Source of the DNA: Planctomycetota bacterium | GTDB lineage: Bacteria > Planctomycetota > GCA-002687715 | Direction: 5' to 3' | NCBI GenBank assembly: GCA_002683135.1 | Contig: NYSS01000005.1 | Span: forward strand, 35,473-99,472 | DNA: 64,000 nucleotides | In this document: positions 1-64,000 of the stretch, piece after piece | How the letters are laid out: every line of letters begins with the position of its first letter | Position numbering within the stretch: the first letter of the stretch is position 1 | Notes under the pieces: generated by a model | What the model saw: the letters and a program-made list of their open reading frames with translations, nothing else | Told to the model about the DNA's origin: nothing | Database searches by the model: none | Made by a program: the position numbers and the translations under genes

Positions 1-2509
1 CGGGGAACGCGTTGAGGGTGCGGGTGCTACGTTCGCGGCGGATGACTCCGAGGATCTGCGACGGGTCATCGATGGGCTGTTCGATGAGCCAGAGTCACTC
101 GATCGATGGCGCGGGCGCATCCCCGACCTGCCGCCCATGCCTCACCACGCGGAGTCGGTCGAGCGGGTCTACAAAGAGGTCCTCACATCACGGGCCCCGC
201 TGCCCCGCACACCCGCGATCCTGAGGACGAGGCGACTGCAGGTCCGCTCGTATCAGCTCGAGCTCCGCAACCGCGACATGGAGTCGCAGGGTGGCGAACT
301 GGCGAACCTCAGGAAGGACTACACCCGCGCCAAGACCGCCATGGAAGAGATGGGGTCCTCCCATCGCGAGAAGGACAAGGAGATCGATCGACTGAACATC
401 GAGCTCCTCCAGACACGCCAGGGCGAGGGGAACGCGGGCGACCCCGAAGGCGTCGACGAAGCGGCGGAGGGCCTCGAGGCGCACGGTGAGCGGCGAGAGG
501 GGGGGGCGTTGCTGGAGGTCCGCATGCGCGCGCTCGAGACGGTCAACGCGGCGCTGACCCTGAAACACCGGGAGGCCCGCGCGGCGCTGGCGACACGGGC
601 GGCCGAGATCGGCGCCCTCGAGGGATGTCACGCTGACATCATTCAGGGGAAGCAGGCGCTCGAGCACGTACGCCAAAAGGAAGAGCAGTACTTCATCGAG
701 CTGCGCGAAGCCCTCGAACACGAGCGTGACGCAATCCGTCGCCTGAGAGGCGCGCTCGAAACACAGCGACGGCAACTCGAGGATCTATCGAGCGACAACC
801 TCACGCTGGGCGAAGAGGTCTTCGATTCGCGCGACGGGATCGGCGACAGCGAAGGCAACCCGCCGCAACAAGAGCAAGCGACGGACCCCGCCACCGCGGC
901 CGAGCCCCTCGGGCGGCAGGATTCAGCCCTCCTTCGTGAAATCGCCGAAGCGGAAGGCGACGCCGTGGATGCGATGAGATCCGCCGCGCAACGCCAGGCA
1001 GGGCTCCAGGCGACCGTCGACGAGCGCGACGCGCTGATCCACGAGATGTCGGAGACCCTCGACGGGCTACTCCAGATCGTCGAGTCCACAGATCGCAAGC
1101 AGCATCGCTCGGAGGCCGAGTCAAGCCCCGTCAGGCGCACCGGCGAGAGGCTGAAGATCCTGATGGTCGTCCACCAGTACGTGCCCCGACACGTCGCGGG
1201 CACGGAGGTCTATACCCACAACCTGGCCAAGGCCCTCTCTGCCCGACACGACGTGCTCGTGTTGTCGGCCGAATCCGACTACGACAAGGACCGGTTCGAC
1301 GAGCAACGGGTATACGTCGAAGGCATCCCCGTCCACCAGGTGATTCACAACTACAAGTGGGCGAGCTTCCGAGATACCTACGATTGCCCGGAGGCGGACG
1401 CGATCTTCCGACGCGTCCTTCGCGAGGAGGCGCCGGATGTCGTCCACATCCAGCACCTGCACTACTTCTCGGCCAACTTCGTGACGATCGCGCGGTCACG
1501 CGGCATCCCGGTCGTCTACACCCTCCACGATTACATGCTCATGTGCGCGCGAGACGGCACGCTGCGCCGAGAGGACGGCGAGATCTGCCAGGTCCCCATA
1601 CCCTCCAAGTGCAAAGACTGCATCGCGCACCACGAGCTCGACGGGGCCCCGGCACCGGCCCTGCCCCGGGGATTACGCCCAGGTGTTGACGCGCTGGTCC
1701 CTGACGACGTCGTCCGCGCCATACGCAACATGCGAGTCGACGGGCACGACGCCGGGGACCCACATGAGGAGGCCGCGGCCGAGCGGCTCGACTACCTCAA
1801 GCACGTGCTCGCCGACGTGGACCTGTTCGTATCGCCGAGCGAGTTCCTGCGTCAGCGCTTCATCGACTCGGGGATGGTCGACGCCGACAGGATCATCGCC
1901 TCAGACAACGGGTACGACCTGACCCGGTTCCCCGACGCATCGAAGCGGAGCGCGCCGCCAGTGGATCGCCTGCGGGTCGGATACGTGGGAACGATCGCAG
2001 AGCACAAGGGCATCCATCTCATCGTCGATGCCATGAACCGCATGGACGACGAACGGGTGACCTGCCGCATCTGGGGAGACGTGACCGCCTTCTGGGAGTA
2101 CACCGAGCAACTCCAGCGCTCGATCACGAACCCCAGGACCATCCTGATGGGGCCATTCGACAACGACCGCATCACGGACATCCTCCACGACATCGACCTG
2201 CTGATCGTGCCCTCCGTCTGGTTCGAGAACTCTCCGCTCACCGTGCACGAGGCGGCGGCGTGCGGCATCCCCGTGCTGGCCAGCGACCAGGGCGGGCTAG
2301 CCGAATACGTCCTCCCAGAGATCACGGGGCGGCACTTCGCCCTCGGGGACGCGTCGGACCTGCGGACCAAAATCATGTCGTTCCTCGAGGACCCGATGAC
2401 CGGCTTCGAGCCGGGCACGCTCACGCTCAAGTCCATCGAAGACGACGCCAGAGATACGGAGCAGCGGTACTTCGAGCTCCTCGCGCGGGGGGCGTCCATC
2501 AGTGGCTGA
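1..2509 (+). CDS. Multidomain glycosyltransferase, 5' end outside the window: tail of an upstream GT domain, long coiled coil, then a GT4/GT-B glycosyltransferase domain
   Basis: Frame 2 is open from nt 2 and continuous with ORF 137..2509. Nt 2-136 translate to FAADDSEDLRRVIDGLFDEPESL...VERVYKEVL, typical of the end of a GT4 domain. The next ~300 aa are E/R/L/A/Q-rich and helical. The C-terminal ~450 aa carry KILMVVHQYVPRHVAGTEVYTHNLAKAL and VPSVWFENSPLTVHEAAACGIPVLASDQGGLAEYV. Confidence 0.8.
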   Translation, partial: GERVEGAGATFAADDSEDLRRVIDGLFDEPESLDRWRGRIPDLPPMPHHAESVERVYKEVLTSRAPLPRTPAILRTRRLQVRSYQLELRNRDMESQGGELANLRKDYTRAKTAMEEMGSSHREKDKEIDRLNIELLQTRQGEGNAGDPEGVDEAAEGLEAHGERREGGALLEVRMRALETVNAALTLKHREARAALATRAAEIGALEGCHADIIQGKQALEHVRQKEEQYFIELREALEHERDAIRRLRGALETQRRQLEDLSSDNLTLGEEVFDSRDGIGDSEGNPPQQEQATDPATAAEPLGRQDSALLREIAEAEGDAVDAMRSAAQRQAGLQATVDERDALIHEMSETLDGLLQIVESTDRKQHRSEAESSPVRRTGERLKILMVVHQYVPRHVAGTEVYTHNLAKALSARHDVLVLSAESDYDKDRFDEQRVYVEGIPVHQVIHNYKWASFRDTYDCPEADAIFRRVLREEAPDVVHIQHLHYFSANFVTIARSRGIPVVYTLHDYMLMCARDGTLRREDGEICQVPIPSKCKDCIAHHELDGAPAPALPRGLRPGVDALVPDDVVRAIRNMRVDGHDAGDPHEEAAAERLDYLKHVLADVDLFVSPSEFLRQRFIDSGMVDADRIIASDNGYDLTRFPDASKRSAPPVDRLRVGYVGTIAEHKGIHLIVDAMNRMDDERVTCRIWGDVTAFWEYTEQLQRSITNPRTILMGPFDNDRITDILHDIDLLIVPSVWFENSPLTVHEAAACGIPVLASDQGGLAEYVLPEITGRHFALGDASDLRTKIMSFLEDPMTGFEPGTLTLKSIEDDARDTEQRYFELLARGASISG

Positions 2510-3860
2510 TCATCCCGCGCGGCGAGCGGCGCTCGATACGCTGCTCGCCAGGCAAAGAGGTCGCGTCGATGTCGACGGAGCGGCCATGGCGCGCCTGGAC
2601 CCGCCCCGGAGAAAGCAAGCACACGACCTCGTCCTCGGGGTTCGTCGCAACTTGTTCCTGCTTGACGCCGTCCTCCGCCGGTACCTGAAACAGCCCGTCA
2701 AATCCGTCCCGCCGCCGGTCCGGGAGGCCCTGCGCTGCGGCGTCTATGACCTGGTGTTCAACGAGCGGGTCCCCGCAGCCGCGATCGTTTCCGACACCGT
2801 GGCCCTGATCAGGCGAAGCGGCAGCTTGCGCGGGTTGGTGAACGCGGTGCTGCGTCGCGTGGCGGACGAGTTCGAGGTGGTGGATATGGAGCGCGCGCCA
2901 ACAGATCGGCATCACGTCTGTGCGCGCCCCCAGCGCATCGTGCGATTCGAGCGCCCGGTGCTCCCCGACCCGGATATCGATATCGTCAAGCACTACGCCA
3001 CGCGATACACGTTGACCGAGCTCTTTGTAGGAGCGTTCGTTCACGCGTTGCCAATCGACCACGAGGCCCTGTTCGAGGCGTGCTCCCGACGGATGCCGGT
3101 GTCGCTGCGCCCGGTCGCAGGTGTGAGCCTCGACGAGCTGCGTCGGCGCGTCGAGGCGGCCGGGGCCACCGTGATCGGCGCGCGGGGCGGCGTCATCGAG
3201 ATCCGGTCGAGTGGCCCGATGTCTGGCCTGGCGCCGCTCACCGACGGGAGCGCCGTCGTGCAGGACATGGTCGCAGCCGAGGTGGCTCCGTTCGTCGATC
3301 CGCAGCCGGGCGAGCGGGTCCTCGACCTGTGCGCGCCCCCTGGGGGCAAGACGGTCCACCTCGCCGAGTTGATGAACGGAGAGGGCGAGGTCGTCGCGGC
3401 GCATCTCGGACAAGCGCACACCGCGCGCCTGCGCGAAAACGTGGCGAGGCTCGGTCACGACGGCATCGTGACCCTGCACGACCTGGGCGAGCGCGGAGCC
3501 GCGATGCCCGAGGGTCTGTTCGACCGCGTCCTCGTGGACGCCCCTTGCAGCAACACCGGCGTCCTTATGAAGCGCGTCGACGCGCGCTTCCGGGTCAACG
3601 AAGACGAGCTGCGTCGGCTCGAGGCGCTGCAGCGTGAGCTGCTGATCCGGGCAGCGGACCTGGTGCGCCCCGGGGGCGTCCTGGTGTACGCCACATGCAG
3701 CATCATCCCCGGCGAGAACCACCTGCTGACCCGGCAGCTGATAGAGGCTCGCGGGACATTCCGGATCGACGAGGAGCGGCTGCGGTATCCACACCGCACC
3801 GGTCGGGACGGTGGGTACATGGCCCGGATGGTCCGGGATGGTATGGTCGCTTCATCATGA
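2502..3860 (+). CDS. rsmB: 16S rRNA (cytosine-C5) methyltransferase, RsmB/Sun family
   Basis: NusB-like N-terminus, then DLCAPPGGKT, VLVDAPCSNTGV and YATCSI motifs. The GTG start overlaps the upstream stop by 8 nt. Confidence 0.85.
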   Translation: MADHPARRAALDTLLARQRGRVDVDGAAMARLDPPRRKQAHDLVLGVRRNLFLLDAVLRRYLKQPVKSVPPPVREALRCGVYDLVFNERVPAAAIVSDTVALIRRSGSLRGLVNAVLRRVADEFEVVDMERAPTDRHHVCARPQRIVRFERPVLPDPDIDIVKHYATRYTLTELFVGAFVHALPIDHEALFEACSRRMPVSLRPVAGVSLDELRRRVEAAGATVIGARGGVIEIRSSGPMSGLAPLTDGSAVVQDMVAAEVAPFVDPQPGERVLDLCAPPGGKTVHLAELMNGEGEVVAAHLGQAHTARLRENVARLGHDGIVTLHDLGERGAAMPEGLFDRVLVDAPCSNTGVLMKRVDARFRVNEDELRRLEALQRELLIRAADLVRPGGVLVYATCSIIPGENHLLTRQLIEARGTFRIDEERLRYPHRTGRDGGYMARMVRDGMVASS

Positions 3861-4309
3861 AAAGCCTCGCCCCGCTCGTTGCCCTGATCCTCATTGCCTC
3901 TGCCTGCACCAAGGGCCCGCCACCAACCGCGCAGACGTCCGGTGGCGATCGCAGCGCCCCCAGCCAGACCCTGAAGCGGGCAGCCCCCAACTGGGGGGCG
4001 ATGATCGGCAAGGTGCGCAACCTCGACCAACGCCGGGACAAGATCATCAGCCTGATGCAGGACGCGGTCAGCGAGTTTGACCACTACAAGCGCAGCGAGA
4101 AGAGCGGGTCCCCCGACAAGAAGCGACTCGAGAGCGCCAAGAACTACAAGCTCGAAGCGGGCGACCTGTACGACGGGCTGCGTGAGGACGTGACCCGCGC
4201 CGCCGGCGGTGAGGACCGCGGTGACCAGCTCTGGGAGAAGCGCCTACGGGCGTTCCAGACGAAGTTCGACAAGCTGTCGAAGAAGGTCCGCCGTATCGAG
4301 TTCCGGTGA
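3857..4309 (+). CDS. Small lipoprotein, K/E/R-rich helical, unknown function
   Basis: The internal ATG at 3857 overlaps the rsmB stop (ATGA). MKSLAPLVALILIASAC is a signal peptide plus lipobox. The longer 3695 start would run antisense-like through rsmB. Confidence 0.6.
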   Translation: MKSLAPLVALILIASACTKGPPPTAQTSGGDRSAPSQTLKRAAPNWGAMIGKVRNLDQRRDKIISLMQDAVSEFDHYKRSEKSGSPDKKRLESAKNYKLEAGDLYDGLREDVTRAAGGEDRGDQLWEKRLRAFQTKFDKLSKKVRRIEFR

Positions 4310-4321
4310 CCGCCGGAGACC

Positions 4322-4861
4322 TCAGTCAAGCGGCTCCTTGTCCGCGGCGAGCTCGGCGGCGGTGGCGCGATCGAGGCCGTGGAGGAAGCTGACGCCCTGG
4401 TCGATCATGTAGTCCGTGTGGGCGCAGCGGCGCAGGGCCTCCTCGCCCTCCTCATCAGCGAGGTCCGCTATTTCGAAGCGCTGCTCGACCATCCACCCGA
4501 GGAGGTCGAGGATCACGCGCTCCGCATCACGGCTCTTCGCCAATTCGTGATGCATGAACCCGACGACGCACGCGTGGCTGACCTCCGTCATGCAGTGCTC
4601 GTAGAGGAGCCGGCCCTTGCTGATGAGGCGCGCGTACTCGGCGCGATTCGTCTCCCGGATACGCTCCACGCGGCGGCCGCGCTCCCCGGATGCCGTGGTC
4701 GACTCCAGCAAGCCGCTCGTGAGGACCGCGTGCAACTGACTCGTGCCCACCCCCAGCGGCGCACCCTTCGCTTCGAGCAGCCGCTCGTTTTGGTCGAGCG
4801 CTTCGTGGGAGAACCCCCGGTCGAGGCGATCGCGATGGGAGAGGCAGAAGTCGAGGATCAT
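4322..4861 (-). CDS. Hypothetical protein co-transcribed with fmt
   Basis: 179-aa ORF whose ATG overlaps the fmt stop (ATGA at 4858-4861). Helical, acidic C-terminus. No family recognised. Confidence 0.5.
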   Translation of the reverse strand: MILDFCLSHRDRLDRGFSHEALDQNERLLEAKGAPLGVGTSQLHAVLTSGLLESTTASGERGRRVERIRETNRAEYARLISKGRLLYEHCMTEVSHACVVGFMHHELAKSRDAERVILDLLGWMVEQRFEIADLADEEGEEALRRCAHTDYMIDQGVSFLHGLDRATAAELAADKEPLD

Positions 4862-5853
4862 GAGTCGAGAACGGCGCCCATTTCGACAGGGTAACCCCGC
4901 AGGAACGCCGCCGCATCCATGGGCCGCTTTCCGGCGGGCTTCAGCCGCAGTAAGGCGAGGGCTCCCTCCCCCGCCGCGACGATGAACCGATCATTCGACG
5001 CAGCCACGACCTCGCCCGGCGCGCCGTTGACGTCCATCTCCAGCCCCACCGCCTCCACGACAACGCGCTGCTCTCGGCCCCTCACCGGCACCGTCGTGTA
5101 GGCGCCAGGCCAGGGGTCGTAGGCCCGTACCCGACGTTCCAGTTCGATCGCGGAGCACCTCCAGTCCAGGCGCGCCTCGGTCTTCTGGATGAGCCCGCAG
5201 GTGGTGGCCAGGTCATGCTCCTGCGGGCGCGAGACAGCCATCCCTCCGTCAAGCCCGCGCAGCGCATCGACGAGCAGCGCCGCGCCGCGCCGCGCCAACT
5301 CGTCATGCAGATCGCCGCCCGTCTCGTTTCCCTTCAGCGTCATCCGGTCCTGTAACAGCACCGGCCCGCTGTCCAGCCCCTCGTCCATCAGCATGACCGT
5401 CACCCCGGTCTCCGCGTCGCCCGCCAACACCGCCGCCTGAACCGGAGACGCGCCTCGATGGCGTGGCAAGAGAGACCCGTGCACGTTCACGCATCCGAGC
5501 CGGGGAATGGCCAGCACCTTGGGCCGCAGGATCTGGCCGTACGCGATGACGACGAGCGCGTCTGGCCGCTGCTCGTCGATGCGTGCCCGTGGCTCGGGTC
5601 GATTCAACTTCTCGGGTTGAAACAGCGGGAGCCCGAGCCGCGTGGCCTCCGCTGCCAGCGGCGGCGGCGTCGCGGTCCCGCTCCGCCCCTTGGCCCTATC
5701 GGGCTGGGAGATCACCAACGCCGGTGCGAGGCCGGCCTCGACGAGGGCCCCGAGTGATGGGACTCCAAACGCTCCGGTTCCGGCGAAGACGATGTTCAAC
5801 CGTCGCTCCCGAGCAGCTTCCTCGCCTTGGCGGCGGCGCCGGTTTTTGGCCAC
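4858..5853 (-). CDS. fmt: Methionyl-tRNA formyltransferase
   Basis: IVFAGTGAFGVPSL, NVHGSLLPRHRGASPVQAAVLAGD, and a C-terminal Fmt domain. An alternative TTG start at 5799 would give a TTGA overlap with the upstream stop instead of a 58-nt overlap. Confidence 0.9.
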   Translation of the reverse strand: MAKNRRRRQGEEAARERRLNIVFAGTGAFGVPSLGALVEAGLAPALVISQPDRAKGRSGTATPPPLAAEATRLGLPLFQPEKLNRPEPRARIDEQRPDALVVIAYGQILRPKVLAIPRLGCVNVHGSLLPRHRGASPVQAAVLAGDAETGVTVMLMDEGLDSGPVLLQDRMTLKGNETGGDLHDELARRGAALLVDALRGLDGGMAVSRPQEHDLATTCGLIQKTEARLDWRCSAIELERRVRAYDPWPGAYTTVPVRGREQRVVVEAVGLEMDVNGAPGEVVAASNDRFIVAAGEGALALLRLKPAGKRPMDAAAFLRGYPVEMGAVLDS

Positions 5854-7010
5854 TGCTTCACGATCCGCTCCAGCGCCGCGCGCGCCGCCTCCTTCTTGCG
5901 CTGTCGCAGCAACGTGCGCGCCGCCTTGAGCTCGAGCTCGGCTTCCTCCGATGCCGCCTGCTTCGACACCAGCGGCGCAATATCCGCGTCCGCACTCAGG
6001 GCCGCAAGGCGCTCGCGAGCCTGGCCCGCAAGGGGCGAACCCGCGGCGAGGCTAATCACGCGGTAATACGCCTTCACCGCCTTCACGTATTCGCGCCCCC
6101 GCTCGTACCCCTTCGCCTTGTCAAAGCTCGGACGCGCGCGGTCCTCCGCCTTGATGAGCTTGGCAGCCGCGCGACCCGCCTTCGTCCTCGACAGCTTGGA
6201 TTCGGCCTTTCTAAGGGCTCGCGCCAACTCCGTGCCACGGAACGCGACGACCCCGCTGCGGAGGAGCCGGAGCGCGCCGAGCACGTCTCCCGCCTCGGCT
6301 GCCGCCGCCGCCCGCAACGCGAGCTCTTCCCCCTTGGTCATCAACGCCGCGCGCACCGCGCCGGTCTCGCTGGCCAGCGGCGTGCCCTGGGCCATCCTGT
6401 CAGCTTCGGCCAGGGCCTTGCCGCTTCCGATGTAGTCGTCAGCGTTCATCGCCACCTTGGCTCGGCCTATCAGGCTCAGGACCTCAGCGTACTCCGCTCG
6501 GGTCAGGCCGCGGCCTCCAAGCTTGGAGCGCGCATCCTTGATCGCATCCAGATAAGACCCCGTAGGCATGACATCCGAGATGACCCGAATCTTCGTCTCG
6601 TCGGCGAGCACGACGCAGTGGGTCGGCGTCGCGACACGCCCGTCGGGCCAGAACGTCAGCCGCACCTCCATCTCGAGATTCTTGTGATCCTCGCACTTGA
6701 CGTGCCCGAACTTGGAACAGACCCGCACGCTCTTCCCGTCGACCTTTGCCTCCACCGGCTTGTGTGTATTCGGACAGGCCAGAACTGCCACCGTACGCCG
6801 GCTGGCTTGGATGAACGCGTCTTCTTTGTAGAGCCCCGCCACGATGCGATCGTTCGCTTCCTCTCCGTCCATGACGAAGGCAACGAGAAGCGGGACGTTG
6901 CGACGCCTGGCGTCCTCTGTGGCCCCCTCCCACGTTCCTCTCCACCACGCGACGCCCTGTCCCGTCAGGGCATTCGTCAACAAGACCATGGCTATGAGGG
7001 TGCGCTTCAT
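5796..7010 (-). CDS. Secreted thioredoxin-fold-like domain protein with helical (TPR-like) C-terminal half
   Basis: Start taken at MKRTLIAMVLLTNALTGQG (signal peptide). N-terminal WRGTWEGATEDARRRNVPLLVAFVMDGEEAND...CPNTHKP...C..FGHVKCEDH resembles thioredoxin-like/DUF255-type domains. The rest is A/L/R-rich and helical. Confidence 0.65.
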   Translation of the reverse strand: MKRTLIAMVLLTNALTGQGVAWWRGTWEGATEDARRRNVPLLVAFVMDGEEANDRIVAGLYKEDAFIQASRRTVAVLACPNTHKPVEAKVDGKSVRVCSKFGHVKCEDHKNLEMEVRLTFWPDGRVATPTHCVVLADETKIRVISDVMPTGSYLDAIKDARSKLGGRGLTRAEYAEVLSLIGRAKVAMNADDYIGSGKALAEADRMAQGTPLASETGAVRAALMTKGEELALRAAAAAEAGDVLGALRLLRSGVVAFRGTELARALRKAESKLSRTKAGRAAAKLIKAEDRARPSFDKAKGYERGREYVKAVKAYYRVISLAAGSPLAGQARERLAALSADADIAPLVSKQAASEEAELELKAARTLLRQRKKEAARAALERIVKQWPKTGAAAKARKLLGSDG

Positions 7011-7069
7011 GCTCGATCTCCGATCAGGGCCGGCCATTGTAAGTCACGCCGTGATAGCCTTGGACACGA

Positions 7070-8200
7070 ATGGCCCTGCCGCCCCTGGAACCGGATAACG
7101 ACGTCGTCACGCACCGCCTCGAGTCCTTCGATGACCTCGGCGACGTGCAGGTCGATAAGGGCTTCTGTTACGTAAGTTGTGATAACTGCGGCTTCACCGG
7201 GTGGGACCGGACCTTCACCGCCTGGCCCGACAACGCCTACGAGTCGCCATCCGCGCTGGTTACGTTCGTAGAGGGCCAAGGGCGCGAGGAGCGGGTGCGC
7301 AAGTGCCCGGATTGCCACGAAGAGGCCCGCCTTGAGGGGCTACGCGTGTTCGTCGCCGCCGGAACCCTCGATCGCGAACTGATCGCCGAGTACGACGCCC
7401 ACAAGGGGCGAACGGGCTTCTTGCTCATGGACGGGTCAGGGGTCCTCGATGGTGACCCACCAGACGGCGAGGCGCTGCGGAGCGCATGCCTCGACTCCTG
7501 CGTGCGGGCCGGATCGTTCATGGCGGAGGTGACGCCGGCCCGACGTGACGAGGCTGCGAGGCTGTTTGCGGTGGTCGCGAAGGCTCGTCCCGGCCAGCCC
7601 CAGCCCCACCTCGCCCTCGCTCGTCTCGCCTTCGAAGCCGGGGACGAGGAGGGAGCCGCCGGACACGCGGACCGCGCCGCAGGCTGTGCGGACGACGACG
7701 CGGAGGCGTCCTCCGAGCTCGCCCGCTTGTTCGGCGACCTGGCGATCACCAACTCAGACGGAGCACATCTCGACGCCGCCGTTCGTTGGTACACCCGCGC
7801 GATGGCGCTCTCCCCCGACGACCGGCGCCTGAACCTGGCGATCGCACGGCTGCTCATTCAGATTGGCCACTTCCAGGAAGCCGCAAAACACCTCGAGCGG
7901 GCCGCCGCCTATCCCTCCACGACGCTCGAGGCCCGCTACCTGCAAGGAGTGATGGCCGTGCACGAGGGTCGCCCGCGGGTCGCCGCACAGTTGCTATCTG
8001 AGCTCTCTGAGGACGTCCCAGGAGACCCCAGCGTTCTGCACATGTTCGCCTGGGCCGCAGCCCAATGCGGTGATCGCGAGACCGCGGAGGGGGCCTTAGC
8101 TCAAGCCGCACGCCTGTCCGGCGGCAAGGAAGACCAGGCTTACTTCGTTGGGCTGGTCGCCGAGACGCTGGAGGAAGCACAGGAAGAGCGGGCAGACTGA
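7070..8200 (+). CDS. Zinc-ribbon plus TPR repeat protein
   Basis: The N-terminus has CDNC...CPDC cysteine pairs. The C-terminal 200 aa show TPR-like A/L/Y periodicity (AVRWYTRAMALSPDD..., AAKHLERAAAYPS...). Confidence 0.65.
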   Translation: MALPPLEPDNDVVTHRLESFDDLGDVQVDKGFCYVSCDNCGFTGWDRTFTAWPDNAYESPSALVTFVEGQGREERVRKCPDCHEEARLEGLRVFVAAGTLDRELIAEYDAHKGRTGFLLMDGSGVLDGDPPDGEALRSACLDSCVRAGSFMAEVTPARRDEAARLFAVVAKARPGQPQPHLALARLAFEAGDEEGAAGHADRAAGCADDDAEASSELARLFGDLAITNSDGAHLDAAVRWYTRAMALSPDDRRLNLAIARLLIQIGHFQEAAKHLERAAAYPSTTLEARYLQGVMAVHEGRPRVAAQLLSELSEDVPGDPSVLHMFAWAAAQCGDRETAEGALAQAARLSGGKEDQAYFVGLVAETLEEAQEERAD

Positions 8201-8238
8201 GCTTGCTCAGATCAACCCCCCGCCCACAGGGCGGAGGA

Positions 8239-9159
8239 TCAGAACGTGATCTCGACCACCTGGGACGCGAGGAGCTGTCCGGTCGGTGCGAGCATTGCAA
8301 CCACGGCCTCGATGTGAAGACCTGGCGGCACGCTGCCGACAGGGGCGGCGAAAACCAGCGAGCCCTGTGGATCGAGCCACCCGTGAAGCGGGCTACCGGG
8401 CTGCGCAGGATGGATGCTCCCCAGGGCGTCCCAGGCGAGGCCAAGGACGGGCCCCGAGCCGTTCGGGACAAGGTCGACCGTAGAGGTCAGCGTGACGAAC
8501 TCCGCGCCAGGGATCGCCGGGGTCGTCTGGATGACCACGGACACGTCGCCAGCTCCGGAGGTGGTCACGGTGAGGCCTACGCTCTGGCTCGCACCTTGCC
8601 CTGGATTCGACGCGCACGCCGTCGCGCTGGCGATCGCCCAATCGGACGCCGCGTCCGTGTCCTGATTGCTCGCGCGCGCGCAGCCGTCCCCGCTCAGCGA
8701 GAAGAGACCGGTCCACGTCGCCCCGATCGGTAGGTGCGGCGGCGCGATCGGCCCTCCCGCTCCCTGTCGATACACGTAATCCACCGCTGTCTGCTGTGGG
8801 CTCCGCAAAATGACCTCGACGCTCCTCACGGAAGTCCAGCTGTAATTAGAGCCCGTCGAGATCGAACACGGCAGCGTCCCTGCCGCGCCAGATGCCCCGT
8901 ACTCTTGGAGCACGAGGAACCCACCCGACGGGACCAGGGTCGCGAACGGAATCGTGAACGTCCCCTCCAAGATCGGCATCCCGGATCCCGACTGGTACGT
9001 CGTTACGCTCCAGCCTCCGAGATCGAACGGGACGCCGCTCACGTTCCTCAACTCGACCCAGTCGGGCGAGCCGGTGTGGAACTCGTTGATCACGACCTGC
9101 GACGGCGCGGCGGCGGCGAGGGCGAGCAACACAAGAATGGGGCCTCGGGCGGAGGTCAT
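8239..9159 (-). CDS. Secreted lamin-tail-domain (LTD) protein
   Basis: Signal peptide MTSARGPILVLLALAAAAPS, then VVINEFHTGSPDWVELRNVSGVPFDLGGWSV, the typical LTD signature. Confidence 0.7.
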   Translation of the reverse strand: MTSARGPILVLLALAAAAPSQVVINEFHTGSPDWVELRNVSGVPFDLGGWSVTTYQSGSGMPILEGTFTIPFATLVPSGGFLVLQEYGASGAAGTLPCSISTGSNYSWTSVRSVEVILRSPQQTAVDYVYRQGAGGPIAPPHLPIGATWTGLFSLSGDGCARASNQDTDAASDWAIASATACASNPGQGASQSVGLTVTTSGAGDVSVVIQTTPAIPGAEFVTLTSTVDLVPNGSGPVLGLAWDALGSIHPAQPGSPLHGWLDPQGSLVFAAPVGSVPPGLHIEAVVAMLAPTGQLLASQVVEITF

Positions 9160-9248
9160 GGCACGGGAAGGTTACCCCCGAAAAAGACCCGCGGGGGCCC
9201 GTCAAAAGACGCGCGCACGGAGCCCATTCGCTGCCGGCGCTCCGGGTT

Positions 9249-11669
9249 CTATCGGTCGTCCCTGATGAGCTGAAGCTCGATCTCCCCGAAACCCGACCCC
9301 TTGCGCGCCTTGTTGTTCGTCTCGACGATGGTGAGCTCCAGGGAGCGGATCACCTTGGGGCCCGAGAACCGGAAGATCGTCTTGCGCCGGTTGTCCATGA
9401 TCATGTCGACGGTGCCGAGGGGCACGCGACCGTTGATCTTGACGGCCACCTTCGTCGGACGACTTCGGCCAGCGTCGCCATGTTGCGCGTGACAGAGCAC
9501 GAGGGCGTTCGCCCGGATGGGCTGCTCGGGCAGCAGCCTGATCTTCGGTTTCTTGTCGTCATCCTTTGCCAGCCAGCCCCGGATGGCGAGGCCGTCCACG
9601 GACTGGATCGAGCGCCAGTTGTTGTTGAACTCGCTGGAGGCGGTGGCGGCGACCTTGGTCTGGCGCAGGAGGTTGCGGGACGCGTCCGAAGCGTACGCCT
9701 CGTACTCCGCGTTCCTCACGTTCCACACGACCACGCGCACCGGATCCGACTTGAGAACGACCTTCGCCCCGGCGCCGCCCGGCTTGACGACCGTGGCCCG
9801 TGCCTGCAACCACCAACCACCAGGCTGTTTGAACGCGTGCTGCGCTGCGAGCGCGGCCTTGCCGTGGGGCGCAGCGGGGTCCCGACCAACGCGCTGGATC
9901 ACCTTCGCGCCCTTGAGGTCCTTGCGGCGACTGGCGACGTACTCGACCTTCTCGACGTGCAACCCCTTGCCCGTCTCCCCCGGCCACGCGTTCTCCTTGA
10001 GGGCCTTATCTCCGAAGCGGGATATCCACATCGCCAGGGGGCTGTCCCCGGACGCGCGCAGCGACACGGGCTTCTTGCGGTCCTCGTATCCGAACACCCG
10101 CGCACCCGACGCCTGGCCGCCGGTCACCGAACCGGTCGCCTTCGAGAGAAACAGGAGCGCGAAGCAGGTGTTCGTCGCCGTCTTGGACGCGCCCACGGGC
10201 CACGCGCCCTCCGTCGCCTGCTTGCCGACGAGCCAGCGCGCGCCCGCCCGATACCAATCGTGCGGGCCGAACCGGTCCTCCCCCGTGAGCCCCCCCGCGC
10301 GCTCGAGCCCATAGAGGTAGTAGTAAACCCACGTCTGGTTGGGCGCGAACATGTTGCTCGACGGCGAGAAGTAACGGCCGAGCCACTGGATGCCGCGCTT
10401 GATCGCGACGCTGACCTCGTTGTTCTTGCGACGCAGCTGAAGGTCGCAGATCGCCAGCGTTCCGATCCCGGCGGACGTCATGCTCCCCGTCGCGGTCGTG
10501 CCCGGTCGATAGCCGAACCCAGCCGGGGCATACGCGTTCTTCTCCGTCTCCCGCAGATGCCTGAGCGCACACGACGCCAGCTTGATCCATGCCCGTCGCG
10601 GAACCTTGTGCCCCTTGAGGGAGGCCATGTGCAGGGCCAGCGCGGCGTACTGCGTGTTGGACAAATCAACAGCGCCGCCGGGGTAACCCCAGCCCCCGCT
10701 CGATTTTTGAAACTGCAGGAGCTGGGCAACCAGGTCGCCGATCAACTCTTCATCCTCCGCCTTGCCCAGGGCCACGAAGGCGAGCAATTGACACGCGGTC
10801 GAGTAGGTCTTGGCCGGGCGATGGACGCGCAGGAACGCGGCAGCCTTGCGCACCGCCAGGTGCTTCTTGCTGACACCTGACTTCAGGAGGGTGTACAGCC
10901 CAAGAGCCGTGCAGCCGGTGGGGTAACCCGCCATGTAGTCGACGAAGGAGCCATCCAGGTACTGCTTCTGCATCAACCACTCGACGCCTCGATCGATCGC
11001 CTTGTTCACCTTGAGCTGGGTCTTCCCCCACGACTCACCGAGGCGCTTCATGCCGGCGACAGGATCGACACCGTCCGTAGCGGAGACGCGGAACCGGCCG
11101 AAGACGTGCTGGGACCCGAAGGCGAACGACAACGTCAGGCGGACGTGGACCTGCGCCTTCCACCGCGGAGGCGTCGCCGGCATGACCACCATCGTGTGGG
11201 GTTTGCCGAAGTGCGGCGAGATCGCCCACCCGGTGCGCGGAGAGGGATTGAGCGCGGCCGTCGCGGGGTAGCTCCCCTGAGCGAATGACGAGACGGCTCC
11301 GCCCAAGCGGGCGAGGCGGAAGCGGCCGGGCGAGAGTCGGGATGATGTCTCCAGCTTGACGTGAGTGAGGACGAAGTTGCCGTTCCGTGCGCGACCCGGC
11401 CCCTTCGCGGGCAGCTTGGGGTCGGGCAACGCCTCAATGCGAAGCCCGGTCAGCTCGGTGAGCGACGTCGTGCCCTCGATGACGATCGTGTCGACTTCCG
11501 GGTTCTTCCCCGAGACGCGCACGACACCCTCCGCGTCGACCTCAACGGTGGCCCCCTTCGCAGACGTAGCCTTGGAGGGCACCAGCGGGTGCCACTTCGG
11601 CGCCTGAGCGATGGCAGCGGAGGCGATCAGCAAAAGGGCAAGGAGTCGCATGAAGGCGACCATTATCAC
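9249..11669 (-). CDS. Large secreted protein with prenyltransferase/terpene-cyclase-like alpha-toroid repeats and a C-terminal discoidin-like domain
   Basis: Signal peptide (MRLLALLLIASAAIAQA). Central repeats of the type AIDRGVEWLMQKQYLDGSF, LLQFQKSSGGWGY, AIKRGIQWLGRYF and GARWLVGKQATEGAW. The C-terminal beta-rich domain ends in GFGEIELQL. Confidence 0.7.
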   Translation of the reverse strand: MIMVAFMRLLALLLIASAAIAQAPKWHPLVPSKATSAKGATVEVDAEGVVRVSGKNPEVDTIVIEGTTSLTELTGLRIEALPDPKLPAKGPGRARNGNFVLTHVKLETSSRLSPGRFRLARLGGAVSSFAQGSYPATAALNPSPRTGWAISPHFGKPHTMVVMPATPPRWKAQVHVRLTLSFAFGSQHVFGRFRVSATDGVDPVAGMKRLGESWGKTQLKVNKAIDRGVEWLMQKQYLDGSFVDYMAGYPTGCTALGLYTLLKSGVSKKHLAVRKAAAFLRVHRPAKTYSTACQLLAFVALGKAEDEELIGDLVAQLLQFQKSSGGWGYPGGAVDLSNTQYAALALHMASLKGHKVPRRAWIKLASCALRHLRETEKNAYAPAGFGYRPGTTATGSMTSAGIGTLAICDLQLRRKNNEVSVAIKRGIQWLGRYFSPSSNMFAPNQTWVYYYLYGLERAGGLTGEDRFGPHDWYRAGARWLVGKQATEGAWPVGASKTATNTCFALLFLSKATGSVTGGQASGARVFGYEDRKKPVSLRASGDSPLAMWISRFGDKALKENAWPGETGKGLHVEKVEYVASRRKDLKGAKVIQRVGRDPAAPHGKAALAAQHAFKQPGGWWLQARATVVKPGGAGAKVVLKSDPVRVVVWNVRNAEYEAYASDASRNLLRQTKVAATASSEFNNNWRSIQSVDGLAIRGWLAKDDDKKPKIRLLPEQPIRANALVLCHAQHGDAGRSRPTKVAVKINGRVPLGTVDMIMDNRRKTIFRFSGPKVIRSLELTIVETNNKARKGSGFGEIELQLIRDDR

Positions 11670-12947
11670 CTACTTCACGACCTCATGGGACCAGGCCTCG
11701 TAGCGCTCGATGGCCAGCGCATCCGTAGCGGCCTCCACCGGCGCAACCGCGAAGCGGAAGGCGAACGCCTGCCCCGGACTCCAGCGGCGCTGCACCCCGA
11801 GAATCACGATGCGGTCCCGCTCCTGGATGATCTGAATCTCCTCACTCGAGGTGGTTCGCTCGAGCATGAGGACGACGCCCGGGCCCGATGTCTCGGTGCG
11901 CATGAACGGCCACGCCCACGTGGCGTCAGAGCGAGAGCTCCCTTCAAGCGCCGCGCCCCGATCCGTGCCGCCATGAGCGAGCCCCTTCCCCACGGTCACC
12001 ATGGGCGAGGAGACCCAGGCGGGACGATCACGGGGCAAGCCACGGGCGCGCGCCATGAAGCGCAGAGGCAGGCTGGCCACGCGCTTGCCGGTGAGGGTGA
12101 CCGACAACGTCAGCGGGCCGGGGGTCTTCTTCTTCGGCGCGACGCCGCGGACAATGAAGTCTGACGCGCCATCCACGCTGCCCCTCGCGAGCCGCGCCGA
12201 TGACGCGACCGTGAGTCCATCGAGTCGCACCTCGCCCCCGCCGACATCGCTCCAGCCCTCTGCGCCCTTCGGGTGATCCTCACCATCGGCGCGCTCGAAG
12301 AACAACACGTGCTGCCAGGGTAGGTCGTCATGGGACCGCACGAGCTTCAGCCCGTTCGCTTTCGCCTCGCGAACAACCTGCTTTTTGCTCATCTTGTGCT
12401 CGGATTTGATGGGGACGTCGAGGTCCTCCTTGCGAAACTCCACAAACACGACGCGGCCCCCGGGCTTCAGCGCCTCCCGGACATGGCCGAGCACCCGCGC
12501 GGGATGGGAGATCTCGTGATAGACGTCGACCATCAGCACGAGGTCGACGCTTCGCGGCGGCAACCGGGGGTCAGTGGCCGTCGCGAGGATGGGCTCTATG
12601 CGCCCGAGCAGGTTCGCCTTCTTTGCGCGGCGCTTCAGCAACGCGAGCATCTCCGGCTGGATGTCGACGCAGAGGACCTTGCCCTTGTCCCCGACCATCT
12701 CCGCGAGCGGGAGCGCGTGGTACCCGTTACCGCAGCCCAGGTCGCACGCGACCTGCCCCGGCTTCACGTCGAGCACCTTCAAGAGCTCTGAGGTCCGCTC
12801 CTCCCGTTCGCGCTCCTTGCGGAGGAGCCAGTCGGCGCCGTGATACGACATCGTCGTGGCGATACGTCGGCCCTGATAGTGAACCGGAGTCCGCGCTTCT
12901 TGGCCGGCGACGACGCCGGCGAAGCAGAGGAGGAGAAAGACGCGCAT
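11670..12947 (-). CDS. Class I SAM-dependent methyltransferase with N-terminal signal/anchor peptide and a C-terminal domain of unknown function
   Basis: Start taken at MRVFLLLCFAGVVAGQ (ATG 12947; alternative ATG 12971). SAM motif VACDLGCGNGYHALPLA, LKPGGRVVFVEF. The long upstream part of ORF 11670..13358 is S/R-rich and antisense to the neighbouring gene. Confidence 0.7.
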   Translation of the reverse strand: MRVFLLLCFAGVVAGQEARTPVHYQGRRIATTMSYHGADWLLRKEREREERTSELLKVLDVKPGQVACDLGCGNGYHALPLAEMVGDKGKVLCVDIQPEMLALLKRRAKKANLLGRIEPILATATDPRLPPRSVDLVLMVDVYHEISHPARVLGHVREALKPGGRVVFVEFRKEDLDVPIKSEHKMSKKQVVREAKANGLKLVRSHDDLPWQHVLFFERADGEDHPKGAEGWSDVGGGEVRLDGLTVASSARLARGSVDGASDFIVRGVAPKKKTPGPLTLSVTLTGKRVASLPLRFMARARGLPRDRPAWVSSPMVTVGKGLAHGGTDRGAALEGSSRSDATWAWPFMRTETSGPGVVLMLERTTSSEEIQIIQERDRIVILGVQRRWSPGQAFAFRFAVAPVEAATDALAIERYEAWSHEVVK

Positions 12948-14241
12948 GCGAAAAGCGTACACTCTCTCCATGCGTCGCCCCCTCCTGGTGCTCGTATCCG
13001 TGATCCTCGCGCTGCCCGGGTACGGGCAGAAGCCGGATAAGGCGGCGCAAAAAGCGCTCCTGCGCGAGGCGCCACTGAAACAGCGGCTCGCCCGCGAGTG
13101 GCTCAACCTCGCCGCCATCAGCGTCGCCAAGGGATCGAAGACCACCGCCGCCTTCGCCCTCAAGCACGCCCGCCCCCTCGAACCTGAAGATCGCCTGCGG
13201 CTCGAATCGCTGGACCGTCGCGCCAAGGCCCTGGCGGCGGACGCACAGCCCGAAGACCCGGCCGTCACCAAGAAACGCGCGGTCGTCGTGCGCAACGTGT
13301 GTCGCACGCTCGACGAGCTCGCCCTCCTAGATGTGCCAGAGGATGACGAGGAGCGCATCGAAGGATGGCTCTGGATGGCCTACGTCCTGGACCCCGGGGG
13401 CGGCGCAAAGCGTGCGCGGATCCTGCGCAAGCTCTCCGACCGAGCCGTGGCCCAGGGACACCTTGATCGAGTGCGCCGCGTCCTCGATCGTGCCCCATCC
13501 CTCGACCCACAGGGCGCCGCACGCGACAAGTACCTGCCCGCCATGCGCGCGCAGGCGAAGCGAAGCCGGGTGAAGATCAGGGGCGACAAGCACGACATGG
13601 AGGCCTGGGTCCTGCTCCCGCGGTCATGGAGCGAAGACCGGACCTGGCCGGTCCTCGTCTATCTCGACGGCCCCGAGCAAGACTATTTGAAGGCCGCCCT
13701 CGACCTGCGCGACCTCATGGAGGACCGCCCCTACATCGTCGTCGTGCCGTTCATCCGCTCGAATCACAAGACTCTGGAGCCGGACTGGATCCCCGATGCC
13801 GGCGAAGATGTCGCCCCCAAGAGCTTGCTCGTCGAGCACGATGTCCCCGGTGTGAAGGCGATCATGAAAGAGGTGCGGCGCGCCTTCAAAGCGGAGAAGA
13901 CCTTCGCCATGTCCGGGTTCTCGGTAGGCGCGATGCTCAACTACTGGTGGCTGTTTCGGCGGCCGCAGGACCTGTGGGCCGCTGCCCCCGCGTCGGGGCA
14001 CTACTCGGACCGCTGCAGCCAGATGCCCGTCAAGCCGCGGGGGCAAGGTCCCGCTGTCCGCATCCTCGTGGGCGCCGCCGACGTGCGTGGCAAGTTCCGA
14101 CGCTGGCCCCAGAACGAGGCGGCCATCGCCGCCCTACAGAAGCTCGGTCACAGGCGGGTGGAGTACGTGAAGGTGGAGAACCGCGCGCACGAGCGGTTCA
14201 CCGATAAGGTCTTCGCGTTCATCGATGGTGTCCGGAAGTGA
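12946..14241 (+). CDS. Secreted alpha/beta-hydrolase (esterase/depolymerase-like) with helical N-terminal region
   Basis: Signal peptide MRRPLLVLVSVILALPGYG (the ATG at 12970 is the likelier start). WPVLVYLDGPEQ and the nucleophile elbow GFSVGA (GxSxG). Confidence 0.65.
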   Translation: MRKAYTLSMRRPLLVLVSVILALPGYGQKPDKAAQKALLREAPLKQRLAREWLNLAAISVAKGSKTTAAFALKHARPLEPEDRLRLESLDRRAKALAADAQPEDPAVTKKRAVVVRNVCRTLDELALLDVPEDDEERIEGWLWMAYVLDPGGGAKRARILRKLSDRAVAQGHLDRVRRVLDRAPSLDPQGAARDKYLPAMRAQAKRSRVKIRGDKHDMEAWVLLPRSWSEDRTWPVLVYLDGPEQDYLKAALDLRDLMEDRPYIVVVPFIRSNHKTLEPDWIPDAGEDVAPKSLLVEHDVPGVKAIMKEVRRAFKAEKTFAMSGFSVGAMLNYWWLFRRPQDLWAAAPASGHYSDRCSQMPVKPRGQGPAVRILVGAADVRGKFRRWPQNEAAIAALQKLGHRRVEYVKVENRAHERFTDKVFAFIDGVRK

Positions 14242-15423
14242 TCACCCCTCGGCGACGCGACGGTAGGCGTCGCGGAACGGGATGCCCTCTTCTATGACGA
14301 GCCGGTACGCCTCCTCGGTGGCGTAGAGGGATCTGTCCATGGCCGCCGCCGTACGCTCGGCGTCAAACCGGACATGGGGCAGCGCGTGGGCCATGACCGC
14401 GAGCGTGTCGCGGGTCGCGTCGAGGACGCGGAACAAGGGGGGCTTCACCAGCTGCAGGTCCCGGTGGTACCCGGACGTCATCTTGGACGTGATGGCGAGG
14501 ATCGACTGGAGATCGGCCGCCACCATCGCCGAGCGTGCGCGCACGAGCTCGAAGACATCCGGGTTTCGTTTCTGCGGCATGATCGAGCTGCCCGTCGTGA
14601 ACCCGTCGGGCAGACGCACAAATGCAAACTCCTGGGTCGCGAACAGGCACAGGTCCGCCGCGAGGCGGCCCAGGTCCTGCATCAGCAGCGCGCACTCGAA
14701 CGCGACCTGCGCCTCCGCCTTGCCTCGAGACAGCTGGACCGCGGTGACGGGAGCCTGAACCGGAAACCCCAGCGCCGCCGCCGCGACAGCGCGGTCGATG
14801 CCGAGCACCTCAGGGACGCCATAGCCCGCCGCCGAGCCCAGCGGGCTCTTGCGGATGCGCCGCCGCGCCGCGTCGAGCCCCTCCAGGTCATCGGTGAGCT
14901 CCGTGACGAAGCCGCCGGCCCAAAGCCCCACAGAGCTCGGCATCGCGCGCTGCTGGTGGGTGTAGCCGGGAAGCGGGACGGACGCCTGCGCCGCGCCCAA
15001 GCCCTCGAGCGCGGCGACCACACCTTGTCCCTGCGCCCGCAGCTCGGTGATCGCCTCATCGAGGAAGAGCCGGAGGGCGGCGAGCACCTGGTCATTCCGC
15101 GACCGGCCCAGGTGGATCTTCTTTCCGAGATCGCCGAGCCGCTCCGTGAGTCGCGTCTCGAGGGCCGTATGGCAATCCTCTTCCTCCCGCGAAATCGACC
15201 ACTCTCCCGACTCGTGCGTGAGGGCGAGTTGCTCCAGGGCCGCGGTCAGGGATCCGCACTCCTCTGCGGTGAGATGGCCGGCCTCCACCAAGCCCTGCGC
15301 GTGCGCGATGGACCCCTTGACGTCATACGGCACCAGGCGCCCGTCAAGGACGTGGTCATCGCCGACGGTATACCGCAGGACGAGATCATCCACCGGCTCC
15401 CCCTTGTCCCAGAGACGGCTCAT
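14242..15423 (-). CDS. argH: Argininosuccinate lyase
   Basis: SRLWDKG..., GYTHQQRAMPSSVG and GSSIMPQKRNPDVFELVR (fumarate-lyase signature). The ATG at 15423 overlaps the upstream stop (ATGA). The N-terminal 49 aa of the longest ORF were judged spurious. Confidence 0.9.
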   Translation of the reverse strand: MSRLWDKGEPVDDLVLRYTVGDDHVLDGRLVPYDVKGSIAHAQGLVEAGHLTAEECGSLTAALEQLALTHESGEWSISREEEDCHTALETRLTERLGDLGKKIHLGRSRNDQVLAALRLFLDEAITELRAQGQGVVAALEGLGAAQASVPLPGYTHQQRAMPSSVGLWAGGFVTELTDDLEGLDAARRRIRKSPLGSAAGYGVPEVLGIDRAVAAAALGFPVQAPVTAVQLSRGKAEAQVAFECALLMQDLGRLAADLCLFATQEFAFVRLPDGFTTGSSIMPQKRNPDVFELVRARSAMVAADLQSILAITSKMTSGYHRDLQLVKPPLFRVLDATRDTLAVMAHALPHVRFDAERTAAAMDRSLYATEEAYRLVIEEGIPFRDAYRRVAEG

Positions 15424-16496
15424 CGTGAGACCTCCGCGAAGCGCCGGATGAGCCCGGCGTAGAAGGCGTAGCCGTCCACGATCTCTGATTCGAGGACAAA
15501 CTCGTCCGCCGTGTGGGAGCGCTCCGTGCGCCCCGGACCGCATTTGATCGCGGGGACATCGGAGAACCAAACCATGTCCGACATCGTGCGCGACCCGTAG
15601 GTGTCGCCGTCAGGATGGGCGAGCTTCGCCGCCGTGATGACGGCAGCATCCTGCGGACACTCGCACGGGATCAGGCGCTCGGAGTGAACCCGCACGTCCC
15701 CCTCCACCCGCGCGCGCACGGCTGAGATGATGTCCGCGTGGGTGACACCTGGGACCGTACGCACATCGAGCCACGTGGTCGCCCGGTCCGGGACCATGTT
15801 GCGGCGATCGCCAGCCCGCGTGACCGTCGGCTCCAGGGTGGTCGGCCCGAGCGCAGCATGCTCACCGCCGAGGGCGACATCGTCCAGCGCGATGACGTCC
15901 CGTGCGAGGGCACGGATGGCGTTCCTCGCCCCCAGCGCCGCGGCATTGGCGGAGTGGCAGCCGTCTCCGGTCGCCGTCAGCTCGAGGATCAACAGCCCCT
16001 TCTGCGACGTAGCGATGTCCAGGTTGGTGGGTTCACCGACAACGGCGCTCGCCCCGGCGAAGCCCAGGCCTCGCAGGTGCGGCCACGAGATCTCCGCCCC
16101 CTTCCCTCCTGTCTCTTCCTCCGGGACCAGCAGGAGGGCGACCTCGCACGGGCCGCCATTCTCGAGGACGTCCAGGAACGCGAATGTCATGGCGGCGACG
16201 GACGCCTTCGCGTCATTGCTGCCGAGTCCGTAGATGCGGTCGTCTTCGCGATCCGCGGACCATGGGTCACGTGTCCACGCCTCCGTCGCTGGCACCGTGT
16301 CCAGGTGAGAGCACAGGATGAGCCGCGGGCCGGATCCGGCGCGCGCGATGACGTTGTCGCCGACACGCTCGACGGTGGCGCCCCGCTCGCTCAACCACTT
16401 CACCACGAGGTCGACGATCGGACCCTCTTCGTGCGACGGCGACGGCGTCGTCACGAGCTGCTCATGGAAACGAAGGAGCGAGGCGTGGTCGGTCAC
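15420..16496 (-). CDS. M20-family deacylase (ArgE-like; probably N-acyl-citrulline/ornithine deacylase)
   Basis: LILCSHLDTVP, GLGSNDAKASVAAM and VPEEETGGKG are M20 metal-binding motifs. Sits in the arg operon. The GTG start overlaps the argB stop (GTGA). Confidence 0.8.
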   Translation of the reverse strand: MTDHASLLRFHEQLVTTPSPSHEEGPIVDLVVKWLSERGATVERVGDNVIARAGSGPRLILCSHLDTVPATEAWTRDPWSADREDDRIYGLGSNDAKASVAAMTFAFLDVLENGGPCEVALLLVPEEETGGKGAEISWPHLRGLGFAGASAVVGEPTNLDIATSQKGLLILELTATGDGCHSANAAALGARNAIRALARDVIALDDVALGGEHAALGPTTLEPTVTRAGDRRNMVPDRATTWLDVRTVPGVTHADIISAVRARVEGDVRVHSERLIPCECPQDAAVITAAKLAHPDGDTYGSRTMSDMVWFSDVPAIKCGPGRTERSHTADEFVLESEIVDGYAFYAGLIRRFAEVSR

Positions 16497-17458
16497 GGTG
16501 CGTCCGTCTCCTTGTCCAGGAGTTGCTCGACGCGACTCGGCTTCTGCTCCTCGGCGGACAACTCCTGCGTGTCAAGCACGACGAGCGTCCCGCAGCCCTC
16601 GTTGGTGAACACCTCCGTCAGGAGTGAGTCCGTGATCTTGTAGGAGATCACGTGCACCCGGCTCACCCCCCCGTACAGCGCGTCCTTGATCGCGGTGACC
16701 TTGGGGAGCATGCCGTCGACGAGGGAGCCGCTTTCGTGCAGATCGTTGAGGCCATTGACGTCGGTGTAGGAGACGAGGGTCGCCGAGTCCGACCGATCCT
16801 CCAGAATGCCCGAGGCGCCGGTGACCAGGAGGAGCTTCTCCGCCTTCATCTCCTTCGCGATGCGCGCCGCGACCACGTCCGCGTTGATGTTGAGCACCTC
16901 ACCTGAATCGTCAGCCGAGAGCGGGCTGACCACAGGGACGAAGCGGTCGTCCAGGATGCGATCGAGCACGCCGACGTCGACCGAGACGATGTCGCCGACG
17001 TAGCCATAGTCGACGTCCCCCTCTCCGTCCACGTGCCGCGGCGGGCGCTTGCGCGCCCGCACCAGCCCGGCGTCGACACCGGAGAGGCCGAGCGCGGGGA
17101 TGCCAAGCTCGCGGCATACGGCAACGATCCCGGTGTTGACCGTCCCGTTGAGGGTCATGGTCGCGACGTCCCGGGTTCCTCCGTCGGTGACGCGCCGACC
17201 TTCCACCATGCGGGTTTCAATCCCGAGTCGACCCGCGAGCTCCGTAGCTTGCCCGCCGCCGCCGTGAACGAGGACGACGCGGATGCCGAGCTGATGCAGG
17301 ATGCCCACCTGCTCCATGATCGCGCGCGTCGTGGCCCGCTTCGTGAACACCTCGCCGCCAGCCTTGATGACAAACGTCCGGCCCTGGTACAGGCGCAGGT
17401 AGGGGACCGCCGCGCGGAGCGCGGCGACGGCGACATAGCGGTCGTGATCGGTGGTCAT
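16493..17458 (-). CDS. argB: Acetylglutamate kinase
   Basis: YLRLYQGRTFVIKAGGEV, VLVHGGG and NINADVVAARIA. The ATG at 17458 overlaps the argF' stop (ATGA). The 163-aa R/G-rich extension of the longest ORF was rejected. Confidence 0.9.
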   Translation of the reverse strand: MTTDHDRYVAVAALRAAVPYLRLYQGRTFVIKAGGEVFTKRATTRAIMEQVGILHQLGIRVVLVHGGGGQATELAGRLGIETRMVEGRRVTDGGTRDVATMTLNGTVNTGIVAVCRELGIPALGLSGVDAGLVRARKRPPRHVDGEGDVDYGYVGDIVSVDVGVLDRILDDRFVPVVSPLSADDSGEVLNINADVVAARIAKEMKAEKLLLVTGASGILEDRSDSATLVSYTDVNGLNDLHESGSLVDGMLPKVTAIKDALYGGVSRVHVISYKITDSLLTEVFTNEGCGTLVVLDTQELSAEEQKPSRVEQLLDKETDAP

Positions 17459-18462
17459 GTGGCTCTTCCTCCGAGCATCTCCAAAAGGACGGCCTTCTGA
17501 ACGTGTAGGCGATTGCCCGCCTGCTGCACGACCGCGCTGCGCGCGCCGTCGAGGATCTCGTCCGCGACGACGACGTTGCGCCGCACGGGTAGGCAATGCA
17601 TGAATCGAGCGTCGGTGCGCGCCGGACCGAACCACTCTTCGCTGACGCTCCAGCCACGCAGCCCGTCGCGGAGTCGCGCCTCCGCCTCGACCTCGCCATA
17701 CACCGACGGCGCCTGCCAGGACTTGGCGTACACAATGTGCGCCCCCTCCATCGCCTCGGCTCGATCGTCGGTCTCTCGCACGGACCCGCCGGAGAAGGAC
17801 GCGGCCTGTGCGGCGGTCTCCATCACCTGCCCTGGGAGCCCGTACCCTTCGGGTCGGAGAACGGTCACGTCCATGCCGCGACGCGCGGCCATCGCCACCA
17901 CCGCGGCCGGTACGGCCAGCGGCAGAGGCCGAGGGTGGTAGGCCCACGATAAGACGAACTTGCCGTCACGCGGGACACCCAGATCGTCGAGCGTCTTCCA
18001 GTCGGCGAGCGCCTGACACGGGTGGTTCACCGCGGACTCGAGATTCACGAGCGGCACCGGTGACGCGGCAGCGATCGCGCTGAGGACGGGCTCGCCGAGG
18101 TCTGTCGCCAGGTCCTTGCCTTCCGCGAAACAGCGGACACCGAGAGCGTCAGCGTATTCCGCGAGGACCGGGATGCCTTCTTTCACGTGCTCGGCGTGGG
18201 CGCCGTCCATGACGACGCCGCCCCGGGTCTCGAAGCCCCAGCTCCCCTGGCCCGGGGTGATCACGAAGCTGCTCCCGCCCAGCTGCGCCATTCCGGCCTG
18301 AAAGGAGGCGAGGGTCCGCACCGAGGGATTCATGAACACCAGGCCGAGCACACGCCCGCGCAACGCATCGCTGACCGGGTCGCGCTGCAGAGCCGCCGCC
18401 GTCTCCAGCAACGAGGCGATCGCCTGATCGTCAAGTAGCTCTATATCGAGGAACCGGTTCAC
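17455..18462 (-). CDS. argF': N-acyl-L-ornithine carbamoyltransferase (AOTCase/SOTCase type, not classical OTCase)
   Basis: FMNPSVRTLASFQ replaces the OTCase STRTR motif. VVMDG..EH, ES..NHPCQ, YAKSW, HCLPVRRNV and GNRLHVQKA match my recollection of the Xanthomonas/Bacteroides acyl-ornithine enzymes. Confidence 0.8.
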   Translation of the reverse strand: MNRFLDIELLDDQAIASLLETAAALQRDPVSDALRGRVLGLVFMNPSVRTLASFQAGMAQLGGSSFVITPGQGSWGFETRGGVVMDGAHAEHVKEGIPVLAEYADALGVRCFAEGKDLATDLGEPVLSAIAAASPVPLVNLESAVNHPCQALADWKTLDDLGVPRDGKFVLSWAYHPRPLPLAVPAAVVAMAARRGMDVTVLRPEGYGLPGQVMETAAQAASFSGGSVRETDDRAEAMEGAHIVYAKSWQAPSVYGEVEAEARLRDGLRGWSVSEEWFGPARTDARFMHCLPVRRNVVVADEILDGARSAVVQQAGNRLHVQKAVLLEMLGGRAT

Positions 18463-19700
18463 GAAGAAGCTCCCGAAGGAACGCTGTCACCGTCCCCCCC
18501 TTGGGGCAGAGTCTGCGCCCCCCCACCCGGGGGGCTTGGGTTGGAGGCGGGGGCAGAGGTTGCCACGTCGGCGAGCGCCGACACAAGGACATCCACCTCC
18601 GACTCCCCGATGATCAACGGCGGCATCAGGCGCACCACGTTCGGGTCGCTGGCCCCTCCGGCGAGCACCCCTCGCTCCCGAAGCCACGGCAGGACTTCCG
18701 CCGCGGGACGATCGCAGACAAGCCCGACGAGCAGGCCGCGGCCCTGGACCGCGACCACTGGACCCGTGACGCACCGCGCTGCGATGGACTCCCCCACGGT
18801 CAGTACACGATCAAGGAACCCAGGGGCGCGCAAGCGCGCGACCACCTCGCGGACCATCGCGCATGCAAGCGGGCCGCCGCCAAACGTCGTGCCGAGGGCG
18901 CCCGGGGTCAGCGCGTCGGCGAGGTCGCTGCGCGCGATGACCGCGCCCGCGGGGAAACCGCCGGCGAGACCCTTGGCGGTGGTGATGATGTCAGGGACGA
19001 CGCCCGAGTCGTCGATCGCGAACATCGACCCGGTGCGACCCATCCCGCACTGCACCTCGTCGGAGATCAGCAGCGCGCCGCGACGCGACGACTCCGAACG
19101 CGCGACCTGCAAGACCTCTTGGCTCAGCGGTCGCGCGCCGGCGATGCCCTGCACCGGCTCAAGGATGACGGCGGCGACGTCGTCGTCGATGGCGGAACGA
19201 AGGGCGTCTCCGTCATCCGGCGCGACCCATGTCACGTCGAACGGGGCCCGGGGAAACGCATACCACTTCTGATTGCCGTGGGTGCAGGCTCCTGCGGCCG
19301 CCGTCCGGCCGTGAAAGCCGCCCTCGAGCGCGACGACCCGCGTTCGATCGGTCGCCCTGAACGCCAATCGCAACGCGTTCTCGTTCGCCTCGGCGCCAGA
19401 GTTGACCATGAAGACGCGGTCGAGCCCGGCTGGGGCGACCGACGCCAGATCCGCGTGTGCGAGACGACGCACCTCCATCTCGACAAGGTTGGTCTGGAAG
19501 TGGATGCGCTCCGCTTGCCCCTGCATGGCGGCGAGCAACCCAGGGTCGCCATAGCCCAGCGACGCAACCGCATGCCCACCGTAGAAGTCGATGAACTCGC
19601 GGCCGTCAGCGGTCCGGACCCGCACCCCGTCCCCATCCACGACGTCAAAGTCGAGGCGCTTGTAGACGGGAAATTCGTAGCCCGCGCTCATCATCCCCAC
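18459..19700 (-). CDS. argD: Acetylornithine aminotransferase (class III PLP aminotransferase) with a low-complexity C-terminal tail
   Basis: FIDFYGGHAVASLGYGDP, SGAEANENALRLA and ISDEVQCGMGRTG. An in-frame ATG at 19694 gives an ATGA overlap with the argC stop. Confidence 0.9.
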   Translation of the reverse strand: MGMMSAGYEFPVYKRLDFDVVDGDGVRVRTADGREFIDFYGGHAVASLGYGDPGLLAAMQGQAERIHFQTNLVEMEVRRLAHADLASVAPAGLDRVFMVNSGAEANENALRLAFRATDRTRVVALEGGFHGRTAAAGACTHGNQKWYAFPRAPFDVTWVAPDDGDALRSAIDDDVAAVILEPVQGIAGARPLSQEVLQVARSESSRRGALLISDEVQCGMGRTGSMFAIDDSGVVPDIITTAKGLAGGFPAGAVIARSDLADALTPGALGTTFGGGPLACAMVREVVARLRAPGFLDRVLTVGESIAARCVTGPVVAVQGRGLLVGLVCDRPAAEVLPWLRERGVLAGGASDPNVVRLMPPLIIGESEVDVLVSALADVATSAPASNPSPPGGGAQTLPQGGDGDSVPSGASS

Positions 19701-20749
19701 CCCAGGCCCGCGAGCTCCAGGCCCGAGGACTCGTCGAGATCACACAGGCGATTCATCCACTGGATCGCGCCGCCGGCGGCGCCCTTCACCAGGTTGTCGA
19801 TGACCGACATGACCACGGCCGACGTGCCCGTGGCCGCCACGCCAATCCGGCATCGGTTGGTCCCCACCACCTCCTTGAGCGCCGGGGGCGTCGCCGAAAC
19901 GCCGACGAACGGCGCGTCCGCGTAGAAGGCTGCGTAGGCGTCCGCCAGCGATGCCGTGTCCATCGGGTGCGCGAGGTCGACGTGAACCGTCGCGTGAATC
20001 CCGCGCGCAAACGGGCCCGAGTGGGGCACGAATCGAACCTCGGGGGCAGGCCCGCCCAGCCGGCCGAGCAGCATCTCCATCTCTGGCGCGTGCCGGTGAA
20101 TCAGCGGACGGTACGCCTTCAGGTTCCCGAAGCGCGACGGGTGATGGGTCGTCTCGCTCGGCTTGGCGCCACTCCCCGTGCTCCCCGTCACCGCGCTGAC
20201 CCGATACGGCGGCGAGGCGAGGCCGAGGGCCACCAAAGGCGCGCAGGCCAGCGTGACCGCCGTCGTGAAGCAACCCGGATGGGCCACGTGCTCCGACGGC
20301 GCCGACGGCTCGAGCTCCGGGATCGCGCACGAAAACGAAGGGCACCGCTCGGGGGCCCCATGCGACTCGCCGTAGACTTCCGTCCACGCCGCCGCGTCAG
20401 GCAACCGAAAGTCCGCAGAGAGGTCCACCACCTTCATGTTGGCGCGCGCCCCCTCCGCCGACGCCAGCAGCCCATCCAGGATTCGCGCCGCCTGGCCGTG
20501 TGGCAAGCAGGAGAACAGGGCGACCGGGCCATCGGTGTCGAGAAGCGCGTCGACAGCGTCTGCGGATACGAACGTCTCCGCCGGCCAAACGCCGGCGAGA
20601 TGAGGGAACGCCTCCGCTATGCGCGTCCCGGTCTTCGACCGGGAGACCGCCGCCCGCAGCCGCATCACGGGGTGCCCGGAGAGCAACCGCAGGAGCTCTC
20701 CGGCGACGTAACCTCCCGACCCGAGCACCACCACAGGGATCTCAGCCAT
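19691..20749 (-). CDS. argC: N-acetyl-gamma-glutamyl-phosphate reductase
   Basis: IPVVVLGSGGYVAGELLRLLSGHP, catalytic-Cys region HPGCFTTA. Start taken at MAEIP (ATG 20749). Confidence 0.9.
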   Translation of the reverse strand: MAEIPVVVLGSGGYVAGELLRLLSGHPVMRLRAAVSRSKTGTRIAEAFPHLAGVWPAETFVSADAVDALLDTDGPVALFSCLPHGQAARILDGLLASAEGARANMKVVDLSADFRLPDAAAWTEVYGESHGAPERCPSFSCAIPELEPSAPSEHVAHPGCFTTAVTLACAPLVALGLASPPYRVSAVTGSTGSGAKPSETTHHPSRFGNLKAYRPLIHRHAPEMEMLLGRLGGPAPEVRFVPHSGPFARGIHATVHVDLAHPMDTASLADAYAAFYADAPFVGVSATPPALKEVVGTNRCRIGVAATGTSAVVMSVIDNLVKGAAGGAIQWMNRLCDLDESSGLELAGLGWG

Positions 20750-21815
20750 CGGCCCTCTCCGCATCGCCACCTCTGCCCAGGCAACCCAGGACGTGCTCCG
20801 CAAGCTCCGCCGGACACGTCCGCGCGTTGAGCCCAGCGACGCCGATCTTCTCGCGGATCAAGTCCGTCCCGGCGACGTTGTCGGTCGCGGGTCCGGTGAT
20901 CGCCGCCGTCTCGATCCCGAAGCGGTCGACCAGCTGACGGTGGCCGCCCCAGGCTCCTACGGGATCATTCGCCGCCAGCACGACCGCCGTCAGCGCGTCT
21001 CGGATGTCGCTCGCCTCGAGGATCGCGTCAACCCCGTAGTCCCCCATCAGGCCATCCCCGAGCTCGAGGACAATCACGTCCGGCCGCGACGCGGAGAGCG
21101 CCGTCAGCATGGTGCGCGTCAGCGCGGGCGCGTTCGACCGCTGCGTCGTCACGATACCGAGGTCGGTGAAGACCATGGTCTCCCGCGCGCCCGCGTCCTC
21201 CATCGCGTGGACGTCGCGCCGCAAGCTGACACCGGTGGCCTTCGCCGCCGCGACCCTCAGCCGTGAACGAGCGAACTCCTGAATGAGGCTCGTGCACGCG
21301 AACGTCTTTCCGGAGTTCATGCACGTCCCGACCACCGCCACCACGGGGATGTCCCCCACGTCCAGCCGGTCGGTCAGCTCTCGCGCCCCCTGCCGGATGT
21401 TCGCGGGCACGCCAATGCGCTCGCCGAGATACGGGAAGTGCAGCACCTGGCCGAGCACTTCGCACTCAAACGGTGGCCCGATGTCCGGATTGCTGGAGGT
21501 GCAAACCCCCAGGCAGCCGCCGATGTTCAGCAAGTTCAGGACATCGCCCGGGGCAATCTGCTCCGGGATGTGCCCCGCGTATCCCATCAGGGCGCGCCGG
21601 TGCCCGAGCGCACCCGCGACGACGTCTCCAGGCTTCAGGTGGGAGAAGCGCCCCGTCGTGAGCTCGAGCTTGTTGTAGGTGGACTTGCGTGAAGTCACCC
21701 GCACCGCGATGACGTCACCTTCTTCGCACGGGAACGTCGACCCGAGCTTGACCTCGCGGGGCAAGTGGCAGTTCGAGGTCACGGAGGCGATCTTGTCGAC
21801 GACGACGGACTTCAT
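20742..21815 (-). CDS. Uncharacterised two-domain P-loop protein embedded in the arg operon
   Basis: The ATG at 21815 overlaps the argG stop (ATGA), and the stop overlaps the argC start by 8 nt. The N-terminal domain is beta-rich (EEGDVIAVRV, LKPGDVVAG, IAPGDVLNLL). The C-terminal half has VVGTCMNSGKTFACT (GTxxxxGKT) and DVIVLELGDGL. Confidence 0.75.
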   Translation of the reverse strand: MKSVVVDKIASVTSNCHLPREVKLGSTFPCEEGDVIAVRVTSRKSTYNKLELTTGRFSHLKPGDVVAGALGHRRALMGYAGHIPEQIAPGDVLNLLNIGGCLGVCTSSNPDIGPPFECEVLGQVLHFPYLGERIGVPANIRQGARELTDRLDVGDIPVVAVVGTCMNSGKTFACTSLIQEFARSRLRVAAAKATGVSLRRDVHAMEDAGARETMVFTDLGIVTTQRSNAPALTRTMLTALSASRPDVIVLELGDGLMGDYGVDAILEASDIRDALTAVVLAANDPVGAWGGHRQLVDRFGIETAAITGPATDNVAGTDLIREKIGVAGLNARTCPAELAEHVLGCLGRGGDAERADG

Positions 21816-23020
21816 TGCTGGCTCCGATCGCCGGCGCGGGCATGGAGTTGCCCCGGGATTCCAACGATGCGCGAGAACCCGGCGGCGTCGGCCGGGGTCC
21901 ACTCCCCAATCGCTTCGCCATAGAGGGCGGACGACGCGTCGCGCAACGACCATGGCGAGGTGACCCCGTCGACGAACACGCTGCCTGGGCGCAGCGTCAA
22001 CGTCACGTCCCCGGTGACGCGAGACTGGGACGACGACATCAGGGACTCGATATCCCTGCAGGTCGGCTCGAGGAACTGGCCCGCGTGCACGAGGTCGCCG
22101 TAGACGCGAGAGACGTGGTCCTTCACGGTCTGCTGCTGGGCCGTCAACACGAGCTTCTCAAGCTCGCGGTGAGCGGTGATGAGAACGGTCGCCGCCGGCG
22201 CCTCGAAGGCGACGCGGCCCTTGACCCCGAGCACGGTCTCGCCCAGGTGAATGCCGCGACCGATGCCGAACCCTGAGGCCAGCGCGTCGACGCGTTCGAT
22301 CGTATCGACGGCCGAGCCCGCCTCTCCGTCGACCGCGACCGGGACCCCGCGCTCGAACGAAATCACGTGACGCTCGGCTTCGCGAGGGTTCTCAAACGCG
22401 CCGCGGGTCCGGACCCACGCGTCCTCGGGCAGTGACTCCTTCGTGTCCAGGGTCTCGCGGCCCCCGATCGTGACGCCCCACAGCCCGCTGTTGATGGAAT
22501 ACGAGCCGGTAGAGTCCGCGATGGTGAAGCCCTGCTTTGCGAGAAACGCGATCTCATCCTCGCGGCTCGGGGCCAGATCCCGCACCGGGGCGATGATCTC
22601 GATCTCCGGAGCCGCGGTCCGGAGCGCCACCTCGAACCGCACCTGATCGTTGCCAGCCGCGGTGCATCCGTGGGCGACCGCCGAGACACCCAGCTCGTTG
22701 GCGATCCGGGCGACCTCGCGGGCCTGCAGGCTGCGCTCGGCGCCCACGCACAGGGGATAGAGCTGGCCGCGGAGGACGTTGCCCATCAACAAGAAGCGGA
22801 TCACCTCCTCGAAGAAGGTGTCGCGCGCGTCCACGTGCACGTGCCTCTTGGCGCCAAGCTGGGCGCTGCGCTCTTCGAGCGAGCGCAATTCGTCCGGGTC
22901 GATCCCGCCCACGTCGACGTTGACGGTGATGATCTCCGCGCCCAGCGTCTCTGCCAGATGGGGGATACACCAGCTGGTGTCGAGGCCGCCTGAGTACGCG
23001 AGCGCAATGGTGTCAGCCAT
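21812..23020 (-). CDS. argG: Argininosuccinate synthase
   Basis: IALAYSGGLDTS, GCTAAGNDQVRFE. Start at MADTIAL (ATG 23020), overlapping the argR stop by 8 nt. Confidence 0.9.
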   Translation of the reverse strand: MADTIALAYSGGLDTSWCIPHLAETLGAEIITVNVDVGGIDPDELRSLEERSAQLGAKRHVHVDARDTFFEEVIRFLLMGNVLRGQLYPLCVGAERSLQAREVARIANELGVSAVAHGCTAAGNDQVRFEVALRTAAPEIEIIAPVRDLAPSREDEIAFLAKQGFTIADSTGSYSINSGLWGVTIGGRETLDTKESLPEDAWVRTRGAFENPREAERHVISFERGVPVAVDGEAGSAVDTIERVDALASGFGIGRGIHLGETVLGVKGRVAFEAPAATVLITAHRELEKLVLTAQQQTVKDHVSRVYGDLVHAGQFLEPTCRDIESLMSSSQSRVTGDVTLTLRPGSVFVDGVTSPWSLRDASSALYGEAIGEWTPADAAGFSRIVGIPGQLHARAGDRSQQ

Positions 23021-23489
23021 CGTTGGATTCCCTTCCGACCAGCTCCCCGATCCGGCGCCGCAGTCCGGTCGCCGCACGCGGACCTCCCACTGCGACGAAC
23101 AAGGTGTCGTCGCCCGCGACCGTCCCGACGATCTCCGGCCAGGCCGCGCCGTCGATGATGCTGCCCACGCGAGACGCCGCGCCGATGACGGTGTGGAGGA
23201 CCACCAGGTTTGGCCCGGCGGACGAAATCCCGGTCACCGCATCACGCATGGTCTCTTGAAGCGCGGCGCCATTGGTGGGGCCGCCAGCGGGCGGGGTCAG
23301 GCGGTAAGCGCCGCCGACCTTGCTGATCGGCAAGCTCCGCAGGTCACGCGAGACCGAGGACTGGGTCACGCTCAGGCCGAGCTCCGTCAGCCGGCGGACC
23401 AGCTCCTCCTGGCTCCGGACAGAGTGCGCCGCGATGATGTTCCGAATCGCATCGAGGCGCTGTTCGCGTTGACGTGGATCGACTGGCAT
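23013..23489 (-). CDS. argR: Arginine repressor
   Basis: The N-terminal winged helix (RLDAIRNIIAAHSVRSQEELVRRLTELGLSVTQSSVSRDL) and C-terminal oligomerisation/arginine-binding domain (GTVAGDDTLFV) are typical of ArgR/AhrC. Confidence 0.85.
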   Translation of the reverse strand: MPVDPRQREQRLDAIRNIIAAHSVRSQEELVRRLTELGLSVTQSSVSRDLRSLPISKVGGAYRLTPPAGGPTNGAALQETMRDAVTGISSAGPNLVVLHTVIGAASRVGSIIDGAAWPEIVGTVAGDDTLFVAVGGPRAATGLRRRIGELVGRESNDG

Positions 23490-23500
23490 GGGCTCTCTCT

Positions 23501-23540
23501 ATGCGCATTATCGTCCGAAAATGCTCATAAATAAGCAAGC
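23501..23540 (-). promoter_or_regulatory. Candidate ARG-box operator / promoter region of the arg operon
   Basis: Locally AT-rich stretch directly upstream of argR. ATGCGCATTA (23501) and ATGCTCATAA (23521) repeat with 20-nt spacing. There is an imperfect palindrome TGCTCATAAATAAGCA (23522-23537) and a GATAAT -10-like hexamer on the coding strand. Confidence 0.3.
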
Positions 23541-23687
23541 TCCGCCGCAAAACTCGGTGAAAAAACCCGCAAATCCTTATTCTGCCTCGGCTTGAGGACG
23601 GCGCCGCTGGGCTGGCTCGTCGCCTGGGGCGGCGCTTCGGCGGATTGATCGGCCTTCGCCACCTCGGTCCTCGGCAGGCCTGCTCGA

Positions 23688-25025
23688 TCAGTTGATCTGA
23701 ACGGTGACCGCGTTCGTCACGCTCCACGCGACACCGGGTCCGGCGGCGGAGTTCGTGTCCAAGATCACGCCCTGGATCGTCGCGGTCACCGGGGCACCGA
23801 ATCCTGTGGGATAGCTGAGGACCGTAGACGGGGCAGGCGACACCAAGAAGATGGGCGTTCCCAACAAGGACTCCGCTCCGATCGTGTTCGCAACGACAAT
23901 CGGAGCGCCGCCAAACAGCGGGGGCGCGAAGCACATCGACCCGATGCCATTCGTCACATCGGTCACATCGCCAAGAACCGGTTCGCCGAAGAAAGCATAG
24001 AGAACGAAGTGCGCTGGGATCGTCGTGCCTGTCGGCGCGCTGAGAGTCAGGTCGAACGCCGCTGACTGCGTCAGAAAGACGCGACGCATCGCGTCGCCCG
24101 CCTGCCCGGACACCAGGAGGACGTCTTCCGGGATCACCGCAGCGCCTAACCCGACCGTGCCGGCCCGCGACAGGACCCGCGGGCTGGTCTGCCAGGCCAT
24201 GTTGCGCCCTGTCGTCACGCCGACCAGCGGCCATGAACCGAGCAGCGCACCTTGAGTGTCATACCGGTGCACCGTCGATGCACCGAAGTTGGAAATGGTC
24301 AGGTCACCAAACTGATCGACGGCAATCCCCTGGGGCGCGGACAGAGTGCCCTGGCCGAACGACAACAACGGATTCCACGCTGCGTCGAACTTGATGATCC
24401 AGCCCGAAGAGCCATTCGAAACGAAGCGGGCGCCCTGGCCGTCCGACGCGATCGACATCGGAGAGCTCATGTTGGGGTGCCCCACCGTCCCCACCATCGT
24501 GTGCGTGGCGTCGAAGCGGTACACGAGATTGGCCGTCGCCGAGGTCACGGCGAAGGCGCCGGTTCCACTCGTGTCGAACGACACGCAATTGACGCCATTC
24601 ATCCCGGCAGCGGTGATCGTCGTCACGTAGCTCCAGGCCGCGTCAAACACGACGACGCGTCCGGGGCTGAAGCTCCCCACATACCAGTTCCCGTTGGGTG
24701 CTCGCGAGATCCCTGTTCCGCTCGTCAGGTCCGGGTGCGTCACCGTTTGCAGGTGCGTACCGTCTGGTGCGAGCCTGAGAATCCGCGAGCTGGTCTGAAC
24801 GACGACGATCAGGTTGCCATCGTCGTCCACGGCGACCCCCCGGGGATTGGTCATCGTCGGGTGCGTGAACGTCCGCAGCAGCGTCCCGCCCGGCAAATAC
24901 TCGCCGACGTTGGCGCTCGAGTATCCGGAGATGTACAGATTCCCTGTCTGCGTCGGCGGCAGTGGCCAGCCTTGCGCCGCGACAGCCGATGCGAGCGTGA
25001 CGACTGTGATGAGTAGGCGCGCCAT
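23688..25025 (-). CDS. Secreted NHL-repeat beta-propeller protein
   Basis: Signal peptide MARLLITVVTLASAVAAQG, then about six repeats of the type PRGVAVDDDGNLIVV, GISRAPNGNWYVG, PMSIASDGQGARFVS and PQGIAVDQFGDLTIS. Confidence 0.75.
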   Translation of the reverse strand: MARLLITVVTLASAVAAQGWPLPPTQTGNLYISGYSSANVGEYLPGGTLLRTFTHPTMTNPRGVAVDDDGNLIVVVQTSSRILRLAPDGTHLQTVTHPDLTSGTGISRAPNGNWYVGSFSPGRVVVFDAAWSYVTTITAAGMNGVNCVSFDTSGTGAFAVTSATANLVYRFDATHTMVGTVGHPNMSSPMSIASDGQGARFVSNGSSGWIIKFDAAWNPLLSFGQGTLSAPQGIAVDQFGDLTISNFGASTVHRYDTQGALLGSWPLVGVTTGRNMAWQTSPRVLSRAGTVGLGAAVIPEDVLLVSGQAGDAMRRVFLTQSAAFDLTLSAPTGTTIPAHFVLYAFFGEPVLGDVTDVTNGIGSMCFAPPLFGGAPIVVANTIGAESLLGTPIFLVSPAPSTVLSYPTGFGAPVTATIQGVILDTNSAAGPGVAWSVTNAVTVQIN

Positions 25026-25216
25026 CGATGGGTCCTCAAGATGCAGAACTAACGAGTCTCCAGAGTACCCCATGGGCCCAGCGCGGACCGGGTCGTCTCG
25101 GCCCGATGGGCGGCTTCATGGCTTCACCCAATCACCGCGCAGCTTGGCGGCTTCCGCGCGGACCTGCGACATGTCGAGGGAAATGGTCGACATGCCCGCC
25201 CTGTCCGGGTGGGGCC

Positions 25217-26089
25217 TCAGCCCCCGAGTTGGCCCGTCGTGCGGAAGTGGACCTTCGCGACCTCGGCGAGGATGTCGCGCCCGCGCTCCTTCACCAGCTC
25301 CCGGCCCGCCTTGAGGACCGGGCTGCCGGCGCCCTTCGGCAGCGGGCGGCCCGCCACATGCCGCAGCCGGTCGATGCCCCGAACGAACGCGTCGCGGGCA
25401 AGCAGCGAAGCCGCGGCGACCGCCGGATCGTCCTCGGCGCGGGGACGGGAGTGCAGGTCGATCTCGGAGGACCGGGCGCCCAGCGCGCGCTTGACGACCG
25501 ACTCGTCGCAGAACTTGTCGAGCAGCACGTGGTCGATGCCCGTCTTGTCCTTGACCGCGAGCATCGCCTTCCCGTGGGCCCAAGCCAAGAGGTGATTCAC
25601 GTTCTGGAACTTCGCATAGAGCTCGTTGTAGCGACGCGGCCCGATCACGATCACCTCGTGAGGCACCACGTTGCGCAAGTGCTCCGCAGCCCCGGCGATC
25701 TGCCGGTCACTCAGCGTCTTGCTGTCACATAACGGGATCTCATCGAGGAACTGCTCCTCCTCCGGGGTCATGGCCACCGCCGCCACGACAATGGGACCGA
25801 AGTAGTCCCCCTTCCCTGCTTCGTCACAGCCGATGGTCGCGACCTTAAGCCTGGGCTCCGGGAGACCCGTCAGCTCTTGCAATCGATGGAGGCGAAAGTC
25901 GGAGGCGCCCTTTCCTTGGACCACGAGCTTGCCGCTCGTGTACAAGACGACGCTCACGCTCTCCCCCTTGGCGCCGAAGCGGGCGTACTCCACCTCACGG
26001 AACTCGTACCCTGCGGAGCGGAGCATCTCCTCAAGCTGGGCGCCGGTCGCGTCGTCAATCCGATCCACAAACATGTTCAGTCCGGCCAT
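25217..26089 (-). CDS. rnhC: Ribonuclease HIII
   Basis: N-terminal TBP-like domain, then IGCDEAGKGDYFGPIVVAAV, CDSKTLSD and RAEDDPAVAAASLLAR. Confidence 0.85.
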   Translation of the reverse strand: MAGLNMFVDRIDDATGAQLEEMLRSAGYEFREVEYARFGAKGESVSVVLYTSGKLVVQGKGASDFRLHRLQELTGLPEPRLKVATIGCDEAGKGDYFGPIVVAAVAMTPEEEQFLDEIPLCDSKTLSDRQIAGAAEHLRNVVPHEVIVIGPRRYNELYAKFQNVNHLLAWAHGKAMLAVKDKTGIDHVLLDKFCDESVVKRALGARSSEIDLHSRPRAEDDPAVAAASLLARDAFVRGIDRLRHVAGRPLPKGAGSPVLKAGRELVKERGRDILAEVAKVHFRTTGQLGG

Positions 26090-26799
26090 GCAACTCCTGC
26101 CCTCGCCGCGGCTGTCCGTGACGCCTCTGTAAGTGCGCGCTCCACGCGGATCCGTTCGCGTTCGACCTCTTCACGAGTCCCCACCGCCGGGATGGCTATC
26201 GGCTCTCCGAACACCAGGTGCACGCGGCTAAACGGCTTCGGAATACGGTAGCGATCCCAGGTCTTCAGGTGCCACGCGCGCTCCGCAGCGATCCCGATGG
26301 GCGCGACCGGCAGGCCGGTCCGTGCCGCCAGCCAGACCGCGCCCGCCTGGAGAACATAACGCGGCCCACGCGGGCCGTCCGGGGTCACCGCCCAGCGCGG
26401 GGTCTCCCCGGGGGCCGAGGTCGAGCGCACCGCCTCCAGCAGCGCGCGGGCACCTTCCCCCGACGAGCTGCCCCTGACCGCGTCCACCCCGAAACGACGC
26501 ACGACACGCGCCGCGAACTCGCCGTCGCGCCCGGGGCTGATCAGCGCACGCACGCCACGCCGACACTCGTGCCCTAGGGGAATCATGAGGCCGTTGTGCC
26601 AGAACACGAAGATGATGCCTCGCTCCGACGCCGCCTTTCTCGCGCGCTCCCACCCGTCATCCCGAAATCGCACGGTCAGATACAGGCCACGGACCGCGAG
26701 GCTCGTCACCCCCGTCAGAAACCCGTTGCGGACACCGCGAAACAGACTGTTGCCGGCCCAGGACACGCCCCGATCATACGAAGGTGGCGGGCAAATCAC
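26077..26799 (-). CDS. DUF374 / lysophospholipid acyltransferase-like protein
   Basis: IIFVFWHNGLMIPLGH, ISPGRDGEFAARVVRRFG, AVTPDGPRGPRY. Overlaps the rnhC start by 13 nt. Confidence 0.7.
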   Translation of the reverse strand: MICPPPSYDRGVSWAGNSLFRGVRNGFLTGVTSLAVRGLYLTVRFRDDGWERARKAASERGIIFVFWHNGLMIPLGHECRRGVRALISPGRDGEFAARVVRRFGVDAVRGSSSGEGARALLEAVRSTSAPGETPRWAVTPDGPRGPRYVLQAGAVWLAARTGLPVAPIGIAAERAWHLKTWDRYRIPKPFSRVHLVFGEPIAIPAVGTREEVERERIRVERALTEASRTAAARAGVAWPD

Positions 26800-26821
26800 G
26801 CACTGACGGGGTTATGGTCTC

Positions 26822-27829
26822 GTGATGCGGACGATCCTGGTGCTCGCGACCCTGGCGCTCTGCGCGCTGGCCCAGGGTCGCCTCCCCGTTCTCGGGGCGA
26901 CCATCCTCTATCCGGAGGGTCGTCGCGCAAGCGCGTTCCTCTATCACGACGCATACCGAGAGGCCCGCGCGCGGGTGCGTCGGGTCACGGGAGCTCTGCC
27001 GCCCCAGGGAGTCTCCATCGAGCTGGTCAAGGACTCGGCCGCCCTGACAGCCGCCTTGGGCAAGCGCGGCGCCGCGCCCGTGCCCCCCTGGGTCGCCGGA
27101 GTCGCGCTCCCGGGACACCAGCTCATCGTCATCCGGCTGGATCTACGCACACCCGCGCCGGCGCGGGTCGAGGGGCTGCTCGCCCACGAGCTGTGCCACA
27201 TCGTCGCCCACCACGTCGTTTCCATTCCTGGCGCGACCCCGATTCCACGCTGGCTCGACGAAGGCCTCGCCCAGCACGCCGAGGGCCGCGTGTTCAGCCC
27301 GGAGGCCGCCAACCTCGCCATGCGTGCTTTCTTCGGGCAACTCCTCAGCCTCTCCGAGCTCGAGCGCTCCTTCCCTCGAACCGAAGGTGCGTCCGCGCTG
27401 GCCTATGCCCAGTCCGAGTCGTTCGTGAACTGGCTCGCGAAGACCGGGCCGACAAGGCAGCGACTCCCCCGACTGCTCGCCGCGCTGAAACAAGGACACT
27501 CGGTCAAGCGCGCCGTTCGCGACATCTTCCTGCGCTCAATCGACGAGCTCGAAGCCAGCTGGCGATCGGACTTGCGCAGCGATCGCTCCTGGATGCCCGC
27601 GACCATCGGGCAGCTCCTTGTCGGAGCGTTGATCGCCGTCGTCGTCGTCATGGGTGCGTCACGCATCGTCCTTCGCCGACGCGCGCTCCGAGAGCAGTGG
27701 GCGCACGAAGAGGCTGGCGAGAGCGGCGACGACCCGGCGGCTCGCAATGCACCGCCTGGCCAGCATCCAACAGGTCGACGTCCGCCCATCCGACGGCTCC
27801 GCGGCGACGAGGACCCCCCTGGCGTCTAG
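26822..27829 (+). CDS. Secreted/membrane-anchored zinc metallopeptidase-like protein (HExxH)
   Basis: Signal peptide MRTILVLATLALCALAQG, HELCHIVAHH motif, and a C-terminal TM segment LLVGALIAVVVVMGA. Confidence 0.6.
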   Translation: MMRTILVLATLALCALAQGRLPVLGATILYPEGRRASAFLYHDAYREARARVRRVTGALPPQGVSIELVKDSAALTAALGKRGAAPVPPWVAGVALPGHQLIVIRLDLRTPAPARVEGLLAHELCHIVAHHVVSIPGATPIPRWLDEGLAQHAEGRVFSPEAANLAMRAFFGQLLSLSELERSFPRTEGASALAYAQSESFVNWLAKTGPTRQRLPRLLAALKQGHSVKRAVRDIFLRSIDELEASWRSDLRSDRSWMPATIGQLLVGALIAVVVVMGASRIVLRRRALREQWAHEEAGESGDDPAARNAPPGQHPTGRRPPIRRLRGDEDPPGV

Positions 27830-28786
27830 TCAGTCGCGCGCGATCTCGATGGCGAAGCCAGCCGGGTCCTTCACCACGAAGCGGCCCGCCTTTCTGTCCT
27901 CTTCGACGACAGCGTTCCCGATGCGACGAGCGCGGCGCAGACACAGGTCAAAGTCAGGCACGCGAAGCGTCGGCACGAGCCCCGGCCCGGGCGCCTCCGA
28001 CGAACCGTAGCCCCAGGCTTCTCTGGTGCGGCTGTCGAGAGCACCCGTGACGAGGAGCACCAGGCCGCCGAGGCAGATGGTGCCGCCGTTCTCCGGGTCG
28101 CGCGCCGCCGGCCGCCGCTTGAGAACGCGGGCCCAGAAATCAATGACCGCCCCGGGCTCGGAGCACGCGAGGCGCAGGGTTGTCACGTTGATGGGCTTGC
28201 CCCCGTCGCGTTCGACCCCCGCGCGAGCGACCGGTGCAGCCCCCGCGGCTGGGGCCGGCGCGGTCTGCGCCACCTTTGCTTGAGCGCGAGCCCGCGACTT
28301 GTTGGTCGACACCGCCCCGGCCTCCATGCCGCCGCCCAGCGTCCGGCGCGTCTCCTCGACCAAGGGCACGAGGTCAGGAGTACGGGCTCCGTTCAGGACG
28401 CAGGTCACCGTGTCCCCTGCGCCATCCTTGCCAGCGAGCAACGCCTCGTAGAGGTCGCGGAGACGATCGAGGGCATCTTGAGTCTCCTTGTTGAATCCGA
28501 GACGTCGGCGGTCTGGGTTGGGCCCAACGAATCGGTATTCCGCCGTCTTGTGGTGCGCCCGCAGCGAGAAGATGGAGACCATCTTGTCTCCGAGTGGCCC
28601 CTCGAACTGAAGGGCCATCCCATACTTGCCGCGCGTCGCCCGAAGACCCACGCGCGGATGCTGCAGCCAGTTGGCAACGCATTGGCGCACGAGCCGGGCA
28701 AACCGCGCGCGGTCGAGGGGGTCAAGGCCGGCCACTGAGACCGCCTCCTCTTCCTCGAGGAACCGTTCGGCGACTGTGTCGTCCAC
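27830..28786 (-). CDS. Protein with unknown N-terminal domain and C-terminal glyoxalase/VOC-fold domain
   Basis: The C-terminus (VIDFWARVL...GGLVLLV...VPDFDLCLRRARRIGNAVVEEDRKAGRFVVKDPAGFAIEIA) is typical of the VOC fold. Its stop abuts the convergent stop at 27829. Confidence 0.6.
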   Translation of the reverse strand: MDDTVAERFLEEEEAVSVAGLDPLDRARFARLVRQCVANWLQHPRVGLRATRGKYGMALQFEGPLGDKMVSIFSLRAHHKTAEYRFVGPNPDRRRLGFNKETQDALDRLRDLYEALLAGKDGAGDTVTCVLNGARTPDLVPLVEETRRTLGGGMEAGAVSTNKSRARAQAKVAQTAPAPAAGAAPVARAGVERDGGKPINVTTLRLACSEPGAVIDFWARVLKRRPAARDPENGGTICLGGLVLLVTGALDSRTREAWGYGSSEAPGPGLVPTLRVPDFDLCLRRARRIGNAVVEEDRKAGRFVVKDPAGFAIEIARD

Positions 28787-29040
28787 AGGATCCGCATCGT
28801 GACCCCCACCAGGAGCGCGGTCAAGATGCCGCTCGATCGTGGCAACCCCAAACGTCTTACCCTCTATCGGGTGGGATGTTGCATTCTGTGGTTACGGGGT
28901 CTACATTACTCGCGGCTTGCCCGGCCCAGTGGCTCGAAGGTCTAACGCAGAACCGACTTAGCGTTGGGACCGCCGCCCATCGTTGCGATTGCTCACGGTG
29001 CTCCCGTTCCAGGGAGGGGCACGCTGCGGGGAGGGACGCA

Positions 29041-32000
29041 TTGGGGCAAGGGAAGAGGTATCTCTTCACTGGGGGCGGTACCGGGGGACATGTCACCCCC
29101 AATCTCGCCATCATCTCTGAGATCAAGGGCACCTCGCGCGACGCCTCCTTCCTCTACGTCGGCAACGCCCATGGGTACGAAACCCGTGTGCAGGAGGAAG
29201 GGGTCCCGTTCCTGGCGATCCCATGCGCGCCGTTCTGCTCACCTCGTCGGCCCTGGCGCTTCGCGATCATGACCGCGCGCATTATGTGCGGGGTCCTCCG
29301 CGCGATGTGGATCATGGCACGCTTCAGGCCCCACGTCGTGATCGCAAGCGGCGGCTACGTATCCGTTCCTTGCGTTATCGGCGCGTGGATCATGCGCCGA
29401 CGCATCTACGTACACGAGCAAAACGTCCACCCAGGCCGCGCAAATCGCGCGCTCGCGCATCTCGCAACTCGGGTCGGCGTCGCCTTCAAGGAGACGCTCG
29501 AGTTCTTCCCGGCCGAGAAGACCGACCTCCGCGGTTACCCGGTGCGGCGCCAGATCGGCGAGGGGTCACCCGACCGCGCGCGCGAACGATTCAACATTCC
29601 GCAGGACCGCAGGGTCGCGTTCATCGTCGGGGGCAGCATGGGGTCGCGCGCCATCAACCGCGGCACCGTGGAGGCTCTGCACACGCTCCTACGCAAAGAC
29701 GACATCGCCGTCATCCACGCAACGGGCTTGTCCACGTCCGGTGAATATCGGGCCTACGACGATACGCGCGAGCGCCTCGAGCACGCCGGGCTAGGCACGA
29801 CGCTCCCGGGCCGCTACGTCTGCAAGCCGTTCTTCAACAACATCCAGGACGTCTATGCGATCGCGGACCTCGTCGTGGCCCGCGCCGGCGCGGGCACGAT
29901 CATGGAGCTCGCCACCGTAGGCAAGCCGAGCCTCCTGATCCCGAAGAGCGACGTCCCCGGTGATCATCAGTTGATGAACGCTGTGTCGCGGCAGCGCGCG
30001 GGCTCCGCACAGGTGCTGTTCGAAGAGCGTGGCGAGGAGGCCGGCCGCGCCATCACCCGTGTCCGTGGCGACGCGCTCGCCAACATGATCACCCAGCTCA
30101 TGGGTGATGAGGCCGATCTCGGACAGATGGGGCGGCGCGCGGCGCGCGGCGCCGTCGGGGACGCGCTCGGGCTGCACGTCGAGATCGTGTGCCGTCTCGC
30201 CGACGACGAATCGCTCATCCAGCGGGTCAAGGAGGTCGACCGCGTGGGACTGCTCATCGACGAAGCGGGGCAGACGCACGAGCTCCTCTTCCGCAACAAC
30301 ATCGTCGGCACGGGGCTGCTCCCCGACATCCGCGTGAAGGACCCGGAGGGCGGCCGCTCCGCACGCGCCGTCATCATCCGCACGCGCCACGGCGACGGCT
30401 TTGAATTTCATGTGCTGCGTCGCGCCGGCACCGTCGAGGTCGGAGCCAAGCCCGTCGACGGTCGTGTGAAACTGCACCCAGAGGACGTGATCACCATCGG
30501 TGGGCGGCGCTTCACCTTCATGCTCCGAGAGCGTGAGGTCGAGCGGCCCGCCGCGACCGCGGGCATGTCGATGCGTGTCGCGGTCACCGCCCTCGGAACC
30601 CTCGTCTCCCGCGGATTCGGGTTCGTGCGCGAGGCCGTCATGGGCGCGATCTTCGGCCTCGGCAACACGATGGACCTCATGTCCATCGCCCTGCAGGTCT
30701 CCAACTACTTCCGCGGGGTGTTCGCCGAACAGGCCGTCGACTCCGCGTTCCTCCCCACCTTCGTGCACCTGCAGCGAACAGGTCGCACCTCCGAGGCAAA
30801 CCGCCTGTTCTCTTCGGTGTTGGCCCTGACCCTGATCGGCAGCGGCGCCGTCACCGTCGCCGCCATCCTCACGCTGCCAGCCTGGCTCCCGCACATCGCC
30901 CCGGGCTTCGTTGAGCGCGGCATCATTGACGACGCCGTGCTGCTGACGCAGATCATGTTCCCGTACCTGGTGCTGATCTCGCTCGCGGCCGTGGTCGCCG
31001 CCGTGCTGAAGGCCTGCAACCGGTTCGCGGTGCCCGCGTTCTCTTCGATCATGTTCTCCGTCGGTGTCCTCATCGGGGTCGCCCTCTACCCAATAATGGG
31101 ATTACCCGCCCTCGGGGTCGGCGTCCTCCTCGGCGGGGCCGGCCAGCTGGCGGTGCTGCTGCCATCATTGTTTTCCAGTGACGTGCGGCGCGGGTTCGGC
31201 GTTCAGCTTCGGCCGCGCATCGACCTCAAGGCGCAGGGGGTACGCAAGGTCGGCCGCGTCACCCCGAACATCCTCGCGGACGTCTCCGTGCAGCGCGCGG
31301 GCACCATGGTCGACACCGTCCTCGCCACCTCCCTCGCCGCAGGCATGGTGTCGGCTCTGCATTTCGCGATGGTGGTCTTCATGCTCCCCTTTGGGCTGAT
31401 CTCCGTCTCGATCAACAGCGTGGTCTTAAAGGAGCTCAGCGAAGGCCAGGCGCTCCGTGACCGAGACGACACCCGCCGGCTCCTCGCCGGAGGCATCAAC
31501 TGGACGGTGTTCGCCCTGCTCCCGATCACCGTGGTCCTTCTCGCCCTCGCAGACCCGATCGTCAGCCTGCTCTTCCAGTGGATGAGCTTCGACTCGGTCG
31601 CCGCCTCCAATGTCGCGATCGCGCTGCGGTGCTACGCCATCGGCCTCGCGGCCTGGGGCCTCACGGGGCTGTGCGGACGGTTCTTCGCCGCCCGCATGGA
31701 GCAGAGCAAGAACACCATCACCAGCCTCGTCGCGCTGGCCGTCAACGTCGCCGTCTCCATCGCACTCGTCAAGCAGGGCATGGGCGTCGCCGGGCTCGCC
31801 CTCGGGACAACCGCGGCCTTCGTCCTGTGCGCCGCGATGCGCCTCTGGATGCTGAACGCCAGCCTGCGATCCGAAGGCGTCGCCCTGAAGGCCTCCGACG
31901 TCATGCCCAGCATCGTCAGGACCGGGCTGGCGACCGCTGCCGCGTTACTGGTCATGCTGGTCGTTCACATGGCCGTTCGCGACTTCGACGCCTTGCCGCT

Positions 32001-32934
32001 GGCGTTGAATCGGTTCTTCGTCTTGTCCGTGCCCCTCTGCTTCGGCTTCTCCGCCTACTGCGCGGCGAGCCTCTTGTTGCGGTCGGAGCAGATCGACGAA
32101 GTGCTGATTAAGCTCGGCCGCTATGGCCGCAGCGACGCCGAGGCCCCGCACGAGCCGCGCCCGGTGAACCCCTACTGCATGGACCCGCCCCAGCGCCTCC
32201 TCTCCTGGGTCAAGGCCAACCCGAAGCTGGCATCCGAATACAACTTCACGCGACGCGCCACGACGTTCCTCAACCACAAGGACTGGAGGGTCGGCAACGT
32301 CGGCATCAAGCTCGTGGGCGAGCTGCGCATTCCGTCCTTCCGTTACGACCTCGCCGAGATCGCGACCTGCCGCGAGCCCGCCACCTTCATGCAGCGCCTG
32401 TTCGGCGGGGACTTCGTCAAGCCTGGCTTCCTTCGGCGCAACGCGATCGTCGCGCTGGCCCGCCTGGGTGAGCCGGACGAGCGCGTCTCGGGCTGCCTGC
32501 TGATGGCGCTCGATGACCCCTATTTCGAGGTCCGCTCCGAAGCCGCGCGCGTGCTCGGGCAGTTCGCGGAATCGCTCGGAAGCGAGCAGAGACAAGACGC
32601 CGCTGCGGGGCTCAAGAGGCTCGTCAAGGACAAGAACTTCGAGGTCGCCGCCGAAGCCGTCACCGCGCTCGGCCATCTCGTCGTTGACGACTCCGTCGTC
32701 GAGGTCTTGAAGAGCCTGCACTATCACCGCAACTGGCAGGTTCGCGATCGCGTGGTTCAGGCATACCGCCGGCTGTTCGTGCGACGCGTCCTCACGGACA
32801 GGCACCGGATTCTGGCGCTCCTCGACGACGTGCTCGCCACGTCGGAGGGCTTCGTCCCGCGGTTCCTCCTCAAGGAGCACATGACCGAGCTACAGGCCCG
32901 CCTCCTGCGGGACGACCAGGAGCCAGGCCGATGA
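29041..32934 (+). CDS. murG-murJ: Fusion protein: MurG (lipid II synthase) - FHA domain - MurJ/MviN (lipid II flippase) - HEAT repeats
   Basis: MurG: GKRYLFTGGGTGGHVTPNLAI, ASGGYVSVP, IVGGSMGSRAIN, ARAGAGTIMELA..GDHQ. FHA (~30235-30525): ARAVIIRTRHGDGFEFHVL..ITIGGRRFTF. MurJ (~30560-32100): LGTLVSRGFGFVREAVMGAIFG and about 14 hydrophobic segments. HEAT (~32270-32800): DDPYFEVRSEAARVLG, KDKNFEVAAEAVTALG. The start is uncertain: the TTG at 29041 has a GGAGG 6 nt upstream, while the ATG at 28876 adds a C/R-rich, non-protein-like leader. Confidence 0.8.
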   Translation: MGQGKRYLFTGGGTGGHVTPNLAIISEIKGTSRDASFLYVGNAHGYETRVQEEGVPFLAIPCAPFCSPRRPWRFAIMTARIMCGVLRAMWIMARFRPHVVIASGGYVSVPCVIGAWIMRRRIYVHEQNVHPGRANRALAHLATRVGVAFKETLEFFPAEKTDLRGYPVRRQIGEGSPDRARERFNIPQDRRVAFIVGGSMGSRAINRGTVEALHTLLRKDDIAVIHATGLSTSGEYRAYDDTRERLEHAGLGTTLPGRYVCKPFFNNIQDVYAIADLVVARAGAGTIMELATVGKPSLLIPKSDVPGDHQLMNAVSRQRAGSAQVLFEERGEEAGRAITRVRGDALANMITQLMGDEADLGQMGRRAARGAVGDALGLHVEIVCRLADDESLIQRVKEVDRVGLLIDEAGQTHELLFRNNIVGTGLLPDIRVKDPEGGRSARAVIIRTRHGDGFEFHVLRRAGTVEVGAKPVDGRVKLHPEDVITIGGRRFTFMLREREVERPAATAGMSMRVAVTALGTLVSRGFGFVREAVMGAIFGLGNTMDLMSIALQVSNYFRGVFAEQAVDSAFLPTFVHLQRTGRTSEANRLFSSVLALTLIGSGAVTVAAILTLPAWLPHIAPGFVERGIIDDAVLLTQIMFPYLVLISLAAVVAAVLKACNRFAVPAFSSIMFSVGVLIGVALYPIMGLPALGVGVLLGGAGQLAVLLPSLFSSDVRRGFGVQLRPRIDLKAQGVRKVGRVTPNILADVSVQRAGTMVDTVLATSLAAGMVSALHFAMVVFMLPFGLISVSINSVVLKELSEGQALRDRDDTRRLLAGGINWTVFALLPITVVLLALADPIVSLLFQWMSFDSVAASNVAIALRCYAIGLAAWGLTGLCGRFFAARMEQSKNTITSLVALAVNVAVSIALVKQGMGVAGLALGTTAAFVLCAAMRLWMLNASLRSEGVALKASDVMPSIVRTGLATAAALLVMLVVHMAVRDFDALPLALNRFFVLSVPLCFGFSAYCAASLLLRSEQIDEVLIKLGRYGRSDAEAPHEPRPVNPYCMDPPQRLLSWVKANPKLASEYNFTRRATTFLNHKDWRVGNVGIKLVGELRIPSFRYDLAEIATCREPATFMQRLFGGDFVKPGFLRRNAIVALARLGEPDERVSGCLLMALDDPYFEVRSEAARVLGQFAESLGSEQRQDAAAGLKRLVKDKNFEVAAEAVTALGHLVVDDSVVEVLKSLHYHRNWQVRDRVVQAYRRLFVRRVLTDRHRILALLDDVLATSEGFVPRFLLKEHMTELQARLLRDDQEPGR

Positions 32935-34085
32935 TCGACATGCTCTACCTGGCCTTCAAGAGCTCCTGGGGGCTCGACGAGACGCCGCTCCGCCTCGTCC
33001 ACTACACGACCACGCGTATGGTCCTGGCCTTCCTGACGGCTTTCGCGATCACCTATGCCATCAGCCCCCGCGTGATCAAGGCGCTCTACAAGCGCAGCAT
33101 GCGCGACCAGGTTCGGGACTACGGCAAGGAGTTCAGCCAGACCAAGTCCGGCACGCCCACGATGGGCGGCTTGATCATCATCGCGGGGATCCTCACGGCC
33201 GCCGCGCTGTGGTGCAATCCACGAAAGACCGGCTCGGCGGCCGGGATGTCGGACCTCGCGAGCGCGATCCCCCTGTTATTCATGACCCTGCTCTTCTTCG
33301 GCGGGGTGGGCGCCGTCGACGACTACCTGAAGGTCAAGCGCGGCGGCGCCGACTCCGGCCTCTCGCGCCGGATGAAGCTGTTGCTCCAGGGCGGGTTCGC
33401 CAGCCTGTTCGCCGTCCTGGTGCTAAGCGAGGGGTCGTCACCCTTCCCGGACGGCGTCCGCGACCAACTCTACCTACCCGGGTTGCCCCCCAAGATTATC
33501 CCGCCGCCCGAGCTCGGCGCCCTGTACTTCGGCTTGATCGTGATCGCCTTCCTGTGCATCTCCAACGCGATTAACTTCGCGGACGGCCTCGACGGGCTCG
33601 CCATCGTCCCGTCGGGGATGACCGCCCTGGTCTGCGGGGTCTTCGCCTACTTCTTCAGCCACGCGACACTGGCCTCCGCAACGCAGCTCGCCCACCTGGA
33701 GGGGATGACCGAGGTCGCGGTTTTCGCGGCCGCGTTCCTCGGCGCGGCCGTCGGCTTCCTGTGGTTCAACTCCTACCCAGCGCAGGTGTTCATGGGCGAC
33801 ACCGGCTCGATGGCGATCGGGGGCACGCTCGCGGCGCTTTGCGTCGTAACCAAGACGGAGCTGCTGTTCTTGATCGCGGGTGGGATCTTCGTCTACGAAT
33901 TCCTGTCGGTGTTCATCCAAGACGTGATCGGCATTCGGCGCATCGGCAAGCGCCTGCTCCTTCGCGCACCCGCGCACCATGCGTTCCAGTACCAGGGCGT
34001 CGCCGAAACGAAGGTGGTCCTCCGGTTCTGGATCGTATCGTTCCTGCTGGCCGTGCTGAGCCTCGCGACCCTGAAGCTGCGGTAG
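32931..34085 (+). CDS. mraY: Phospho-N-acetylmuramoyl-pentapeptide transferase
   Basis: TKSGTPTMGGLIII, NAINFADGLDGLA, FMGDTGSMAIGG. The ATG overlaps the upstream stop (ATGA). Confidence 0.9.
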   Translation: MIDMLYLAFKSSWGLDETPLRLVHYTTTRMVLAFLTAFAITYAISPRVIKALYKRSMRDQVRDYGKEFSQTKSGTPTMGGLIIIAGILTAAALWCNPRKTGSAAGMSDLASAIPLLFMTLLFFGGVGAVDDYLKVKRGGADSGLSRRMKLLLQGGFASLFAVLVLSEGSSPFPDGVRDQLYLPGLPPKIIPPPELGALYFGLIVIAFLCISNAINFADGLDGLAIVPSGMTALVCGVFAYFFSHATLASATQLAHLEGMTEVAVFAAAFLGAAVGFLWFNSYPAQVFMGDTGSMAIGGTLAALCVVTKTELLFLIAGGIFVYEFLSVFIQDVIGIRRIGKRLLLRAPAHHAFQYQGVAETKVVLRFWIVSFLLAVLSLATLKLR

Positions 34086-34116
34086 GGCGGCGCCGGCCCC
34101 ATGCCCCGCTGGGTCT

Positions 34117-34437
34117 CTATCCCTTGGCCTCCTCCCGCGCGAACCACTCCTGGATCTCGTCGGATAGGGCATCAGAAGCGCTCTCCCGCTCCCGTGCTCT
34201 CCTGACCCGGGCCGCCCGTCGCCTCACGCATGCGAACGCGCCGCGCCACATGCGGGCGGGAGTCCTGGCGAACGCTCGCGCCGTCCTCAGCCCAAAGAAC
34301 GCGTCGACGATGAACAGGCCGCCAAAGAGCACCCCCGCAATCGCGAGCAAGGGGACCGCCCCGGAGGGCTCGCGAGTAAACGCGCCCTGCCCCACCGAGA
34401 CGGTGGGCAGGAGAAGAACAACAACGAGATGGCGCAT
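34117..34437 (-). CDS. Small membrane protein, hypothetical
   Basis: 106-aa ORF with an N-terminal signal-like segment, a second TM (LLAIAGVLFGGLFIV) and a basic tail. No clear Shine-Dalgarno sequence. Lies 38 nt downstream of truD. Confidence 0.35.
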   Translation of the reverse strand: MRHLVVVLLLPTVSVGQGAFTREPSGAVPLLAIAGVLFGGLFIVDAFFGLRTARAFARTPARMWRGAFACVRRRAARVRRARERESASDALSDEIQEWFAREEAKG

Positions 34438-34475
34438 GGGTCGAGGGGATAGAGGATACCACCGGCCAACCCGAA

Positions 34476-35696
34476 TCAGCCGTCGCGGATCCCGAGCAGG
34501 GCAAACACCGAGGTCGCGAAGCTGCCCGCGGGGAGCGAAAACGAAAAGACGAGCGTCTCGGCGTCCTCGCCGCGTACATGGGGATCGACGATTCGAACAC
34601 GGAGCGGCCGACGCGCTCCGCGAAACGTACCCCGAGGCAAGGTCTCGGCGGTCGTCGGCACCCCCAGCCGCTCAAGAACGGGCCGCTCGAGCGCGGCCGC
34701 ATCGTCCGTCGGGGACGGCGCCTCGCGGCCGGGCAACGGGCCGGTGGCGGAGATCTCGAGGCGCTGCGCACGAGGGAGCTCCGCCGCCAGATCCGTCACC
34801 GAAAAGGGCCGGCCGCGCGGCAGCCGCAACGCCAGGTCGCCGAGGACCAGGGGGCGTGCGTCCTCCAATCGAGCAACGAGCACCTCGTTGAAGCACGCCG
34901 ATTGCCAGGCAGAAATGAGAAAATCCCGCGGCCGCCGTGGCAGCGTGCGCAGCGCCCGCTCGCGGTCGTCGCGACCACGTAGGACCTGGGCGAGATGACG
35001 CTCGATTTCGAAATCGCGAGGGAATGCGCGCACCGCCTGCGCCCACTGTTCATTCGCGAGCGCCTCGCGACCCTCCGACACGCGCGCGTTCTCTCCCTCG
35101 ACCGGCTCGGAGAGCACCCGCAAGAGCGCGTCGGGGTCGCCACGAATAATCGCGTCACCGGCCAGGTGGTTCCGCCCGAAGGTCCCGAAGCGTTGCGGAC
35201 CGAAGCCGTTGGGCACCCCAGATCGGACGATCTTGTCAATCCAGGGCGCCACCTCCTCAGCGGGGCGCGTCGCGCCGCGCACCCGGACCTCAAACCGGTT
35301 CCCCCACAGGTGACCAGTCTTCAGCTTGTTCCTGTGTCGCCGTGCTTCGAGGATGCGCCACCCGTCGCCTTCAAGTCCCTCCAGGTCGTCCCGCGCACGC
35401 ACGGTGAGCCACTGGCGCGCGACGGCGCGGCGATCCTTGTACCCAGCCCAGCCGATCTCTCGAGGTCGGGCGTCGAGCGCCGCCGCCAGGTGGCGGACCA
35501 AGGCCGGTGTCGTGATCTCTCGCTTCTCCACGAGGATCATGGACCACTCGCCTTCCCCGGACGCCGGGTACAGCGGGATTTCCTCGACGACAAAGTCCTC
35601 TGGCCGCTCGCGCAAGCGGCCACCGACCGGGAGGACAAGGTCCGGAGGGACCGGGGGATTCGCTGGGTCAAAACTCACGAACGGGCATCCTGACAT
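34476..35696 (-). CDS. truD: tRNA pseudouridine(13) synthase
   Basis: PEDFVVEEIP, GYKDRRAVARQWLTV, HRNKLKTGHLWGNRFEVRVRG, VPNGFGPQRFG. Confidence 0.85.
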   Translation of the reverse strand: MSGCPFVSFDPANPPVPPDLVLPVGGRLRERPEDFVVEEIPLYPASGEGEWSMILVEKREITTPALVRHLAAALDARPREIGWAGYKDRRAVARQWLTVRARDDLEGLEGDGWRILEARRHRNKLKTGHLWGNRFEVRVRGATRPAEEVAPWIDKIVRSGVPNGFGPQRFGTFGRNHLAGDAIIRGDPDALLRVLSEPVEGENARVSEGREALANEQWAQAVRAFPRDFEIERHLAQVLRGRDDRERALRTLPRRPRDFLISAWQSACFNEVLVARLEDARPLVLGDLALRLPRGRPFSVTDLAAELPRAQRLEISATGPLPGREAPSPTDDAAALERPVLERLGVPTTAETLPRGTFRGARRPLRVRIVDPHVRGEDAETLVFSFSLPAGSFATSVFALLGIRDG

Positions 35697-35753
35697 CCCC
35701 GCGCCCCGGCTTCACCCCTGGCCCTGGATGTTCCTCCCGGCGACAATGGTGGC

Positions 35754-36482
35754 GTGCGTGTCTTGATCCTGGGAGAAGACCTCGGTTCGTTCCGTGACGT
35801 CGTGTCGGACGCGGGCCTGAGTATCGTGGAAGACCAGCCGGACGTCGTCATCTCCTACGGGGGTGACGGCCGGTTCATCGGGGCTGAGCGGGTCCATCCC
35901 GGCATCCCCAAGGTCGGCGTCCGCCACGAGGCGACCACGAACAAGTGCCCTGCGCATCAAGACGACGTGTTCATGGCGAGGCTGCGGGAGGGGCGCCTGG
36001 AAGAGACGCTGCTCATGAAGCTCGAGGCGACATTCAACGGGGGCCGGGCCGACGCCGTGAACGACATCATCGTCCGCAATGGCGACGTACGGGCAGCCGT
36101 GCGATTCCGGTTGTTCCTGAACGATCTCCCCGTGACCGAAGAGCTCATCGCGGATGGCGTGATCGTGTGCACGCCGTTCGGTTCTTCCGCGTACTTTCGT
36201 TCGGTCACACGCACCGTCATTCGCACCGGGATCGGCGTAGCCATTAACAACTGCACCGACCTGTTGAATCACCTCGTGATCGGGGAAGACGAGGAGATCC
36301 GCGTGCGACTCACCCGCGGCCCGGCAACCCTGGCGACGGACAATGACCCAGACACCCACCAGCTGAGCGACGGCGCGGACATCGTGGTCAAGAAATCCGC
36401 CCACTCATTCCGGGTTCTTGGCGTCGACTCCTTGCGTTGCTCGGAATGCCGATACGTCCACGCGCCTCGGCGCCGGTACTGA
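35754..36482 (+). CDS. nadK: NAD(+) kinase (short form)
   Basis: DVVISYGGDGRF (GGDG motif), NDIIV, ADGVIVCTPFGSSAY. GTG start. Confidence 0.75.
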   Translation: MRVLILGEDLGSFRDVVSDAGLSIVEDQPDVVISYGGDGRFIGAERVHPGIPKVGVRHEATTNKCPAHQDDVFMARLREGRLEETLLMKLEATFNGGRADAVNDIIVRNGDVRAAVRFRLFLNDLPVTEELIADGVIVCTPFGSSAYFRSVTRTVIRTGIGVAINNCTDLLNHLVIGEDEEIRVRLTRGPATLATDNDPDTHQLSDGADIVVKKSAHSFRVLGVDSLRCSECRYVHAPRRRY

Positions 36483-36483
36483 C

Positions 36484-38091
36484 ATGAAGCGATACATCGG
36501 CCTCCCCCTCTTGCTGCTGTGCGCCTGCTCGGGCACCAGCGTCAAGTTCTTTGACAGCACGCTCATCGAGGGTCGGGGGCAGCCGCCGCGCGAGTCCATT
36601 CGCCCGATCGTCTGGGGCGGTGGCCTGCCGCTGAAGTCATTTGATCCCAACGGCGCCGCCGGGTGGTGCGAGGTCACGTCTCTCCTCCATGCGCGGCTAT
36701 TCACCACTGATACGCGCGGGCGGCTCTCCAACGACCTCGCCGCAGACGCCCGGACGGAAGGCGACGGGCGCACATGGATTATCCGGTTGCGCGACGATGG
36801 CCGGTGGCACGACGGTGCGGCGGTCACGGCCAGGGACGTCATGGCGACATGGAGGGCCCTCGCCGCAGATCCGAAGTCGGAGACACGGCGGAATCTCGTC
36901 GACGTCGCGGGTGTCGTCTCGGTCGAAGCCAGCGGGGACAGCGTCCGCTTCAACCTGTCCCGCCCCTTCCCTGAGTTGGCCGACATCCTCACCGAGATGG
37001 CTGTCCTGCCCGCGCATATCATCGGCGCGGGGCCCGGGGCCATAGAGAAGCTGCCGATCGGCGCCGGCCCATTCCGGCTTGTAAGACAATCGCCGGGGAC
37101 ATTCGCAATGGCCCCGCACGTGCAATGGCACGGCGGCGGCGTGCGCCCACCAGCGTTGGTCCTCAAGATCATCGAGGACGACCGAGAGCGCGCTCGTGCC
37201 CTGGCCGGTGGCATGGTCGACGCGGCGCACGTCAAGCCGGAGAGCTTGGCCCTGGTCGGCGATCCGGCGCGCTTCCGGGTGCACCGCGCGTCCTCCGGCG
37301 TGATCCGCGCCATGCCTCTCGACGCGCGCGCGCCGGGGCTGGCCAACCCTCGCGTGCGCCGTGCGCTCGCCGCGCTCGTCGACCGCGGGGAGCTGATCAA
37401 GGAAGCCCTCGGCGGGTTCGGCCGGCCAGCATGGCAACTCCTCGCGCCCGGCAGTCCGGGCTTCGTCTCGTCTCTTGACCAGTCGCGCATGACGCACGAC
37501 GAAGCGACCGCGCTGCTGGATGCCGCCGGGTGGCCCGTAAGCGAAGGCGGCTTGCGCAAGAAGAACGGCGAGACCCTCAAGGTGCGCGTCGTCGGGTGGC
37601 AGGGCGAGGCATTCAGACGCAAAGCCAGCGACCTCATCGTCAAGACGTGGCGCGCCGCCGGCGTAGATGCTGAGGTCATCCCTGTCGATCACGCCGGCTA
37701 CACCGCCCTCGCCCAGGATCTGGGTGGCCGCGCCGAGGCGTTCGTCGGCGGCTGGGGCGCGCTCCGCATGCCCGTGACGGTCCTCGCTCGCAAGGTCGGC
37801 ACGGACGGCGCCCAGAACCGGGGGCACTTTTCCCACCCCGGCATCGACAAGGCGCTGGGCGACGCGGCGGCGTCCGCGTTGAACGCCGACCGCATGGCGA
37901 GCGTGCGCGAGATCCAGCTCATGCTCGACGAACAGGTCCCCTGGATACCGCTCGCCTACCCCGACTACCTGTTCGCGGTGCGCGTGGAGATCGAGGGCCT
38001 GACCTTTGGGCTGGTGGACTCCTGGTACGAATGGCCGCGCCACCTGTGGCGCGCGCGGTGGAAGGCCGAGGCGGGATCGCAGCGTCGATAG
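36484..38091 (+). CDS. ABC transporter substrate-binding lipoprotein, family 5 (peptide/nickel type)
   Basis: The ATG at 36484 lies 1 nt after the nadK stop. MKRYIGLPLLLLCACSG is a lipobox. WHDGAAVTARDV, GAGPFRL and overall length fit SBP family 5. Confidence 0.8.
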   Translation: MKRYIGLPLLLLCACSGTSVKFFDSTLIEGRGQPPRESIRPIVWGGGLPLKSFDPNGAAGWCEVTSLLHARLFTTDTRGRLSNDLAADARTEGDGRTWIIRLRDDGRWHDGAAVTARDVMATWRALAADPKSETRRNLVDVAGVVSVEASGDSVRFNLSRPFPELADILTEMAVLPAHIIGAGPGAIEKLPIGAGPFRLVRQSPGTFAMAPHVQWHGGGVRPPALVLKIIEDDRERARALAGGMVDAAHVKPESLALVGDPARFRVHRASSGVIRAMPLDARAPGLANPRVRRALAALVDRGELIKEALGGFGRPAWQLLAPGSPGFVSSLDQSRMTHDEATALLDAAGWPVSEGGLRKKNGETLKVRVVGWQGEAFRRKASDLIVKTWRAAGVDAEVIPVDHAGYTALAQDLGGRAEAFVGGWGALRMPVTVLARKVGTDGAQNRGHFSHPGIDKALGDAAASALNADRMASVREIQLMLDEQVPWIPLAYPDYLFAVRVEIEGLTFGLVDSWYEWPRHLWRARWKAEAGSQRR

Positions 38092-38172
38092 GGGCGCCGG
38101 AATGAGTCGCGGCCCGGAGGCGTGTCGCGCTCTCCGGGCCGCCATGAGCGGTGCTCGCAGGGCGCCCTGCGG

Positions 38173-38583
38173 CTACTCCGCGATGGTGCTCGCCAGGTGC
38201 CCCTGCTTCTCCAGGAGCGCCGCCCCGTCATCCTTGACCGCGCCCTGGACGAGGACGTAGCCCTTGATGGGTTTTTGCGGGTTTTGCTGCTGCAGGACAC
38301 CGACCATCTTCAGGAACGCGTCCGCATCTTTAGCGTTGAAGCCAGACTTCTTCGGCCAAGGCAGCAGCGCCCAGGTCGCTGTCCGGGAGCGAGCAACCAC
38401 TATGGGCTCCTTGCCTTTGCCCCCGATGTCCGTGGGCTCCACCTCCTTGATCTCTGTGAATCGGGGAAGGCGAATGGTCTCCTTCTCCAACAAGATGGGT
38501 GATCCCTTCTTCAGGCGACGGATCAGCCCCTCACTATGCATCAGTTCGCTCAACGACAATCTCCACGATCCTGGGGCCGACAT
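38173..38583 (-). CDS. Hypothetical lysine-rich protein in a locally lower-GC segment
   Basis: The ORF reads protein-like from MSAPGSW (ATG 38583) or MHSEGLI (ATG 38541): ...LIRRLKKGSPILLEKETIRLPRFTEIKEVEP...IKGYVLVQGAVKDDGAALLEKQG. No family recognised. Confidence 0.45.
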   Translation of the reverse strand: MSAPGSWRLSLSELMHSEGLIRRLKKGSPILLEKETIRLPRFTEIKEVEPTDIGGKGKEPIVVARSRTATWALLPWPKKSGFNAKDADAFLKMVGVLQQQNPQKPIKGYVLVQGAVKDDGAALLEKQGHLASTIAE

Positions 38584-38764
38584 GGGTCCGAGAGTGACTG
38601 GAGCGCGCGGTCGAGGCGCACGGGACCGGCCGGGCCAGGAAGCTTGGGTGCGGGCCAACGAAATCTTCTGGAAAGAAGCATCCTACCCGATCACCCCCCA
38701 GATAGTCAACCTGGAGCGGTGGCGGGTGCCGCCGCAAGTGGCTGCCGCACAATGCTTTGCGGGC

Positions 38765-39904
38765 CTACCCGAGGAGCGCCTGGTCGAGGTCTGCGAGGAG
38801 GTCGTCGATATGCTCGATCCCCACGGACACCCGAATGAGGTTGTCCGTGATCCCGCGGGCGCGGCGCTGCTCCGCCGGGACTGACGCGTGGGTCATGATG
38901 GCCGGGTGCTCTATGAGGCTCTCGACCCCACCGAGGCTCTCGGCGAGGACAAAGAGTTTGGTCTTGGAGCAGACGCGGCAGGCCTTCTCCTGGTTGCCGC
39001 GTACCCGGAAACTGACGACCCCCCCGGAGCCGGTGGCCTGCCGTTGCTGAACTGCGTGCCCCGGGTGCTCTGGCAGCCCCGGCCACAACACGTCTTCCAC
39101 CGCGGAGTGCTCGACGAGGAACCGAGCCACCTGCCCCGCGTTCTCCTCGTGCGCCCGCATGCGGATGCCCAGCGTCTTGACGCCGCGCAAGGTGAGCCAG
39201 GAGTCGAAGGGCCCCGGCACCGCGCCGACCGCATTCTGGGCGAAGGCGAGGCGGTCCGCGAGGTCGTCGTCGTTGGTGGCGACGAACCCACCAACGACAT
39301 CGCTGTGGCCGCCTATGTACTTGGTGGTCGAGTGAACGACGAGATCGGCGCCGAGCTCTAACGGGCGCTGCAGCGCGGGGCTCATGAACGTGTTGTCGAC
39401 CGCGAGCAGGAGGCCGTGTGCGTGCGCCAACTCTGCGAGCTTCACGAGATCACTCACCACCAGCAGCGGGTTCGTCGGCGTCTCGACCCAGATCATCTTC
39501 GTCGCGGGCCGGATCGCCGCTTCAACCGCTTCGAGGTCAGAAGTGTCAACGTGTGTGTAGTGCAACCCGAAGCCGCGGAACACCGTGCCGAACACGCGGG
39601 AGGTCCCGCCGTACACATCGTCGGTGGAGATGATGTGGTCGCCCGATTCGAACAAAGTCATAACCGTCGACGTCGCGGCCATGCCCGACGCGAAGGCGAC
39701 GCCGTGCCCCGCACCCTCGAGGGCGGCGACGCATGTCTGCAGGGCGTCACGGGTCGGGTTGCTGGTCCGCGTGTATTCGTGGCCCAGGTCGCGCCCTGGC
39801 TCAGGTTGCGCGTACGTCGACGTCTGGTAGATCGGCACCACGACGGCACCGGTGAGTTTATCGGGCTCTTGCCCCGCATGGATGGCCCGCGTTTCAAACT
39901 TCAT
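38765..39904 (-). CDS. Cys/Met-metabolism PLP enzyme (cystathionine gamma-synthase/gamma-lyase/beta-lyase family)
   Basis: TRAIHAGQEPD, PIYQTSTY, and STTKYIGGHSDVVGG (PLP lysine). The ATG overlaps the upstream stop (ATGA). Confidence 0.85.
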   Translation of the reverse strand: MKFETRAIHAGQEPDKLTGAVVVPIYQTSTYAQPEPGRDLGHEYTRTSNPTRDALQTCVAALEGAGHGVAFASGMAATSTVMTLFESGDHIISTDDVYGGTSRVFGTVFRGFGLHYTHVDTSDLEAVEAAIRPATKMIWVETPTNPLLVVSDLVKLAELAHAHGLLLAVDNTFMSPALQRPLELGADLVVHSTTKYIGGHSDVVGGFVATNDDDLADRLAFAQNAVGAVPGPFDSWLTLRGVKTLGIRMRAHEENAGQVARFLVEHSAVEDVLWPGLPEHPGHAVQQRQATGSGGVVSFRVRGNQEKACRVCSKTKLFVLAESLGGVESLIEHPAIMTHASVPAEQRRARGITDNLIRVSVGIEHIDDLLADLDQALLG

Positions 39905-40695
39905 CTTTTCGTTTCCGTGGGGTTAAGAAGCGAGGCGCCTCCTGTCGCTCGGCGATAGCGTTCGACGAGGAGCCTCCCGATGCGAAAATGCGCGTGCGGC
40001 TGGTGATGATCGCTCTCGAGCGACTTGCGATATAGCTCGAGAGCCTCCTCAGCTTTGTCCAACTTCTCGGCAGAGCGCGCGCGCACGTTGAGGACCTTGG
40101 GGTTGGACGCGAGGCGGCCAGACACCCCGGCGAGCAAGGCGCGGGCGCTCTTGTAGTCTCGCTCGAGATAGCAAAGGCGCCCCAGATACAAGCGTGGAAA
40201 TGTCAGCTTGGGCCGCGCGGCGTGGAGCTTTCGCAGGCGACTCTCTCGCGCCCGCGCCTCTTCGATCGGCGTCGTCAAGCGGACATGCAGGGCAAAAGAA
40301 AGCGCCCGGTACAACGGAACGCGAACCGTCTCTTCGATAGCTCCCCCCCGCGCGAGGAAGGTGATGTAGACATCCAACGCCTCGTCATCCGTTCGCTTCT
40401 GCTCGACCGCCAGTTCTCGCACCAGGGCTCCCGCAGCGCGACCCTCGTGCAAGCCGTTCGCGAACAGGGCAGGCAGCCGCTCGGTCCACGCGGACGGCTT
40501 CCCCGCTCGCTGTGCCGCATCGAAAAGCGCGTCAGAGAGGGGGCCCAGAATCGACGCGGACCGACCATCACTCGGGTCCTCGCCGTCTAGCGCGTCGATT
40601 CCCTTGCCGAGCGCCGCTATGGCGCGACGCAGTCGGCCGCCCTCAGCATGCGCGCGGCCTTTCTCAAGTTGATCACGCGCGCGGTCATGCTGCAT
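39901..40695 (-). CDS. TPR-like helical repeat protein
   Basis: Start taken at MQHDRARDQLEKG (ATG 40695). Helical repeats (YLGRLCYLERDYKSARALL, AEEALELYRKSLESD). The upstream part of the longest ORF is P/R/T-rich and was rejected. Confidence 0.6.
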   Translation of the reverse strand: MQHDRARDQLEKGRAHAEGGRLRRAIAALGKGIDALDGEDPSDGRSASILGPLSDALFDAAQRAGKPSAWTERLPALFANGLHEGRAAGALVRELAVEQKRTDDEALDVYITFLARGGAIEETVRVPLYRALSFALHVRLTTPIEEARARESRLRKLHAARPKLTFPRLYLGRLCYLERDYKSARALLAGVSGRLASNPKVLNVRARSAEKLDKAEEALELYRKSLESDHHQPHAHFRIGRLLVERYRRATGGASLLNPTETKR

Positions 40696-41635
40696 CGTCG
40701 GGGTCCTCGTCGGACAGGTCTTTGATGTGGGAGGCGGAGTCGAGATCGCCCTCCGGAGACGACTGCAGCAACTCCATCTCCGCGGCCGACTCGTCCTGGT
40801 CGTCTTCGGAGGCGAGGACCTGCGTGGCATCGACGACGATTGCCGTAACCAGTTCGGTCATCGGCGCAGCGCGGATCGGCGATGCCTTCGAGTTTAGTTC
40901 GGCCACGACGCGATCCGCCTCAACGGTCAAGGTGGGGTCGACCCGCGCTTCTTGCAGCGCGAGCACGGCCTCGTCGCGGCGCTCCAGCTGCACCAACGCG
41001 TAGGCGCGGCGCAAGGCGACCTCACTCGCCGTCGGCCACGAGAGGTTGTCGAACGCCAGCAAGGCCGCGTCGGGTTCGCCGAGCTCGACGAGCACGCACC
41101 CGCGCAGGTAGCGCCATGCGCGCGCCTCCCGCGGGGCGTCCATGCTATCGAGGACCTCGCGCGCTTCGACAAGCGATCCGTGGTCGCCTGCGCGCGCCCG
41201 GTCAACCAGGTGCGTCGCGAGGCGCAGGCGATAAGGCTCGCTCGACGGCGCGAGGCTGATCGCCTGCCGCAAGTCTTCAATGGCGCCGGCCACGTCCCCG
41301 GTTGCGGTGCGGGCCTCGGCCCGCAGGAAGTGTCCGCGATGAAACGCGGACGTCTCCCCGAGGGCCATGGTCGCGACCTGAGCGGCCTCGGCGGGTCGGT
41401 CGAGCCGCAAGAGCGCGAAGGCCATCAGGCTCGCGATCCGGGGATGCGGCTCCTGCTGGAGGCTGCTCTGGAGTGGCGCCAGGCCCGCCTCCGGATCGCC
41501 CCGCAATAGCCACGCCTCGCCCAAGAGACCCGAGTAGCGCGCATTCCCTGGCGACAGGCGGACCGCCTGCTCAAGGTGCGCGATGGCGACCTCGAGGTCG
41601 TGCCCGGGCTCCTCGTTGTCTGCCTGCAATCCCAT
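40685..41635 (-). CDS. TPR repeat protein with acidic C-terminal tail
   Basis: Repeats such as AIAHLEQAVRLSPGNARY and AIEDLRQAISLAPSSEPY. The C-terminal 50 aa are D/E/S-rich. Confidence 0.7.
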   Translation of the reverse strand: MGLQADNEEPGHDLEVAIAHLEQAVRLSPGNARYSGLLGEAWLLRGDPEAGLAPLQSSLQQEPHPRIASLMAFALLRLDRPAEAAQVATMALGETSAFHRGHFLRAEARTATGDVAGAIEDLRQAISLAPSSEPYRLRLATHLVDRARAGDHGSLVEAREVLDSMDAPREARAWRYLRGCVLVELGEPDAALLAFDNLSWPTASEVALRRAYALVQLERRDEAVLALQEARVDPTLTVEADRVVAELNSKASPIRAAPMTELVTAIVVDATQVLASEDDQDESAAEMELLQSSPEGDLDSASHIKDLSDEDPDDAA

Positions 41636-41698
41636 GGGTGCGGATCATAACGAGGCGTCCCCCAAGCATGAGGCCCGCCCATGCCCTATAACGGGCCC

Positions 41699-42355
41699 AT
41701 GGGACGCACCGCTGCCCTACTCGCTGCGGCCGCATGGCTGGCCGGCTGCGCATATGACCCCCAGGATCTGGTCGCGCTGACTCCGCCACCGGCCTATCGG
41801 GCCGCCGAAGAGCCTCTCGCCCCATTTCACGTCAGCATCGAGACCGACAGGCGTCCCCCCCAGGAGCACGGAGTACGTAAGTACCCGGGCCGATCATATC
41901 TTGGGGGTAATGCGCTCATAGAACCGACAGCTGTCTCTCTCGTGCGCGTATTGGCCCGCGATCTCGTGCTCTCGGGCGTGGCGGGCGAGGCCGGCCTCGT
42001 CGCGCGGGAGCAAGGCTACGTGCTCGGCGTCACCGTGGAGCACCTGGGCGCCAGCTATAACGACGGGGTCGAGACCCTGGTCCCCCTCCTCCCGACGTCG
42101 GCGATCAAGGCCCACTGCGAGGTGCGCCTTGTGCTACGAGACGTGGTCGGCCGGGTTTACCTCGAGCAGCTCTTCACTGTCGAACGCACGGCCGTGGCGG
42201 CGATGGTCACGGGAATAGAGTCAACCGCGGCCAAGGCCCTCGGAGGCGCGCTGCGGGCCCTGTCAGACCAGGTCCTTCCAGCCGTCGAGCAGGCCGTGCC
42301 GGCCTTCTGGAAGCGGCTCGGCAAGCCGCGCCCCGGTAAAGGCGGGGCACCGTAG
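41699..42355 (+). CDS. Lipoprotein, unknown function
   Basis: MGRTAALLAAAAWLAGCAY is a signal peptide plus lipobox. The alternative start at 41681 adds 6 aa. Confidence 0.6.
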   Translation: MGRTAALLAAAAWLAGCAYDPQDLVALTPPPAYRAAEEPLAPFHVSIETDRRPPQEHGVRKYPGRSYLGGNALIEPTAVSLVRVLARDLVLSGVAGEAGLVAREQGYVLGVTVEHLGASYNDGVETLVPLLPTSAIKAHCEVRLVLRDVVGRVYLEQLFTVERTAVAAMVTGIESTAAKALGGALRALSDQVLPAVEQAVPAFWKRLGKPRPGKGGAP

Positions 42356-42368
42356 GGGAGAGCCGCCC

Positions 42369-42959
42369 TCAGTCTTCCTCGAGCGCGACGTTCCAGTATT
42401 GCTCGCTGACGAACTTCTCCCAGGACGCCCGCCGTCGGCTCACGGTCACGGTGAGACAGGGCGACCACTTGGGTTTCGTGGCGGGCCTCAGCAAGGCCAT
42501 GCCAGCCTCTTTTGGCAACCGACTGCCTTTGCGCACGTTGCAGGAGACGCAGGCCAGAGCGCAGTTCTCCCACGTCGTCCGGCCGCCGCGACTCCTTGGG
42601 ATCACGTGGTCGATGGACAGGTCGCAGGTCGGGAGGCGGCGGCCGCAGAACTGGCAGCGGTTGCCGTCACGGCGATACAGGTTGCGGCGGCTGAACGGCA
42701 CCGAGCGGCGAGGCATGTGGTCGTGCCCCGTGAGCAAGATGATCTCTGGGACCGGGATCGCCAGCCGCACCGTCCGGATGCAGGGCTCGCCTGTCGGCAC
42801 CGCGAGATCGGCCCAGGAGGTGAGGTCGTGGGTCTCGTAGGTCTCTGGCTGGATCACCCTGGCGACGTCCCGATAGACCAGCGACAGCGCAGTCCGCACG
42901 GAGGTCGTCGAGATCGCCACCCAGGACCGGTTCAGCACAAGAGTCGGCTCATTCAACAT
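42369..42959 (-). CDS. HNH endonuclease family protein
   Basis: Start at MLNEPTLVLNRSW. The HNH core is RDGNRCQFCGRRL...SIDHVIPRSRGGRTTWENCALACVSCNVRKG. Confidence 0.8.
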   Translation of the reverse strand: MLNEPTLVLNRSWVAISTTSVRTALSLVYRDVARVIQPETYETHDLTSWADLAVPTGEPCIRTVRLAIPVPEIILLTGHDHMPRRSVPFSRRNLYRRDGNRCQFCGRRLPTCDLSIDHVIPRSRGGRTTWENCALACVSCNVRKGSRLPKEAGMALLRPATKPKWSPCLTVTVSRRRASWEKFVSEQYWNVALEED

Positions 42960-43241
42960 CTGTCGCAACCCGGAGCCTGGCGACCCCAGGCCCCCGTAAT
43001 TATACGGACCGGAGCGCACCCAGGCGGCCACGGTTGCCCCTGTGTGTCCACGAGGGTGACTCGGTGTGCCCCAGCGAGGTCAGATGTGCTGCGCACCGAA
43101 GTGGGGGCCGCCGCCCAGCGGGGGGGGCATAAGCCATGGCATCAGAACCGCTTACATCCCGATGCCCCATGCCCCCACGAACTTCGGCACGGCGGTTGCC
43201 ATATAGAACGGCGCCCACGCGGAAAGCCCAGGAGCCGAGCC

Positions 43242-43412
43242 ATGACGCAGAACCTCTACTGCAGTGGATGCCTGAAGACACGGTCGTTCGTCGCGACGGA
43301 GCGGGGCTACTGCTGCCCCGGATGTCGCAAGCTGCTCCTCGTTTCAGATCCCCCAACGGCCCGGATCCCCATCCGGCAGCCCAAAGCACCTGGTGCCCAG
43401 AAGGCGGGCTGA
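43242..43412 (+). CDS. Small zinc-ribbon protein (56 aa)
   Basis: MTQNLYCSGCLKTRSFVATERGYCCPGCRKLL has two CxxC pairs. GGAG lies 7 nt upstream of the ATG. It forms the 3' end of an otherwise spurious long ORF. Confidence 0.45.
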   Translation: MTQNLYCSGCLKTRSFVATERGYCCPGCRKLLLVSDPPTARIPIRQPKAPGAQKAG

Positions 43413-43425
43413 ATTCGGCCTGCTC

Positions 43426-43452
43426 TTGGCAGGCGCCGAGGGCTCGTATAAT
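43426..43452 (+). promoter_or_regulatory. Sigma-70-like promoter candidate
   Basis: TTGGCA (43426-43431) and a perfect TATAAT (43447-43452), with a short 15-nt spacer. GGAGG at 43470-43474 lies 9 nt before the ATG at 43484. Confidence 0.4.
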
Positions 43453-43483
43453 GACCTCTCTTCTCGTACGGAGGGTCGGTCAG

Positions 43484-43957
43484 ATGCGGGATTCCCAGCG
43501 GTTCGCGATGGTTATGTGTTGTGGCGCGCTCGCGTTGCTCCTCACTGCGTGTGATTCGATAGAAAATCCCAGGACGCTCGCCCCAGGGGAGCCCGCGATT
43601 GCGGAGACGCGCTCCCTGGAACTCCAGCGCTCCCAGTTCGAAGATATTCCCGTCCCCCAGGGCTTCGAATTTGTCACCCGGGGCAATCGCTCGTTCAGCT
43701 ACTCGCGCGGGGGCGTGCGGGTTGGCCGATTCGTGTACTGGGGGCGCAAAGGGGGGGCCGACGGCGTTGCGGAGGCCGCGGCCTTCTTTCGCCGTACCAT
43801 GAAGCTAAGGGCCTACGGGTGGCAGCTCCGATCCCAGGACATCGGAGAGGACTCCACGACCTTCGCCTTCAGCAAAAACCACATAGACTGCACCGTGACC
43901 ATCACACACGAAAAGGTTGGTACATACGTGCGGATCGATATGGCAGGACCCGCATAG
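43484..43957 (+). CDS. Lipoprotein, unknown function
   Basis: MRDSQRFAMVMCCGALALLLTACDS (lipobox), preceded by GGAGG. 157 aa. Confidence 0.65.
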   Translation: MRDSQRFAMVMCCGALALLLTACDSIENPRTLAPGEPAIAETRSLELQRSQFEDIPVPQGFEFVTRGNRSFSYSRGGVRVGRFVYWGRKGGADGVAEAAAFFRRTMKLRAYGWQLRSQDIGEDSTTFAFSKNHIDCTVTITHEKVGTYVRIDMAGPA

Positions 43958-43963
43958 AGGCCT

Positions 43964-45334
43964 ATGGCCACCATGACACAGAACAAGAAACCGGAACCCG
44001 AGGGCGCCCCGGACGCGCCGCGCTCGGCCAATGTCTTCGACCGCTTCAACGATGGGCTGGCCGAAAACCCCAAGAAGTACGCGACATGGACGGTGGCGAT
44101 CTTCGTCGCCATCCTTGGCGGTATTGTCGCCGTTCAGTACTTCCGCGACAGCGGAGCCGAAGAGCAAGACGCGGCCTACAGGGCGGTCCTGCGCGCCGGC
44201 GGGACCTGGTCGGAGGCGCAGTCTGCGGGCGTGGAGATCGACGCCTCGAGGACAAGCGGAGAGATTCTCGCGGCCCTTGGCGACGTCAGGGATGAGGTCC
44301 AGGGCACCGAATACGCGCCCTACTACTACTGGCTCCTGAGCCGGGCAGCTTTTCGAGCTGCCGAGGAAGAGGACGACGCGGAGAAGAAGCTCGGGCTCTT
44401 CCGCCAAGCCCAGGCTGCCTGCGAAACGCTCATAAGCGACTATGCGGACACGCCTTGGGTTAAGACCCCCTGGAAATCTTCTGGCAACCCGGAGGTCGTT
44501 GAGCCGAGCCTCGTTCACCGGCGCCTTGTCTATTGCAAGGCCCAGTCCGAGTTCATCGAGGCTAACCGGCGTGACCTTTCGGGCGACATCGTGCCCGACG
44601 AGGGTGTCAGCGTCACCCTGACCCTCAAGGACGCCAACGACGCAGAAGCTGAGCCTAAGGTCCTGAAGATTGAGGTCTTCAGTAAAGCGGCCCCCTACGC
44701 CGTTGCCCGGCTCAAGGCGAACATCGACTCCGGCTACTGGAAGGGCCGACACGTCTATGGCCTGCAGGAGAACGACGAGAACACGGCGACCAACGACGGC
44801 GTCCTCTTGGGTTCGCCCATGAGCCAGTCCCCATGGGCCTGGGAGCAGCATGGCGGCGAAGATGACTGGGTCCAGTGCACCCTGCCCCTCGAGCCGAACC
44901 GCCTGAGCCCCGATCGCGGAACGGTCGCGTTCGAATTGCACCGCGACAAGGCCGCGATTTCAGGCGCGAGCCCGACCAACCTCGTGATCCACACCTCGGA
45001 CCACGCGCGGCCCCGTGATGGTCAGGGCCGAGTGGTCTTCGGGAAGGTTGCGGAAGAGAGCGAAGAGACCCTGGCGTGGCTTGAAAACCTCGCCTGTGAC
45101 AACGAAAAGCGCCTCAGCACACCCCCGTCCGCTGGAGCCAACTACGCCCCCAAGCTCACCTTGGTGATCTCAGGCGTCTCCATTGAGGGCGCCCCGAAGA
45201 CCGCTCCGCACCCACCCCTCGATCTGTCTCACTGGAAGGACCCGGAACAGCCGGAACAGCCAGAGAAAACCGAGGGCGACAAGACCGACGACGGCAAGAA
45301 AGCCGACGGGGGCGACAAGAAGCAAGACAAGTAG
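43964..45334 (+). CDS. Membrane-anchored protein with divergent cyclophilin-like domain and K/D/E-rich tail
   Basis: TM segment WTVAIFVAILGGIVAV. KIEVFSKAAPYAVARLKANIDSGYWKGRHVYGL, DRGTVAFE and VVFGKV resemble the cyclophilin PPIase pattern. The match is weak. Confidence 0.55.
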   Translation: MATMTQNKKPEPEGAPDAPRSANVFDRFNDGLAENPKKYATWTVAIFVAILGGIVAVQYFRDSGAEEQDAAYRAVLRAGGTWSEAQSAGVEIDASRTSGEILAALGDVRDEVQGTEYAPYYYWLLSRAAFRAAEEEDDAEKKLGLFRQAQAACETLISDYADTPWVKTPWKSSGNPEVVEPSLVHRRLVYCKAQSEFIEANRRDLSGDIVPDEGVSVTLTLKDANDAEAEPKVLKIEVFSKAAPYAVARLKANIDSGYWKGRHVYGLQENDENTATNDGVLLGSPMSQSPWAWEQHGGEDDWVQCTLPLEPNRLSPDRGTVAFELHRDKAAISGASPTNLVIHTSDHARPRDGQGRVVFGKVAEESEETLAWLENLACDNEKRLSTPPSAGANYAPKLTLVISGVSIEGAPKTAPHPPLDLSHWKDPEQPEQPEKTEGDKTDDGKKADGGDKKQDK

Positions 45335-45364
45335 GGGCCCCCCGCCCTCGGCAGCCATAAACCC

Positions 45365-46306
45365 TTACACCGTAAGGCTATCTGGCTCGCCGACCTGCTC
45401 GTCTGGTTCTTGCAGAGACGGGGCTTCGCCCCTCAGACGGCGCACGAGGCGGTCCAGTTCTCGCGCCGAGTGAAACTGTATCCAGAGGCGCCCCCTCTTG
45501 AGGCTGCCCTGAATCGAGACCTTGGTGCCCAGGAGCTCCTGGAGTTCTTCCGCCAGGGCTCGCTGGTTGGGGTCCACTGCCGCCTTGCCCGTCGCGGCAA
45601 CTTTGCGGCGGCGACCTGGTGTCCGCTCACGGACGAATTCCTCCACCTGGCGGACGTTGAGGCCGCCCCCTTCGATCTCTTGGGCTGCCGCCTCCTGCTC
45701 CGCGGCCGAGCCGAGAGCAAGCAAGGCGCGGGCTGCGCCGACGCTCACGGTTCCACGTGAAACACGCTCCTGAACACTCTGCGGCAACTCCAGCAGCCGA
45801 ATGAAGTTGGCGACCGCTGGGCGGCTCATCCCCACTGCGCGAGCCACGGCCTCCTGGGTCAGGCTGAACTCTTGCGCCAACTGCCGAAAGGCCCGAGCCA
45901 ACTCAAGCGGACCCAACCCCTCGCGCTGGATGTTCTCAACCAGCGCCCACTCCAGCATGCGCCGGTCATCCGCTTCGATAACCACCGCGTCAATCGAGTC
46001 CCACCCCAGCTCGCGGCTAGCCCGCCAACGGCGCTCACCAGCCACGATCTCGTAGCTATCGCCAGACTGGCGCACCACGATGGGCTGCATCAACCCGTGA
46101 GTCCGCAGAGACTCAACCAGGCCGTTGAGCGCTTCGATGGCAAACTCCCTCCGCGGCTGGAAGGGATTGGGGGCCACGCTCTCGACAGCCACGCCCTGGA
46201 CTCGGTGCCCGGAACGGCTCACCACATCCATGCTCAACTCGCGCCCGCGAGCAGCAGAAATCAAGCTTTCCAAGCTGCGCCCGAGCCGTTTCTTTTCATC
46301 CGCCAT
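45365..46306 (-). CDS. parB: Chromosome partitioning protein ParB
   Basis: LGRSLESLI, PNPFQPRREF, GLMQPIVVRQSGDSYEIVAGERRWRAS, and an HTH region. Confidence 0.9.
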   Translation of the reverse strand: MADEKKRLGRSLESLISAARGRELSMDVVSRSGHRVQGVAVESVAPNPFQPRREFAIEALNGLVESLRTHGLMQPIVVRQSGDSYEIVAGERRWRASRELGWDSIDAVVIEADDRRMLEWALVENIQREGLGPLELARAFRQLAQEFSLTQEAVARAVGMSRPAVANFIRLLELPQSVQERVSRGTVSVGAARALLALGSAAEQEAAAQEIEGGGLNVRQVEEFVRERTPGRRRKVAATGKAAVDPNQRALAEELQELLGTKVSIQGSLKRGRLWIQFHSARELDRLVRRLRGEAPSLQEPDEQVGEPDSLTV

Positions 46307-46955
46307 TGTTCAGAACCTCCATAGCCAACTCGACATACGCTCGTGCACGACGTCCTGTCGCGGCGGATTCCACCGCAAGGCCGCCCTCTTCACCGCGATG
46401 GTCCGCCCTCGGAACACAGTAAGGAAACACGTCCACGGGGAACGCTCGCTCCGCCTGAACCAGGAACCGCTCAAAGGACGTGAGTTTGCGGTCAGCCAAC
46501 GTCATCAGCAAGCCCGCCACCTCAAGCGAGGACTGGCCGTCCGCCAAGACGTCCGTCACCAAGCCGAGGTCCTCCGCGAGGCCCCGGAGGGCCTCTTTTC
46601 CTGCGCCAGCCAGCAGAATGACCTCATCGGCGCAGCCGAGAAGACCTTTGGCGACCTCGGGGGCCGCTGGCACATCTATCAGGACCAAGTCGACCTGCGC
46701 GGCCAGGCTGCGGCACCGGTCTGGCAGGTCCTTCTCGTCTCCGGCCCACATCGCGAGGTCCAGCCCGGGCCGAACGTCCCGCACGAGGCCCTCCGCGGGC
46801 GCCGCCCCCAGGGTTTTCGCTGCGGGCCAACCCTCATCGATATGCACGAGGGCGGTCTGCTGCCCTGCCCGCGCAGCCAGAACCGCGAGATTCATGGCCG
46901 CCGTGGTCTTGCCTACTCGGGGCTTTCCCCCGTACAACGCGATGGTGTGAGCCAA
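46296..46955 (-). CDS. ParA/Soj-like ATPase with non-canonical Walker A
   Basis: TTG start. IALYGGKPRVGKTTAAMNLA (KPRVGKTT instead of KGGVGKTT), LVLIDVPAAP, and a C-terminal ARAYVELAMEVL. Overlaps the parB start by 11 nt. 219 aa, which is short. Confidence 0.65.
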   Translation of the reverse strand: MAHTIALYGGKPRVGKTTAAMNLAVLAARAGQQTALVHIDEGWPAAKTLGAAPAEGLVRDVRPGLDLAMWAGDEKDLPDRCRSLAAQVDLVLIDVPAAPEVAKGLLGCADEVILLAGAGKEALRGLAEDLGLVTDVLADGQSSLEVAGLLMTLADRKLTSFERFLVQAERAFPVDVFPYCVPRADHRGEEGGLAVESAATGRRARAYVELAMEVLNNGG

Positions 46956-47015
46956 CCCGCGGCCGCCCCCCTTTAGAAGTCCCCTGTTTCACATGGAACA
47001 TTGGTCAGGTTAGGC

Positions 47016-47798
47016 ATGTCCCGACACGCTGTCCACCTCAGGGCCTTTGTGGTTGAAGGCTGGCGAGCGCTCGCCCGCGCACGGTCGGCCTGGGCCCTCG
47101 CCGCTGGCGCCCTGATCCTCAGCGTGGTCGCTGTCATCGCTGAGATTCCACTCCGCGAGCCCGGGCGCTTCAGCCTCAATACTCTCGCCCTTGTTGACCA
47201 ACTGCTCGTCCTTCTCCTCGTGGCTGTCCAGGTCATGGCTGTACGCCCCGCAAGCCCATGCCCCTGGTGGCCATGCGCCGCCGAAACAGCTGTCCTTGGC
47301 CGCGCAATCGGAATGTTGTCCCTCTGCGTGTGCCTGCTGGCAAGCGTTGTCGGCTTCCAGTACCTCTTGGTGGCCGCAACCGACGACCTCGAGGCGCGCG
47401 CCTTTACTCAGCAAGTCGGCGAACGCCTTGACGGCCACTACCTGGTCCTGTGGGCGGGGCTGGGCACCTACGCCGCCGTCCTGCTTGCTTGGGGGACAAC
47501 CCTGCGAATCCTGCTCAACCCCGCCCTCACGCTCCTCACCCTCATGGTCCTGGTTTTCTCCGGGTACGCGCTGCCAAGGCTTGGCCACGAGTCCGCCGCC
47601 CTCGCGCCAATCATCGCAGTCCTCCCTGACCTGGGGGCCCTGGCACCAGTGGAGCTCGCGCAGAACCGTGACTGGAACGCACGGGCTGTGGCCTACGGGC
47701 TCACGCACGCTGCCATGGTGTGGCTCCTGGGCGCGGTCGCCCTCCGCGTTTTATGGGGACGCGGGCGCGGCGTTGATTCAGCCCAGAGCCCCGCATAG
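47016..47798 (+). CDS. Polytopic membrane protein, unknown function
   Basis: About six hydrophobic segments (ALAAGALILSVVAVIA, LLVLLLVAVQVMAV, LTLLTLMVLVFSGYAL, etc.). The ATG at 47016 is in frame with the TTG at 47001. Confidence 0.6.
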   Translation: MSRHAVHLRAFVVEGWRALARARSAWALAAGALILSVVAVIAEIPLREPGRFSLNTLALVDQLLVLLLVAVQVMAVRPASPCPWWPCAAETAVLGRAIGMLSLCVCLLASVVGFQYLLVAATDDLEARAFTQQVGERLDGHYLVLWAGLGTYAAVLLAWGTTLRILLNPALTLLTLMVLVFSGYALPRLGHESAALAPIIAVLPDLGALAPVELAQNRDWNARAVAYGLTHAAMVWLLGAVALRVLWGRGRGVDSAQSPA

Positions 47799-47840
47799 AA
47801 TCCGCGGACCGGCCACGGGCCCCTTCCTCCGCAAACCCTT

Positions 47841-48587
47841 TTGCAATCGAGGTTTCCGCCTTTGCGCTACGGCATACTCGGTGACGTCCACGGGAACCTC
47901 GAGGCCCTTGAGGTCGCCATTGATGGCTTGGCCTCTCGTCAGGTCGACCGGTACGTCCAGATGGGCGACCTCGTCGGGTACGGCGCCGACCCTGCCCCCT
48001 GCTTGGCTCGCATCCGGGAGTTGGGCGCCGCCGTGGTCGCCGGAAACCACGACTGGGCGGTCATCGGCAAGCTCGACACCGCGTTCTTCAATGTCTATGC
48101 GCGAGAGGCGGTCGACTGGACGCGAGCACAGCTCTCTCGAGAGGATCTGCACTACCTTGAAACCTTGCCCCTCGTAGACGAGCTCGATGGCGAGATCACC
48201 CTCGTCCACGCGACCCTCGACCAGCCAGAGGTCTTCGACTACATCCAGACGTACTACGACGCGCACCGGTCACTGAGAGCGCTGCAAACGCACGTTTGCT
48301 TCATGGGCCACTCGCACGTGCCGATGGCGTTTCTGCAAGCACGCTCCATCGTGCACACGAACAGCGAGCAGCTCAGCCTTACAGATGTCGATCGCGCGTT
48401 GATCAACGTCGGCAGTGTCGGGCAGCCGCGCGACGAAAACCCAAAGACCGCCTACGCCGTCTACGACTCCGGGTCGCAGCACTACACGCTGTATCGCGAC
48501 ACGTACGACACCGAAAAGACCGGCGAGAAGATCCGCAAGGCAGGCCTACCCGCCATCCTCGGCGAACGCCTGGTCTATGGCCGGTAG
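47841..48587 (+). CDS. Metallophosphoesterase (calcineurin-like, intact active site)
   Basis: GILGDVHGN, MGDLVGYG, AGNHD, FMGHSH and NVGSVGQPRD are all present. Confidence 0.8.
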   Translation: MQSRFPPLRYGILGDVHGNLEALEVAIDGLASRQVDRYVQMGDLVGYGADPAPCLARIRELGAAVVAGNHDWAVIGKLDTAFFNVYAREAVDWTRAQLSREDLHYLETLPLVDELDGEITLVHATLDQPEVFDYIQTYYDAHRSLRALQTHVCFMGHSHVPMAFLQARSIVHTNSEQLSLTDVDRALINVGSVGQPRDENPKTAYAVYDSGSQHYTLYRDTYDTEKTGEKIRKAGLPAILGERLVYGR

Positions 48588-48633
48588 ATGAGGCAACGGG
48601 GTAACCCCCGCGGCCACCCCGCCACGCGCAGCG

Positions 48634-49125
48634 CTACGTTACAGCCGCGCCCTCGTCGATCGGCACGATCTCCGCGCGCACGGAGTGCCCCGAGATTTCC
48701 AGCAGCCCGACGGTGCGCGGCTGCTTCGGGCGACGCCGCCCCGCCGCGCCAGGGTTGAAGAACAGTCGACTTTCAATCCGAGTGTTGAATGGCTCGCCAG
48801 TCGAACCAAACAAGATGACCTGCGGGTCCGCCGCGTCGATCGCCTTCTGCGTATTGCGGTGCAGGTCCGTCGGGTCACCGATGCGGTGGTGCATGTAGAT
48901 GCCCGTCTCGAACCACTTGCGGTACAAGGTCCGCTCAAAGGGATACACCTCGGCAGAGTCGCTGCCGCCAATGACCCCCGTAATGGGCGCGATCTGTGAC
49001 AACTCCTCAAGGACGGTTGGATTGCCGATGTTGCCGCAGTGCAGGATGTAGTCGACACCGTCGAACACGTTCACAACGCCGGGCATCAAAACCCCAGCGG
49101 TGTCACTGATAACTCCGATCCACAT
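48634..49125 (-). CDS. YfcE/MJ0936-like metallophosphoesterase-fold protein with substituted metal ligands (probable pseudoenzyme)
   Basis: The fold pattern is retained but the motifs are altered: ISDTAG (DxH to DxA), HCGNIG (GD to GN), IGGSDS (GNxD to GGSD), FGSTGEPF (GHTH to GSTG). Confidence 0.65.
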   Translation of the reverse strand: MWIGVISDTAGVLMPGVVNVFDGVDYILHCGNIGNPTVLEELSQIAPITGVIGGSDSAEVYPFERTLYRKWFETGIYMHHRIGDPTDLHRNTQKAIDAADPQVILFGSTGEPFNTRIESRLFFNPGAAGRRRPKQPRTVGLLEISGHSVRAEIVPIDEGAAVT

Positions 49126-49160
49126 GCTCGTTTCCCTTGATGTTGGGCGTCTCCGCGCCG

Positions 49161-50615
49161 TCAGCGCGCGAGGTACCCCAGTTGTTTGGGCAGAGGGAGC
49201 TCTGTCTCCCCCAAGCCGTGCTCAAACAGGGCGCACAGGTCTTCCAGGGGCTTTTTGTCCCCCTTGAAGGTGACCTGCCGGGCAGTTGGGTTTTGCCCAG
49301 CCGCCATCAGGACTTGCAAAATCGAGCCGGCGTAACACGTGGTCTCGCCGATCGACATCTGCACGGGTGTTCCGTAATGATCGACAACCCGCGCGATCAA
49401 CGAAACGGGTCGCGCGTGCAGGGACACCCCGTCGGGCACATCACACTTTGCAACCGTCTGTCTGGTGTAGCGCTCAACGAGGGTCTCTGCCTGCGGCGCG
49501 ATTTCGTCCATGTAGACATGCAAAAAATTCAGGCCGTAGTTCAGCACCCGGTCTAGGACCATCTGCTTGTCCACCAACTCGGCGATGCGGTCCTTCGCGG
49601 TCTCCGAACGGACATCGTTTTCGTGCCGCTCGTAGAAGTGAACGAGCTCCGCCATCACCTCAAGGAGGTGAAGGCTGGTCACGACAAACGAGCGAAAGCA
49701 CATCAACTCCGGGTCCTGCTTTTCCGTGGAGGTGCCCTGGATGTAGGTGTCGTAGCGCGACAACACATTCAGAATGCGCGTTGTGTAGAACCGCACCTGC
49801 TCCTCGTCGCTTACCTCAAGGACGAAGGTGCGCATCTCTTCCACGTCTGCCCAGGCGCGGAAGCCGCTCTGCCGATCAAAGATCCGCTTGTGCGCGAGAA
49901 ACTTCGACGCGATCTCGGCTATCCATCGCTCGGGTTGCGGAACAGCGGCTTCATCGAGCGTGCTCGGCAAGTGGAGACTCGGATCACGAACGGCGTCGCC
50001 CTGGGTGTCCGAAGGTGGGTGCACCGGCTCCCCGAGTAGCCGCCCCGCTTCCGCCAGCGCTTCCTCTTGGAGGTTCGCCAGCGACCACTTCACGAACTCC
50101 AGGGTTCGGCGCGTCTCGTCACGGAAACGGTTCTCGTGACCGAGGGGCAGGGGCAACTCGCGGTCGAGGCGCGCCTCCATATGCGAGAGGTGGCGGCCCA
50201 TCTTGGCAAACCCGCGCACGGACGCGGCGTACTCCGCCAGAGGCGCATAGGTGCGATTGCTGCGAGCGCCATGGTCGTCAAGGAAGGACACGAAGTCCTC
50301 GGCGCGCTGCTGGATCCCCGCAAACGCCTGGCGGGCCACATCGCCGCCACTAACAGTTCGCTCCATCAGGCTCTTCACCGCGCTGAACGGCGCGACGTGG
50401 CGTCTGACGAGGGACGCAAAATCGCGCTCGTCGACGGCCGCTCCGGCAGGATGGGCGGCGGCTTTCGTCTCGACTTCGGCCAAAGTGTGGGGCTCCGGTG
50501 CGCGATGCCTGCCCGCTCGGTGGAAACGCCGAGTGAGGCCCACATTGGGGACCCCTTGGGCTGAGCACCTCAAGGGGGGACTATAGCCCGCACGCGAGAC
50601 ACGGACAATGAACAA
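49161..50615 (-). CDS. Large protein of unknown N-terminal domain fused to a C-terminal HPr (PTS phosphocarrier) domain
   Basis: The last ~85 aa (DVPDGVSLHARPVSLIARVV...YAGSILQVLMAAGQ..VTFKGD) align with HPr, including the His15 and Ser46 equivalents. The preceding ~390 aa are helical and unrecognised. The start is uncertain (TTG 50615). Confidence 0.7.
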   Translation of the reverse strand: MFIVRVSRAGYSPPLRCSAQGVPNVGLTRRFHRAGRHRAPEPHTLAEVETKAAAHPAGAAVDERDFASLVRRHVAPFSAVKSLMERTVSGGDVARQAFAGIQQRAEDFVSFLDDHGARSNRTYAPLAEYAASVRGFAKMGRHLSHMEARLDRELPLPLGHENRFRDETRRTLEFVKWSLANLQEEALAEAGRLLGEPVHPPSDTQGDAVRDPSLHLPSTLDEAAVPQPERWIAEIASKFLAHKRIFDRQSGFRAWADVEEMRTFVLEVSDEEQVRFYTTRILNVLSRYDTYIQGTSTEKQDPELMCFRSFVVTSLHLLEVMAELVHFYERHENDVRSETAKDRIAELVDKQMVLDRVLNYGLNFLHVYMDEIAPQAETLVERYTRQTVAKCDVPDGVSLHARPVSLIARVVDHYGTPVQMSIGETTCYAGSILQVLMAAGQNPTARQVTFKGDKKPLEDLCALFEHGLGETELPLPKQLGYLAR

Positions 50616-50794
50616 GTCCCGCCCCCGTAAGGAGTAAAGGCGCGCAAGCTACCGCAAAACAACGGCTTCGGAGCGTCCGGCCAGCTTCCGCCATTGCCTG
50701 TGTCGCAAACATCGCGGCGGGGGCGTGTGCGCTCGGGTTTGGTGCGCACGAGGCGATCGCACCAGCGGATCTCCTTGTCGCTCTCGGCTGGCTA

Positions 50795-51802
50795 TTGGTC
50801 TATCGGCATGACGCTATTCTGCGATGGCGACGCCCCTCCGTTGTCGTCTTCGCGGCCGTGCTCGCAAGCGGAGGTATGTGCCTGACCGCCCTGGGCCTGC
50901 GCCAGGCAGGGTTGCCGATTGCGCTCGCGGACGCCCTGTGGGCCGCGTGGGTCATCCCGTGGCCAGGGCACGCCCTCGCCTGGGCGCTTGGACAGCTGCG
51001 GCCCCGGGCGCCGCTCCGGGTTCCTGGGCGTGGGGTTTGGGCCTCCCTAGCCCAGCGGGCTCTCCTGCAGGCGCCGTGCGCCTGGAGACCTGCCCGACCG
51101 GACGAGGATGCCTTCCTGGTCACGCTGCCCAGGGGCTGCCCGGCCCAGATCGGCTCCACCATGGGAACGCCGCTTGGGCCCATCCCCCTGCACCCAGAGG
51201 GGCCGACCGTTGGCATGGGTCGGGCCGTCAAGCGGACCATGGACCTTCTCCTTGTCGTGCTGTGCGCCCCCATCGCAGCCCTCCTGTTGGCGGTCCTCGC
51301 CTTCGGTATCCGCCTTCGAGAGGGGGCTCCGGCATTTTATTCTCAGATTCGCATCTCCCTGGGTGGTAAGGAGTTCCGAATCCACAAGCTGCGCTCCATG
51401 GTGCGAGACGCGGAGCCCGCTGGCCAGCCCGTCTGGCCAGAAGAGGGTGACACCCGCATCACGCCCCTGGGCCGTTTTCTTCGGCGCTTCTGGTTGGATG
51501 AGCTCCCCCAACTCTGGGATGTCTTCCGTGGCCCCCTATCCCTCGTCGGGCCACGGCCCGAGCGGCCTGCCTTCGTTCAAGATTTTGCCCGGCGGCTGCC
51601 GAACTACCCCTTACGTCATCAGGTCAAGGCTGGGATCACCGGGCTGGCCCAGGTCACGGGGTTTGTCGGAAACACGTCGATTGATCGCCGACTTCACTCT
51701 GATCTGCGCTACATCCGCCGGTGGAGCCCCGTGGGTGACCTGAAGATCTTGGTGGGAACAGTCTTTAGGGCCATGAAGCGTCCCCCTATCCACGTGGAGT
51801 GA
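50795..51802 (+). CDS. Polyprenyl-phosphate sugar-phosphate transferase (bacterial sugar transferase family)
   Basis: [58 protein letters not shown]. The N-terminal boundary is uncertain. Confidence 0.8.
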
Positions 51803-52629
51803 GGGGGCCAGGACAGGGGGGCACTCCAATCGCTGCCGAAGCGACACTGAACATCTACCTGAAGGAGATCAACTCCGTCGACCTCCTTAACGCAGAGGGG
51901 GAAAAGGAGTTGGCTCGCCTCGTCCTATCAGGTGACCACAACGCCCGGGAGCAGATGATCCGCGCGAACCTGCGCCTGGTCGTCAGCATTGCCAAGAAGT
52001 ACGTCAATCGCGGCCTTGGCTTCATGGACCTCATTGAAGAGGGGAACATGGGGCTGCTCAAGGCGGTTGAGAAATTCAACCCGGACGCTGGGTGCCGGTT
52101 CTCCACCTACGCCACGTGGTGGATCAAGCAGTCAATCCGGCGCTCCCTCATCAACAGCGTCAAGACGGTGCGCATCCCCTCATACATGGTCGAACTGATC
52201 GGCCGGCTGCGGGACGCCCAGATGCGGCTGACGGACAAGGATGGGCGGCCCCCATCCACAGAGGAGTTGGCAAAGGCCATGGAGCTCCCCTCGGAAAACG
52301 TCTGCGCCATCGAGCGGGCGATCGCGACCAACCAGAGCATGTCGCAGCCGATCCCCCTGGAGGGCGATGACGGGTCAAACAACCTGGTGGAAGACGGCGC
52401 TCCTCTCCCAGACCAGGTCGTGCTCGAGCAAAACCAGATTGAGAGGCTCAATGACCTTCTCTCGCAGATGTCCGAGAGGGAGGCGATGATCCTCAAGCTC
52501 CGCTATGGCCTCGGGGACCAGGAGCCCATGACCCTCAAGCAGATTGGCGCGCAGGTCTCCCTGACCCGCGAACGCGTGCGCCAACTCGAACAACAGGCGC
52601 TCCAGCAGCTGAACCGTATCCTGGCCTGA
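51799..52629 (+). CDS. RNA polymerase sigma-70 family factor (regions 1.2-4, RpoD/RpoS-like)
   Basis: [59 protein letters not shown]. The GTG start overlaps the upstream stop (GTGA). Confidence 0.85.
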
Positions 52630-52682
52630 GTGGTCTCGCGGTTCCCCACAGCGCTGTGAGGACCGCCGCGGAAACGGCGCAA

Positions 52683-52802
52683 GGACAGTTGTCGCACACT
52701 GCTGCTTCCGTGCCTTGTCCGCAAAGCTATGGTGGGAACTACCACTATAAACGCGAGATAAGGGTGCCCCTCTCTGGGGAGCCCTGGGGACGACAACTGT
52801 CT
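52683..52802 (+). other. Candidate structured RNA element (class unknown)
   Basis: A 12-bp helix pairs GGACAGTTGTCG (52683-52694) with CGACAACTGTCT (52791-52802) and encloses two hairpins: TATGGTG/CACTATA at 52728-52749 and GGGTGCCCC/GGGGAGCCC at 52762-52784. Strand not determined. Confidence 0.25.
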
Positions 52803-53043
52803 GTGTCCACCTCTCGTCCCCATTGAGAACAGCAGATATACCCAGGATTCCTCACCTTAAACCCACACTCCGCAACCCATGATAGATCTCCCAAGTCATG
52901 GGGTAGAAATAGGATGAGGTGGCGCCCAAAACAGGTTCCCCAAACTTGATGGGGTGCATGATGATTAAGAAGGGTTTTCTCTAGAGAGAAGGATCCACCT
53001 TAAGGGAAAGGGAGAAGGGCACCTGCTACGGTGCGATCCCAAG

Positions 53044-54165
53044 ATGGACACGCCGCGCTGCTTGTACGTTCACGTCCCTTATTGCGAGCGCAAGTGTCCG
53101 TATTGCGCGTTCAACTCCTACGCAGGGAGTCACCGAGACGAGGCGGAAACCTACCTCGACGCGTTGCTGGCTGAGTTGGGAGCTCTGGGGCCAGCCCTTC
53201 AGCTTGAGACGATCTACGTGGGCGGCGGAACACCGACGGCTCTTGCGCCGTCAGCCCTTGCCCGGCTTCTCGATAGCCTGAGAAGGGTAGCCAGTCCTCG
53301 AGAGTGGACCGTCGAAGCGAATCCCGGGACCGTGACACCTGAGCACATCAGGGCCTTGGTTGCTGCCGGGGTCAATCGGATCAGCATGGGCGTGCAAAGC
53401 ATGGCGCCGGACGGCCTCAAACGAATGGGCCGGATTCACACCGCTGACGACGTTCGAGACACGGTGCGGGCCTTACGGGAGAGTGGAATCCGCAACATCA
53501 ATCTTGACCTGATTTATGGCCAACCGGATCAGGACGTGGAGGCGTTTGTTTTAGATGTGGAGGCGGTTCTCGATCTCCAGCCCGATCACCTCAGCTTGTA
53601 TGCGCTCCAGTACGAGGAAGGGACAGCGTTCACCAAGGCCCGAGACGCCGGTCGGCTACAAGAGGCATCCGAAGATACTGTCCTTGCGCAGTTCCATGCC
53701 GCGCAGACCCGCCTGGTGGCCGCAGGGTTCAGTCAGTACGAGGTGTCCAACTTCGCCAGACCAGGACGCCGCTCTCTTCATAATTTGAACTACTGGCGGA
53801 ACCTTCCGTACTACGGCATCGGCGCCGGGGCGTGGGGCTGTGTGGATGGACATCGCGTACTCAACGAGTCCGAACCGCGGACGTACGCGCGCCGAGTGCT
53901 CGAGGAAGGGACAGCGTGTGTATCGAAAGAGGAGCTCGGCCCACAAGAGACCTACCTGGAGACCCTGGCAGCCGGGCTGCGCACGGCCGAAGGGGTAGAC
54001 CTTAAAACGCTACATGAACGGACAGGGCTCGACGCGCGCGTACGTCACGGCGATCATCTCAATATGATCGTAGAGAGAGGGCTTGGGGCGATGAGCGATG
54101 GCCGGTTGGTGCTGACGACCGATGGCCTCTGGGTGCTTGATGAGTTGTTACTACCATTCGCATGA
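53044..54165 (+). CDS. hemW: Radical SAM HemN/HemW-family protein
   Basis: LYVHVPYCERKCPYCAFNS (CxxxCxxC), GGGTP, and a C-terminal HemN_C-like region. Confidence 0.8.
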   Translation: MDTPRCLYVHVPYCERKCPYCAFNSYAGSHRDEAETYLDALLAELGALGPALQLETIYVGGGTPTALAPSALARLLDSLRRVASPREWTVEANPGTVTPEHIRALVAAGVNRISMGVQSMAPDGLKRMGRIHTADDVRDTVRALRESGIRNINLDLIYGQPDQDVEAFVLDVEAVLDLQPDHLSLYALQYEEGTAFTKARDAGRLQEASEDTVLAQFHAAQTRLVAAGFSQYEVSNFARPGRRSLHNLNYWRNLPYYGIGAGAWGCVDGHRVLNESEPRTYARRVLEEGTACVSKEELGPQETYLETLAAGLRTAEGVDLKTLHERTGLDARVRHGDHLNMIVERGLGAMSDGRLVLTTDGLWVLDELLLPFA

Positions 54166-54743
54166 TCGTCTTGATCGATAACTACGACTCGTTCACCTTC
54201 AACCTCGCGCACTTGTTACGCGCGAGCGGAGAAGAGGTCCGCACGTTTCGTTGCGACAAAATTAACGTTCGCGACATACTCGACCAAAATCCCAGACGGA
54301 TCGTTATCTCTCCGGGGCCGGGCCGACCAGGGGACCGAGGTATCGCGGTCGAGCTTGTGCAGCGCGCCGCAGGACAGGTTCCGCTCCTTGGTGTTTGCTT
54401 GGGCCACCAAGCGATTGCCGTTGCGTTCGGCGGAGGCCTGGTTCGGTCTCCACGGCTCGTGCACGGGAAGACAAGCCTGGTCAAGCATGACGGCAAAGGC
54501 CTCTTTCACGACGCCCCGGACACCATAAAGGTGATGCGCTATCACTCCCTCGTCGTCGACGCCGCGACCTTGCCCGAAGAGCTGGAGGTCTCTGCCTGGC
54601 TCGATGACGGGACAATAATGGGACTTCGTCACAAAACGGCGCCGATCGCTGGAATCCAATTTCATCCCGAGTCGTTCCTCACGCCGGAAGGCCCGGCACA
54701 GGTAAACGCGTTTCTCAAGGGCACAGAGGCCGCTGTCTTATGA
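54162..54743 (+). CDS. Glutamine amidotransferase, anthranilate/aminodeoxychorismate synthase component II
   Basis: LIDNYDSFTFNL, ISPGPGRP, LGVCLGHQAI, FHPES. ATGA overlap with hemW. No component I gene is adjacent. Confidence 0.85.
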   Translation: MIVLIDNYDSFTFNLAHLLRASGEEVRTFRCDKINVRDILDQNPRRIVISPGPGRPGDRGIAVELVQRAAGQVPLLGVCLGHQAIAVAFGGGLVRSPRLVHGKTSLVKHDGKGLFHDAPDTIKVMRYHSLVVDAATLPEELEVSAWLDDGTIMGLRHKTAPIAGIQFHPESFLTPEGPAQVNAFLKGTEAAVL

Positions 54744-55615
54744 GGACCTTTGGTGACCGAGTCATTGACCGGTGTCAGCGCGTGGGCAACCCCATTTGCC
54801 TCGGGCTCGACCCACGCATTGAGCTCATCCCCAGGGGAGAGGGAGAGGACCCAGTCTCAGCAATGCGCGCGTTCTGCGACCGGGTCATTGACCTCGTCGC
54901 GGACAAGGTCGCCGCCATCAAGCCGCAGGCGGCGTTCTTCGAAGCATGGAGATCACGCGGCTTCGAGGTCTTCGAGCACGTTTGTCGGTACGCAAGGGAT
55001 CGGGGACTGGTTGTCGTAGCGGATGTCAAGCGTGGGGACATCGGTTCAACGGCGGCAGCGTACGCCCAGGCGTACCTGGCGAGCCACGAGGGCGATGACC
55101 CGGTCGCCCACGCGGTAACCGTCAACGCGTACCTCGGCAGCGATGGGGTGAGACCGTTTGTCGACGCGGGCGCAGCCACGGGTCGCGGCGTCTTTGTCCT
55201 AGTGAAGACGTCCAACCCGTCGTCAGGAGAACTGCAGGATAAGAAGCTAGCGAGCGGGAGGACGGTCTGCGAGGAGATGGCGGCGCTTGTTCGCGAATGG
55301 AACGAGCCACTTGGAGAGACCGGGTACGGCTCCGTCGGCGCCGTCGTCGGCGCAACCTATCCACAACACCTACAGGAGCTGCGTGGGCAACTGCCCGGCT
55401 CTATCCTTCTCTTGCCCGGCTATGGCGCGCAAGGGGCTGGCGCGGCGGACGTTATTCCAGCGTTCGATGCGCAGGGTCAGGGCGCCCTCGTGAGCGCCAG
55501 CCGGTCCCTCACCTTCCCTTGGGCGAAAGAAGGGGGGCCTCCCGCCAACTGGGAGGAGCGCATCCTCTCCGCTGTCTCAGCGATGCACGAGGAACTCGCC
55601 CGTGTTCTTCGCTGA
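54740..55615 (+). CDS. pyrF: Orotidine 5'-phosphate decarboxylase (type 2)
   Basis: LGLDPR, IKPQAAFFE, VVADVKRGDIGSTAAAYA, VTVNAYLG. ATGA overlap with the upstream gene. Confidence 0.85.
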   Translation: MRTFGDRVIDRCQRVGNPICLGLDPRIELIPRGEGEDPVSAMRAFCDRVIDLVADKVAAIKPQAAFFEAWRSRGFEVFEHVCRYARDRGLVVVADVKRGDIGSTAAAYAQAYLASHEGDDPVAHAVTVNAYLGSDGVRPFVDAGAATGRGVFVLVKTSNPSSGELQDKKLASGRTVCEEMAALVREWNEPLGETGYGSVGAVVGATYPQHLQELRGQLPGSILLLPGYGAQGAGAADVIPAFDAQGQGALVSASRSLTFPWAKEGGPPANWEERILSAVSAMHEELARVLR

Positions 55616-56360
55616 CATGGCCGAGCCGGGCCGCGAGGGCGCGTGGTACCAGGTCGCGTTTGGTGACCTTTATCCCGTCCTCTACGCGCACCGGGACGAT
55701 GCTTCGGCCACGACAGAGGCCGCGTTTGCGATCCAGGTTCTTGGGGTCAAGGCTGGGAGCTGGGTGGTGGACATCGGGTGCGGCGGCGGCCGCCACCAGC
55801 GCGCGCTTCAGGCGCGCGGCATCGACGTCGTCGGCATTGACCTGTCGCTGCCGCTCTTGGCAGAGCACAGGCTCCGGGGGGGGGCACGGCTGGTGCGCGC
55901 AGACATGCGCTCCCTGCCCCTGGCCGACGCGGGGTTCGATGCAGCAACGAGCTTCTTCACGTCATTTGGGTACTTTGAGTCGGACGACGCGGACGCCCGG
56001 GTTCTCCAGGGGGTGGCGCGCGTCATCAGGCCCGAGGGGCGCTACCTTCTCGACTATCTGTACAGCCCGCGGGTGGCGGACAGCCTCGTCCCACGAACAG
56101 AGCGAGAGGTCGCCGGCTACAACATGGTCGAGGAACGTCGCATCGAAGACCAGCGCGTCAAGAAGCGCGTGTCCATCACCCCGGCGTCGGGCGGGGAGGT
56201 GGTGTCGTACGAAGAGTCTGTGCGGCTGTATTCGCCGGACGACCTCGAGGCCATGTTGGGGGCCGCGGGGCTAAGGGTCGTGGGCAGGTATGGCGCGCTA
56301 GACGGCGCCGCGCTCGGGGCTGGACATCGGTGCGTCCTTGTCGCGGAGCGGTCCCTGTGA
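55602..56360 (+). CDS. Class I SAM-dependent methyltransferase
   Basis: VVDIGCGGGRHQRALQARGIDVVGIDLS, and IRPEGRYLL. The likelier ATG is at 55617, 1 nt after the pyrF stop. Confidence 0.75.
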   Translation: MFFADMAEPGREGAWYQVAFGDLYPVLYAHRDDASATTEAAFAIQVLGVKAGSWVVDIGCGGGRHQRALQARGIDVVGIDLSLPLLAEHRLRGGARLVRADMRSLPLADAGFDAATSFFTSFGYFESDDADARVLQGVARVIRPEGRYLLDYLYSPRVADSLVPRTEREVAGYNMVEERRIEDQRVKKRVSITPASGGEVVSYEESVRLYSPDDLEAMLGAAGLRVVGRYGALDGAALGAGHRCVLVAERSL

Positions 56361-57901
56361 GGGTCGCCTCGACAGAGGGTCCGATTCGGTCGCAAGGCCA
56401 GACCATCGACACCTTGCTGCGCCTTGACCCAGCGGCGCTCCCAGGCGGCTGCCTGCCCCATGCGCCAACGCTGGACGCCCTCGCGTCCCACGCGGCGTCG
56501 GTCGCGGACACCCCCGTCGACCGAGCAGAGGTCGCGGCCCGTCTGGCGCAACACAACCGGGAGCTCGGGAACGAGGCCGGGGCGTTACTGGCGGAGCGGC
56601 TCGCAGATCCGCGGGCGGTTGTCGTCATGACAGGACAACAACCCTGGCTCTATGCCGGCGCATCAATGTTGTTCGCGAAGATCGCTGGCGCCATACAACT
56701 GGCTCGGCGCCTCGAAGATCGCGCGGGCGTCCCCGCCATCCCGGTGTTCTGGAACCACTCCGAGGATCACGACGTTGACGAGATGAATCGGTTCTTCCGC
56801 TTCGCCTCCGGCGAGGTGGTGCGAGAGCGACTGGAGTTGTCGCGACATGCCGGGCATGCGATCGAGACCCTGGCGCTCTCGGGGGCGGACGCGGAGTTGG
56901 CCGCGACGTGGGTCCCGGACGAGCAGGGGCATCTGCGGCCGCATTCAGGTGAGCGCCTCGCGGGGTGGGCGTCACGGGTTGTTCACGAGGTGATGCCCGA
57001 TCTCCCTGTGGTACACGTGGAGCCGTTCGTGTTGCGCCCGCTCCTTGGCGCATTTTTTGGGGAGGTCATCCGGCGCGGCCCGGACATCCTGCGCGCTGTC
57101 GCCGCGCGCAGCCGCAGCCTCACCGACGAGGGATTTGAGCTCCAGGTCGACCCGAAGGACGTGACCCTGCTGTTCGAGTTGACAGACGATGGTCGCGTGC
57201 GCGTACCCGTCGACGGTGACGAGGAGTTGGCGTCGCGGGCGACCGCGATGCCTGAGTCGTTCTCGTGCGGGGTGCTCGGCCGCGCGGCTGCGCAACAACA
57301 CGCGCTGCCCGTCGTTGCGCACGTGAACGGCCCGGCGGAAAACGCGTACTTCGCGCAGATACCAGATCTGTTCACCGCCCTTGGCCTGCCCGTGCCTGCG
57401 GCGTGGCCGCGCCCGATGTTGACTGTGGTCGGGCCTGACGAGGCGCGCACCGCGGAGCGCCTCGGCATCGACACCAACAGCCTCGCCGATGGCCCGTCCA
57501 CCTGGCCGGAGCCGCCGGAGCCGCCCGCCGTGGCGGCGTTGTTCGCCGAGGCCGGGGCCGACCTGCGAGCCGGCGTTGACAAGCTCAGGGGTGATGCAGC
57601 GGACGGTGAGTTGGGCGAGCCGGTGGAGGCGTTCAACAAGCGGATCACAGACGCGCTGGCCCGCCTTAAGCGGACGTTCGAGAAGCACCGGGAACGCGCC
57701 GGCGGAGTTGGCCGGCGCGGTCGGCGGCGCCTCGCTGAGACGTTGCGGCCGCGTGGCAAGCCTCAAGAGCGGCTCCTGGGCCCGATAGCCCTCTTTCGAG
57801 GCCGCGACCCCGCACTGATGAGCGCGGCGCTTTCCGGGATCGACCCGTTGGACTTCAGGCACCACGTGGTCACACTGGAAGACGAGGATCTTTCCCTATG
57901 A
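56357..57901 (+). CDS. bshC: Bacillithiol biosynthesis protein BshC (putative cysteine-adding enzyme)
   Basis: VVMTGQQPWLYAGASMLFAKIAGAIQLARRLE..PVFWNHSEDHDVDEM matches the BshC TGQQ...EDHD signature. The GTG at 56357 gives a GTGA overlap with the methyltransferase stop (the longest ORF starts at 56330). Confidence 0.75.
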   Translation: MRVASTEGPIRSQGQTIDTLLRLDPAALPGGCLPHAPTLDALASHAASVADTPVDRAEVAARLAQHNRELGNEAGALLAERLADPRAVVVMTGQQPWLYAGASMLFAKIAGAIQLARRLEDRAGVPAIPVFWNHSEDHDVDEMNRFFRFASGEVVRERLELSRHAGHAIETLALSGADAELAATWVPDEQGHLRPHSGERLAGWASRVVHEVMPDLPVVHVEPFVLRPLLGAFFGEVIRRGPDILRAVAARSRSLTDEGFELQVDPKDVTLLFELTDDGRVRVPVDGDEELASRATAMPESFSCGVLGRAAAQQHALPVVAHVNGPAENAYFAQIPDLFTALGLPVPAAWPRPMLTVVGPDEARTAERLGIDTNSLADGPSTWPEPPEPPAVAALFAEAGADLRAGVDKLRGDAADGELGEPVEAFNKRITDALARLKRTFEKHRERAGGVGRRGRRRLAETLRPRGKPQERLLGPIALFRGRDPALMSAALSGIDPLDFRHHVVTLEDEDLSL

Positions 57902-58638
57902 GTCTGGACGTTCTTGCTTTCGGGGCGCACCCCGACGATGTTGAGTTGACGGTGGGCGGCACCGTGCTGGCGCTGCGTGCGCAGGGCTACACGGTGGGCA
58001 TCGTCGACATGACGCGGGGAGAGATGGGGACCCGGGGCTCGCCCGAGATCCGCGCGCAAGAGGCCACCGAGGCGGCCCGCCGACTTGGCGTCGAGCAGCG
58101 TCGAAACCTAGGGCTCCCGGACGGCCGGGTCACCCTGGACGACGCATCGCGGGAGGCCGCCATCCGTGTCTTGCGGGAGTTTCGCCCGACCCTCGTGCTC
58201 GCCCCGGTCGAGCGCGACCTGCACCCGGACCACGGGTGGACCGGGCGCATCGTGAGAGAGGCCTGCTTCCTCGCGGGCCTGGAGCGCTGGGATACCGGCC
58301 AGCCTCGTCATCGCCCAAAGACCGTGCTCGGCTATTTCTCCCACACGACGGTCGAACCAGATCTCGTGATCGACATCACGCAATTCTACGAGCAGAAGAA
58401 GGCGGCGTGCCTGGCATACGCTAGTCAGTTCCATGACCCCGATTCGAGCGAGCTCGCGACGTACATTTCGAGCGAGGGGTTCTGGGACTGGTGGGAGGCG
58501 CGCGCGCGCAGCCTCGGGCAGCGGATCGGCGCGGCCTTCGGGGAGGGGTTCGTGCACGACGGGCCTGTGCCGGTGCGGGACCCAGTAAAGCAATTCGAGA
58601 CATTCGGGTACTACCCGGACACGGACACCAATGGTTGA
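57898..58638 (+). CDS. bshB: Bacillithiol biosynthesis deacetylase BshB (PIG-L/LmbE family)
   Basis: VLAFGAHPDDVELTVGGTV, GIVDMTRGEMGTRG, LHPDH. ATGA overlap with bshC. Confidence 0.8.
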   Translation: MSLDVLAFGAHPDDVELTVGGTVLALRAQGYTVGIVDMTRGEMGTRGSPEIRAQEATEAARRLGVEQRRNLGLPDGRVTLDDASREAAIRVLREFRPTLVLAPVERDLHPDHGWTGRIVREACFLAGLERWDTGQPRHRPKTVLGYFSHTTVEPDLVIDITQFYEQKKAACLAYASQFHDPDSSELATYISSEGFWDWWEARARSLGQRIGAAFGEGFVHDGPVPVRDPVKQFETFGYYPDTDTNG

Positions 58639-59779
58639 TACCGGCGACCTGAAGATCGGCATCATCTGCTACCCGACGTTCGGCGGATCGGGGGCGGTCG
58701 CGGTCGACCTCGCCGCGGCGCTCGCGAATCGCGGCCACGAGGTGCACGTCATCTCGTACGCGAGCCCCTTCCGCATGGAGTCCAGCGGCAAGCTGTTGTT
58801 CCACGAGGTCGCGGTTCCCGAATACCCCCTGTTCAAGTACCCGCCGTACGCGATGGCGCTAGCGAGCAAGCTCGCCGAGGTTGCGACGAACCACGAACTT
58901 CAGATTCTCCACGCCCACTACGCGATCCCGCACAGCATGGCTGCGCACCTGGCGCGCGAGATCACAGGCAACGGCACCGGGCTGGTGACCACGCTTCACG
59001 GGACCGACATCACGCTCGTCGGGTCGGACCCGTCCTACCGCCCGTCGACGGCGTTCACGCTCAGGCGCTCCGACGCGATCACCGCGGTCTCCGCCTACCT
59101 GCGCGACGAGACGCGCCGCACCATCTGTGACGCCTGTGACATCGATGTCATCCCCAACTTCGTCGACCCCGTTCGCTACGCGCCGTCCGGCCACATCCCG
59201 CTGCGCGAGAATTACGCCAAGCCCCAAGAGCCGCTGCTTCTCCACATGAGCAATTTCCGCCCGGTGAAGCGCGTACTCGATGTCATCCGCATCTTCCACC
59301 GCGTGTACCAGGACCACCCGGCGTGCCTCACGATGATCGGAGACGGACCGGAGCGTCCCGCCGCGGAGCGGCTGACCCGCGATCTCGAGCTCCACCACCG
59401 AGTGACCTTCACGGGGGCGATGCCGGACGCGGCAAAGCTGTTGTCGCAGGCAGACGCGTTCCTACTCCCATCCGACGGAGAGTCGTTCGGCCTCGCGGCG
59501 CTGGAGTCACTTTCGTGCGGGGTCCCTGTTGTTGGCGCGCGCGCGGGCGGGCTGCCCGAGGTCGTCACGGACGGGGAGGTCGGCATCCTGGAAGAGGTGG
59601 GCGACGTGGAGAAGATGGGCCGTCGCCTTTCGGAGCTGCTCGGCGATCCGGAGGCGCTCAGCAGGATGGGGCGCGCGGGGCGCCGGCGTGTGGAGGAGAC
59701 GTTTCGGACCGACCGGGTGGTGCCGGATTACGAGGCCCTGTATCGACGGGTGCTCGAGAATCCGAGCCCGCAGCAGTAG
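58631..59779 (+). CDS. bshA: N-acetyl-alpha-D-glucosaminyl L-malate synthase BshA (GT4)
   Basis: KIGIICYPTFGGSGAVAVDLAAALANRGHEVHVISY, LHGTDITL, PSDGESFGLAALESLSCGVPVV. 8-nt overlap with bshB. Confidence 0.8.
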   Translation: MVDTGDLKIGIICYPTFGGSGAVAVDLAAALANRGHEVHVISYASPFRMESSGKLLFHEVAVPEYPLFKYPPYAMALASKLAEVATNHELQILHAHYAIPHSMAAHLAREITGNGTGLVTTLHGTDITLVGSDPSYRPSTAFTLRRSDAITAVSAYLRDETRRTICDACDIDVIPNFVDPVRYAPSGHIPLRENYAKPQEPLLLHMSNFRPVKRVLDVIRIFHRVYQDHPACLTMIGDGPERPAAERLTRDLELHHRVTFTGAMPDAAKLLSQADAFLLPSDGESFGLAALESLSCGVPVVGARAGGLPEVVTDGEVGILEEVGDVEKMGRRLSELLGDPEALSRMGRAGRRRVEETFRTDRVVPDYEALYRRVLENPSPQQ

Positions 59780-59782
59780 GAG

Positions 59783-60451
59783 CTACGCAGAGGCCTCTTT
59801 CGCTAGTTGGGTCAGGAATCGTCGCGCGGCGTCACCGACGGACCCGCTGCCATCGTGCGAGACCTCGTATCGCGCGGCCACCGCGTCAAGCATCCTGCCC
59901 GCTGCCTCGACGAACCCATCGAACACGCCCTCGCCAGATGTCGCGGATGTCGCGAACGACGGGACGCTTCGAAAGTTGAGCTTGGCCTCCAGGTCCTCAA
60001 CTGCGCTCAGGCCCGGTAGGTCGCGCTTGTTGTATTGCATGACCATCGGGATGGTGCTCACGTCCAGGCCGTTAGCGGTGAGGTTCTCGCCAAGATTGAC
60101 GATGCTCTCCACGTTCTCATCAATGCGATCCGCCTGCGAGTCCGCGACAAACACCACGCAGTCTGCGCCCATGAGCACATACTTGCGCGTGAGGTTGTAT
60201 TTGACCTGGCCCGGGACCGTGAATCCCTGGATCTTGATCTTGTAGCCTTCGACCACGCCAAGGTCGATGGGCAAGAAGTCAAAGAACAGCGTCCGCTCCT
60301 CGTCGGTCTTCAGGGAGATGAGCTTCACCTTCTGGGCGGGATCAAGCACCTGGTGTACGGCCTTCAGGCTCGTCGTCTTCCCCCCCAGGCCAGGGCCGTA
60401 GTAGACGATCTTCGCGGTGATGGTCTTCTCGCGAGTGTTGACGATGCTCAT
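59783..60451 (-). CDS. mglA: MglA-family Ras-like GTPase with C-terminal extension
   Basis: Start at MSIVNTREKTITAKIVYYGPGLGGKTTSL. RTLFFDFLP, TVPGQV and QYNKRDL closely parallel Myxococcus MglA. Confidence 0.85.
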   Translation of the reverse strand: MSIVNTREKTITAKIVYYGPGLGGKTTSLKAVHQVLDPAQKVKLISLKTDEERTLFFDFLPIDLGVVEGYKIKIQGFTVPGQVKYNLTRKYVLMGADCVVFVADSQADRIDENVESIVNLGENLTANGLDVSTIPMVMQYNKRDLPGLSAVEDLEAKLNFRSVPSFATSATSGEGVFDGFVEAAGRMLDAVAARYEVSHDGSGSVGDAARRFLTQLAKEASA

Positions 60452-60591
60452 CCGTGGACCCGATCCAAGGCTGTGGAAGTGCGACTCTCTGCGCCCACCT
60501 GTGCGGACGCTCCCTACGGATGGCCTTTCGACCAGCGGCGGACCCACCCTTGACCTCCGCGGCCCGATCCATGGCGCCGTAAGATACAGCC

Positions 60592-61725
60592 GTGCAAAGG
60601 ATCTTCCTCGACCACAACGCGACCACACCGCTGGACCCGCGCGTCCTCGACGCCATGCAGCCTCACCTGGGAGTCGAACCGGGAAACCCGAGTAGCCTGC
60701 ACACCGAAGGCCGGGCGGCGCGCCGCGCCGTGGAGGACGCGCGCGAGCACGTCGCTGCCATGTTGGGCAAAGACGCGCGGGAGGTCGTCTTCACAAGCGG
60801 CGCCACGGAGGCGAACAATCTGGCCCTCGCCGGCATGGTCCCGCTGAACGGCCGTCTCGCGGTTTCGTGTGTCGAGCACCCCTCCGTCCTTTCATGCGCC
60901 GAAGGACTGGAGTCCGCGGGCGCACAGGTCGTGCGCTTGCCCGTCGACCGTGACGGGCTCGTGCGAGTGGCCGAGCTCGACGCTGCGCTGGAGGTGGGCG
61001 TGGACGTGGTCGCGATCATGGCCGCGAACAACGAGGTGGGGACGCTGCAGCCGTGGGCGGATATCGCGAGCCGATGCCGAGCGGGGGGCGCGGCGCTGCA
61101 CGTCGATGCGGTCCAGCTGCCGGGGAAGGCGCCCATCACGATCCATGACTCGGGTAAGGGCACGGTGAGCCTTTCCGCGCACAAGATCGGAGGGCCCAAG
61201 GGGGTGGGCGCGCTGTGGATCCGGACCGACACGCGGGTGCGCGCGCAGCTCGCCGGAGGCGGGCAGGAGCGACAACGCCGAGCAGGAACGGAGAACGTGG
61301 CTGGGATCGTGGGCATGGGCGCAGCGTGTCGCCTGGTGGTCGAGGAATCGGCGGCGCGCATCTCGGCATTGCGCAGCGCCGAGGAGACGTTCCTGGCGTC
61401 ATTGCGCGCGCGCGTTCCGGACGTCGTTCGCCATGGTCCGGGAGCAGCGGATGCCCGCATACCGGGCACCCTCAATCTCCGCATTCCCGGCGTCGCGGGC
61501 GAACCCCTGTTGCTGGGCTGCGACCTCGGGGGGGTTTCACTGAGCCTCGGCAGCGCGTGCAGCAGCGGCGCGGTAGAGCCCAGCCACGTGCTCTTGGCAA
61601 TGGGAATTAACAAGGTGGAGAACCTGGAGAGTTTTCGTGTCTCGCTCGGCTGGGACACGGATCATGACGCGCTGCGGGCGGCAGCGGCGGTCATCGCAGA
61701 CGTCGCGGGACGCAACCGCAAGTGA
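60592..61725 (+). CDS. Cysteine desulfurase (NifS/IscS family)
   Basis: IFLDHNATTPLDP, SGATEANN, SLSAHKIGGPKGVGAL (PLP lysine) and SLGSACSSG (catalytic Cys loop). GTG start. Confidence 0.85.
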   Translation: MQRIFLDHNATTPLDPRVLDAMQPHLGVEPGNPSSLHTEGRAARRAVEDAREHVAAMLGKDAREVVFTSGATEANNLALAGMVPLNGRLAVSCVEHPSVLSCAEGLESAGAQVVRLPVDRDGLVRVAELDAALEVGVDVVAIMAANNEVGTLQPWADIASRCRAGGAALHVDAVQLPGKAPITIHDSGKGTVSLSAHKIGGPKGVGALWIRTDTRVRAQLAGGGQERQRRAGTENVAGIVGMGAACRLVVEESAARISALRSAEETFLASLRARVPDVVRHGPGAADARIPGTLNLRIPGVAGEPLLLGCDLGGVSLSLGSACSSGAVEPSHVLLAMGINKVENLESFRVSLGWDTDHDALRAAAAVIADVAGRNRK

Positions 61726-61897
61726 CCACGAAGGTTGCGGGCCTCCGCGATCCGGACAGCGGCGGCCGCGCCGCGCGGCGTGAACCCTAAGCCGTTGCAT
61801 AGACAAGGCCTAGCGCAGATGGCCGCGCTCTCCTGGCGCGCGGAGAGGACCCTCGGAACGGTCGATCTGCGGTGGGGGGCGTGCAAATGGAAAAAGC

Positions 61898-61947
61898 GCA
61901 AGCGTGCCGGCGACCGCTCGCAAGACGTGCCGGACTTTCGCAAGTCC
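61898..61947. repeat. Short direct repeats plus hairpin upstream of dnaA
   Basis: GCAAGCGTGCCGG (61898-61910) and GCAAGACGTGCCGG (61920-61933) are followed by a third CGCAAG (61939-61944). This sits inside the perfect hairpin GGACTT-TCGC-AAGTCC (61932-61947), whose loop reads as a GCGA tetraloop on the minus strand. Confidence 0.5.
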
Positions 61948-62173
61948 AACCCGACGATGGACTAAGTCGTGTGGCCGAGGGGGGTTTTCAACAACTCTTG
62001 GAAACACCCACCAAATCAGATGGACGGACCTGGCGAACGGCCGCAGAATCCCGCGCTCCTGGATGGCGGTCGGTCGCTCGCGAGGGTGACCGGAATGCGC
62101 CGAGCTTGAAGTCGTTCGCGAGTCCACGGGACGCAAATCGTGACCTGGACCGGGCCGCCCCATTGGGCGGGCC

Positions 62174-63646
62174 ATGGGGGCGTTGATGTCTCAGCCGCAG
62201 GCTGCTGGTTCCTTCTGGCAAGGGATACTCTCTCAGATCCGTGACCGCGTCACGGAGCAACAGTTCGACACGTGGTTCAAGACCGTTGAGCCCACGAGCT
62301 GTTCTGAGGACGCAATCGAGCTGACAGTCCCCAACAGCTTCTCCCGTGAGTGGTTGCGCAAGAAGTACGCCGACCTCATCCTCGGCGCAGTCGCGTCCAC
62401 CAACGGTGGGCGGCGCCCGACGTTGCGGATCACGGTTCGGGAGGGAGGGGATGGTGAGGCGGACAGCGGGCCGGCAAGCACGGCCATCGGCGAGACCTCC
62501 AGTGACGACTGCCCGACGAGCCTCGAAGACCAGGCCCAGGCGCTGCTCATGGAGGGCGCCCAGGCTAGCCGTCCCCGTTCTCCGGCAGCCGCCTCGGCCG
62601 CGGACGCTGCGCGTGGCGCCTGGCTGAACCCTGAGTACCGATTCGACACATTCGTCGTCGGCGCAGGCAATCGATTGCCGTATGCGGCGGCGATGGCGGT
62701 GTCAGAGAAAGACCTCCGGATCTACAACCCCCTGTTCCTTCATGGCGGCGTCGGACTCGGGAAGAGCCACCTTTTGCAGGCTATCTGCGCGGCTTGGCGG
62801 GCGCGCCGTCCGAGCTCCCGGGTTCGCTACGTGCCCTGCGAGCAGTTCATCAACCAGTTCATCTCTGGGGTCGAGAAGGGTGACCTGGAGGCCTTCCGGA
62901 AGCGCCATCGTGAGGTCGAACTCCTGGTCGTTGACGACGTGCAGTTTCTCGCCGGCAAAGAGCGCACCCAGGAAGAGTTCTTTCACACATTCAATGCGCT
63001 GCATCAGCGCCAGCAACAAATCGTCGTCTCGGCAGATGTGTCGCCGCGCGAGATCCCCGGCCTGTCCGAGCGGCTCGTGTCGCGGCTTCGCTGGGGGATG
63101 GTTTGCGAGGTTGAGGCTCCAGGTTACGAGGCTCGCCTTGACATCGTTCGGCAGCGGGCCGACCGGCTCGGGCAGGAGTTGCCAGAGGATGTCTGTGCGT
63201 TCGTCTCCGAGAGCGTTCGAACCAATGTTCGGGAGCTCGAAGGTGCAGTGACCAGGGTGATCGGGCATGCGCACCTGACGGGGCACAAGATCGACATCAC
63301 CGAGGCCCGCGAGGTGTTGCGCGACCTGGTTGTGGAGCGCCGACGACGCGTGACCATCGACCATATCGCCCAGGCGGTGACGGGCCACTTCGAGGTCAAG
63401 CTGGCCGAGCTCCAGAGCAAGAAGCGGACCCAGGCTGTCGCCGTTCCTCGTCAGATCTGCATGTTCCTCGCGCGCCGCCTCACGGGGCATTCCCTGGAGG
63501 AGATCGGCGGGTTCTTCGGGGGCCGCGACCACTCCACGGTGCTCTATGGTGTCGATCGCATTACGGCCCGATCAAAGGACGACGTGACGCTGCGGGACAC
63601 CGTGGAGCAACTGGCCACGCAGGCCCTTTCCGTGGCCGGCTCCTAG
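62174..63646 (+). CDS. dnaA: Chromosomal replication initiator protein DnaA
   Basis: FDTWFKTVEP, YRFDTFVVGAGN, NPLFLHGGVGLGKSHLLQAI, VVDDVQFLAGKERTQEEFFHTFN, and the C-terminal DNA-binding domain (DHSTVLYG). An ATG at 62186 is an alternative start. Confidence 0.92.
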   Translation: MGALMSQPQAAGSFWQGILSQIRDRVTEQQFDTWFKTVEPTSCSEDAIELTVPNSFSREWLRKKYADLILGAVASTNGGRRPTLRITVREGGDGEADSGPASTAIGETSSDDCPTSLEDQAQALLMEGAQASRPRSPAAASAADAARGAWLNPEYRFDTFVVGAGNRLPYAAAMAVSEKDLRIYNPLFLHGGVGLGKSHLLQAICAAWRARRPSSRVRYVPCEQFINQFISGVEKGDLEAFRKRHREVELLVVDDVQFLAGKERTQEEFFHTFNALHQRQQQIVVSADVSPREIPGLSERLVSRLRWGMVCEVEAPGYEARLDIVRQRADRLGQELPEDVCAFVSESVRTNVRELEGAVTRVIGHAHLTGHKIDITEAREVLRDLVVERRRRVTIDHIAQAVTGHFEVKLAELQSKKRTQAVAVPRQICMFLARRLTGHSLEEIGGFFGGRDHSTVLYGVDRITARSKDDVTLRDTVEQLATQALSVAGS

Positions 63647-63827
63647 CTACCGCGCGTCGGCTTGCCCGGCCTTGCGGGCCGCCGCGAGGGCCGGCTGCCC
63701 GGGAGCTGTCGGGGCGCCCCCAAGGCGCCTTGCCCGTGGTGGTTAGGCAAGCGCCGAAGCCCGCTGGGCCACTACCGAAAGGGCTCCGTCGCTGCTAAGA
63801 TGAGGTCTTCCAGGGGAGGTCCGCTCA

Positions 63828-64000
63828 ATGAAGTTTCGAGGGAAGCGACAAAGCCTTCTCGAGGCCCTGACGATCGTCGGGTCCGTCGTGGCGCCACGGT
63901 CCATCAAGCCCATCTTGCAGAATCTCCGGCTGGTGGTGGAGCCCGGTGGTGCGACGCTCCTGGCGACGGATCTCGAGGTCGCCATCCGCTATCGAGTAGA
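63828..64000 (+). CDS. dnaN: DNA polymerase III beta sliding clamp, 5' fragment (runs off the window)
   Basis: My own translation from the ATG at 63828: MKFRGKRQSLLEALTIVGSVVAPRSIKPILQNLRLVVEPGGATLLATDLEVAIRYRV. This is a typical DnaN N-terminus. It is not in the ORF track because no stop codon falls within the window. Confidence 0.85.
   Translation, partial: MKFRGKRQSLLEALTIVGSVVAPRSIKPILQNLRLVVEPGGATLLATDLEVAIRYRV

Follow-up and report, generated by a model that had tools for sequence, protein, structure and literature searches.

A two-domain P-loop protein encoded in a planctomycetotal arginine operon is a candidate N-succinyl-L-glutamate synthase

In the window, by which we mean the whole 64-kb stretch of DNA analyzed here, a cluster of arginine biosynthesis genes lies on the minus strand. 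NCBIfam profiles of the neighboring genes give the order argR-argG-X-argC-argD-argF'-argB-M20 deacylase-argH. The first gene, argR (23013..23489), encodes an arginine repressor (TIGR01529, E 5.7e-32, 110.8 bits, under the curated cut-off of 130.45). It is followed by argG (21812..23023; argininosuccinate synthase, TIGR00032, 302 bits, cut-off 268), and after gene X come argC (19691..20749; TIGR01850, 293.9 bits, cut-off 233.6) and argD (18459..19700). The argD product, an N-acylornithine aminotransferase, matches the acetylornithine/succinylornithine transaminase models of NCBIfam down to E 5.9e-99, under their equivalog cut-offs. The argF' gene (17455..18462; PRK04523, 375.7 bits) encodes an N-acyl-ornithine carbamoyltransferase with succinylornithine-type residues, and argB (16493..17416; TIGR00761, 202 bits, cut-off 151) encodes an N-acylglutamate kinase of 307 aa in which NCBIfam profiles find no fused GNAT/acetyltransferase domain. 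An ArgE/DapE-family M20 deacylase gene (15420..16496; TIGR01910, E 9.1e-40, under the cut-off) precedes argH (14242..15420; argininosuccinate lyase, TIGR00838, 308 bits, cut-off 279.5), the last gene of the cluster. By the Bacteroides-type pathway, the deacylase is presumed to be an N-succinylcitrulline desuccinylase (PMC7311316).

The operon thus covers ArgR and the arginine steps from the N-acylglutamate kinase onward, and the N-acylglutamate-forming step alone is without a known gene. NCBIfam profiles found no ArgA, ArgJ, or GNAT gene in the operon, and a Pfam scan of about 45 other candidate ORFs of the 64-kb window gave zero matches to these families. Three ORFs, at 59783-60790 (minus strand), 46101-46976, and 46977-47798, were unscanned or without a match. 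An earlier note on this DNA had listed the same operon content with only N-acyl-glutamate formation missing, and the profiles of the neighbors uphold that list.

Gene X (20742..21815 including the stop codon, minus strand) has a stop-free reading frame whose translation is 357 aa long. Its start codon (ATG, 21815-21813) shares bases with the argG TGA (21814-21812) in the sequence ATGA, and its own TGA (20744-20742) lies within the argC ORF, whose ATG is at 20749, giving an overlap of 8 nt. Both overlaps had been described in the earlier note and are read in the sequence. The 357-aa ORF that it placed between argG and argC is likewise borne out by the translation and by the profile-assigned neighbors. 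The frame can be extended to an ATG at 21953, which gives 403 aa, but we favor the 357-aa form because the homologues all begin at the position of its MKSVV. The GC3 of X is 0.79, and the GC content of the window is 66.7%. Judged from GC3, the homologues, and a gene order kept across phyla, X is a genuine gene and not a chance ORF.

The AlphaFold model of X (pLDDT 92.7) is all-beta over residues ~1-126 and continues into an alpha/beta C-terminal part. From the secondary structure of the model, we delimited an N-terminal all-beta domain of residues ~1-150 (21366..21815, minus strand) with three GDV motifs, starting at G33, G63, and G90, which agrees with the beta-rich, GDV-repeating N-terminal region of ~150 aa noticed earlier. 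In an alignment of members with 28-58% identity, S11, E51, R73, and P84 of this domain are invariant family-wide. Foldseek gave no PDB fold match for the domain (best E 0.54, TM ≤0.21). We presume that it binds the substrate.

The C-terminal part, residues ~151-348 (20772..21365, minus strand), is a SIMIBI-class P-loop domain resembling dethiobiotin synthetase (DTBS), as assigned by Foldseek and profile searches. Two motifs that the earlier note had pointed out in this half are present in the sequence and the alignment columns. One is the Walker A motif GTCMNSGKT (residues 163-171; 21303..21329), in which G169, K170, and T171 are invariant throughout the family. The other is DVIVLELGDGL (residues 246-256) with its core ELGDG (residues 251-255; 21051..21065), where the invariant E251 sits at the end of a beta strand of the AlphaFold model, in the Walker-B position. 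This residue is presumably the counterpart of the Glu in the DTBS motif EGAGG. Between the two, the invariant Lys192 (21240..21242) in the motif AAKATGVS is aligned to the CKP-motif Lys of DTBS. Together with D284, the residues K170, T171, K192, and E251 are invariant in family members down to 28% identity. Reading the sequence by eye, we found neither an NKxD guanine-specificity motif nor a Cys/His metal-binding motif in X.

X has more than 7,844 homologues, with identities of 61% or more among the top 120, and orthologues in different phyla share 61-89% identity. The best matches of the window protein come from Planctomycetota and Isosphaeraceae MAGs. The family has no model of its own in Pfam or NCBIfam. 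For X, none of the models scored above its cut-off, and a single distant member (P0244) reached the CbiA cut-off, with 27 bits. Matches under threshold were obtained with MobB, CbiA, DUF1611_C, AAA_26, and, weakly, cobW. X itself scored 15.7 bits with CbiA (cut-off 25.4) and gave no match with AAA_26. With DUF1611_C (PF07755) it scored 13.7 bits (cut-off 25, E 0.043) over only 36 residues, 155-190, around the P-loop. Such weak matches around the P-loop were seen in 11 of 22 diverse family members (best E 0.0031), whereas DUF1611_N matched none of the 22. The N-terminal domain of DUF1611 proteins is Rossmann-like.

In the Foldseek search of the PDB, the C-terminal domain of X matched the dethiobiotin synthetases 3of5, 1dbs, 1dae, and 1dts best (E 1e-6 to 2e-6, TMt 0.55-0.60, probability 1.00), followed by SRP GTPases, HypB, and MeaB at E ~1e-5. 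A profile of the X family against PDB sequences also found DTBS best (E 0.0035), and in that alignment GTCMNSGKT and K192 of X correspond to GTGTGVGKT...CKP of Mycobacterium tuberculosis BioD. No DUF1611 or DgcN chain of the PDB was found by the family profile searches at E ≤10, and the DgcN structure 7XRJ was absent among the best 50 Foldseek PDB matches (E 1e-6 to 4e-5). The resemblance to BioD thus comprises the best structural and sequence-profile matches, the GTxxxxGKT P-loop, and the next invariant Lys. However, identity to BioD and other DTBS-like domains (CbiA/CobQ N-domain, AAA_26, MobB) is 13-18% and restricted to the C-terminal half. Unlike those proteins, X carries an extra beta domain of 150 aa and is encoded in arginine clusters rather than in biotin or cobalamin clusters.

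These searches, which the earlier note had suggested together with a structure prediction, gave a DTBS-like C-terminal domain and left every Pfam score of X under threshold. Its assignment to a DTBS/CobQ/DUF1611-type fold therefore stands at the superfamily level and fails for DUF1611 membership, which we reject since the match lies only around the P-loop, is sub-threshold, and goes with a different N-terminal domain. Its statement that X does not fit GNAT, ArgJ, or ATP-grasp enzymes agrees with the fold of a P-loop plus a beta domain. No Pfam match to GNAT acetyltransferase or ArgJ models appeared at E ≤0.1 in X and 21 relatives, and X had no such NCBIfam match at E ≤1. With no profile match and another fold, we rejected X as a classical GNAT enzyme (ArgA, S-NAGS, or BT3761-type) or an ArgJ. 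Overall, the DgcN/DUF1611 link of X is no stronger than its DTBS link, so an ATP-dependent succinate-glutamate ligase has to be weighed as well.

Outside GNAT and ArgJ, DgcN is to our knowledge the only precedent for glutamate N-acylation, and we take it to be a DUF1611 protein that has a DTBS-like P-loop domain. It belongs to D-glutamate catabolism and reportedly uses acetyl-CoA as the donor. According to a preprint, DgcN is a D-glutamate acetyltransferase with the structure 7XRJ (Yu et al., 2023, ISME J 17:537, via bioRxiv 10.1101/2024.10.14.618325), so the remark in the earlier note that a DUF1611 protein acetylates glutamate was right in outline. X would share with DgcN the N-acylation of glutamate, and the family shows the weak DUF1611_C matches around the P-loop. 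In contrast, X has an all-beta N-terminal domain unmatched in the PDB, and DgcN acts on D-glutamate.

The same preprint, "GapMind 2026", predicts ACG33_RS14135 of Steroidobacter as an alternative N-succinylglutamate synthase (bioRxiv 10.1101/2024.10.14.618325). Steroidobacter denitrificans grows independently of arginine, has no ArgA, and has no recognizable ArgE; the homologues of ACG33_RS14135 are virtually always found in arg operons and do not co-occur with the ArgA of Pseudomonas aeruginosa type (bioRxiv 10.1101/2024.10.14.618325). The preprint calls DgcN a very distant homologue of the family, and its Foldseek match between the Steroidobacter protein and 7XRJ is weak (E 1.4e-7, rmsd 5.6 Å) (bioRxiv 10.1101/2024.10.14.618325). 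X is homologous to this type of protein by proxy, through orthologues in about 20 Steroidobacteraceae MAGs that are 56-61% identical over the full length and lie in the argE-less cluster known from the preprint, not through A0A127FCT3 itself. As in that family, X sits in the order argR-argG-X-argC-argD-argF'-argB-argH with a non-Glu92 ArgF'. It differs in coming from another lineage and in having an M20 deacylase in its operon. The reaction proposed for X is that of the BT3761/Cabys_1732-type N-acyl-glutamate synthase of Bacteroidota, whose arginine pathway runs through succinylated intermediates and likewise has a succinyl-type ArgF' and an M20-family desuccinylase (PMC7311316). X is unrelated to that protein and has no GNAT/acetyltransferase similarity; if the reaction proposed for X is right, the two would be a case of non-orthologous displacement.

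We surveyed 80 genome loci, 77 of them with flanking sequence beside X, from at least six phyla: Planctomycetota, Myxococcota, Armatimonadota (Fimbriimonadia), Gemmatimonadota (Longimicrobiales), Acidobacteriota, and Gammaproteobacteria. The argC gene is directly downstream of X in all 77 loci with a flank, and argG is upstream in 63 of the 80. Eleven loci have mini-clusters of (argR-)X-argC-argB alone, which would correspond to the first three steps of the pathway. In one of them (L023), the X-argC-argB unit comes after an unrelated TamB gene; another locus (L057) has an ORF of similar size in that place. The order argG-X-argC-argD-argF'-argB is kept in members of 31-48% identity, including those of Myxococcota and a Woesearchaeota archaeon. 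An M20 deacylase is present in the window and many other X loci, and 37 of the 80 loci reach argH without an intervening argE-like gene. Four CPR (Microgenomates) contigs, readable for ~10 kb on each side of X, carry a compact argG-X-argF'-argH-M20 cluster and lack argB and argC within 8-10 kb, so the substrate of X there may not be glutamate.

The residues at positions 92/185/302 (Xanthomonas campestris numbering) separate acetyl-type ArgF' (E/N/K) from succinyl-type ArgF' (A, S, P, V, or Q / P / V, I, or E) (PMC4581275). Aligned with the E92 and K302 mutant series of AOTCase in the PDB, the window ArgF' has Ala92/Pro185/Val302. Among 56 X-linked ArgF' proteins that we typed, position 92 is Ala in 51, Val in two, and Pro, Ser, and Gln in one each, and is never Glu. 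In the CPR contigs, ArgF' retains acyl-ornithine-type residues (I or Q / P / E). Since the linked ArgF' proteins have succinyl-type residues, the missing step would be the formation of N-succinylglutamate, and these residues make succinyl, rather than acetyl, the most likely acyl group. NCBIfam names the adjacent ArgF' "N-acetylornithine carbamoyltransferase" despite its succinyl-type specificity residues.

By elimination and gene linkage, X is probably an N-acyl, most likely N-succinyl, L-glutamate synthase that catalyzes the committed first step toward arginine. The earlier note had inferred a candidate non-orthologous N-acyl-glutamate-forming enzyme, and with the published prediction, the operon gap, the argC linkage, and the mini-clusters, this is the best-supported reading. 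X would place an N-succinyl protecting group on L-glutamate, and the resulting N-succinyl-L-glutamate would be converted to arginine via ArgB, ArgC, ArgD, the succinyl-type ArgF', the M20 desuccinylase, ArgG, and ArgH. The all-beta domain, with its invariant S11, E51, and R73, may hold the glutamate, and the P-loop domain (K170, T171, K192, E251, and D284) may bind the donor of the acyl group through its nucleotide moiety. If this function is right, we slightly favor succinyl-CoA as the donor because of the analogy with DgcN, with the ligation of free succinate at the expense of ATP as the chief alternative. On the other hand, the closest detectable relatives are ATP-dependent and the phosphate-binding residues of DTBS are all invariant, a pattern that suits an ATP-dependent reaction no less than CoA binding. 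The prediction of the reaction is already in the literature, and the window locus supports and refines it rather than being its discovery. New here are the DgcN link being no stronger than the DTBS link, the CPR argG-X-argF'-argH-M20 clusters, and an archaeal subfamily of X that adjoins a gene of the AstE/AspA family (succinylglutamate desuccinylase/aspartoacylase) and RimK-type ligases. The archaeal context again ties the X family to N-acylated acidic amino acids.

The question behind this locus is how glutamate acquires its N-succinyl group in bacteria outside Bacteroidota, and a 2015 review described the glutamate-succinylation gene as still unidentified (PMC4490483). Automated reconstruction rates the organisms that carry X as arginine auxotrophs. 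A succinylglutamate synthase function of X would correct the arginine prototrophy calls in Planctomycetota, Gemmatimonadota, Acidobacteriota, Myxococcota, Armatimonadota, Steroidobacterales, Woeseiaceae, some CPR bacteria, and DPANN archaea. It would also give a function to more than 7,800 "hypothetical proteins" and make X the second P-loop protein, after DgcN, for N-acyl transfer to glutamate.

The donor question leads to a less likely reading, in which X is an ATP-dependent, DTBS-like amide ligase that forms N-succinylglutamate without a CoA thioester, releases ADP and phosphate, and directly reuses the succinate freed by the operon's own desuccinylase. The nearest relatives of X by Foldseek (E ~1e-6) and profile (E 0.0035), the alignment of its P-loop and K192 with the GKT and CKP motifs, and the five residues invariant down to 28% identity all point to such a ligase. 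So does the occurrence of the family in CPR bacteria, which usually lack a TCA cycle and so have no obvious source of succinyl-CoA. However, all N-acylglutamate synthases known to us work via a CoA thioester or transacylation, and DgcN, the cited glutamate N-acyltransferase with a P-loop fold, reportedly uses acetyl-CoA. In addition, no search result showed ATP binding by X, and DTBS-type Pfam models stay under threshold in the family except for CbiA in one member.

It is improbable that X acts at another point of the pathway, N-acylating salvaged ornithine for ArgF' or, like ArgJ, moving succinyl from N-succinylcitrulline or N-succinylornithine onto glutamate. The four CPR contigs would suit the former, as their acyl-ornithine-type ArgF' would form a closed ornithine-to-citrulline module with X and the M20 deacylase, but the CPR argB, argC, and argD may sit beyond the ~10 kb read per side. 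A transacylase would fill both gaps in the 37 argE-less loci and in Steroidobacter, which has no ArgE, but it has no obvious use for an invariant nucleotide-phosphate site, and an M20 deacylase is in fact encoded in the window and at many other loci. The mini-clusters and the universal adjacency to argC also bind X to the glutamate end. We consider it still more improbable that X is an accessory NTPase, such as a SIMIBI-type metallochaperone or an assembly or regulatory factor, with the true first-step enzyme encoded elsewhere. This would accord with the Foldseek matches to HypB, MeaB, and SRP GTPases, with the weak MobB and cobW matches, and with a search for ArgA and ArgJ confined to the operon and about 45 other ORFs of the 64-kb window. 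But the mini-clusters contain no metalloenzyme, the conservation is very high (61-89%), the invariant S11, E51, and R73 resemble a substrate site, and X homologues and ArgA never occur together, with Steroidobacter being an ArgA-less prototroph (bioRxiv 10.1101/2024.10.14.618325). As a G3E/SIMIBI metallochaperone GTPase (HypB, UreG, MeaB, or CobW), X was rejected: the NKxD and metal-binding motifs are absent, and the likeness in fold is generic to the SIMIBI class.

More tentatively, X may represent an enzyme class of its own, namely a DTBS-like amide ligase that is driven by ATP, needs no CoA, carries a beta-domain fold not seen before, and takes the N-succinyl protecting group from free succinate. 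Its substrates would be glutamate in most bacteria, possibly ornithine in the CPR argG-X-argF'-argH-M20 clusters, and, in archaeal AstE/AspA-X-RimK clusters, an acidic amino acid belonging to an N-acylated peptide solute.

The P-loop protein gene of the arginine operon, here called X, spans 20742-21815 on the minus strand of the window as a stop-free translation of 357 residues. The earlier note had placed this ORF between argG and argC with an ATGA overlap on one side and an 8-nt overlap on the other, and direct reading of the sequence bears this out. The start ATG of X (21815-21813) overlaps the TGA of the upstream gene as ATGA, and its stop TGA (20744-20742) lies 8 nt within the gene that follows, which starts with the ATG at 20749. 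By NCBIfam assignment, the gene order is argR, argG, X, argC, argD, argF', argB, an ArgE/DapE-family M20 deacylase, and argH, with an argB that carries no acetyltransferase domain. All the motifs described previously were found in the X translation, namely three GDV repeats, GTCMNSGKT at residues 163-171, and DVIVLELGDGL at residues 246-256. The GC3 of X is 0.79 in a window of 66.7% GC, and more than 7,844 homologues were found, the best 120 of which share at least 61% identity with X over the full length. X is judged to be no chance reading frame. The 357-residue start is favored over an upstream ATG at 21953 because the homologues share the same initial methionine.

X matched only P-loop families in Pfam, all below threshold (MobB, 25.3 bits with a cut-off of 26.6; CbiA, E 0.014; DUF1611_C, E 0.043 over 36 residues), and had no match near any cut-off in NCBIfam. 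Family members at 28-40% identity are likewise without a curated family. Among 22 diverse members, Pfam matches were to CbiA (14), MobB (12), DUF1611_C (11), and AAA_26 (4), all of them weak save that of the archaeal protein P0244 to CbiA (27 bits, cut-off 25.4), and DUF1611_N was matched by none of the 22. In the AlphaFold model of X, built from 48 homologues and confident (pLDDT 92.7, pTM 0.90), the N-terminal domain is all-beta and the C-terminal domain alpha/beta. In the Foldseek search of the PDB with this model, the C-terminal domain alone was matched, and the top matches were the dethiobiotin synthetases (DTBS) 3of5, 1dbs, 1dae, and 1dts (E 1e-6 to 2e-6, TMt 0.55-0.60), followed by SRP GTPases, HypB, and MeaB. 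From these matches, the C-terminal domain is predicted to be of the SIMIBI class. PDB sequence searches with whole X, its C-terminal half, or a close-family profile gave nothing usable. The sole sequence search to reach DTBS used a profile of diverse C-terminal domains, for which DTBS was the best match (E 0.0035) and in which the P-loop and invariant Lys192 of X align with GTGTGVGKT...CKP of M. tuberculosis BioD. The N-terminal domain modeled alone (pLDDT 84.7) had no match among PDB folds (best E 0.54, TM at most 0.21). Residues invariant across the family (28-58% identity) are S11, E51, R73, and P84 in the N-terminal domain and G169, K170, T171, K192, A210, E251, and D284 in the C-terminal domain. 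One family protein, P0257, has Trp at every invariant Gly site (WTCMDSGKT, EFWDWVYWEYWV), and looks like the product of a code-25 gene, in which UGA stands for Gly, that was read with UGA as Trp.

Of the DTBS/CobQ/DUF1611-type fold that had been proposed for X, the DTBS-like part agrees with the Foldseek result, and the DUF1611 part does not hold, given the sub-threshold Pfam scores and a different N-terminal domain. The DUF1611 protein DgcN (D-glutamate acetyltransferase, PDB 7XRJ) is not among the top 50 Foldseek PDB matches of X, profile searches of the PDB at E up to 10 gave no DUF1611 or DgcN chain, and the N-terminal domain of X is unlike that of DUF1611 proteins. Therefore, X is not a DUF1611 member. 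A weak Foldseek match to 7XRJ (E 1.4e-7, rmsd 5.6 Å) was reported for the Steroidobacter homologue (bioRxiv 10.1101/2024.10.14.618325). The kinship of X to DgcN/DUF1611 is no closer than that to DTBS, MobB, or CbiA, so the acyl donor of X is not inferable from DgcN with any confidence.

A scan with one genome per species yielded 597 confirmed X relatives, and the best 80 of these were examined by mapping the window arg proteins onto their loci. The 80 loci span Planctomycetota, Myxococcota, Fimbriimonadia, Longimicrobiales, Thermoanaerobaculia and other Acidobacteriota, and Gammaproteobacteria (Steroidobacteraceae, Woeseiaceae, and Nevskiaceae). The gene argC lies immediately 3' of X in all 77 loci with enough flank, and argG immediately 5' in 63 of the 80. 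The commonest order among these best 80 of 597 relatives is argR-argG-X-argC-argD-argF'-argB-(argE)-argH. Members at 31-48% identity, including those of a Myxococcota MAG, a Woesearchaeota archaeon, and several further MAGs, retain argG-X-argC-argD-argF'-argB clusters. Eleven loci have mini-clusters of (argR-)X-argC-argB only, a trio whose enzymes would form N-acylglutamate, phosphorylate it, and then reduce it. At one such locus (L023) the trio is an independent unit, since the TamB gene before it is unrelated; another locus (L057) has a like-sized ORF at the corresponding position. A GNAT-domain ORF (FR47-like / Acetyltransf_1; L023 12652-13497, plus strand) lies about 1.6 kb 3' of the mini-cluster argB and overlaps other ORFs. 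The 687-residue protein P0143 was considered as an X-ArgC fusion, which would be Rosetta-stone evidence, and was rejected as Arg-rich and frameshift-garbled with a patchy alignment to ArgC.

The acyl group was addressed through the N-acyl-ornithine carbamoyltransferase ArgF' (17455-18462, minus strand), in which positions 92 and 302 were placed by alignment with the PDB X. campestris AOTCase mutant series (E92, K302). The window ArgF' has Ala92, Pro185, and Val302. Acetyl-type enzymes have Glu92, Asn185, and Lys302, and succinyl-type enzymes have A/S/P/V/Q at 92, P at 185, and V/I/E at 302 (PMC4581275). Of 56 ArgF' proteins encoded with X, 51 have Ala at position 92, 2 have Val, and the rest have Pro, Ser, or Gln; none has Glu. 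The window pathway is predicted to be Bacteroides-type with succinylated intermediates (cf. PMC7311316), so the missing enzyme would be N-succinylglutamate synthase. The gene for glutamate succinylation was not identified as of a 2015 review (PMC4490483). NCBIfam names the window ArgF' 'N-acetylornithine carbamoyltransferase' (PRK04523, above cut-off) despite its N-succinylornithine-type A/P/V residues. This name is probably wrong; the curated model does not split acetyl- from succinyl-type activity.

Steroidobacter denitrificans grows in minimal medium without ArgA, and its arg cluster contains the hypothetical protein ACG33_RS14135 (A0A127FCT3), whose homologues lie virtually always within arg operons, never occur together with P. 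aeruginosa-type ArgA, and adjoin ArgF' proteins of which 90% have Ala, Pro, Ser, or Val as residue 92; the authors predict an N-succinylglutamate synthase role for this family (bioRxiv 10.1101/2024.10.14.618325). The Steroidobacteraceae orthologues of X are 56-61% identical to it and lie in an argE-less cluster as the preprint describes, which by proxy places X in the ACG33_RS14135 family. The idea of the earlier note that X is a first-step enzyme is thus supported independently by the preprint and is not new; X is a new member of a family whose function is already predicted.

We consider N-succinyl-L-glutamate synthase the most likely function of X, and a probable one. Given this function, the acyl donor would be succinyl-CoA, at somewhat better than even chances. 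The main alternative is an ATP-dependent succinate-glutamate ligase using ATP and free succinate; the residues that handle phosphate in DTBS-type enzymes are all invariant in the X family, which is compatible with this reading, and we regard it as rather unlikely. It is improbable that X acylates ornithine or performs an ArgJ-like trans-succinylation, and slightly more so that it is a non-catalytic accessory NTPase. Other roles were ruled out. A substitute for ArgE is excluded by the M20 deacylase in the same operon, both in the window and at many loci, and a carbamoyl-phosphate-forming enzyme by the X-argC-argB mini-clusters, which have no carbamoyltransferase. A LysW/ArgX-type carrier system is excluded by an operon without an ATP-grasp ligase or LysW gene, and is also contradicted by the window ArgB and ArgC, which match the N-acyl type above cut-off.

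Ornithine acylation bears on four CPR (Microgenomates) contigs, including Daviesbacteria and Gottesmanbacteria, that carry the reduced, conserved module argG-X-argF'-argH-M20 (L081/L082, L087, L088, and L089). No AA_kinase or semialdehyde-dehydrogenase gene (argB, argC) was found within 8-10 kb in these contigs. Their ArgF' is of the acyl-ornithine type (I or Q at 92, P at 185, E at 302), and ArgRS and ADI/DDAH-type genes are often close to the module. Either argB, argC, and argD are encoded elsewhere in CPR or X acylates ornithine there, and the module may be an ornithine-to-arginine route via N-acyl intermediates. In the Gottesmanbacteria contig L087, an 80-residue gene without a Pfam match was called between argG and X (9754-9996, plus strand).

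The archaeal X subfamily (P0244 and P0348) lies outside arg clusters, with its genes at 8001-9029 of contigs L083/L084 and at 1825-2871 of contig L093. The X-like gene is immediately 3' of an AstE/AspA-family deacylase gene (succinylglutamate desuccinylase/aspartoacylase) and adjoins two RimK-type ATP-grasp ligases and a Peptidase_C39_2 protein. The two P0244 contigs also have ion-transport genes (Na+/H+ exchanger, Trk, and mechanosensitive channel); the shorter P0348 contig has a weak MS-channel match only. These neighbors again tie the X family to N-acylated acidic amino acids, and the archaeal module may make an osmolyte-like N-acylated acidic peptide.

Elsewhere in the window, an 806-residue ORF (9249-11669, minus strand) has weak matches to prenyltransferase / squalene-hopene-cyclase-like alpha-alpha toroids and, at its C-terminus, to an F5/8 type C domain, with every score near or below the cut-off. 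In a single 1,446-residue ORF (28594-32934, plus strand), MurG-type glycosyltransferase 28 domains are joined to a complete MurJ lipid II flippase, with HEAT repeats at the C-terminus. It is unusual for these two successive steps of the peptidoglycan pathway to be fused. An mraY-like gene comes next (32688-34085). Three consecutive genes at 55979-59779 (plus strand) match BshC (Rossmann-like_BshC and CC_BshC), a BshB-like PIG-L deacetylase, and a BshA-like GT4 glycosyltransferase, and together they resemble a cluster for the synthesis of a bacillithiol-type thiol, in an apparently Planctomycetota-like genome. The window also contains dnaA (62144-63646, plus strand) and parB (45365-46309, minus strand), which probably places it close to the origin of chromosome replication.

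What the first reader, a model, noticed from the sequence alone, without database searches (positions are those of the whole stretch)
29041..32934. One ~1,300-aa polypeptide fuses MurG, an FHA domain, MurJ and HEAT repeats, and is translationally coupled to MraY
Seen: a single uninterrupted frame carries four modules.
- A complete MurG-like domain (~29041-30150; GGGTGGHVTPNLAI, IVGGSMGSRAIN, ARAGAGTIMELA).
- An FHA-like module (~30235-30525).
- A MurJ/MviN domain of about 14 TM segments (~30560-32100).
- HEAT-like repeats (~32270-32800).
Its stop overlaps the mraY start (ATGA at 32931-32934).

Established: MraY makes lipid I, MurG converts it to lipid II, and MurJ flips lipid II. In Mycobacterium tuberculosis the MurJ homologue MviN is controlled by phospho-threonine-dependent binding of a separate FHA protein (FhaA).

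Inference: lipid II synthesis and export appear covalently coupled here, with a phospho-Thr reader built in cis. That would imply Ser/Thr-kinase control and possible substrate channelling. The topology is consistent: MurG, FHA and HEAT are cytoplasmic, and MurJ has both termini inside. I do not know of a described MurG-MurJ fusion.
Basis: partly seen in the sequence, partly recalled or inferred. Interest (0 to 1): 0.78.

Follow-up and report, generated by a model that had tools for sequence, protein, structure and literature searches.

The report
Fused lipid II synthase-flippase gene with mraY
One 1,297-residue protein joins the enzyme that finishes the cell-wall precursor lipid II (MurG) to the transporter that flips it across the membrane (MurJ), and its gene overlaps the gene for the preceding enzyme (MraY); this layout recurs in many bacterial phyla, but I found no paper that describes it.

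Summary
Window 29041-32934 (+) is one uninterrupted gene for 1,297 aa. In order it encodes a complete MurG, an FHA-fold domain, a 14-TM MurJ and a roughly 250-aa HEAT solenoid. Its stop overlaps the mraY start (ATGA).

It is not an assembly artefact. More than 100 independent protein clusters, 97% to 29% identical, share the architecture. Named sources include Planctomycetota, Aminicenantes/Acidobacteriota and Candidatus Lernaella.

- The linker is an FHA fold: AlphaFold2 pLDDT 90, and all top-50 Foldseek hits are FHA domains.
- The canonical phosphothreonine-binding residues are absent across the family, so a built-in pThr reader is unlikely.

The wider pattern is new relative to the finding. 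A MurG-HEAT core always sits directly upstream of mraY (35 of 35 loci, often with a 4-nt overlap) and outside the dcw cluster. MurJ is inserted between MurG and HEAT, added N-terminally, or absent. Nothing else in the neighbourhood is conserved.

Best reading: a lipid II assembly-and-export module. The HEAT domain is probably a docking scaffold, possibly for MraY; that step is inferred.

No paper in the searched library describes a MurG-MurJ fusion. I rate it a new variant of a known kind, with interest about 0.63.

The parts
29030..29043 (+). Shine-Dalgarno GGAGG (29030-34) and TTG start codon (29041-43) of the fusion gene
   Evidence: Sequence read. The start gives 1,297 aa, matching the length of the 97%-identical homologue P0001.
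29041..30195 (+). MurG module (GT28 lipid II synthase), aa 1 to about 385
   Evidence: Pfam PF03033 at aa 8-146 and PF04101 at aa 193-329. phmmer hits to P. aeruginosa and E. coli MurG structures 3s2u and 1f0k at 1e-29 and 1e-28. GGTGGH, HEQN, GGS, R281, E289, H309-Q310 and N313 are kept in 59-60 of 60 relatives.
30223..30549 (+). FHA-fold domain lacking the canonical pThr-binding residues, aa 395-503
   Evidence: Profile against PDB sequences hits only FHA domains. AF2 model pLDDT 90, all-beta. The top 50 Foldseek hits are all FHA domains. The signature residues are not conserved. Pfam FHA is negative for the window; 10 of 44 relatives weakly match Yop-YscD_cpl.
30577..32106 (+). MurJ module (MOP-family lipid II flippase, 14 TM), aa 513-1022
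   Evidence: TIGR01695 scores 283.5 bits against a cutoff of 235.55. Pfam MurJ 4e-78. Aligns to E. coli MurJ residues 8-500. The hydropathy profile is compatible with 14 segments. R524, R530, D545, R558 and E563 correspond to E. coli R18, R24, D39, R52 and E57; V778 sits at the R270 position.
32188..32919 (+). C-terminal HEAT-like alpha-solenoid, aa about 1050-1293. It is the module shared by all architectures of the family.
   Evidence: Pfam HEAT_2 1.5e-10. AF2 model pLDDT 94.4 with 15 helices. Foldseek best matches are alphaRep, HEAT and armadillo repeat proteins. It is conserved in MurG-HEAT, MurJ-MurG-HEAT and MurG-(FHA)-MurJ-HEAT proteins.
32931..34085 (+). mraY (lipid I synthase). Its ATG overlaps the fusion's TGA (ATGA at 32931-34), with AGGAG eight nt upstream.
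   Evidence: TIGR00445 scores 261.7 bits against a cutoff of 192.05. Sequence read. phmmer hits to MraY structures at 4e-63. The same adjacency holds in 35 of 35 related loci.

Best explanation
The gene encodes a real multi-domain enzyme of the membrane steps of peptidoglycan precursor synthesis.

**Proposed mechanism.**
- MraY is translated from the overlapping downstream gene and makes lipid I.
- The N-terminal MurG module adds GlcNAc to give lipid II on the cytoplasmic face.
- The MurJ module, tethered about ten residues after the FHA-fold domain, flips lipid II outward.
- Fusion fixes MurG and MurJ at 1:1 and keeps the lipid II product next to the transporter. This is proximity coupling in the plane of the membrane, not a sealed channel.

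**Accessory modules.**
- The C-terminal HEAT solenoid is the family's defining accessory module. It most likely acts as a protein-docking scaffold.
- Its only conserved genomic partner is mraY, so MraY is the most likely binding partner.
- The FHA-fold domain is an optional, degenerate connector or regulatory module at the mouth of MurJ. It is not a canonical phosphothreonine reader.

**Shown:** domain identities, the FHA and HEAT folds, residue conservation, and the distribution and synteny.

**Inferred:** enzymatic activities, proximity coupling, HEAT-MraY docking, and the role of the FHA-fold domain.
For: **Domain identities.** These rest on curated HMMs and solved-structure homologues.

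**Functional residues.**
- Every MurG residue I recall as invariant from E. coli mutagenesis is kept in 59-60 of 60 relatives.
- The MurJ equivalents of R18, R24, D39, R52 and E57 are kept in 56-60 of 60.

**Recurrence.** Of the 120 best clusters:
- 100 are MurG-FHA-MurJ-HEAT.
- 4 are MurG-MurJ-HEAT.
- 5 are MurJ-MurG-HEAT.
- 8 are MurG-HEAT.

Both gene orders of MurG and MurJ occur. Window MurJ is only 26-28% identical to the MurJ of the permuted form, which suggests repeated selection for linkage.

**Synteny.**
- mraY directly follows the HEAT-bearing gene in 35 of 35 loci with enough sequence. The gap is at most about 41 nt, and in about half it is an ATGA-type 4-nt overlap.
- These loci are labelled as at least eight phyla.
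- Plain murG loci show the usual rsmH-ftsI-murE/F-mraY-murD-ftsW-murG order.
- An all-against-all comparison of flanking ORFs finds no other widely conserved neighbour.

**MraY divergence.**
- The 35 HEAT-linked MraY proteins form one pure clade in a quick NJ tree. They are 48% identical to each other and 34% identical to canonical MraY.
- They differ from canonical MraY in several motifs: an RD pair after the first hydrophobic segment, and HH[A/S/T] plus QDxIGI near the C-terminus. From my memory of the MraY structure, these lie on the cytoplasmic side.

**HEAT fold.** The HEAT domain models confidently as a solenoid.
Against: - No activity or interaction was tested.
- MurG scores below the NCBIfam equivalog cutoff: 192.6 against 250.25.
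- The E. coli R270 position in MurJ is Val here and is variable in the family.
  - A 2026 preprint reports that S. aureus MurJ builds the cationic triad from non-aligned residues. The R270 difference is therefore not disqualifying.
- HEAT-MraY docking rests only on conserved gene adjacency. That adjacency could reflect a need for co-expression alone.
- The MraY clade could partly reflect species phylogeny, because the canonical comparison set is dominated by other phyla and the tree has no support values.
- I could not check whether these genomes also carry stand-alone murG or murJ. None lies in the 64-kb window or within 10 kb in related loci.
Confidence: 0.72

Rival explanations
1. The FHA domain is a cis-acting phosphothreonine reader that puts lipid II export under Ser/Thr-kinase control, analogous to FhaA binding phosphorylated MviN in mycobacteria.
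For: - The domain has an FHA fold, and structural neighbours include FhaA itself (3po8, 3poa, 3oun).
- FhaA-MviN regulation is established in mycobacteria (Gee et al. 2012, as summarised in PMC11898655).
- The apical loops stay basic: K or R in 76 of 104 at one loop position and R in 51 of 104 at the His position. A non-canonical phosphate contact is therefore not excluded.
Against: - The Arg, Ser, His and Asn that define pThr binding are kept in only 8, 11, 3 and 0 of 104 family members. None is present in the window protein.
- Pfam FHA does not match. The best weak family match is Yop-YscD_cpl, which I recall as the phospho-independent YscD FHA-like family.
- The domain is absent in four clusters and truncated in P0093, P0094, P0096 and P0099.
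- There is no pseudokinase domain. No kinase was seen nearby, and no kinase is conserved in related loci.
Confidence: 0.13
2. The fusion exists only to balance expression or stabilise the partners, as argued for Mur chimeras of non-consecutive steps. There is no substrate hand-off advantage and no HEAT-MraY contact.
For: - Published Mur chimeras include pairs of non-sequential enzymes (MurG-MurC, MurC-Ddl, MurD-FtsW). For these, stability or stoichiometry is the favoured explanation (PMC10214165).
- Translational coupling by ATGA overlap is itself a stoichiometry device.
Against: - Here the fused and coupled enzymes are three consecutive steps.
- Two different domain orders were fixed.
- A dedicated, conserved 250-aa solenoid is retained in all forms.
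- The linked MraY is a distinct clade with changed motifs.
- This rival overlaps with the best explanation rather than excluding it.
Confidence: 0.25
3. The module serves a polyprenyl-linked glycan other than peptidoglycan. It would be a paralogous set of a MurG-like GT28, a MOP flippase and an MraY-like transferase.
For: - MurG is below its equivalog cutoff.
- The locus lies outside any dcw cluster.
- The MraY HHH motif is HHA.
- The MurJ R270 position is not Arg.
Against: - MurJ and MraY both exceed curated equivalog cutoffs.
- All MurG substrate-binding and catalytic residues are kept.
- MraY aligns end to end with solved MraY structures at 4e-63.
- No second, canonical set was seen in any locus examined.
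Confidence: 0.08
4. Assembly or frameshift artefact, or a pseudogene, joining separate genes.
For: None found. This was the default caution for a single window.
Against: - More than 100 independent clusters from ENA, NCBI, JGI and Logan assemblies carry the same uninterrupted architecture, at 29-97% identity.
- The inter-domain junctions align across them.
- Codon-position GC is coding-like throughout.
Confidence: 0.01

Closest known systems
Stand-alone MurG (E. coli 1F0K, P. aeruginosa 3S2U) and MurJ (E. coli 6CC4, T. africanus 5T77)
   Same: - Same folds and families.
- The MurG G-loop, HEQN, GGS, Arg/Glu and (Q/H)Q...N motifs are present.
- MurJ has the same 14-TM layout and the equivalents of R18, R24, D39, R52 and E57.
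   Different: - Here they form one polypeptide, with an FHA-fold insert and a C-terminal HEAT solenoid.
- The R270 position is Val.
- The MurG equivalog score is below its cutoff.
- The locus is outside the dcw cluster.
Catalogued Mur chimeras: MurE-MurF, MurC-Ddl, MurC-MurB, MurG-MurC, MurD-FtsW and MraY-MurG (Shirakawa et al. 2023, PMC10214165)
   Same: Natural fusions of peptidoglycan-precursor enzymes. They are taken as evidence for pathway complexes. MraY-MurG and MurD-FtsW show that membrane-step enzymes can be fused.
   Different: - MurG-MurJ is not among the listed types.
- That survey excluded chimeras from unidentified species. Every MurJ-containing fusion whose source was named in my searches was labelled a MAG.
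- This one also carries two non-enzymatic modules and is coupled to a third enzyme gene.
Mycobacterial MviN(MurJ)-pseudokinase / FhaA system (Gee et al. 2012; structure 3OUN)
   Same: An FHA-fold domain is physically associated with a MurJ-family flippase. FhaA's FHA domain is among the closest structural matches.
   Different: - There the FHA is a separate protein that binds a phosphorylated pseudokinase domain C-terminal to MviN.
- Here the FHA fold is in cis and N-terminal to MurJ. It lacks the pThr-binding residues, and there is no pseudokinase domain.
Phospho-independent FHA-like domains (T3SS YscD cytoplasmic domain, Pfam PF16697; EssC/YukB N-terminal domains; kinesin-3 FHA)
   Same: - An FHA fold attached just before a membrane segment or motor.
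- Weak Pfam matches to Yop-YscD_cpl in 10 of 44 relatives.
- YukB and KIF1A appear among the profile hits.
- From my own knowledge, these domains lack the canonical pThr residues.
   Different: Unrelated machineries. Sequence similarity is marginal (best E-value 4e-5). No function has been shown for the domain studied here.
MurG-HEAT two-domain proteins, for example Desulfacinum hydrothermale WP_170920467.1, annotated 'glycosyltransferase'
   Same: Same MurG and the same C-terminal solenoid, 25-43% identical. mraY lies immediately downstream, as seen in MAGs labelled Gemmatimonadota, Latescibacterota, Myxococcota and Calditrichaeota.
   Different: No MurJ and no FHA. P0116 has a hydrophobic N-terminal stretch instead. 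Like the fusion, these proteins did not appear in the literature I searched.

Membership tests
MurG (GT28 lipid II synthase; PF03033 + PF04101; TIGR01133) | Both GT28 half-domains detected above Pfam gathering scores | tested here: met
   88.4 bits against 26.2 and 78.5 bits against 22.
MurG (GT28 lipid II synthase; PF03033 + PF04101; TIGR01133) | Score above the NCBIfam equivalog cutoff | tested here: not met
   TIGR01133 scores 192.6 bits against a cutoff of 250.25, and the match stops at model position 310 of 353.
MurG (GT28 lipid II synthase; PF03033 + PF04101; TIGR01133) | Invariant catalytic and substrate residues: GGTGGH loop, Y105, HEQN, N134, GGS, N198, R260, E268, Q288/Q289, N291 (E. 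coli numbering recalled from the mutagenesis literature) | tested here: met
   All are present in the window protein and in 58-60 of 60 relatives. Q288 is His, as in P. aeruginosa MurG.
MurG (GT28 lipid II synthase; PF03033 + PF04101; TIGR01133) | Transfers GlcNAc from UDP-GlcNAc to lipid I | not testable with these tools
   Needs an enzyme assay or complementation.
MurJ (MOP-family lipid II flippase; PF03023; TIGR01695) | Score above curated cutoffs | tested here: met
   TIGR01695 scores 283.5 against 235.55, and Pfam scores 263.4 against 27.4.
MurJ (MOP-family lipid II flippase; PF03023; TIGR01695) | 14 TM helices with both termini cytoplasmic | tested here: met
   Aligns across E. coli MurJ residues 8-500. 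The hydropathy profile is compatible with 14 segments. The orientation is inferred from homology.
MurJ (MOP-family lipid II flippase; PF03023; TIGR01695) | Cationic cavity residues (E. coli R18, R24, R52, R270) plus D39 | tested here: inconclusive
   R18, R24, R52, D39 and E57 are kept in 56-60 of 60 relatives. The R270 position is Val778 in the window, and Arg sits at +3 in 25 of 60 relatives. S. aureus MurJ also relocates triad members.
MurJ (MOP-family lipid II flippase; PF03023; TIGR01695) | Lipid II flipping activity | not testable with these tools
   Needs a colicin M-type flippase assay or complementation.
FHA domain (PF00498; phosphothreonine-binding module) | Match to the Pfam FHA model | tested here: not met
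   The window protein gives no hit even at E-value up to 10 on the isolated linker. Of 44 relatives, 3 match FHA weakly (best 0.0025) and 10 match Yop-YscD_cpl (best 4e-5).
FHA domain (PF00498; phosphothreonine-binding module) | FHA beta-sandwich fold | tested here: met
   AF2 pLDDT 90. The top 50 Foldseek PDB hits are all FHA domains, with target-normalised TM up to 0.8. Profile hits to EmbR, Ki-67 and FhaA.
FHA domain (PF00498; phosphothreonine-binding module) | Conserved pThr-contact residues: Arg of the GR motif, Ser and His of SxxH, Asn of NG | tested here: not met
   They are kept in 8, 11, 3 and 0 of 104 family domains. The window has T, R, R and G at these positions.
HEAT repeat / alpha-solenoid | Pfam HEAT match and a helical-repeat fold | tested here: met
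   HEAT_2 scores 41.6 against 27.7. AF2 pLDDT 94.4 with 15 helices. Foldseek returns alphaRep, HEAT and ARM proteins at about 1e-4.
MraY (TIGR00445), downstream gene | Equivalog score and catalytic motifs (DDxxK, NxxNxxDGxDGL, HHH) | tested here: met
   261.7 bits against 192.05. VDDYLK and NAINFADGLDGL are present. The HHH motif reads HHA here and HH[A/S/T] in most other HEAT-linked MraY proteins examined.
Published Mur chimera types (PMC10214165) | Listed as a known fusion type | tested here: not met
   The listed types are MurE-MurF, MurC-Ddl, MurC-MurB, MurG-MurC, MurD-FtsW and MraY-MurG. There is no MurG-MurJ. Phrase searches found nothing.
Mycobacterial MviN-FhaA regulatory system | A phosphorylated pseudokinase domain on the flippase, bound by a canonical FHA | tested here: not met
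   No kinase-like domain in the protein. The FHA lacks pThr residues.

The most novel reading that the evidence does not exclude
Many non-model phyla organise the three membrane steps of lipid II production as a dedicated physical assembly line, separate from the dcw cluster. In this reading:
- The conserved HEAT solenoid on MurG docks a co-evolved MraY.
- MurJ is covalently attached in either order, so that lipid I, lipid II and flipped lipid II are handed on within one complex.
- The degenerate FHA fold sits at the TM1/TM8 portal of MurJ as a gate or membrane-facing adaptor.

If true, this would be a natural 'Rosetta stone' that ties MurJ directly to MurG's product.
Probability: 0.3. Interest if true: 0.82.

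Novelty: new variant of a known kind. Interest (0 to 1): 0.63.

Why it matters
- **Evidence for MurJ's role.** A natural MurG-MurJ fusion, fixed in both domain orders and always coupled to mraY, is independent evolutionary evidence that MurJ acts directly on MurG's product. This bears on the long debate between MurJ and SEDS proteins as the lipid II flippase.
- **A single-chain target.** It offers one chain for cryo-EM or biochemistry of the lipid II hand-off. That step cannot easily be trapped with separate proteins.
- **An uncharacterised accessory domain.** The HEAT solenoid marks a large family: 588 representatives at E-value 1e-30 or better, a count that also includes unrelated giant multi-HEAT proteins.
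- **A practical warning.**
  - NCBI names for these proteins were 'MurJ' or 'glycosyltransferase' wherever a name was given. Some JGI names mention both enzymes.
  - One recent PVC survey states that fused genes escaped its coverage-thresholded ortholog detection (PMC12283558).
  - Presence/absence surveys of murG and murJ may therefore miscount lineages that carry the fusion.

Tried and rejected
- **Pfam scan for FHA.** Negative on the whole protein and on the isolated linker. I did not take this as absence of the fold, because the profile and structure searches were positive.
- **Promoter and terminator scan of 28700-34600.** No promoter-like site, and only weak terminator-like hits inside genes. 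Uninformative.
- **Insertions specific to HEAT-linked MraY.** The apparent 6- and 12-residue insertions turned out to be deletions in the Firmicutes and Chloroflexi comparison sequences. Only point motifs (RD, HH[AST], QDxIGI) remain as group-specific.
- **Short proteins (200-500 aa) from the HEAT-profile search.** I considered them as possible stand-alone HEAT proteins. The six I read are contig-end or internal-start fragments of the fusions.
- **Other conserved neighbours (kinase, phosphatase, SEDS, PBP, Mur ligases).** None recurs beyond single lineages.
- **Second murG or murJ in the same genomes.** This could not be done.
- **Foldseek on the HEAT model.** It gave only generic designed-repeat and importin-like matches, with no functional lead.
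- **Artefact hypothesis.** Rejected.

Full report
**1. What is in the sequence**

The + strand frame is open from 28594 to the stop at 32932-32934. The upstream part of that frame overlaps a minus-strand glyoxalase-like gene (27830-28786).

The realistic start is TTG 29041, six bases after a GGAGG at 29030-34. It gives 1,297 aa, exactly the length called for the 97%-identical protein P0001 from an independent assembly. Third-position GC is 0.84, as in the other genes of this 66-69% GC window.

The stop overlaps the ATG of the next gene (ATGA at 32931-34), with AGGAG eight bases upstream. That gene passes the curated MraY equivalog threshold and aligns end to end with solved MraY structures.

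The flanks are unrelated: a glyoxalase-like gene upstream and TruD convergent downstream. The pair is therefore a two-gene unit, not part of a dcw cluster. Nothing else in the 64 kb resembles murG, murJ, ftsW, murD or ftsI.

**2. The four modules**

- **MurG.** Both GT28 halves are found by Pfam. E. coli and P. aeruginosa MurG structures are hit at about 1e-28.
- **MurJ.** It exceeds both Pfam and NCBIfam cutoffs and aligns over residues 8-500 of E. coli MurJ. A hydropathy profile is compatible with 14 membrane segments.
- **HEAT.** Pfam sees HEAT repeats only at aa 1154-1242. The conserved C-terminal block is about 250 aa. An AlphaFold2 model of aa 1036-1297 is a confident 15-helix solenoid (pLDDT 94.4). 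Its structural neighbours are generic alphaRep, HEAT and armadillo proteins.
- **FHA.** This was the weakest part of the finding.
  - Pfam reports no FHA, even for the isolated linker.
  - A profile built from the linker of 44 relatives (alignment A2) was searched against PDB sequences. It returned FHA domains as its best hits: EmbR 5e-6, Ki-67 2e-5, then kinesin-3 FHAs, Slr1951, YukB, FhaA/Rv0020c and Dun1.
  - The AlphaFold2 model of aa 385-510 is an all-beta domain with pLDDT 90.
  - All 50 best Foldseek matches in the PDB are FHA domains, including FhaA alone and in complex with MviN.

**3. Is the FHA fold a phosphothreonine reader?**

I aligned 104 family domains with the EmbR and Ki-67 FHA domains and read the columns of the EmbR pThr-contact residues.

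| EmbR position | Kept in family | Most common family residue | Window residue |
|---|---|---|---|
| R312 | Arg in 8/104 | Asn | Thr |
| S326 | Ser in 11/104 | variable | Arg |
| H329 | His in 3/104 | Arg (51) | Arg |
| N348 | Asn in 0/104 | Gly (100) | Gly |

- Structural positions are kept: the Gly before R312 in 82 of 104, and the Asp five residues later in 97 of 104.
- Among relatives, 10 of 44 weakly match Yop-YscD_cpl and 3 of 44 weakly match FHA. From my own knowledge, Yop-YscD_cpl is the phospho-independent YscD FHA-like family.
- Four clusters have MurG-MurJ-HEAT with no FHA module. P0093, P0094, P0096 and P0099 carry a copy missing its central strands.
- The apical loops remain basic, so binding to some anionic ligand is not excluded.
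- The domain ends about ten residues before TM1 of MurJ.

Canonical pThr recognition is not supported. The claim of Ser/Thr-kinase control has no other evidence. No kinase was seen among the annotated ORFs of the window, and none is conserved in related loci.

**4. Are the enzymes intact?**

- **MurG.** In an alignment of 60 full-length relatives (A1), every MurG residue I recall as invariant and functionally important in E. coli is kept in 58-60 of 60 sequences and in the window protein. These are T15, H18, Y105, H124, E125, N127, N134, S191, N198, R260, E268, Q289 and N291. The numbering is from memory of the mutagenesis literature.
- **MurJ.** The equivalents of E. coli R18, R24, D39, R52 and E57 are kept in 56-60 of 60.
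- **The exception is R270.**
  - The aligned residue is Val778 in the window and is variable in the family.
  - An Arg sits three residues later in 25 of 60 relatives, but not in this protein.
  - A 2026 preprint on S. aureus MurJ reports that its cationic triad (K22-R176-K302) uses a residue that does not align with the E. coli one (10.64898/2026.06.21.733627).
  - I therefore treat the R270 difference as an open point, not a disqualification.
- **MurG equivalog score.** MurG falls short of the NCBIfam equivalog score, 192.6 against 250.25. The match stops at model position 310 of 353, and the sequence is divergent.

**5. Distribution and the real unit of conservation**

A search of 5.8 billion clustered proteins returned more than 110 clusters with MurG, MurJ and HEAT in one chain. 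Identity ranges from 97% down to 29%, and the clusters come from ENA, NCBI, JGI and Logan assemblies. This excludes an assembly artefact.

| Architecture | Clusters |
|---|---|
| MurG-FHA-MurJ-HEAT | 100 |
| Truncated versions of the above | 3 |
| MurG-MurJ-HEAT | 4 |
| MurJ-MurG-HEAT | 5 |
| MurG-HEAT | 8 |

- A scan of one genome per species found the full fusion in MAGs labelled Planctomycetota and Aminicenantes. The nearest is an 'uncultured Isosphaeraceae' MAG at 71% identity.
- The permuted MurJ-MurG-HEAT form occurs in MAGs labelled Myxococcota, Fermentibacteria, Acidobacteria, Thermoanaerobaculia and Aminicenantes, among others.
- MurG-HEAT alone occurs in Gemmatimonadota, Latescibacterota, Myxococcota and Calditrichaeota. 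One cluster belongs to Desulfacinum hydrothermale (WP_170920467.1, 'glycosyltransferase'), the only non-MAG source named.
- In every one of the 35 loci with enough sequence, mraY follows the HEAT-bearing gene on the same strand within about 41 nt. In about half of them, including the window, the overlap is the 4-nt ATGA type.
- Loci with plain murG show the classical rsmH-ftsI-murE/F-mraY-murD-ftsW-murG order instead.
- An all-against-all comparison of flanking ORFs across 41 loci finds only two widely conserved families, the fusion and MraY. The next two clusters are antisense shadow ORFs, and everything else is lineage-specific.
- A profile of the HEAT domain searched against 1.84 billion representatives gave 588 hits at E-value 1e-30 or better.
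  - Single-stretch matches fall into proteins of 650-780 aa, proteins of 1,190-1,330 aa, and fragments.
  - Very large multi-HEAT proteins also score, by summed repeats, and are not relatives.
  - The six short hits I read are fragments of fusions.

**6. MraY linked to the module**

- The 35 HEAT-linked MraY proteins form a single pure clade in a quick neighbour-joining tree against 25 dcw-type MraY. Mean identity is 48% within the group and 34% between groups.
- They share point differences from the canonical set:
  - RD instead of G-Q after the first hydrophobic segment.
  - HH[A/S/T] instead of HHH near the C-terminus.
  - Q-D-x-IGI instead of Q-V-x-YFK.
- From my memory of the MraY structure, these positions lie in cytoplasmic loops.
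- This fits co-evolution with a cytoplasmic partner but does not prove it. The tree has no support values, and the comparison set is taxonomically skewed. It does include Bacteroidota (Rhodothermales, Saprospiraceae) and Nitrospinota.

**7. How it most likely works**

- MraY, MurG and MurJ catalyse consecutive steps (established knowledge): lipid I synthesis, lipid II synthesis and lipid II flipping.
- Both termini of MurJ are cytoplasmic, so MurG can be attached at either end, and both arrangements exist.
- The window's MurJ is only 26-28% identical to the MurJ of the permuted form. Its MurG is 34-43% identical. This suggests MurJ was joined to a MurG-HEAT core more than once (inference).
- The simplest reading is selection for physical proximity and fixed stoichiometry of the three steps.
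- The HEAT solenoid would be the protein-binding element. MraY is its most likely partner, because mraY is the only conserved neighbour.
- I put about 0.72 on a functional fused lipid II synthase-flippase expressed with MraY. I put about 0.3-0.4 on the specific HEAT-MraY docking.

**8. Comparison with what is known**

- The 2023 survey of Mur chimeras lists MurE-MurF, MurC-Ddl, MurC-MurB, MurG-MurC, MurD-FtsW and MraY-MurG, but not MurG-MurJ (PMC10214165).
- Phrase and keyword searches of about 8.3 million papers and preprints found no description of such a fusion or of a MurG-HEAT protein.
- The sequences themselves are public. Where a name was given, it was 'MurJ', MurG, both (some JGI entries) or 'glycosyltransferase'.
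- The mycobacterial MviN-FhaA system is the closest regulatory analogue but differs in every defining feature.
- The parts are known kinds. The combination and its conserved coupling to mraY are an undescribed variant.

**9. Limits**

- No activity, interaction or phosphorylation was tested.
- I could not determine whether carriers of the fusion also have stand-alone murG, murJ or mraY.
- The orientation of domains within the protein cannot be read from the tool outputs.
- Taxon labels of MAGs are as deposited.

Noticed in passing
window 48000-54000 and 62174-63646: Cumulative GC skew reaches its minimum near 50-52 kb, in a stretch of lower GC (0.60-0.62). dnaA lies at 62174-63646. The chromosomal replication origin is probably inside this window.
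   Followed up: no
window 56330-59779: Three consecutive + strand genes match BshC (Rossmann-like plus coiled coil), a PIG-L deacetylase (BshB-like) and a GT4 glycosyltransferase (BshA-like). This looks like a bacillithiol-type thiol biosynthesis cluster in a genome whose nearest named relative is labelled Planctomycetota.
   Followed up: no
window 14242-23489 (minus strand): An arginine biosynthesis cluster with its ArgR repressor. It includes argininosuccinate lyase and synthase, an OTCase, an acetylornithine aminotransferase-like gene, a semialdehyde dehydrogenase and an M20 peptidase.
   Followed up: no
window 32931-34085; loci L002-L050 (mraY): MraY proteins encoded after HEAT-bearing murG genes carry HH[A/S/T] instead of the canonical HHH motif. 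They also have QDxIGI instead of QVxYFK, and an RD pair after the first hydrophobic segment. They cluster together across phyla.
   Followed up: partly
P0116 (Desulfacinum hydrothermale WP_170920467.1); loci L011, L017-L038: MurG-HEAT proteins without MurJ (about 650-780 aa) occur in MAGs labelled Gemmatimonadota, Latescibacterota, Myxococcota and Calditrichaeota, and in D. hydrothermale. P0116 begins with a hydrophobic stretch, a likely membrane anchor that canonical MurG lacks.
   Followed up: partly
L043 (Candidatus Sumerlaeota MAG) 11059-12689: About 1.6 kb lies between the MurG and HEAT matches, with no tblastn hit to the window's MurJ. It may be a very divergent MurJ or a different insert. 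A Mur ligase gene follows mraY here, unlike in other loci.
   Followed up: no
proteins P0121, P0122, P0127, P0187, P0249 (2,900-7,100 aa): Giant proteins with 17-35 HEAT-like stretches score at the top of the HEAT-profile search. They are repeat-summed matches, not relatives of the module, but they are strikingly large.
   Followed up: no
window 42369-43031 (minus strand): A 220-aa HNH endonuclease gene stands alone between housekeeping genes. The adjacent stretch at 43964-45334 encodes a 456-aa protein with no Pfam match.
   Followed up: no
window aa 752 of the fusion (nt about 31294): A basic residue at the cytoplasmic start of MurJ TM7 is K or R in 52 of 60 relatives. E. coli has Gln at this position. 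It could substitute for the missing R270-position arginine in the cationic site.
   Followed up: no
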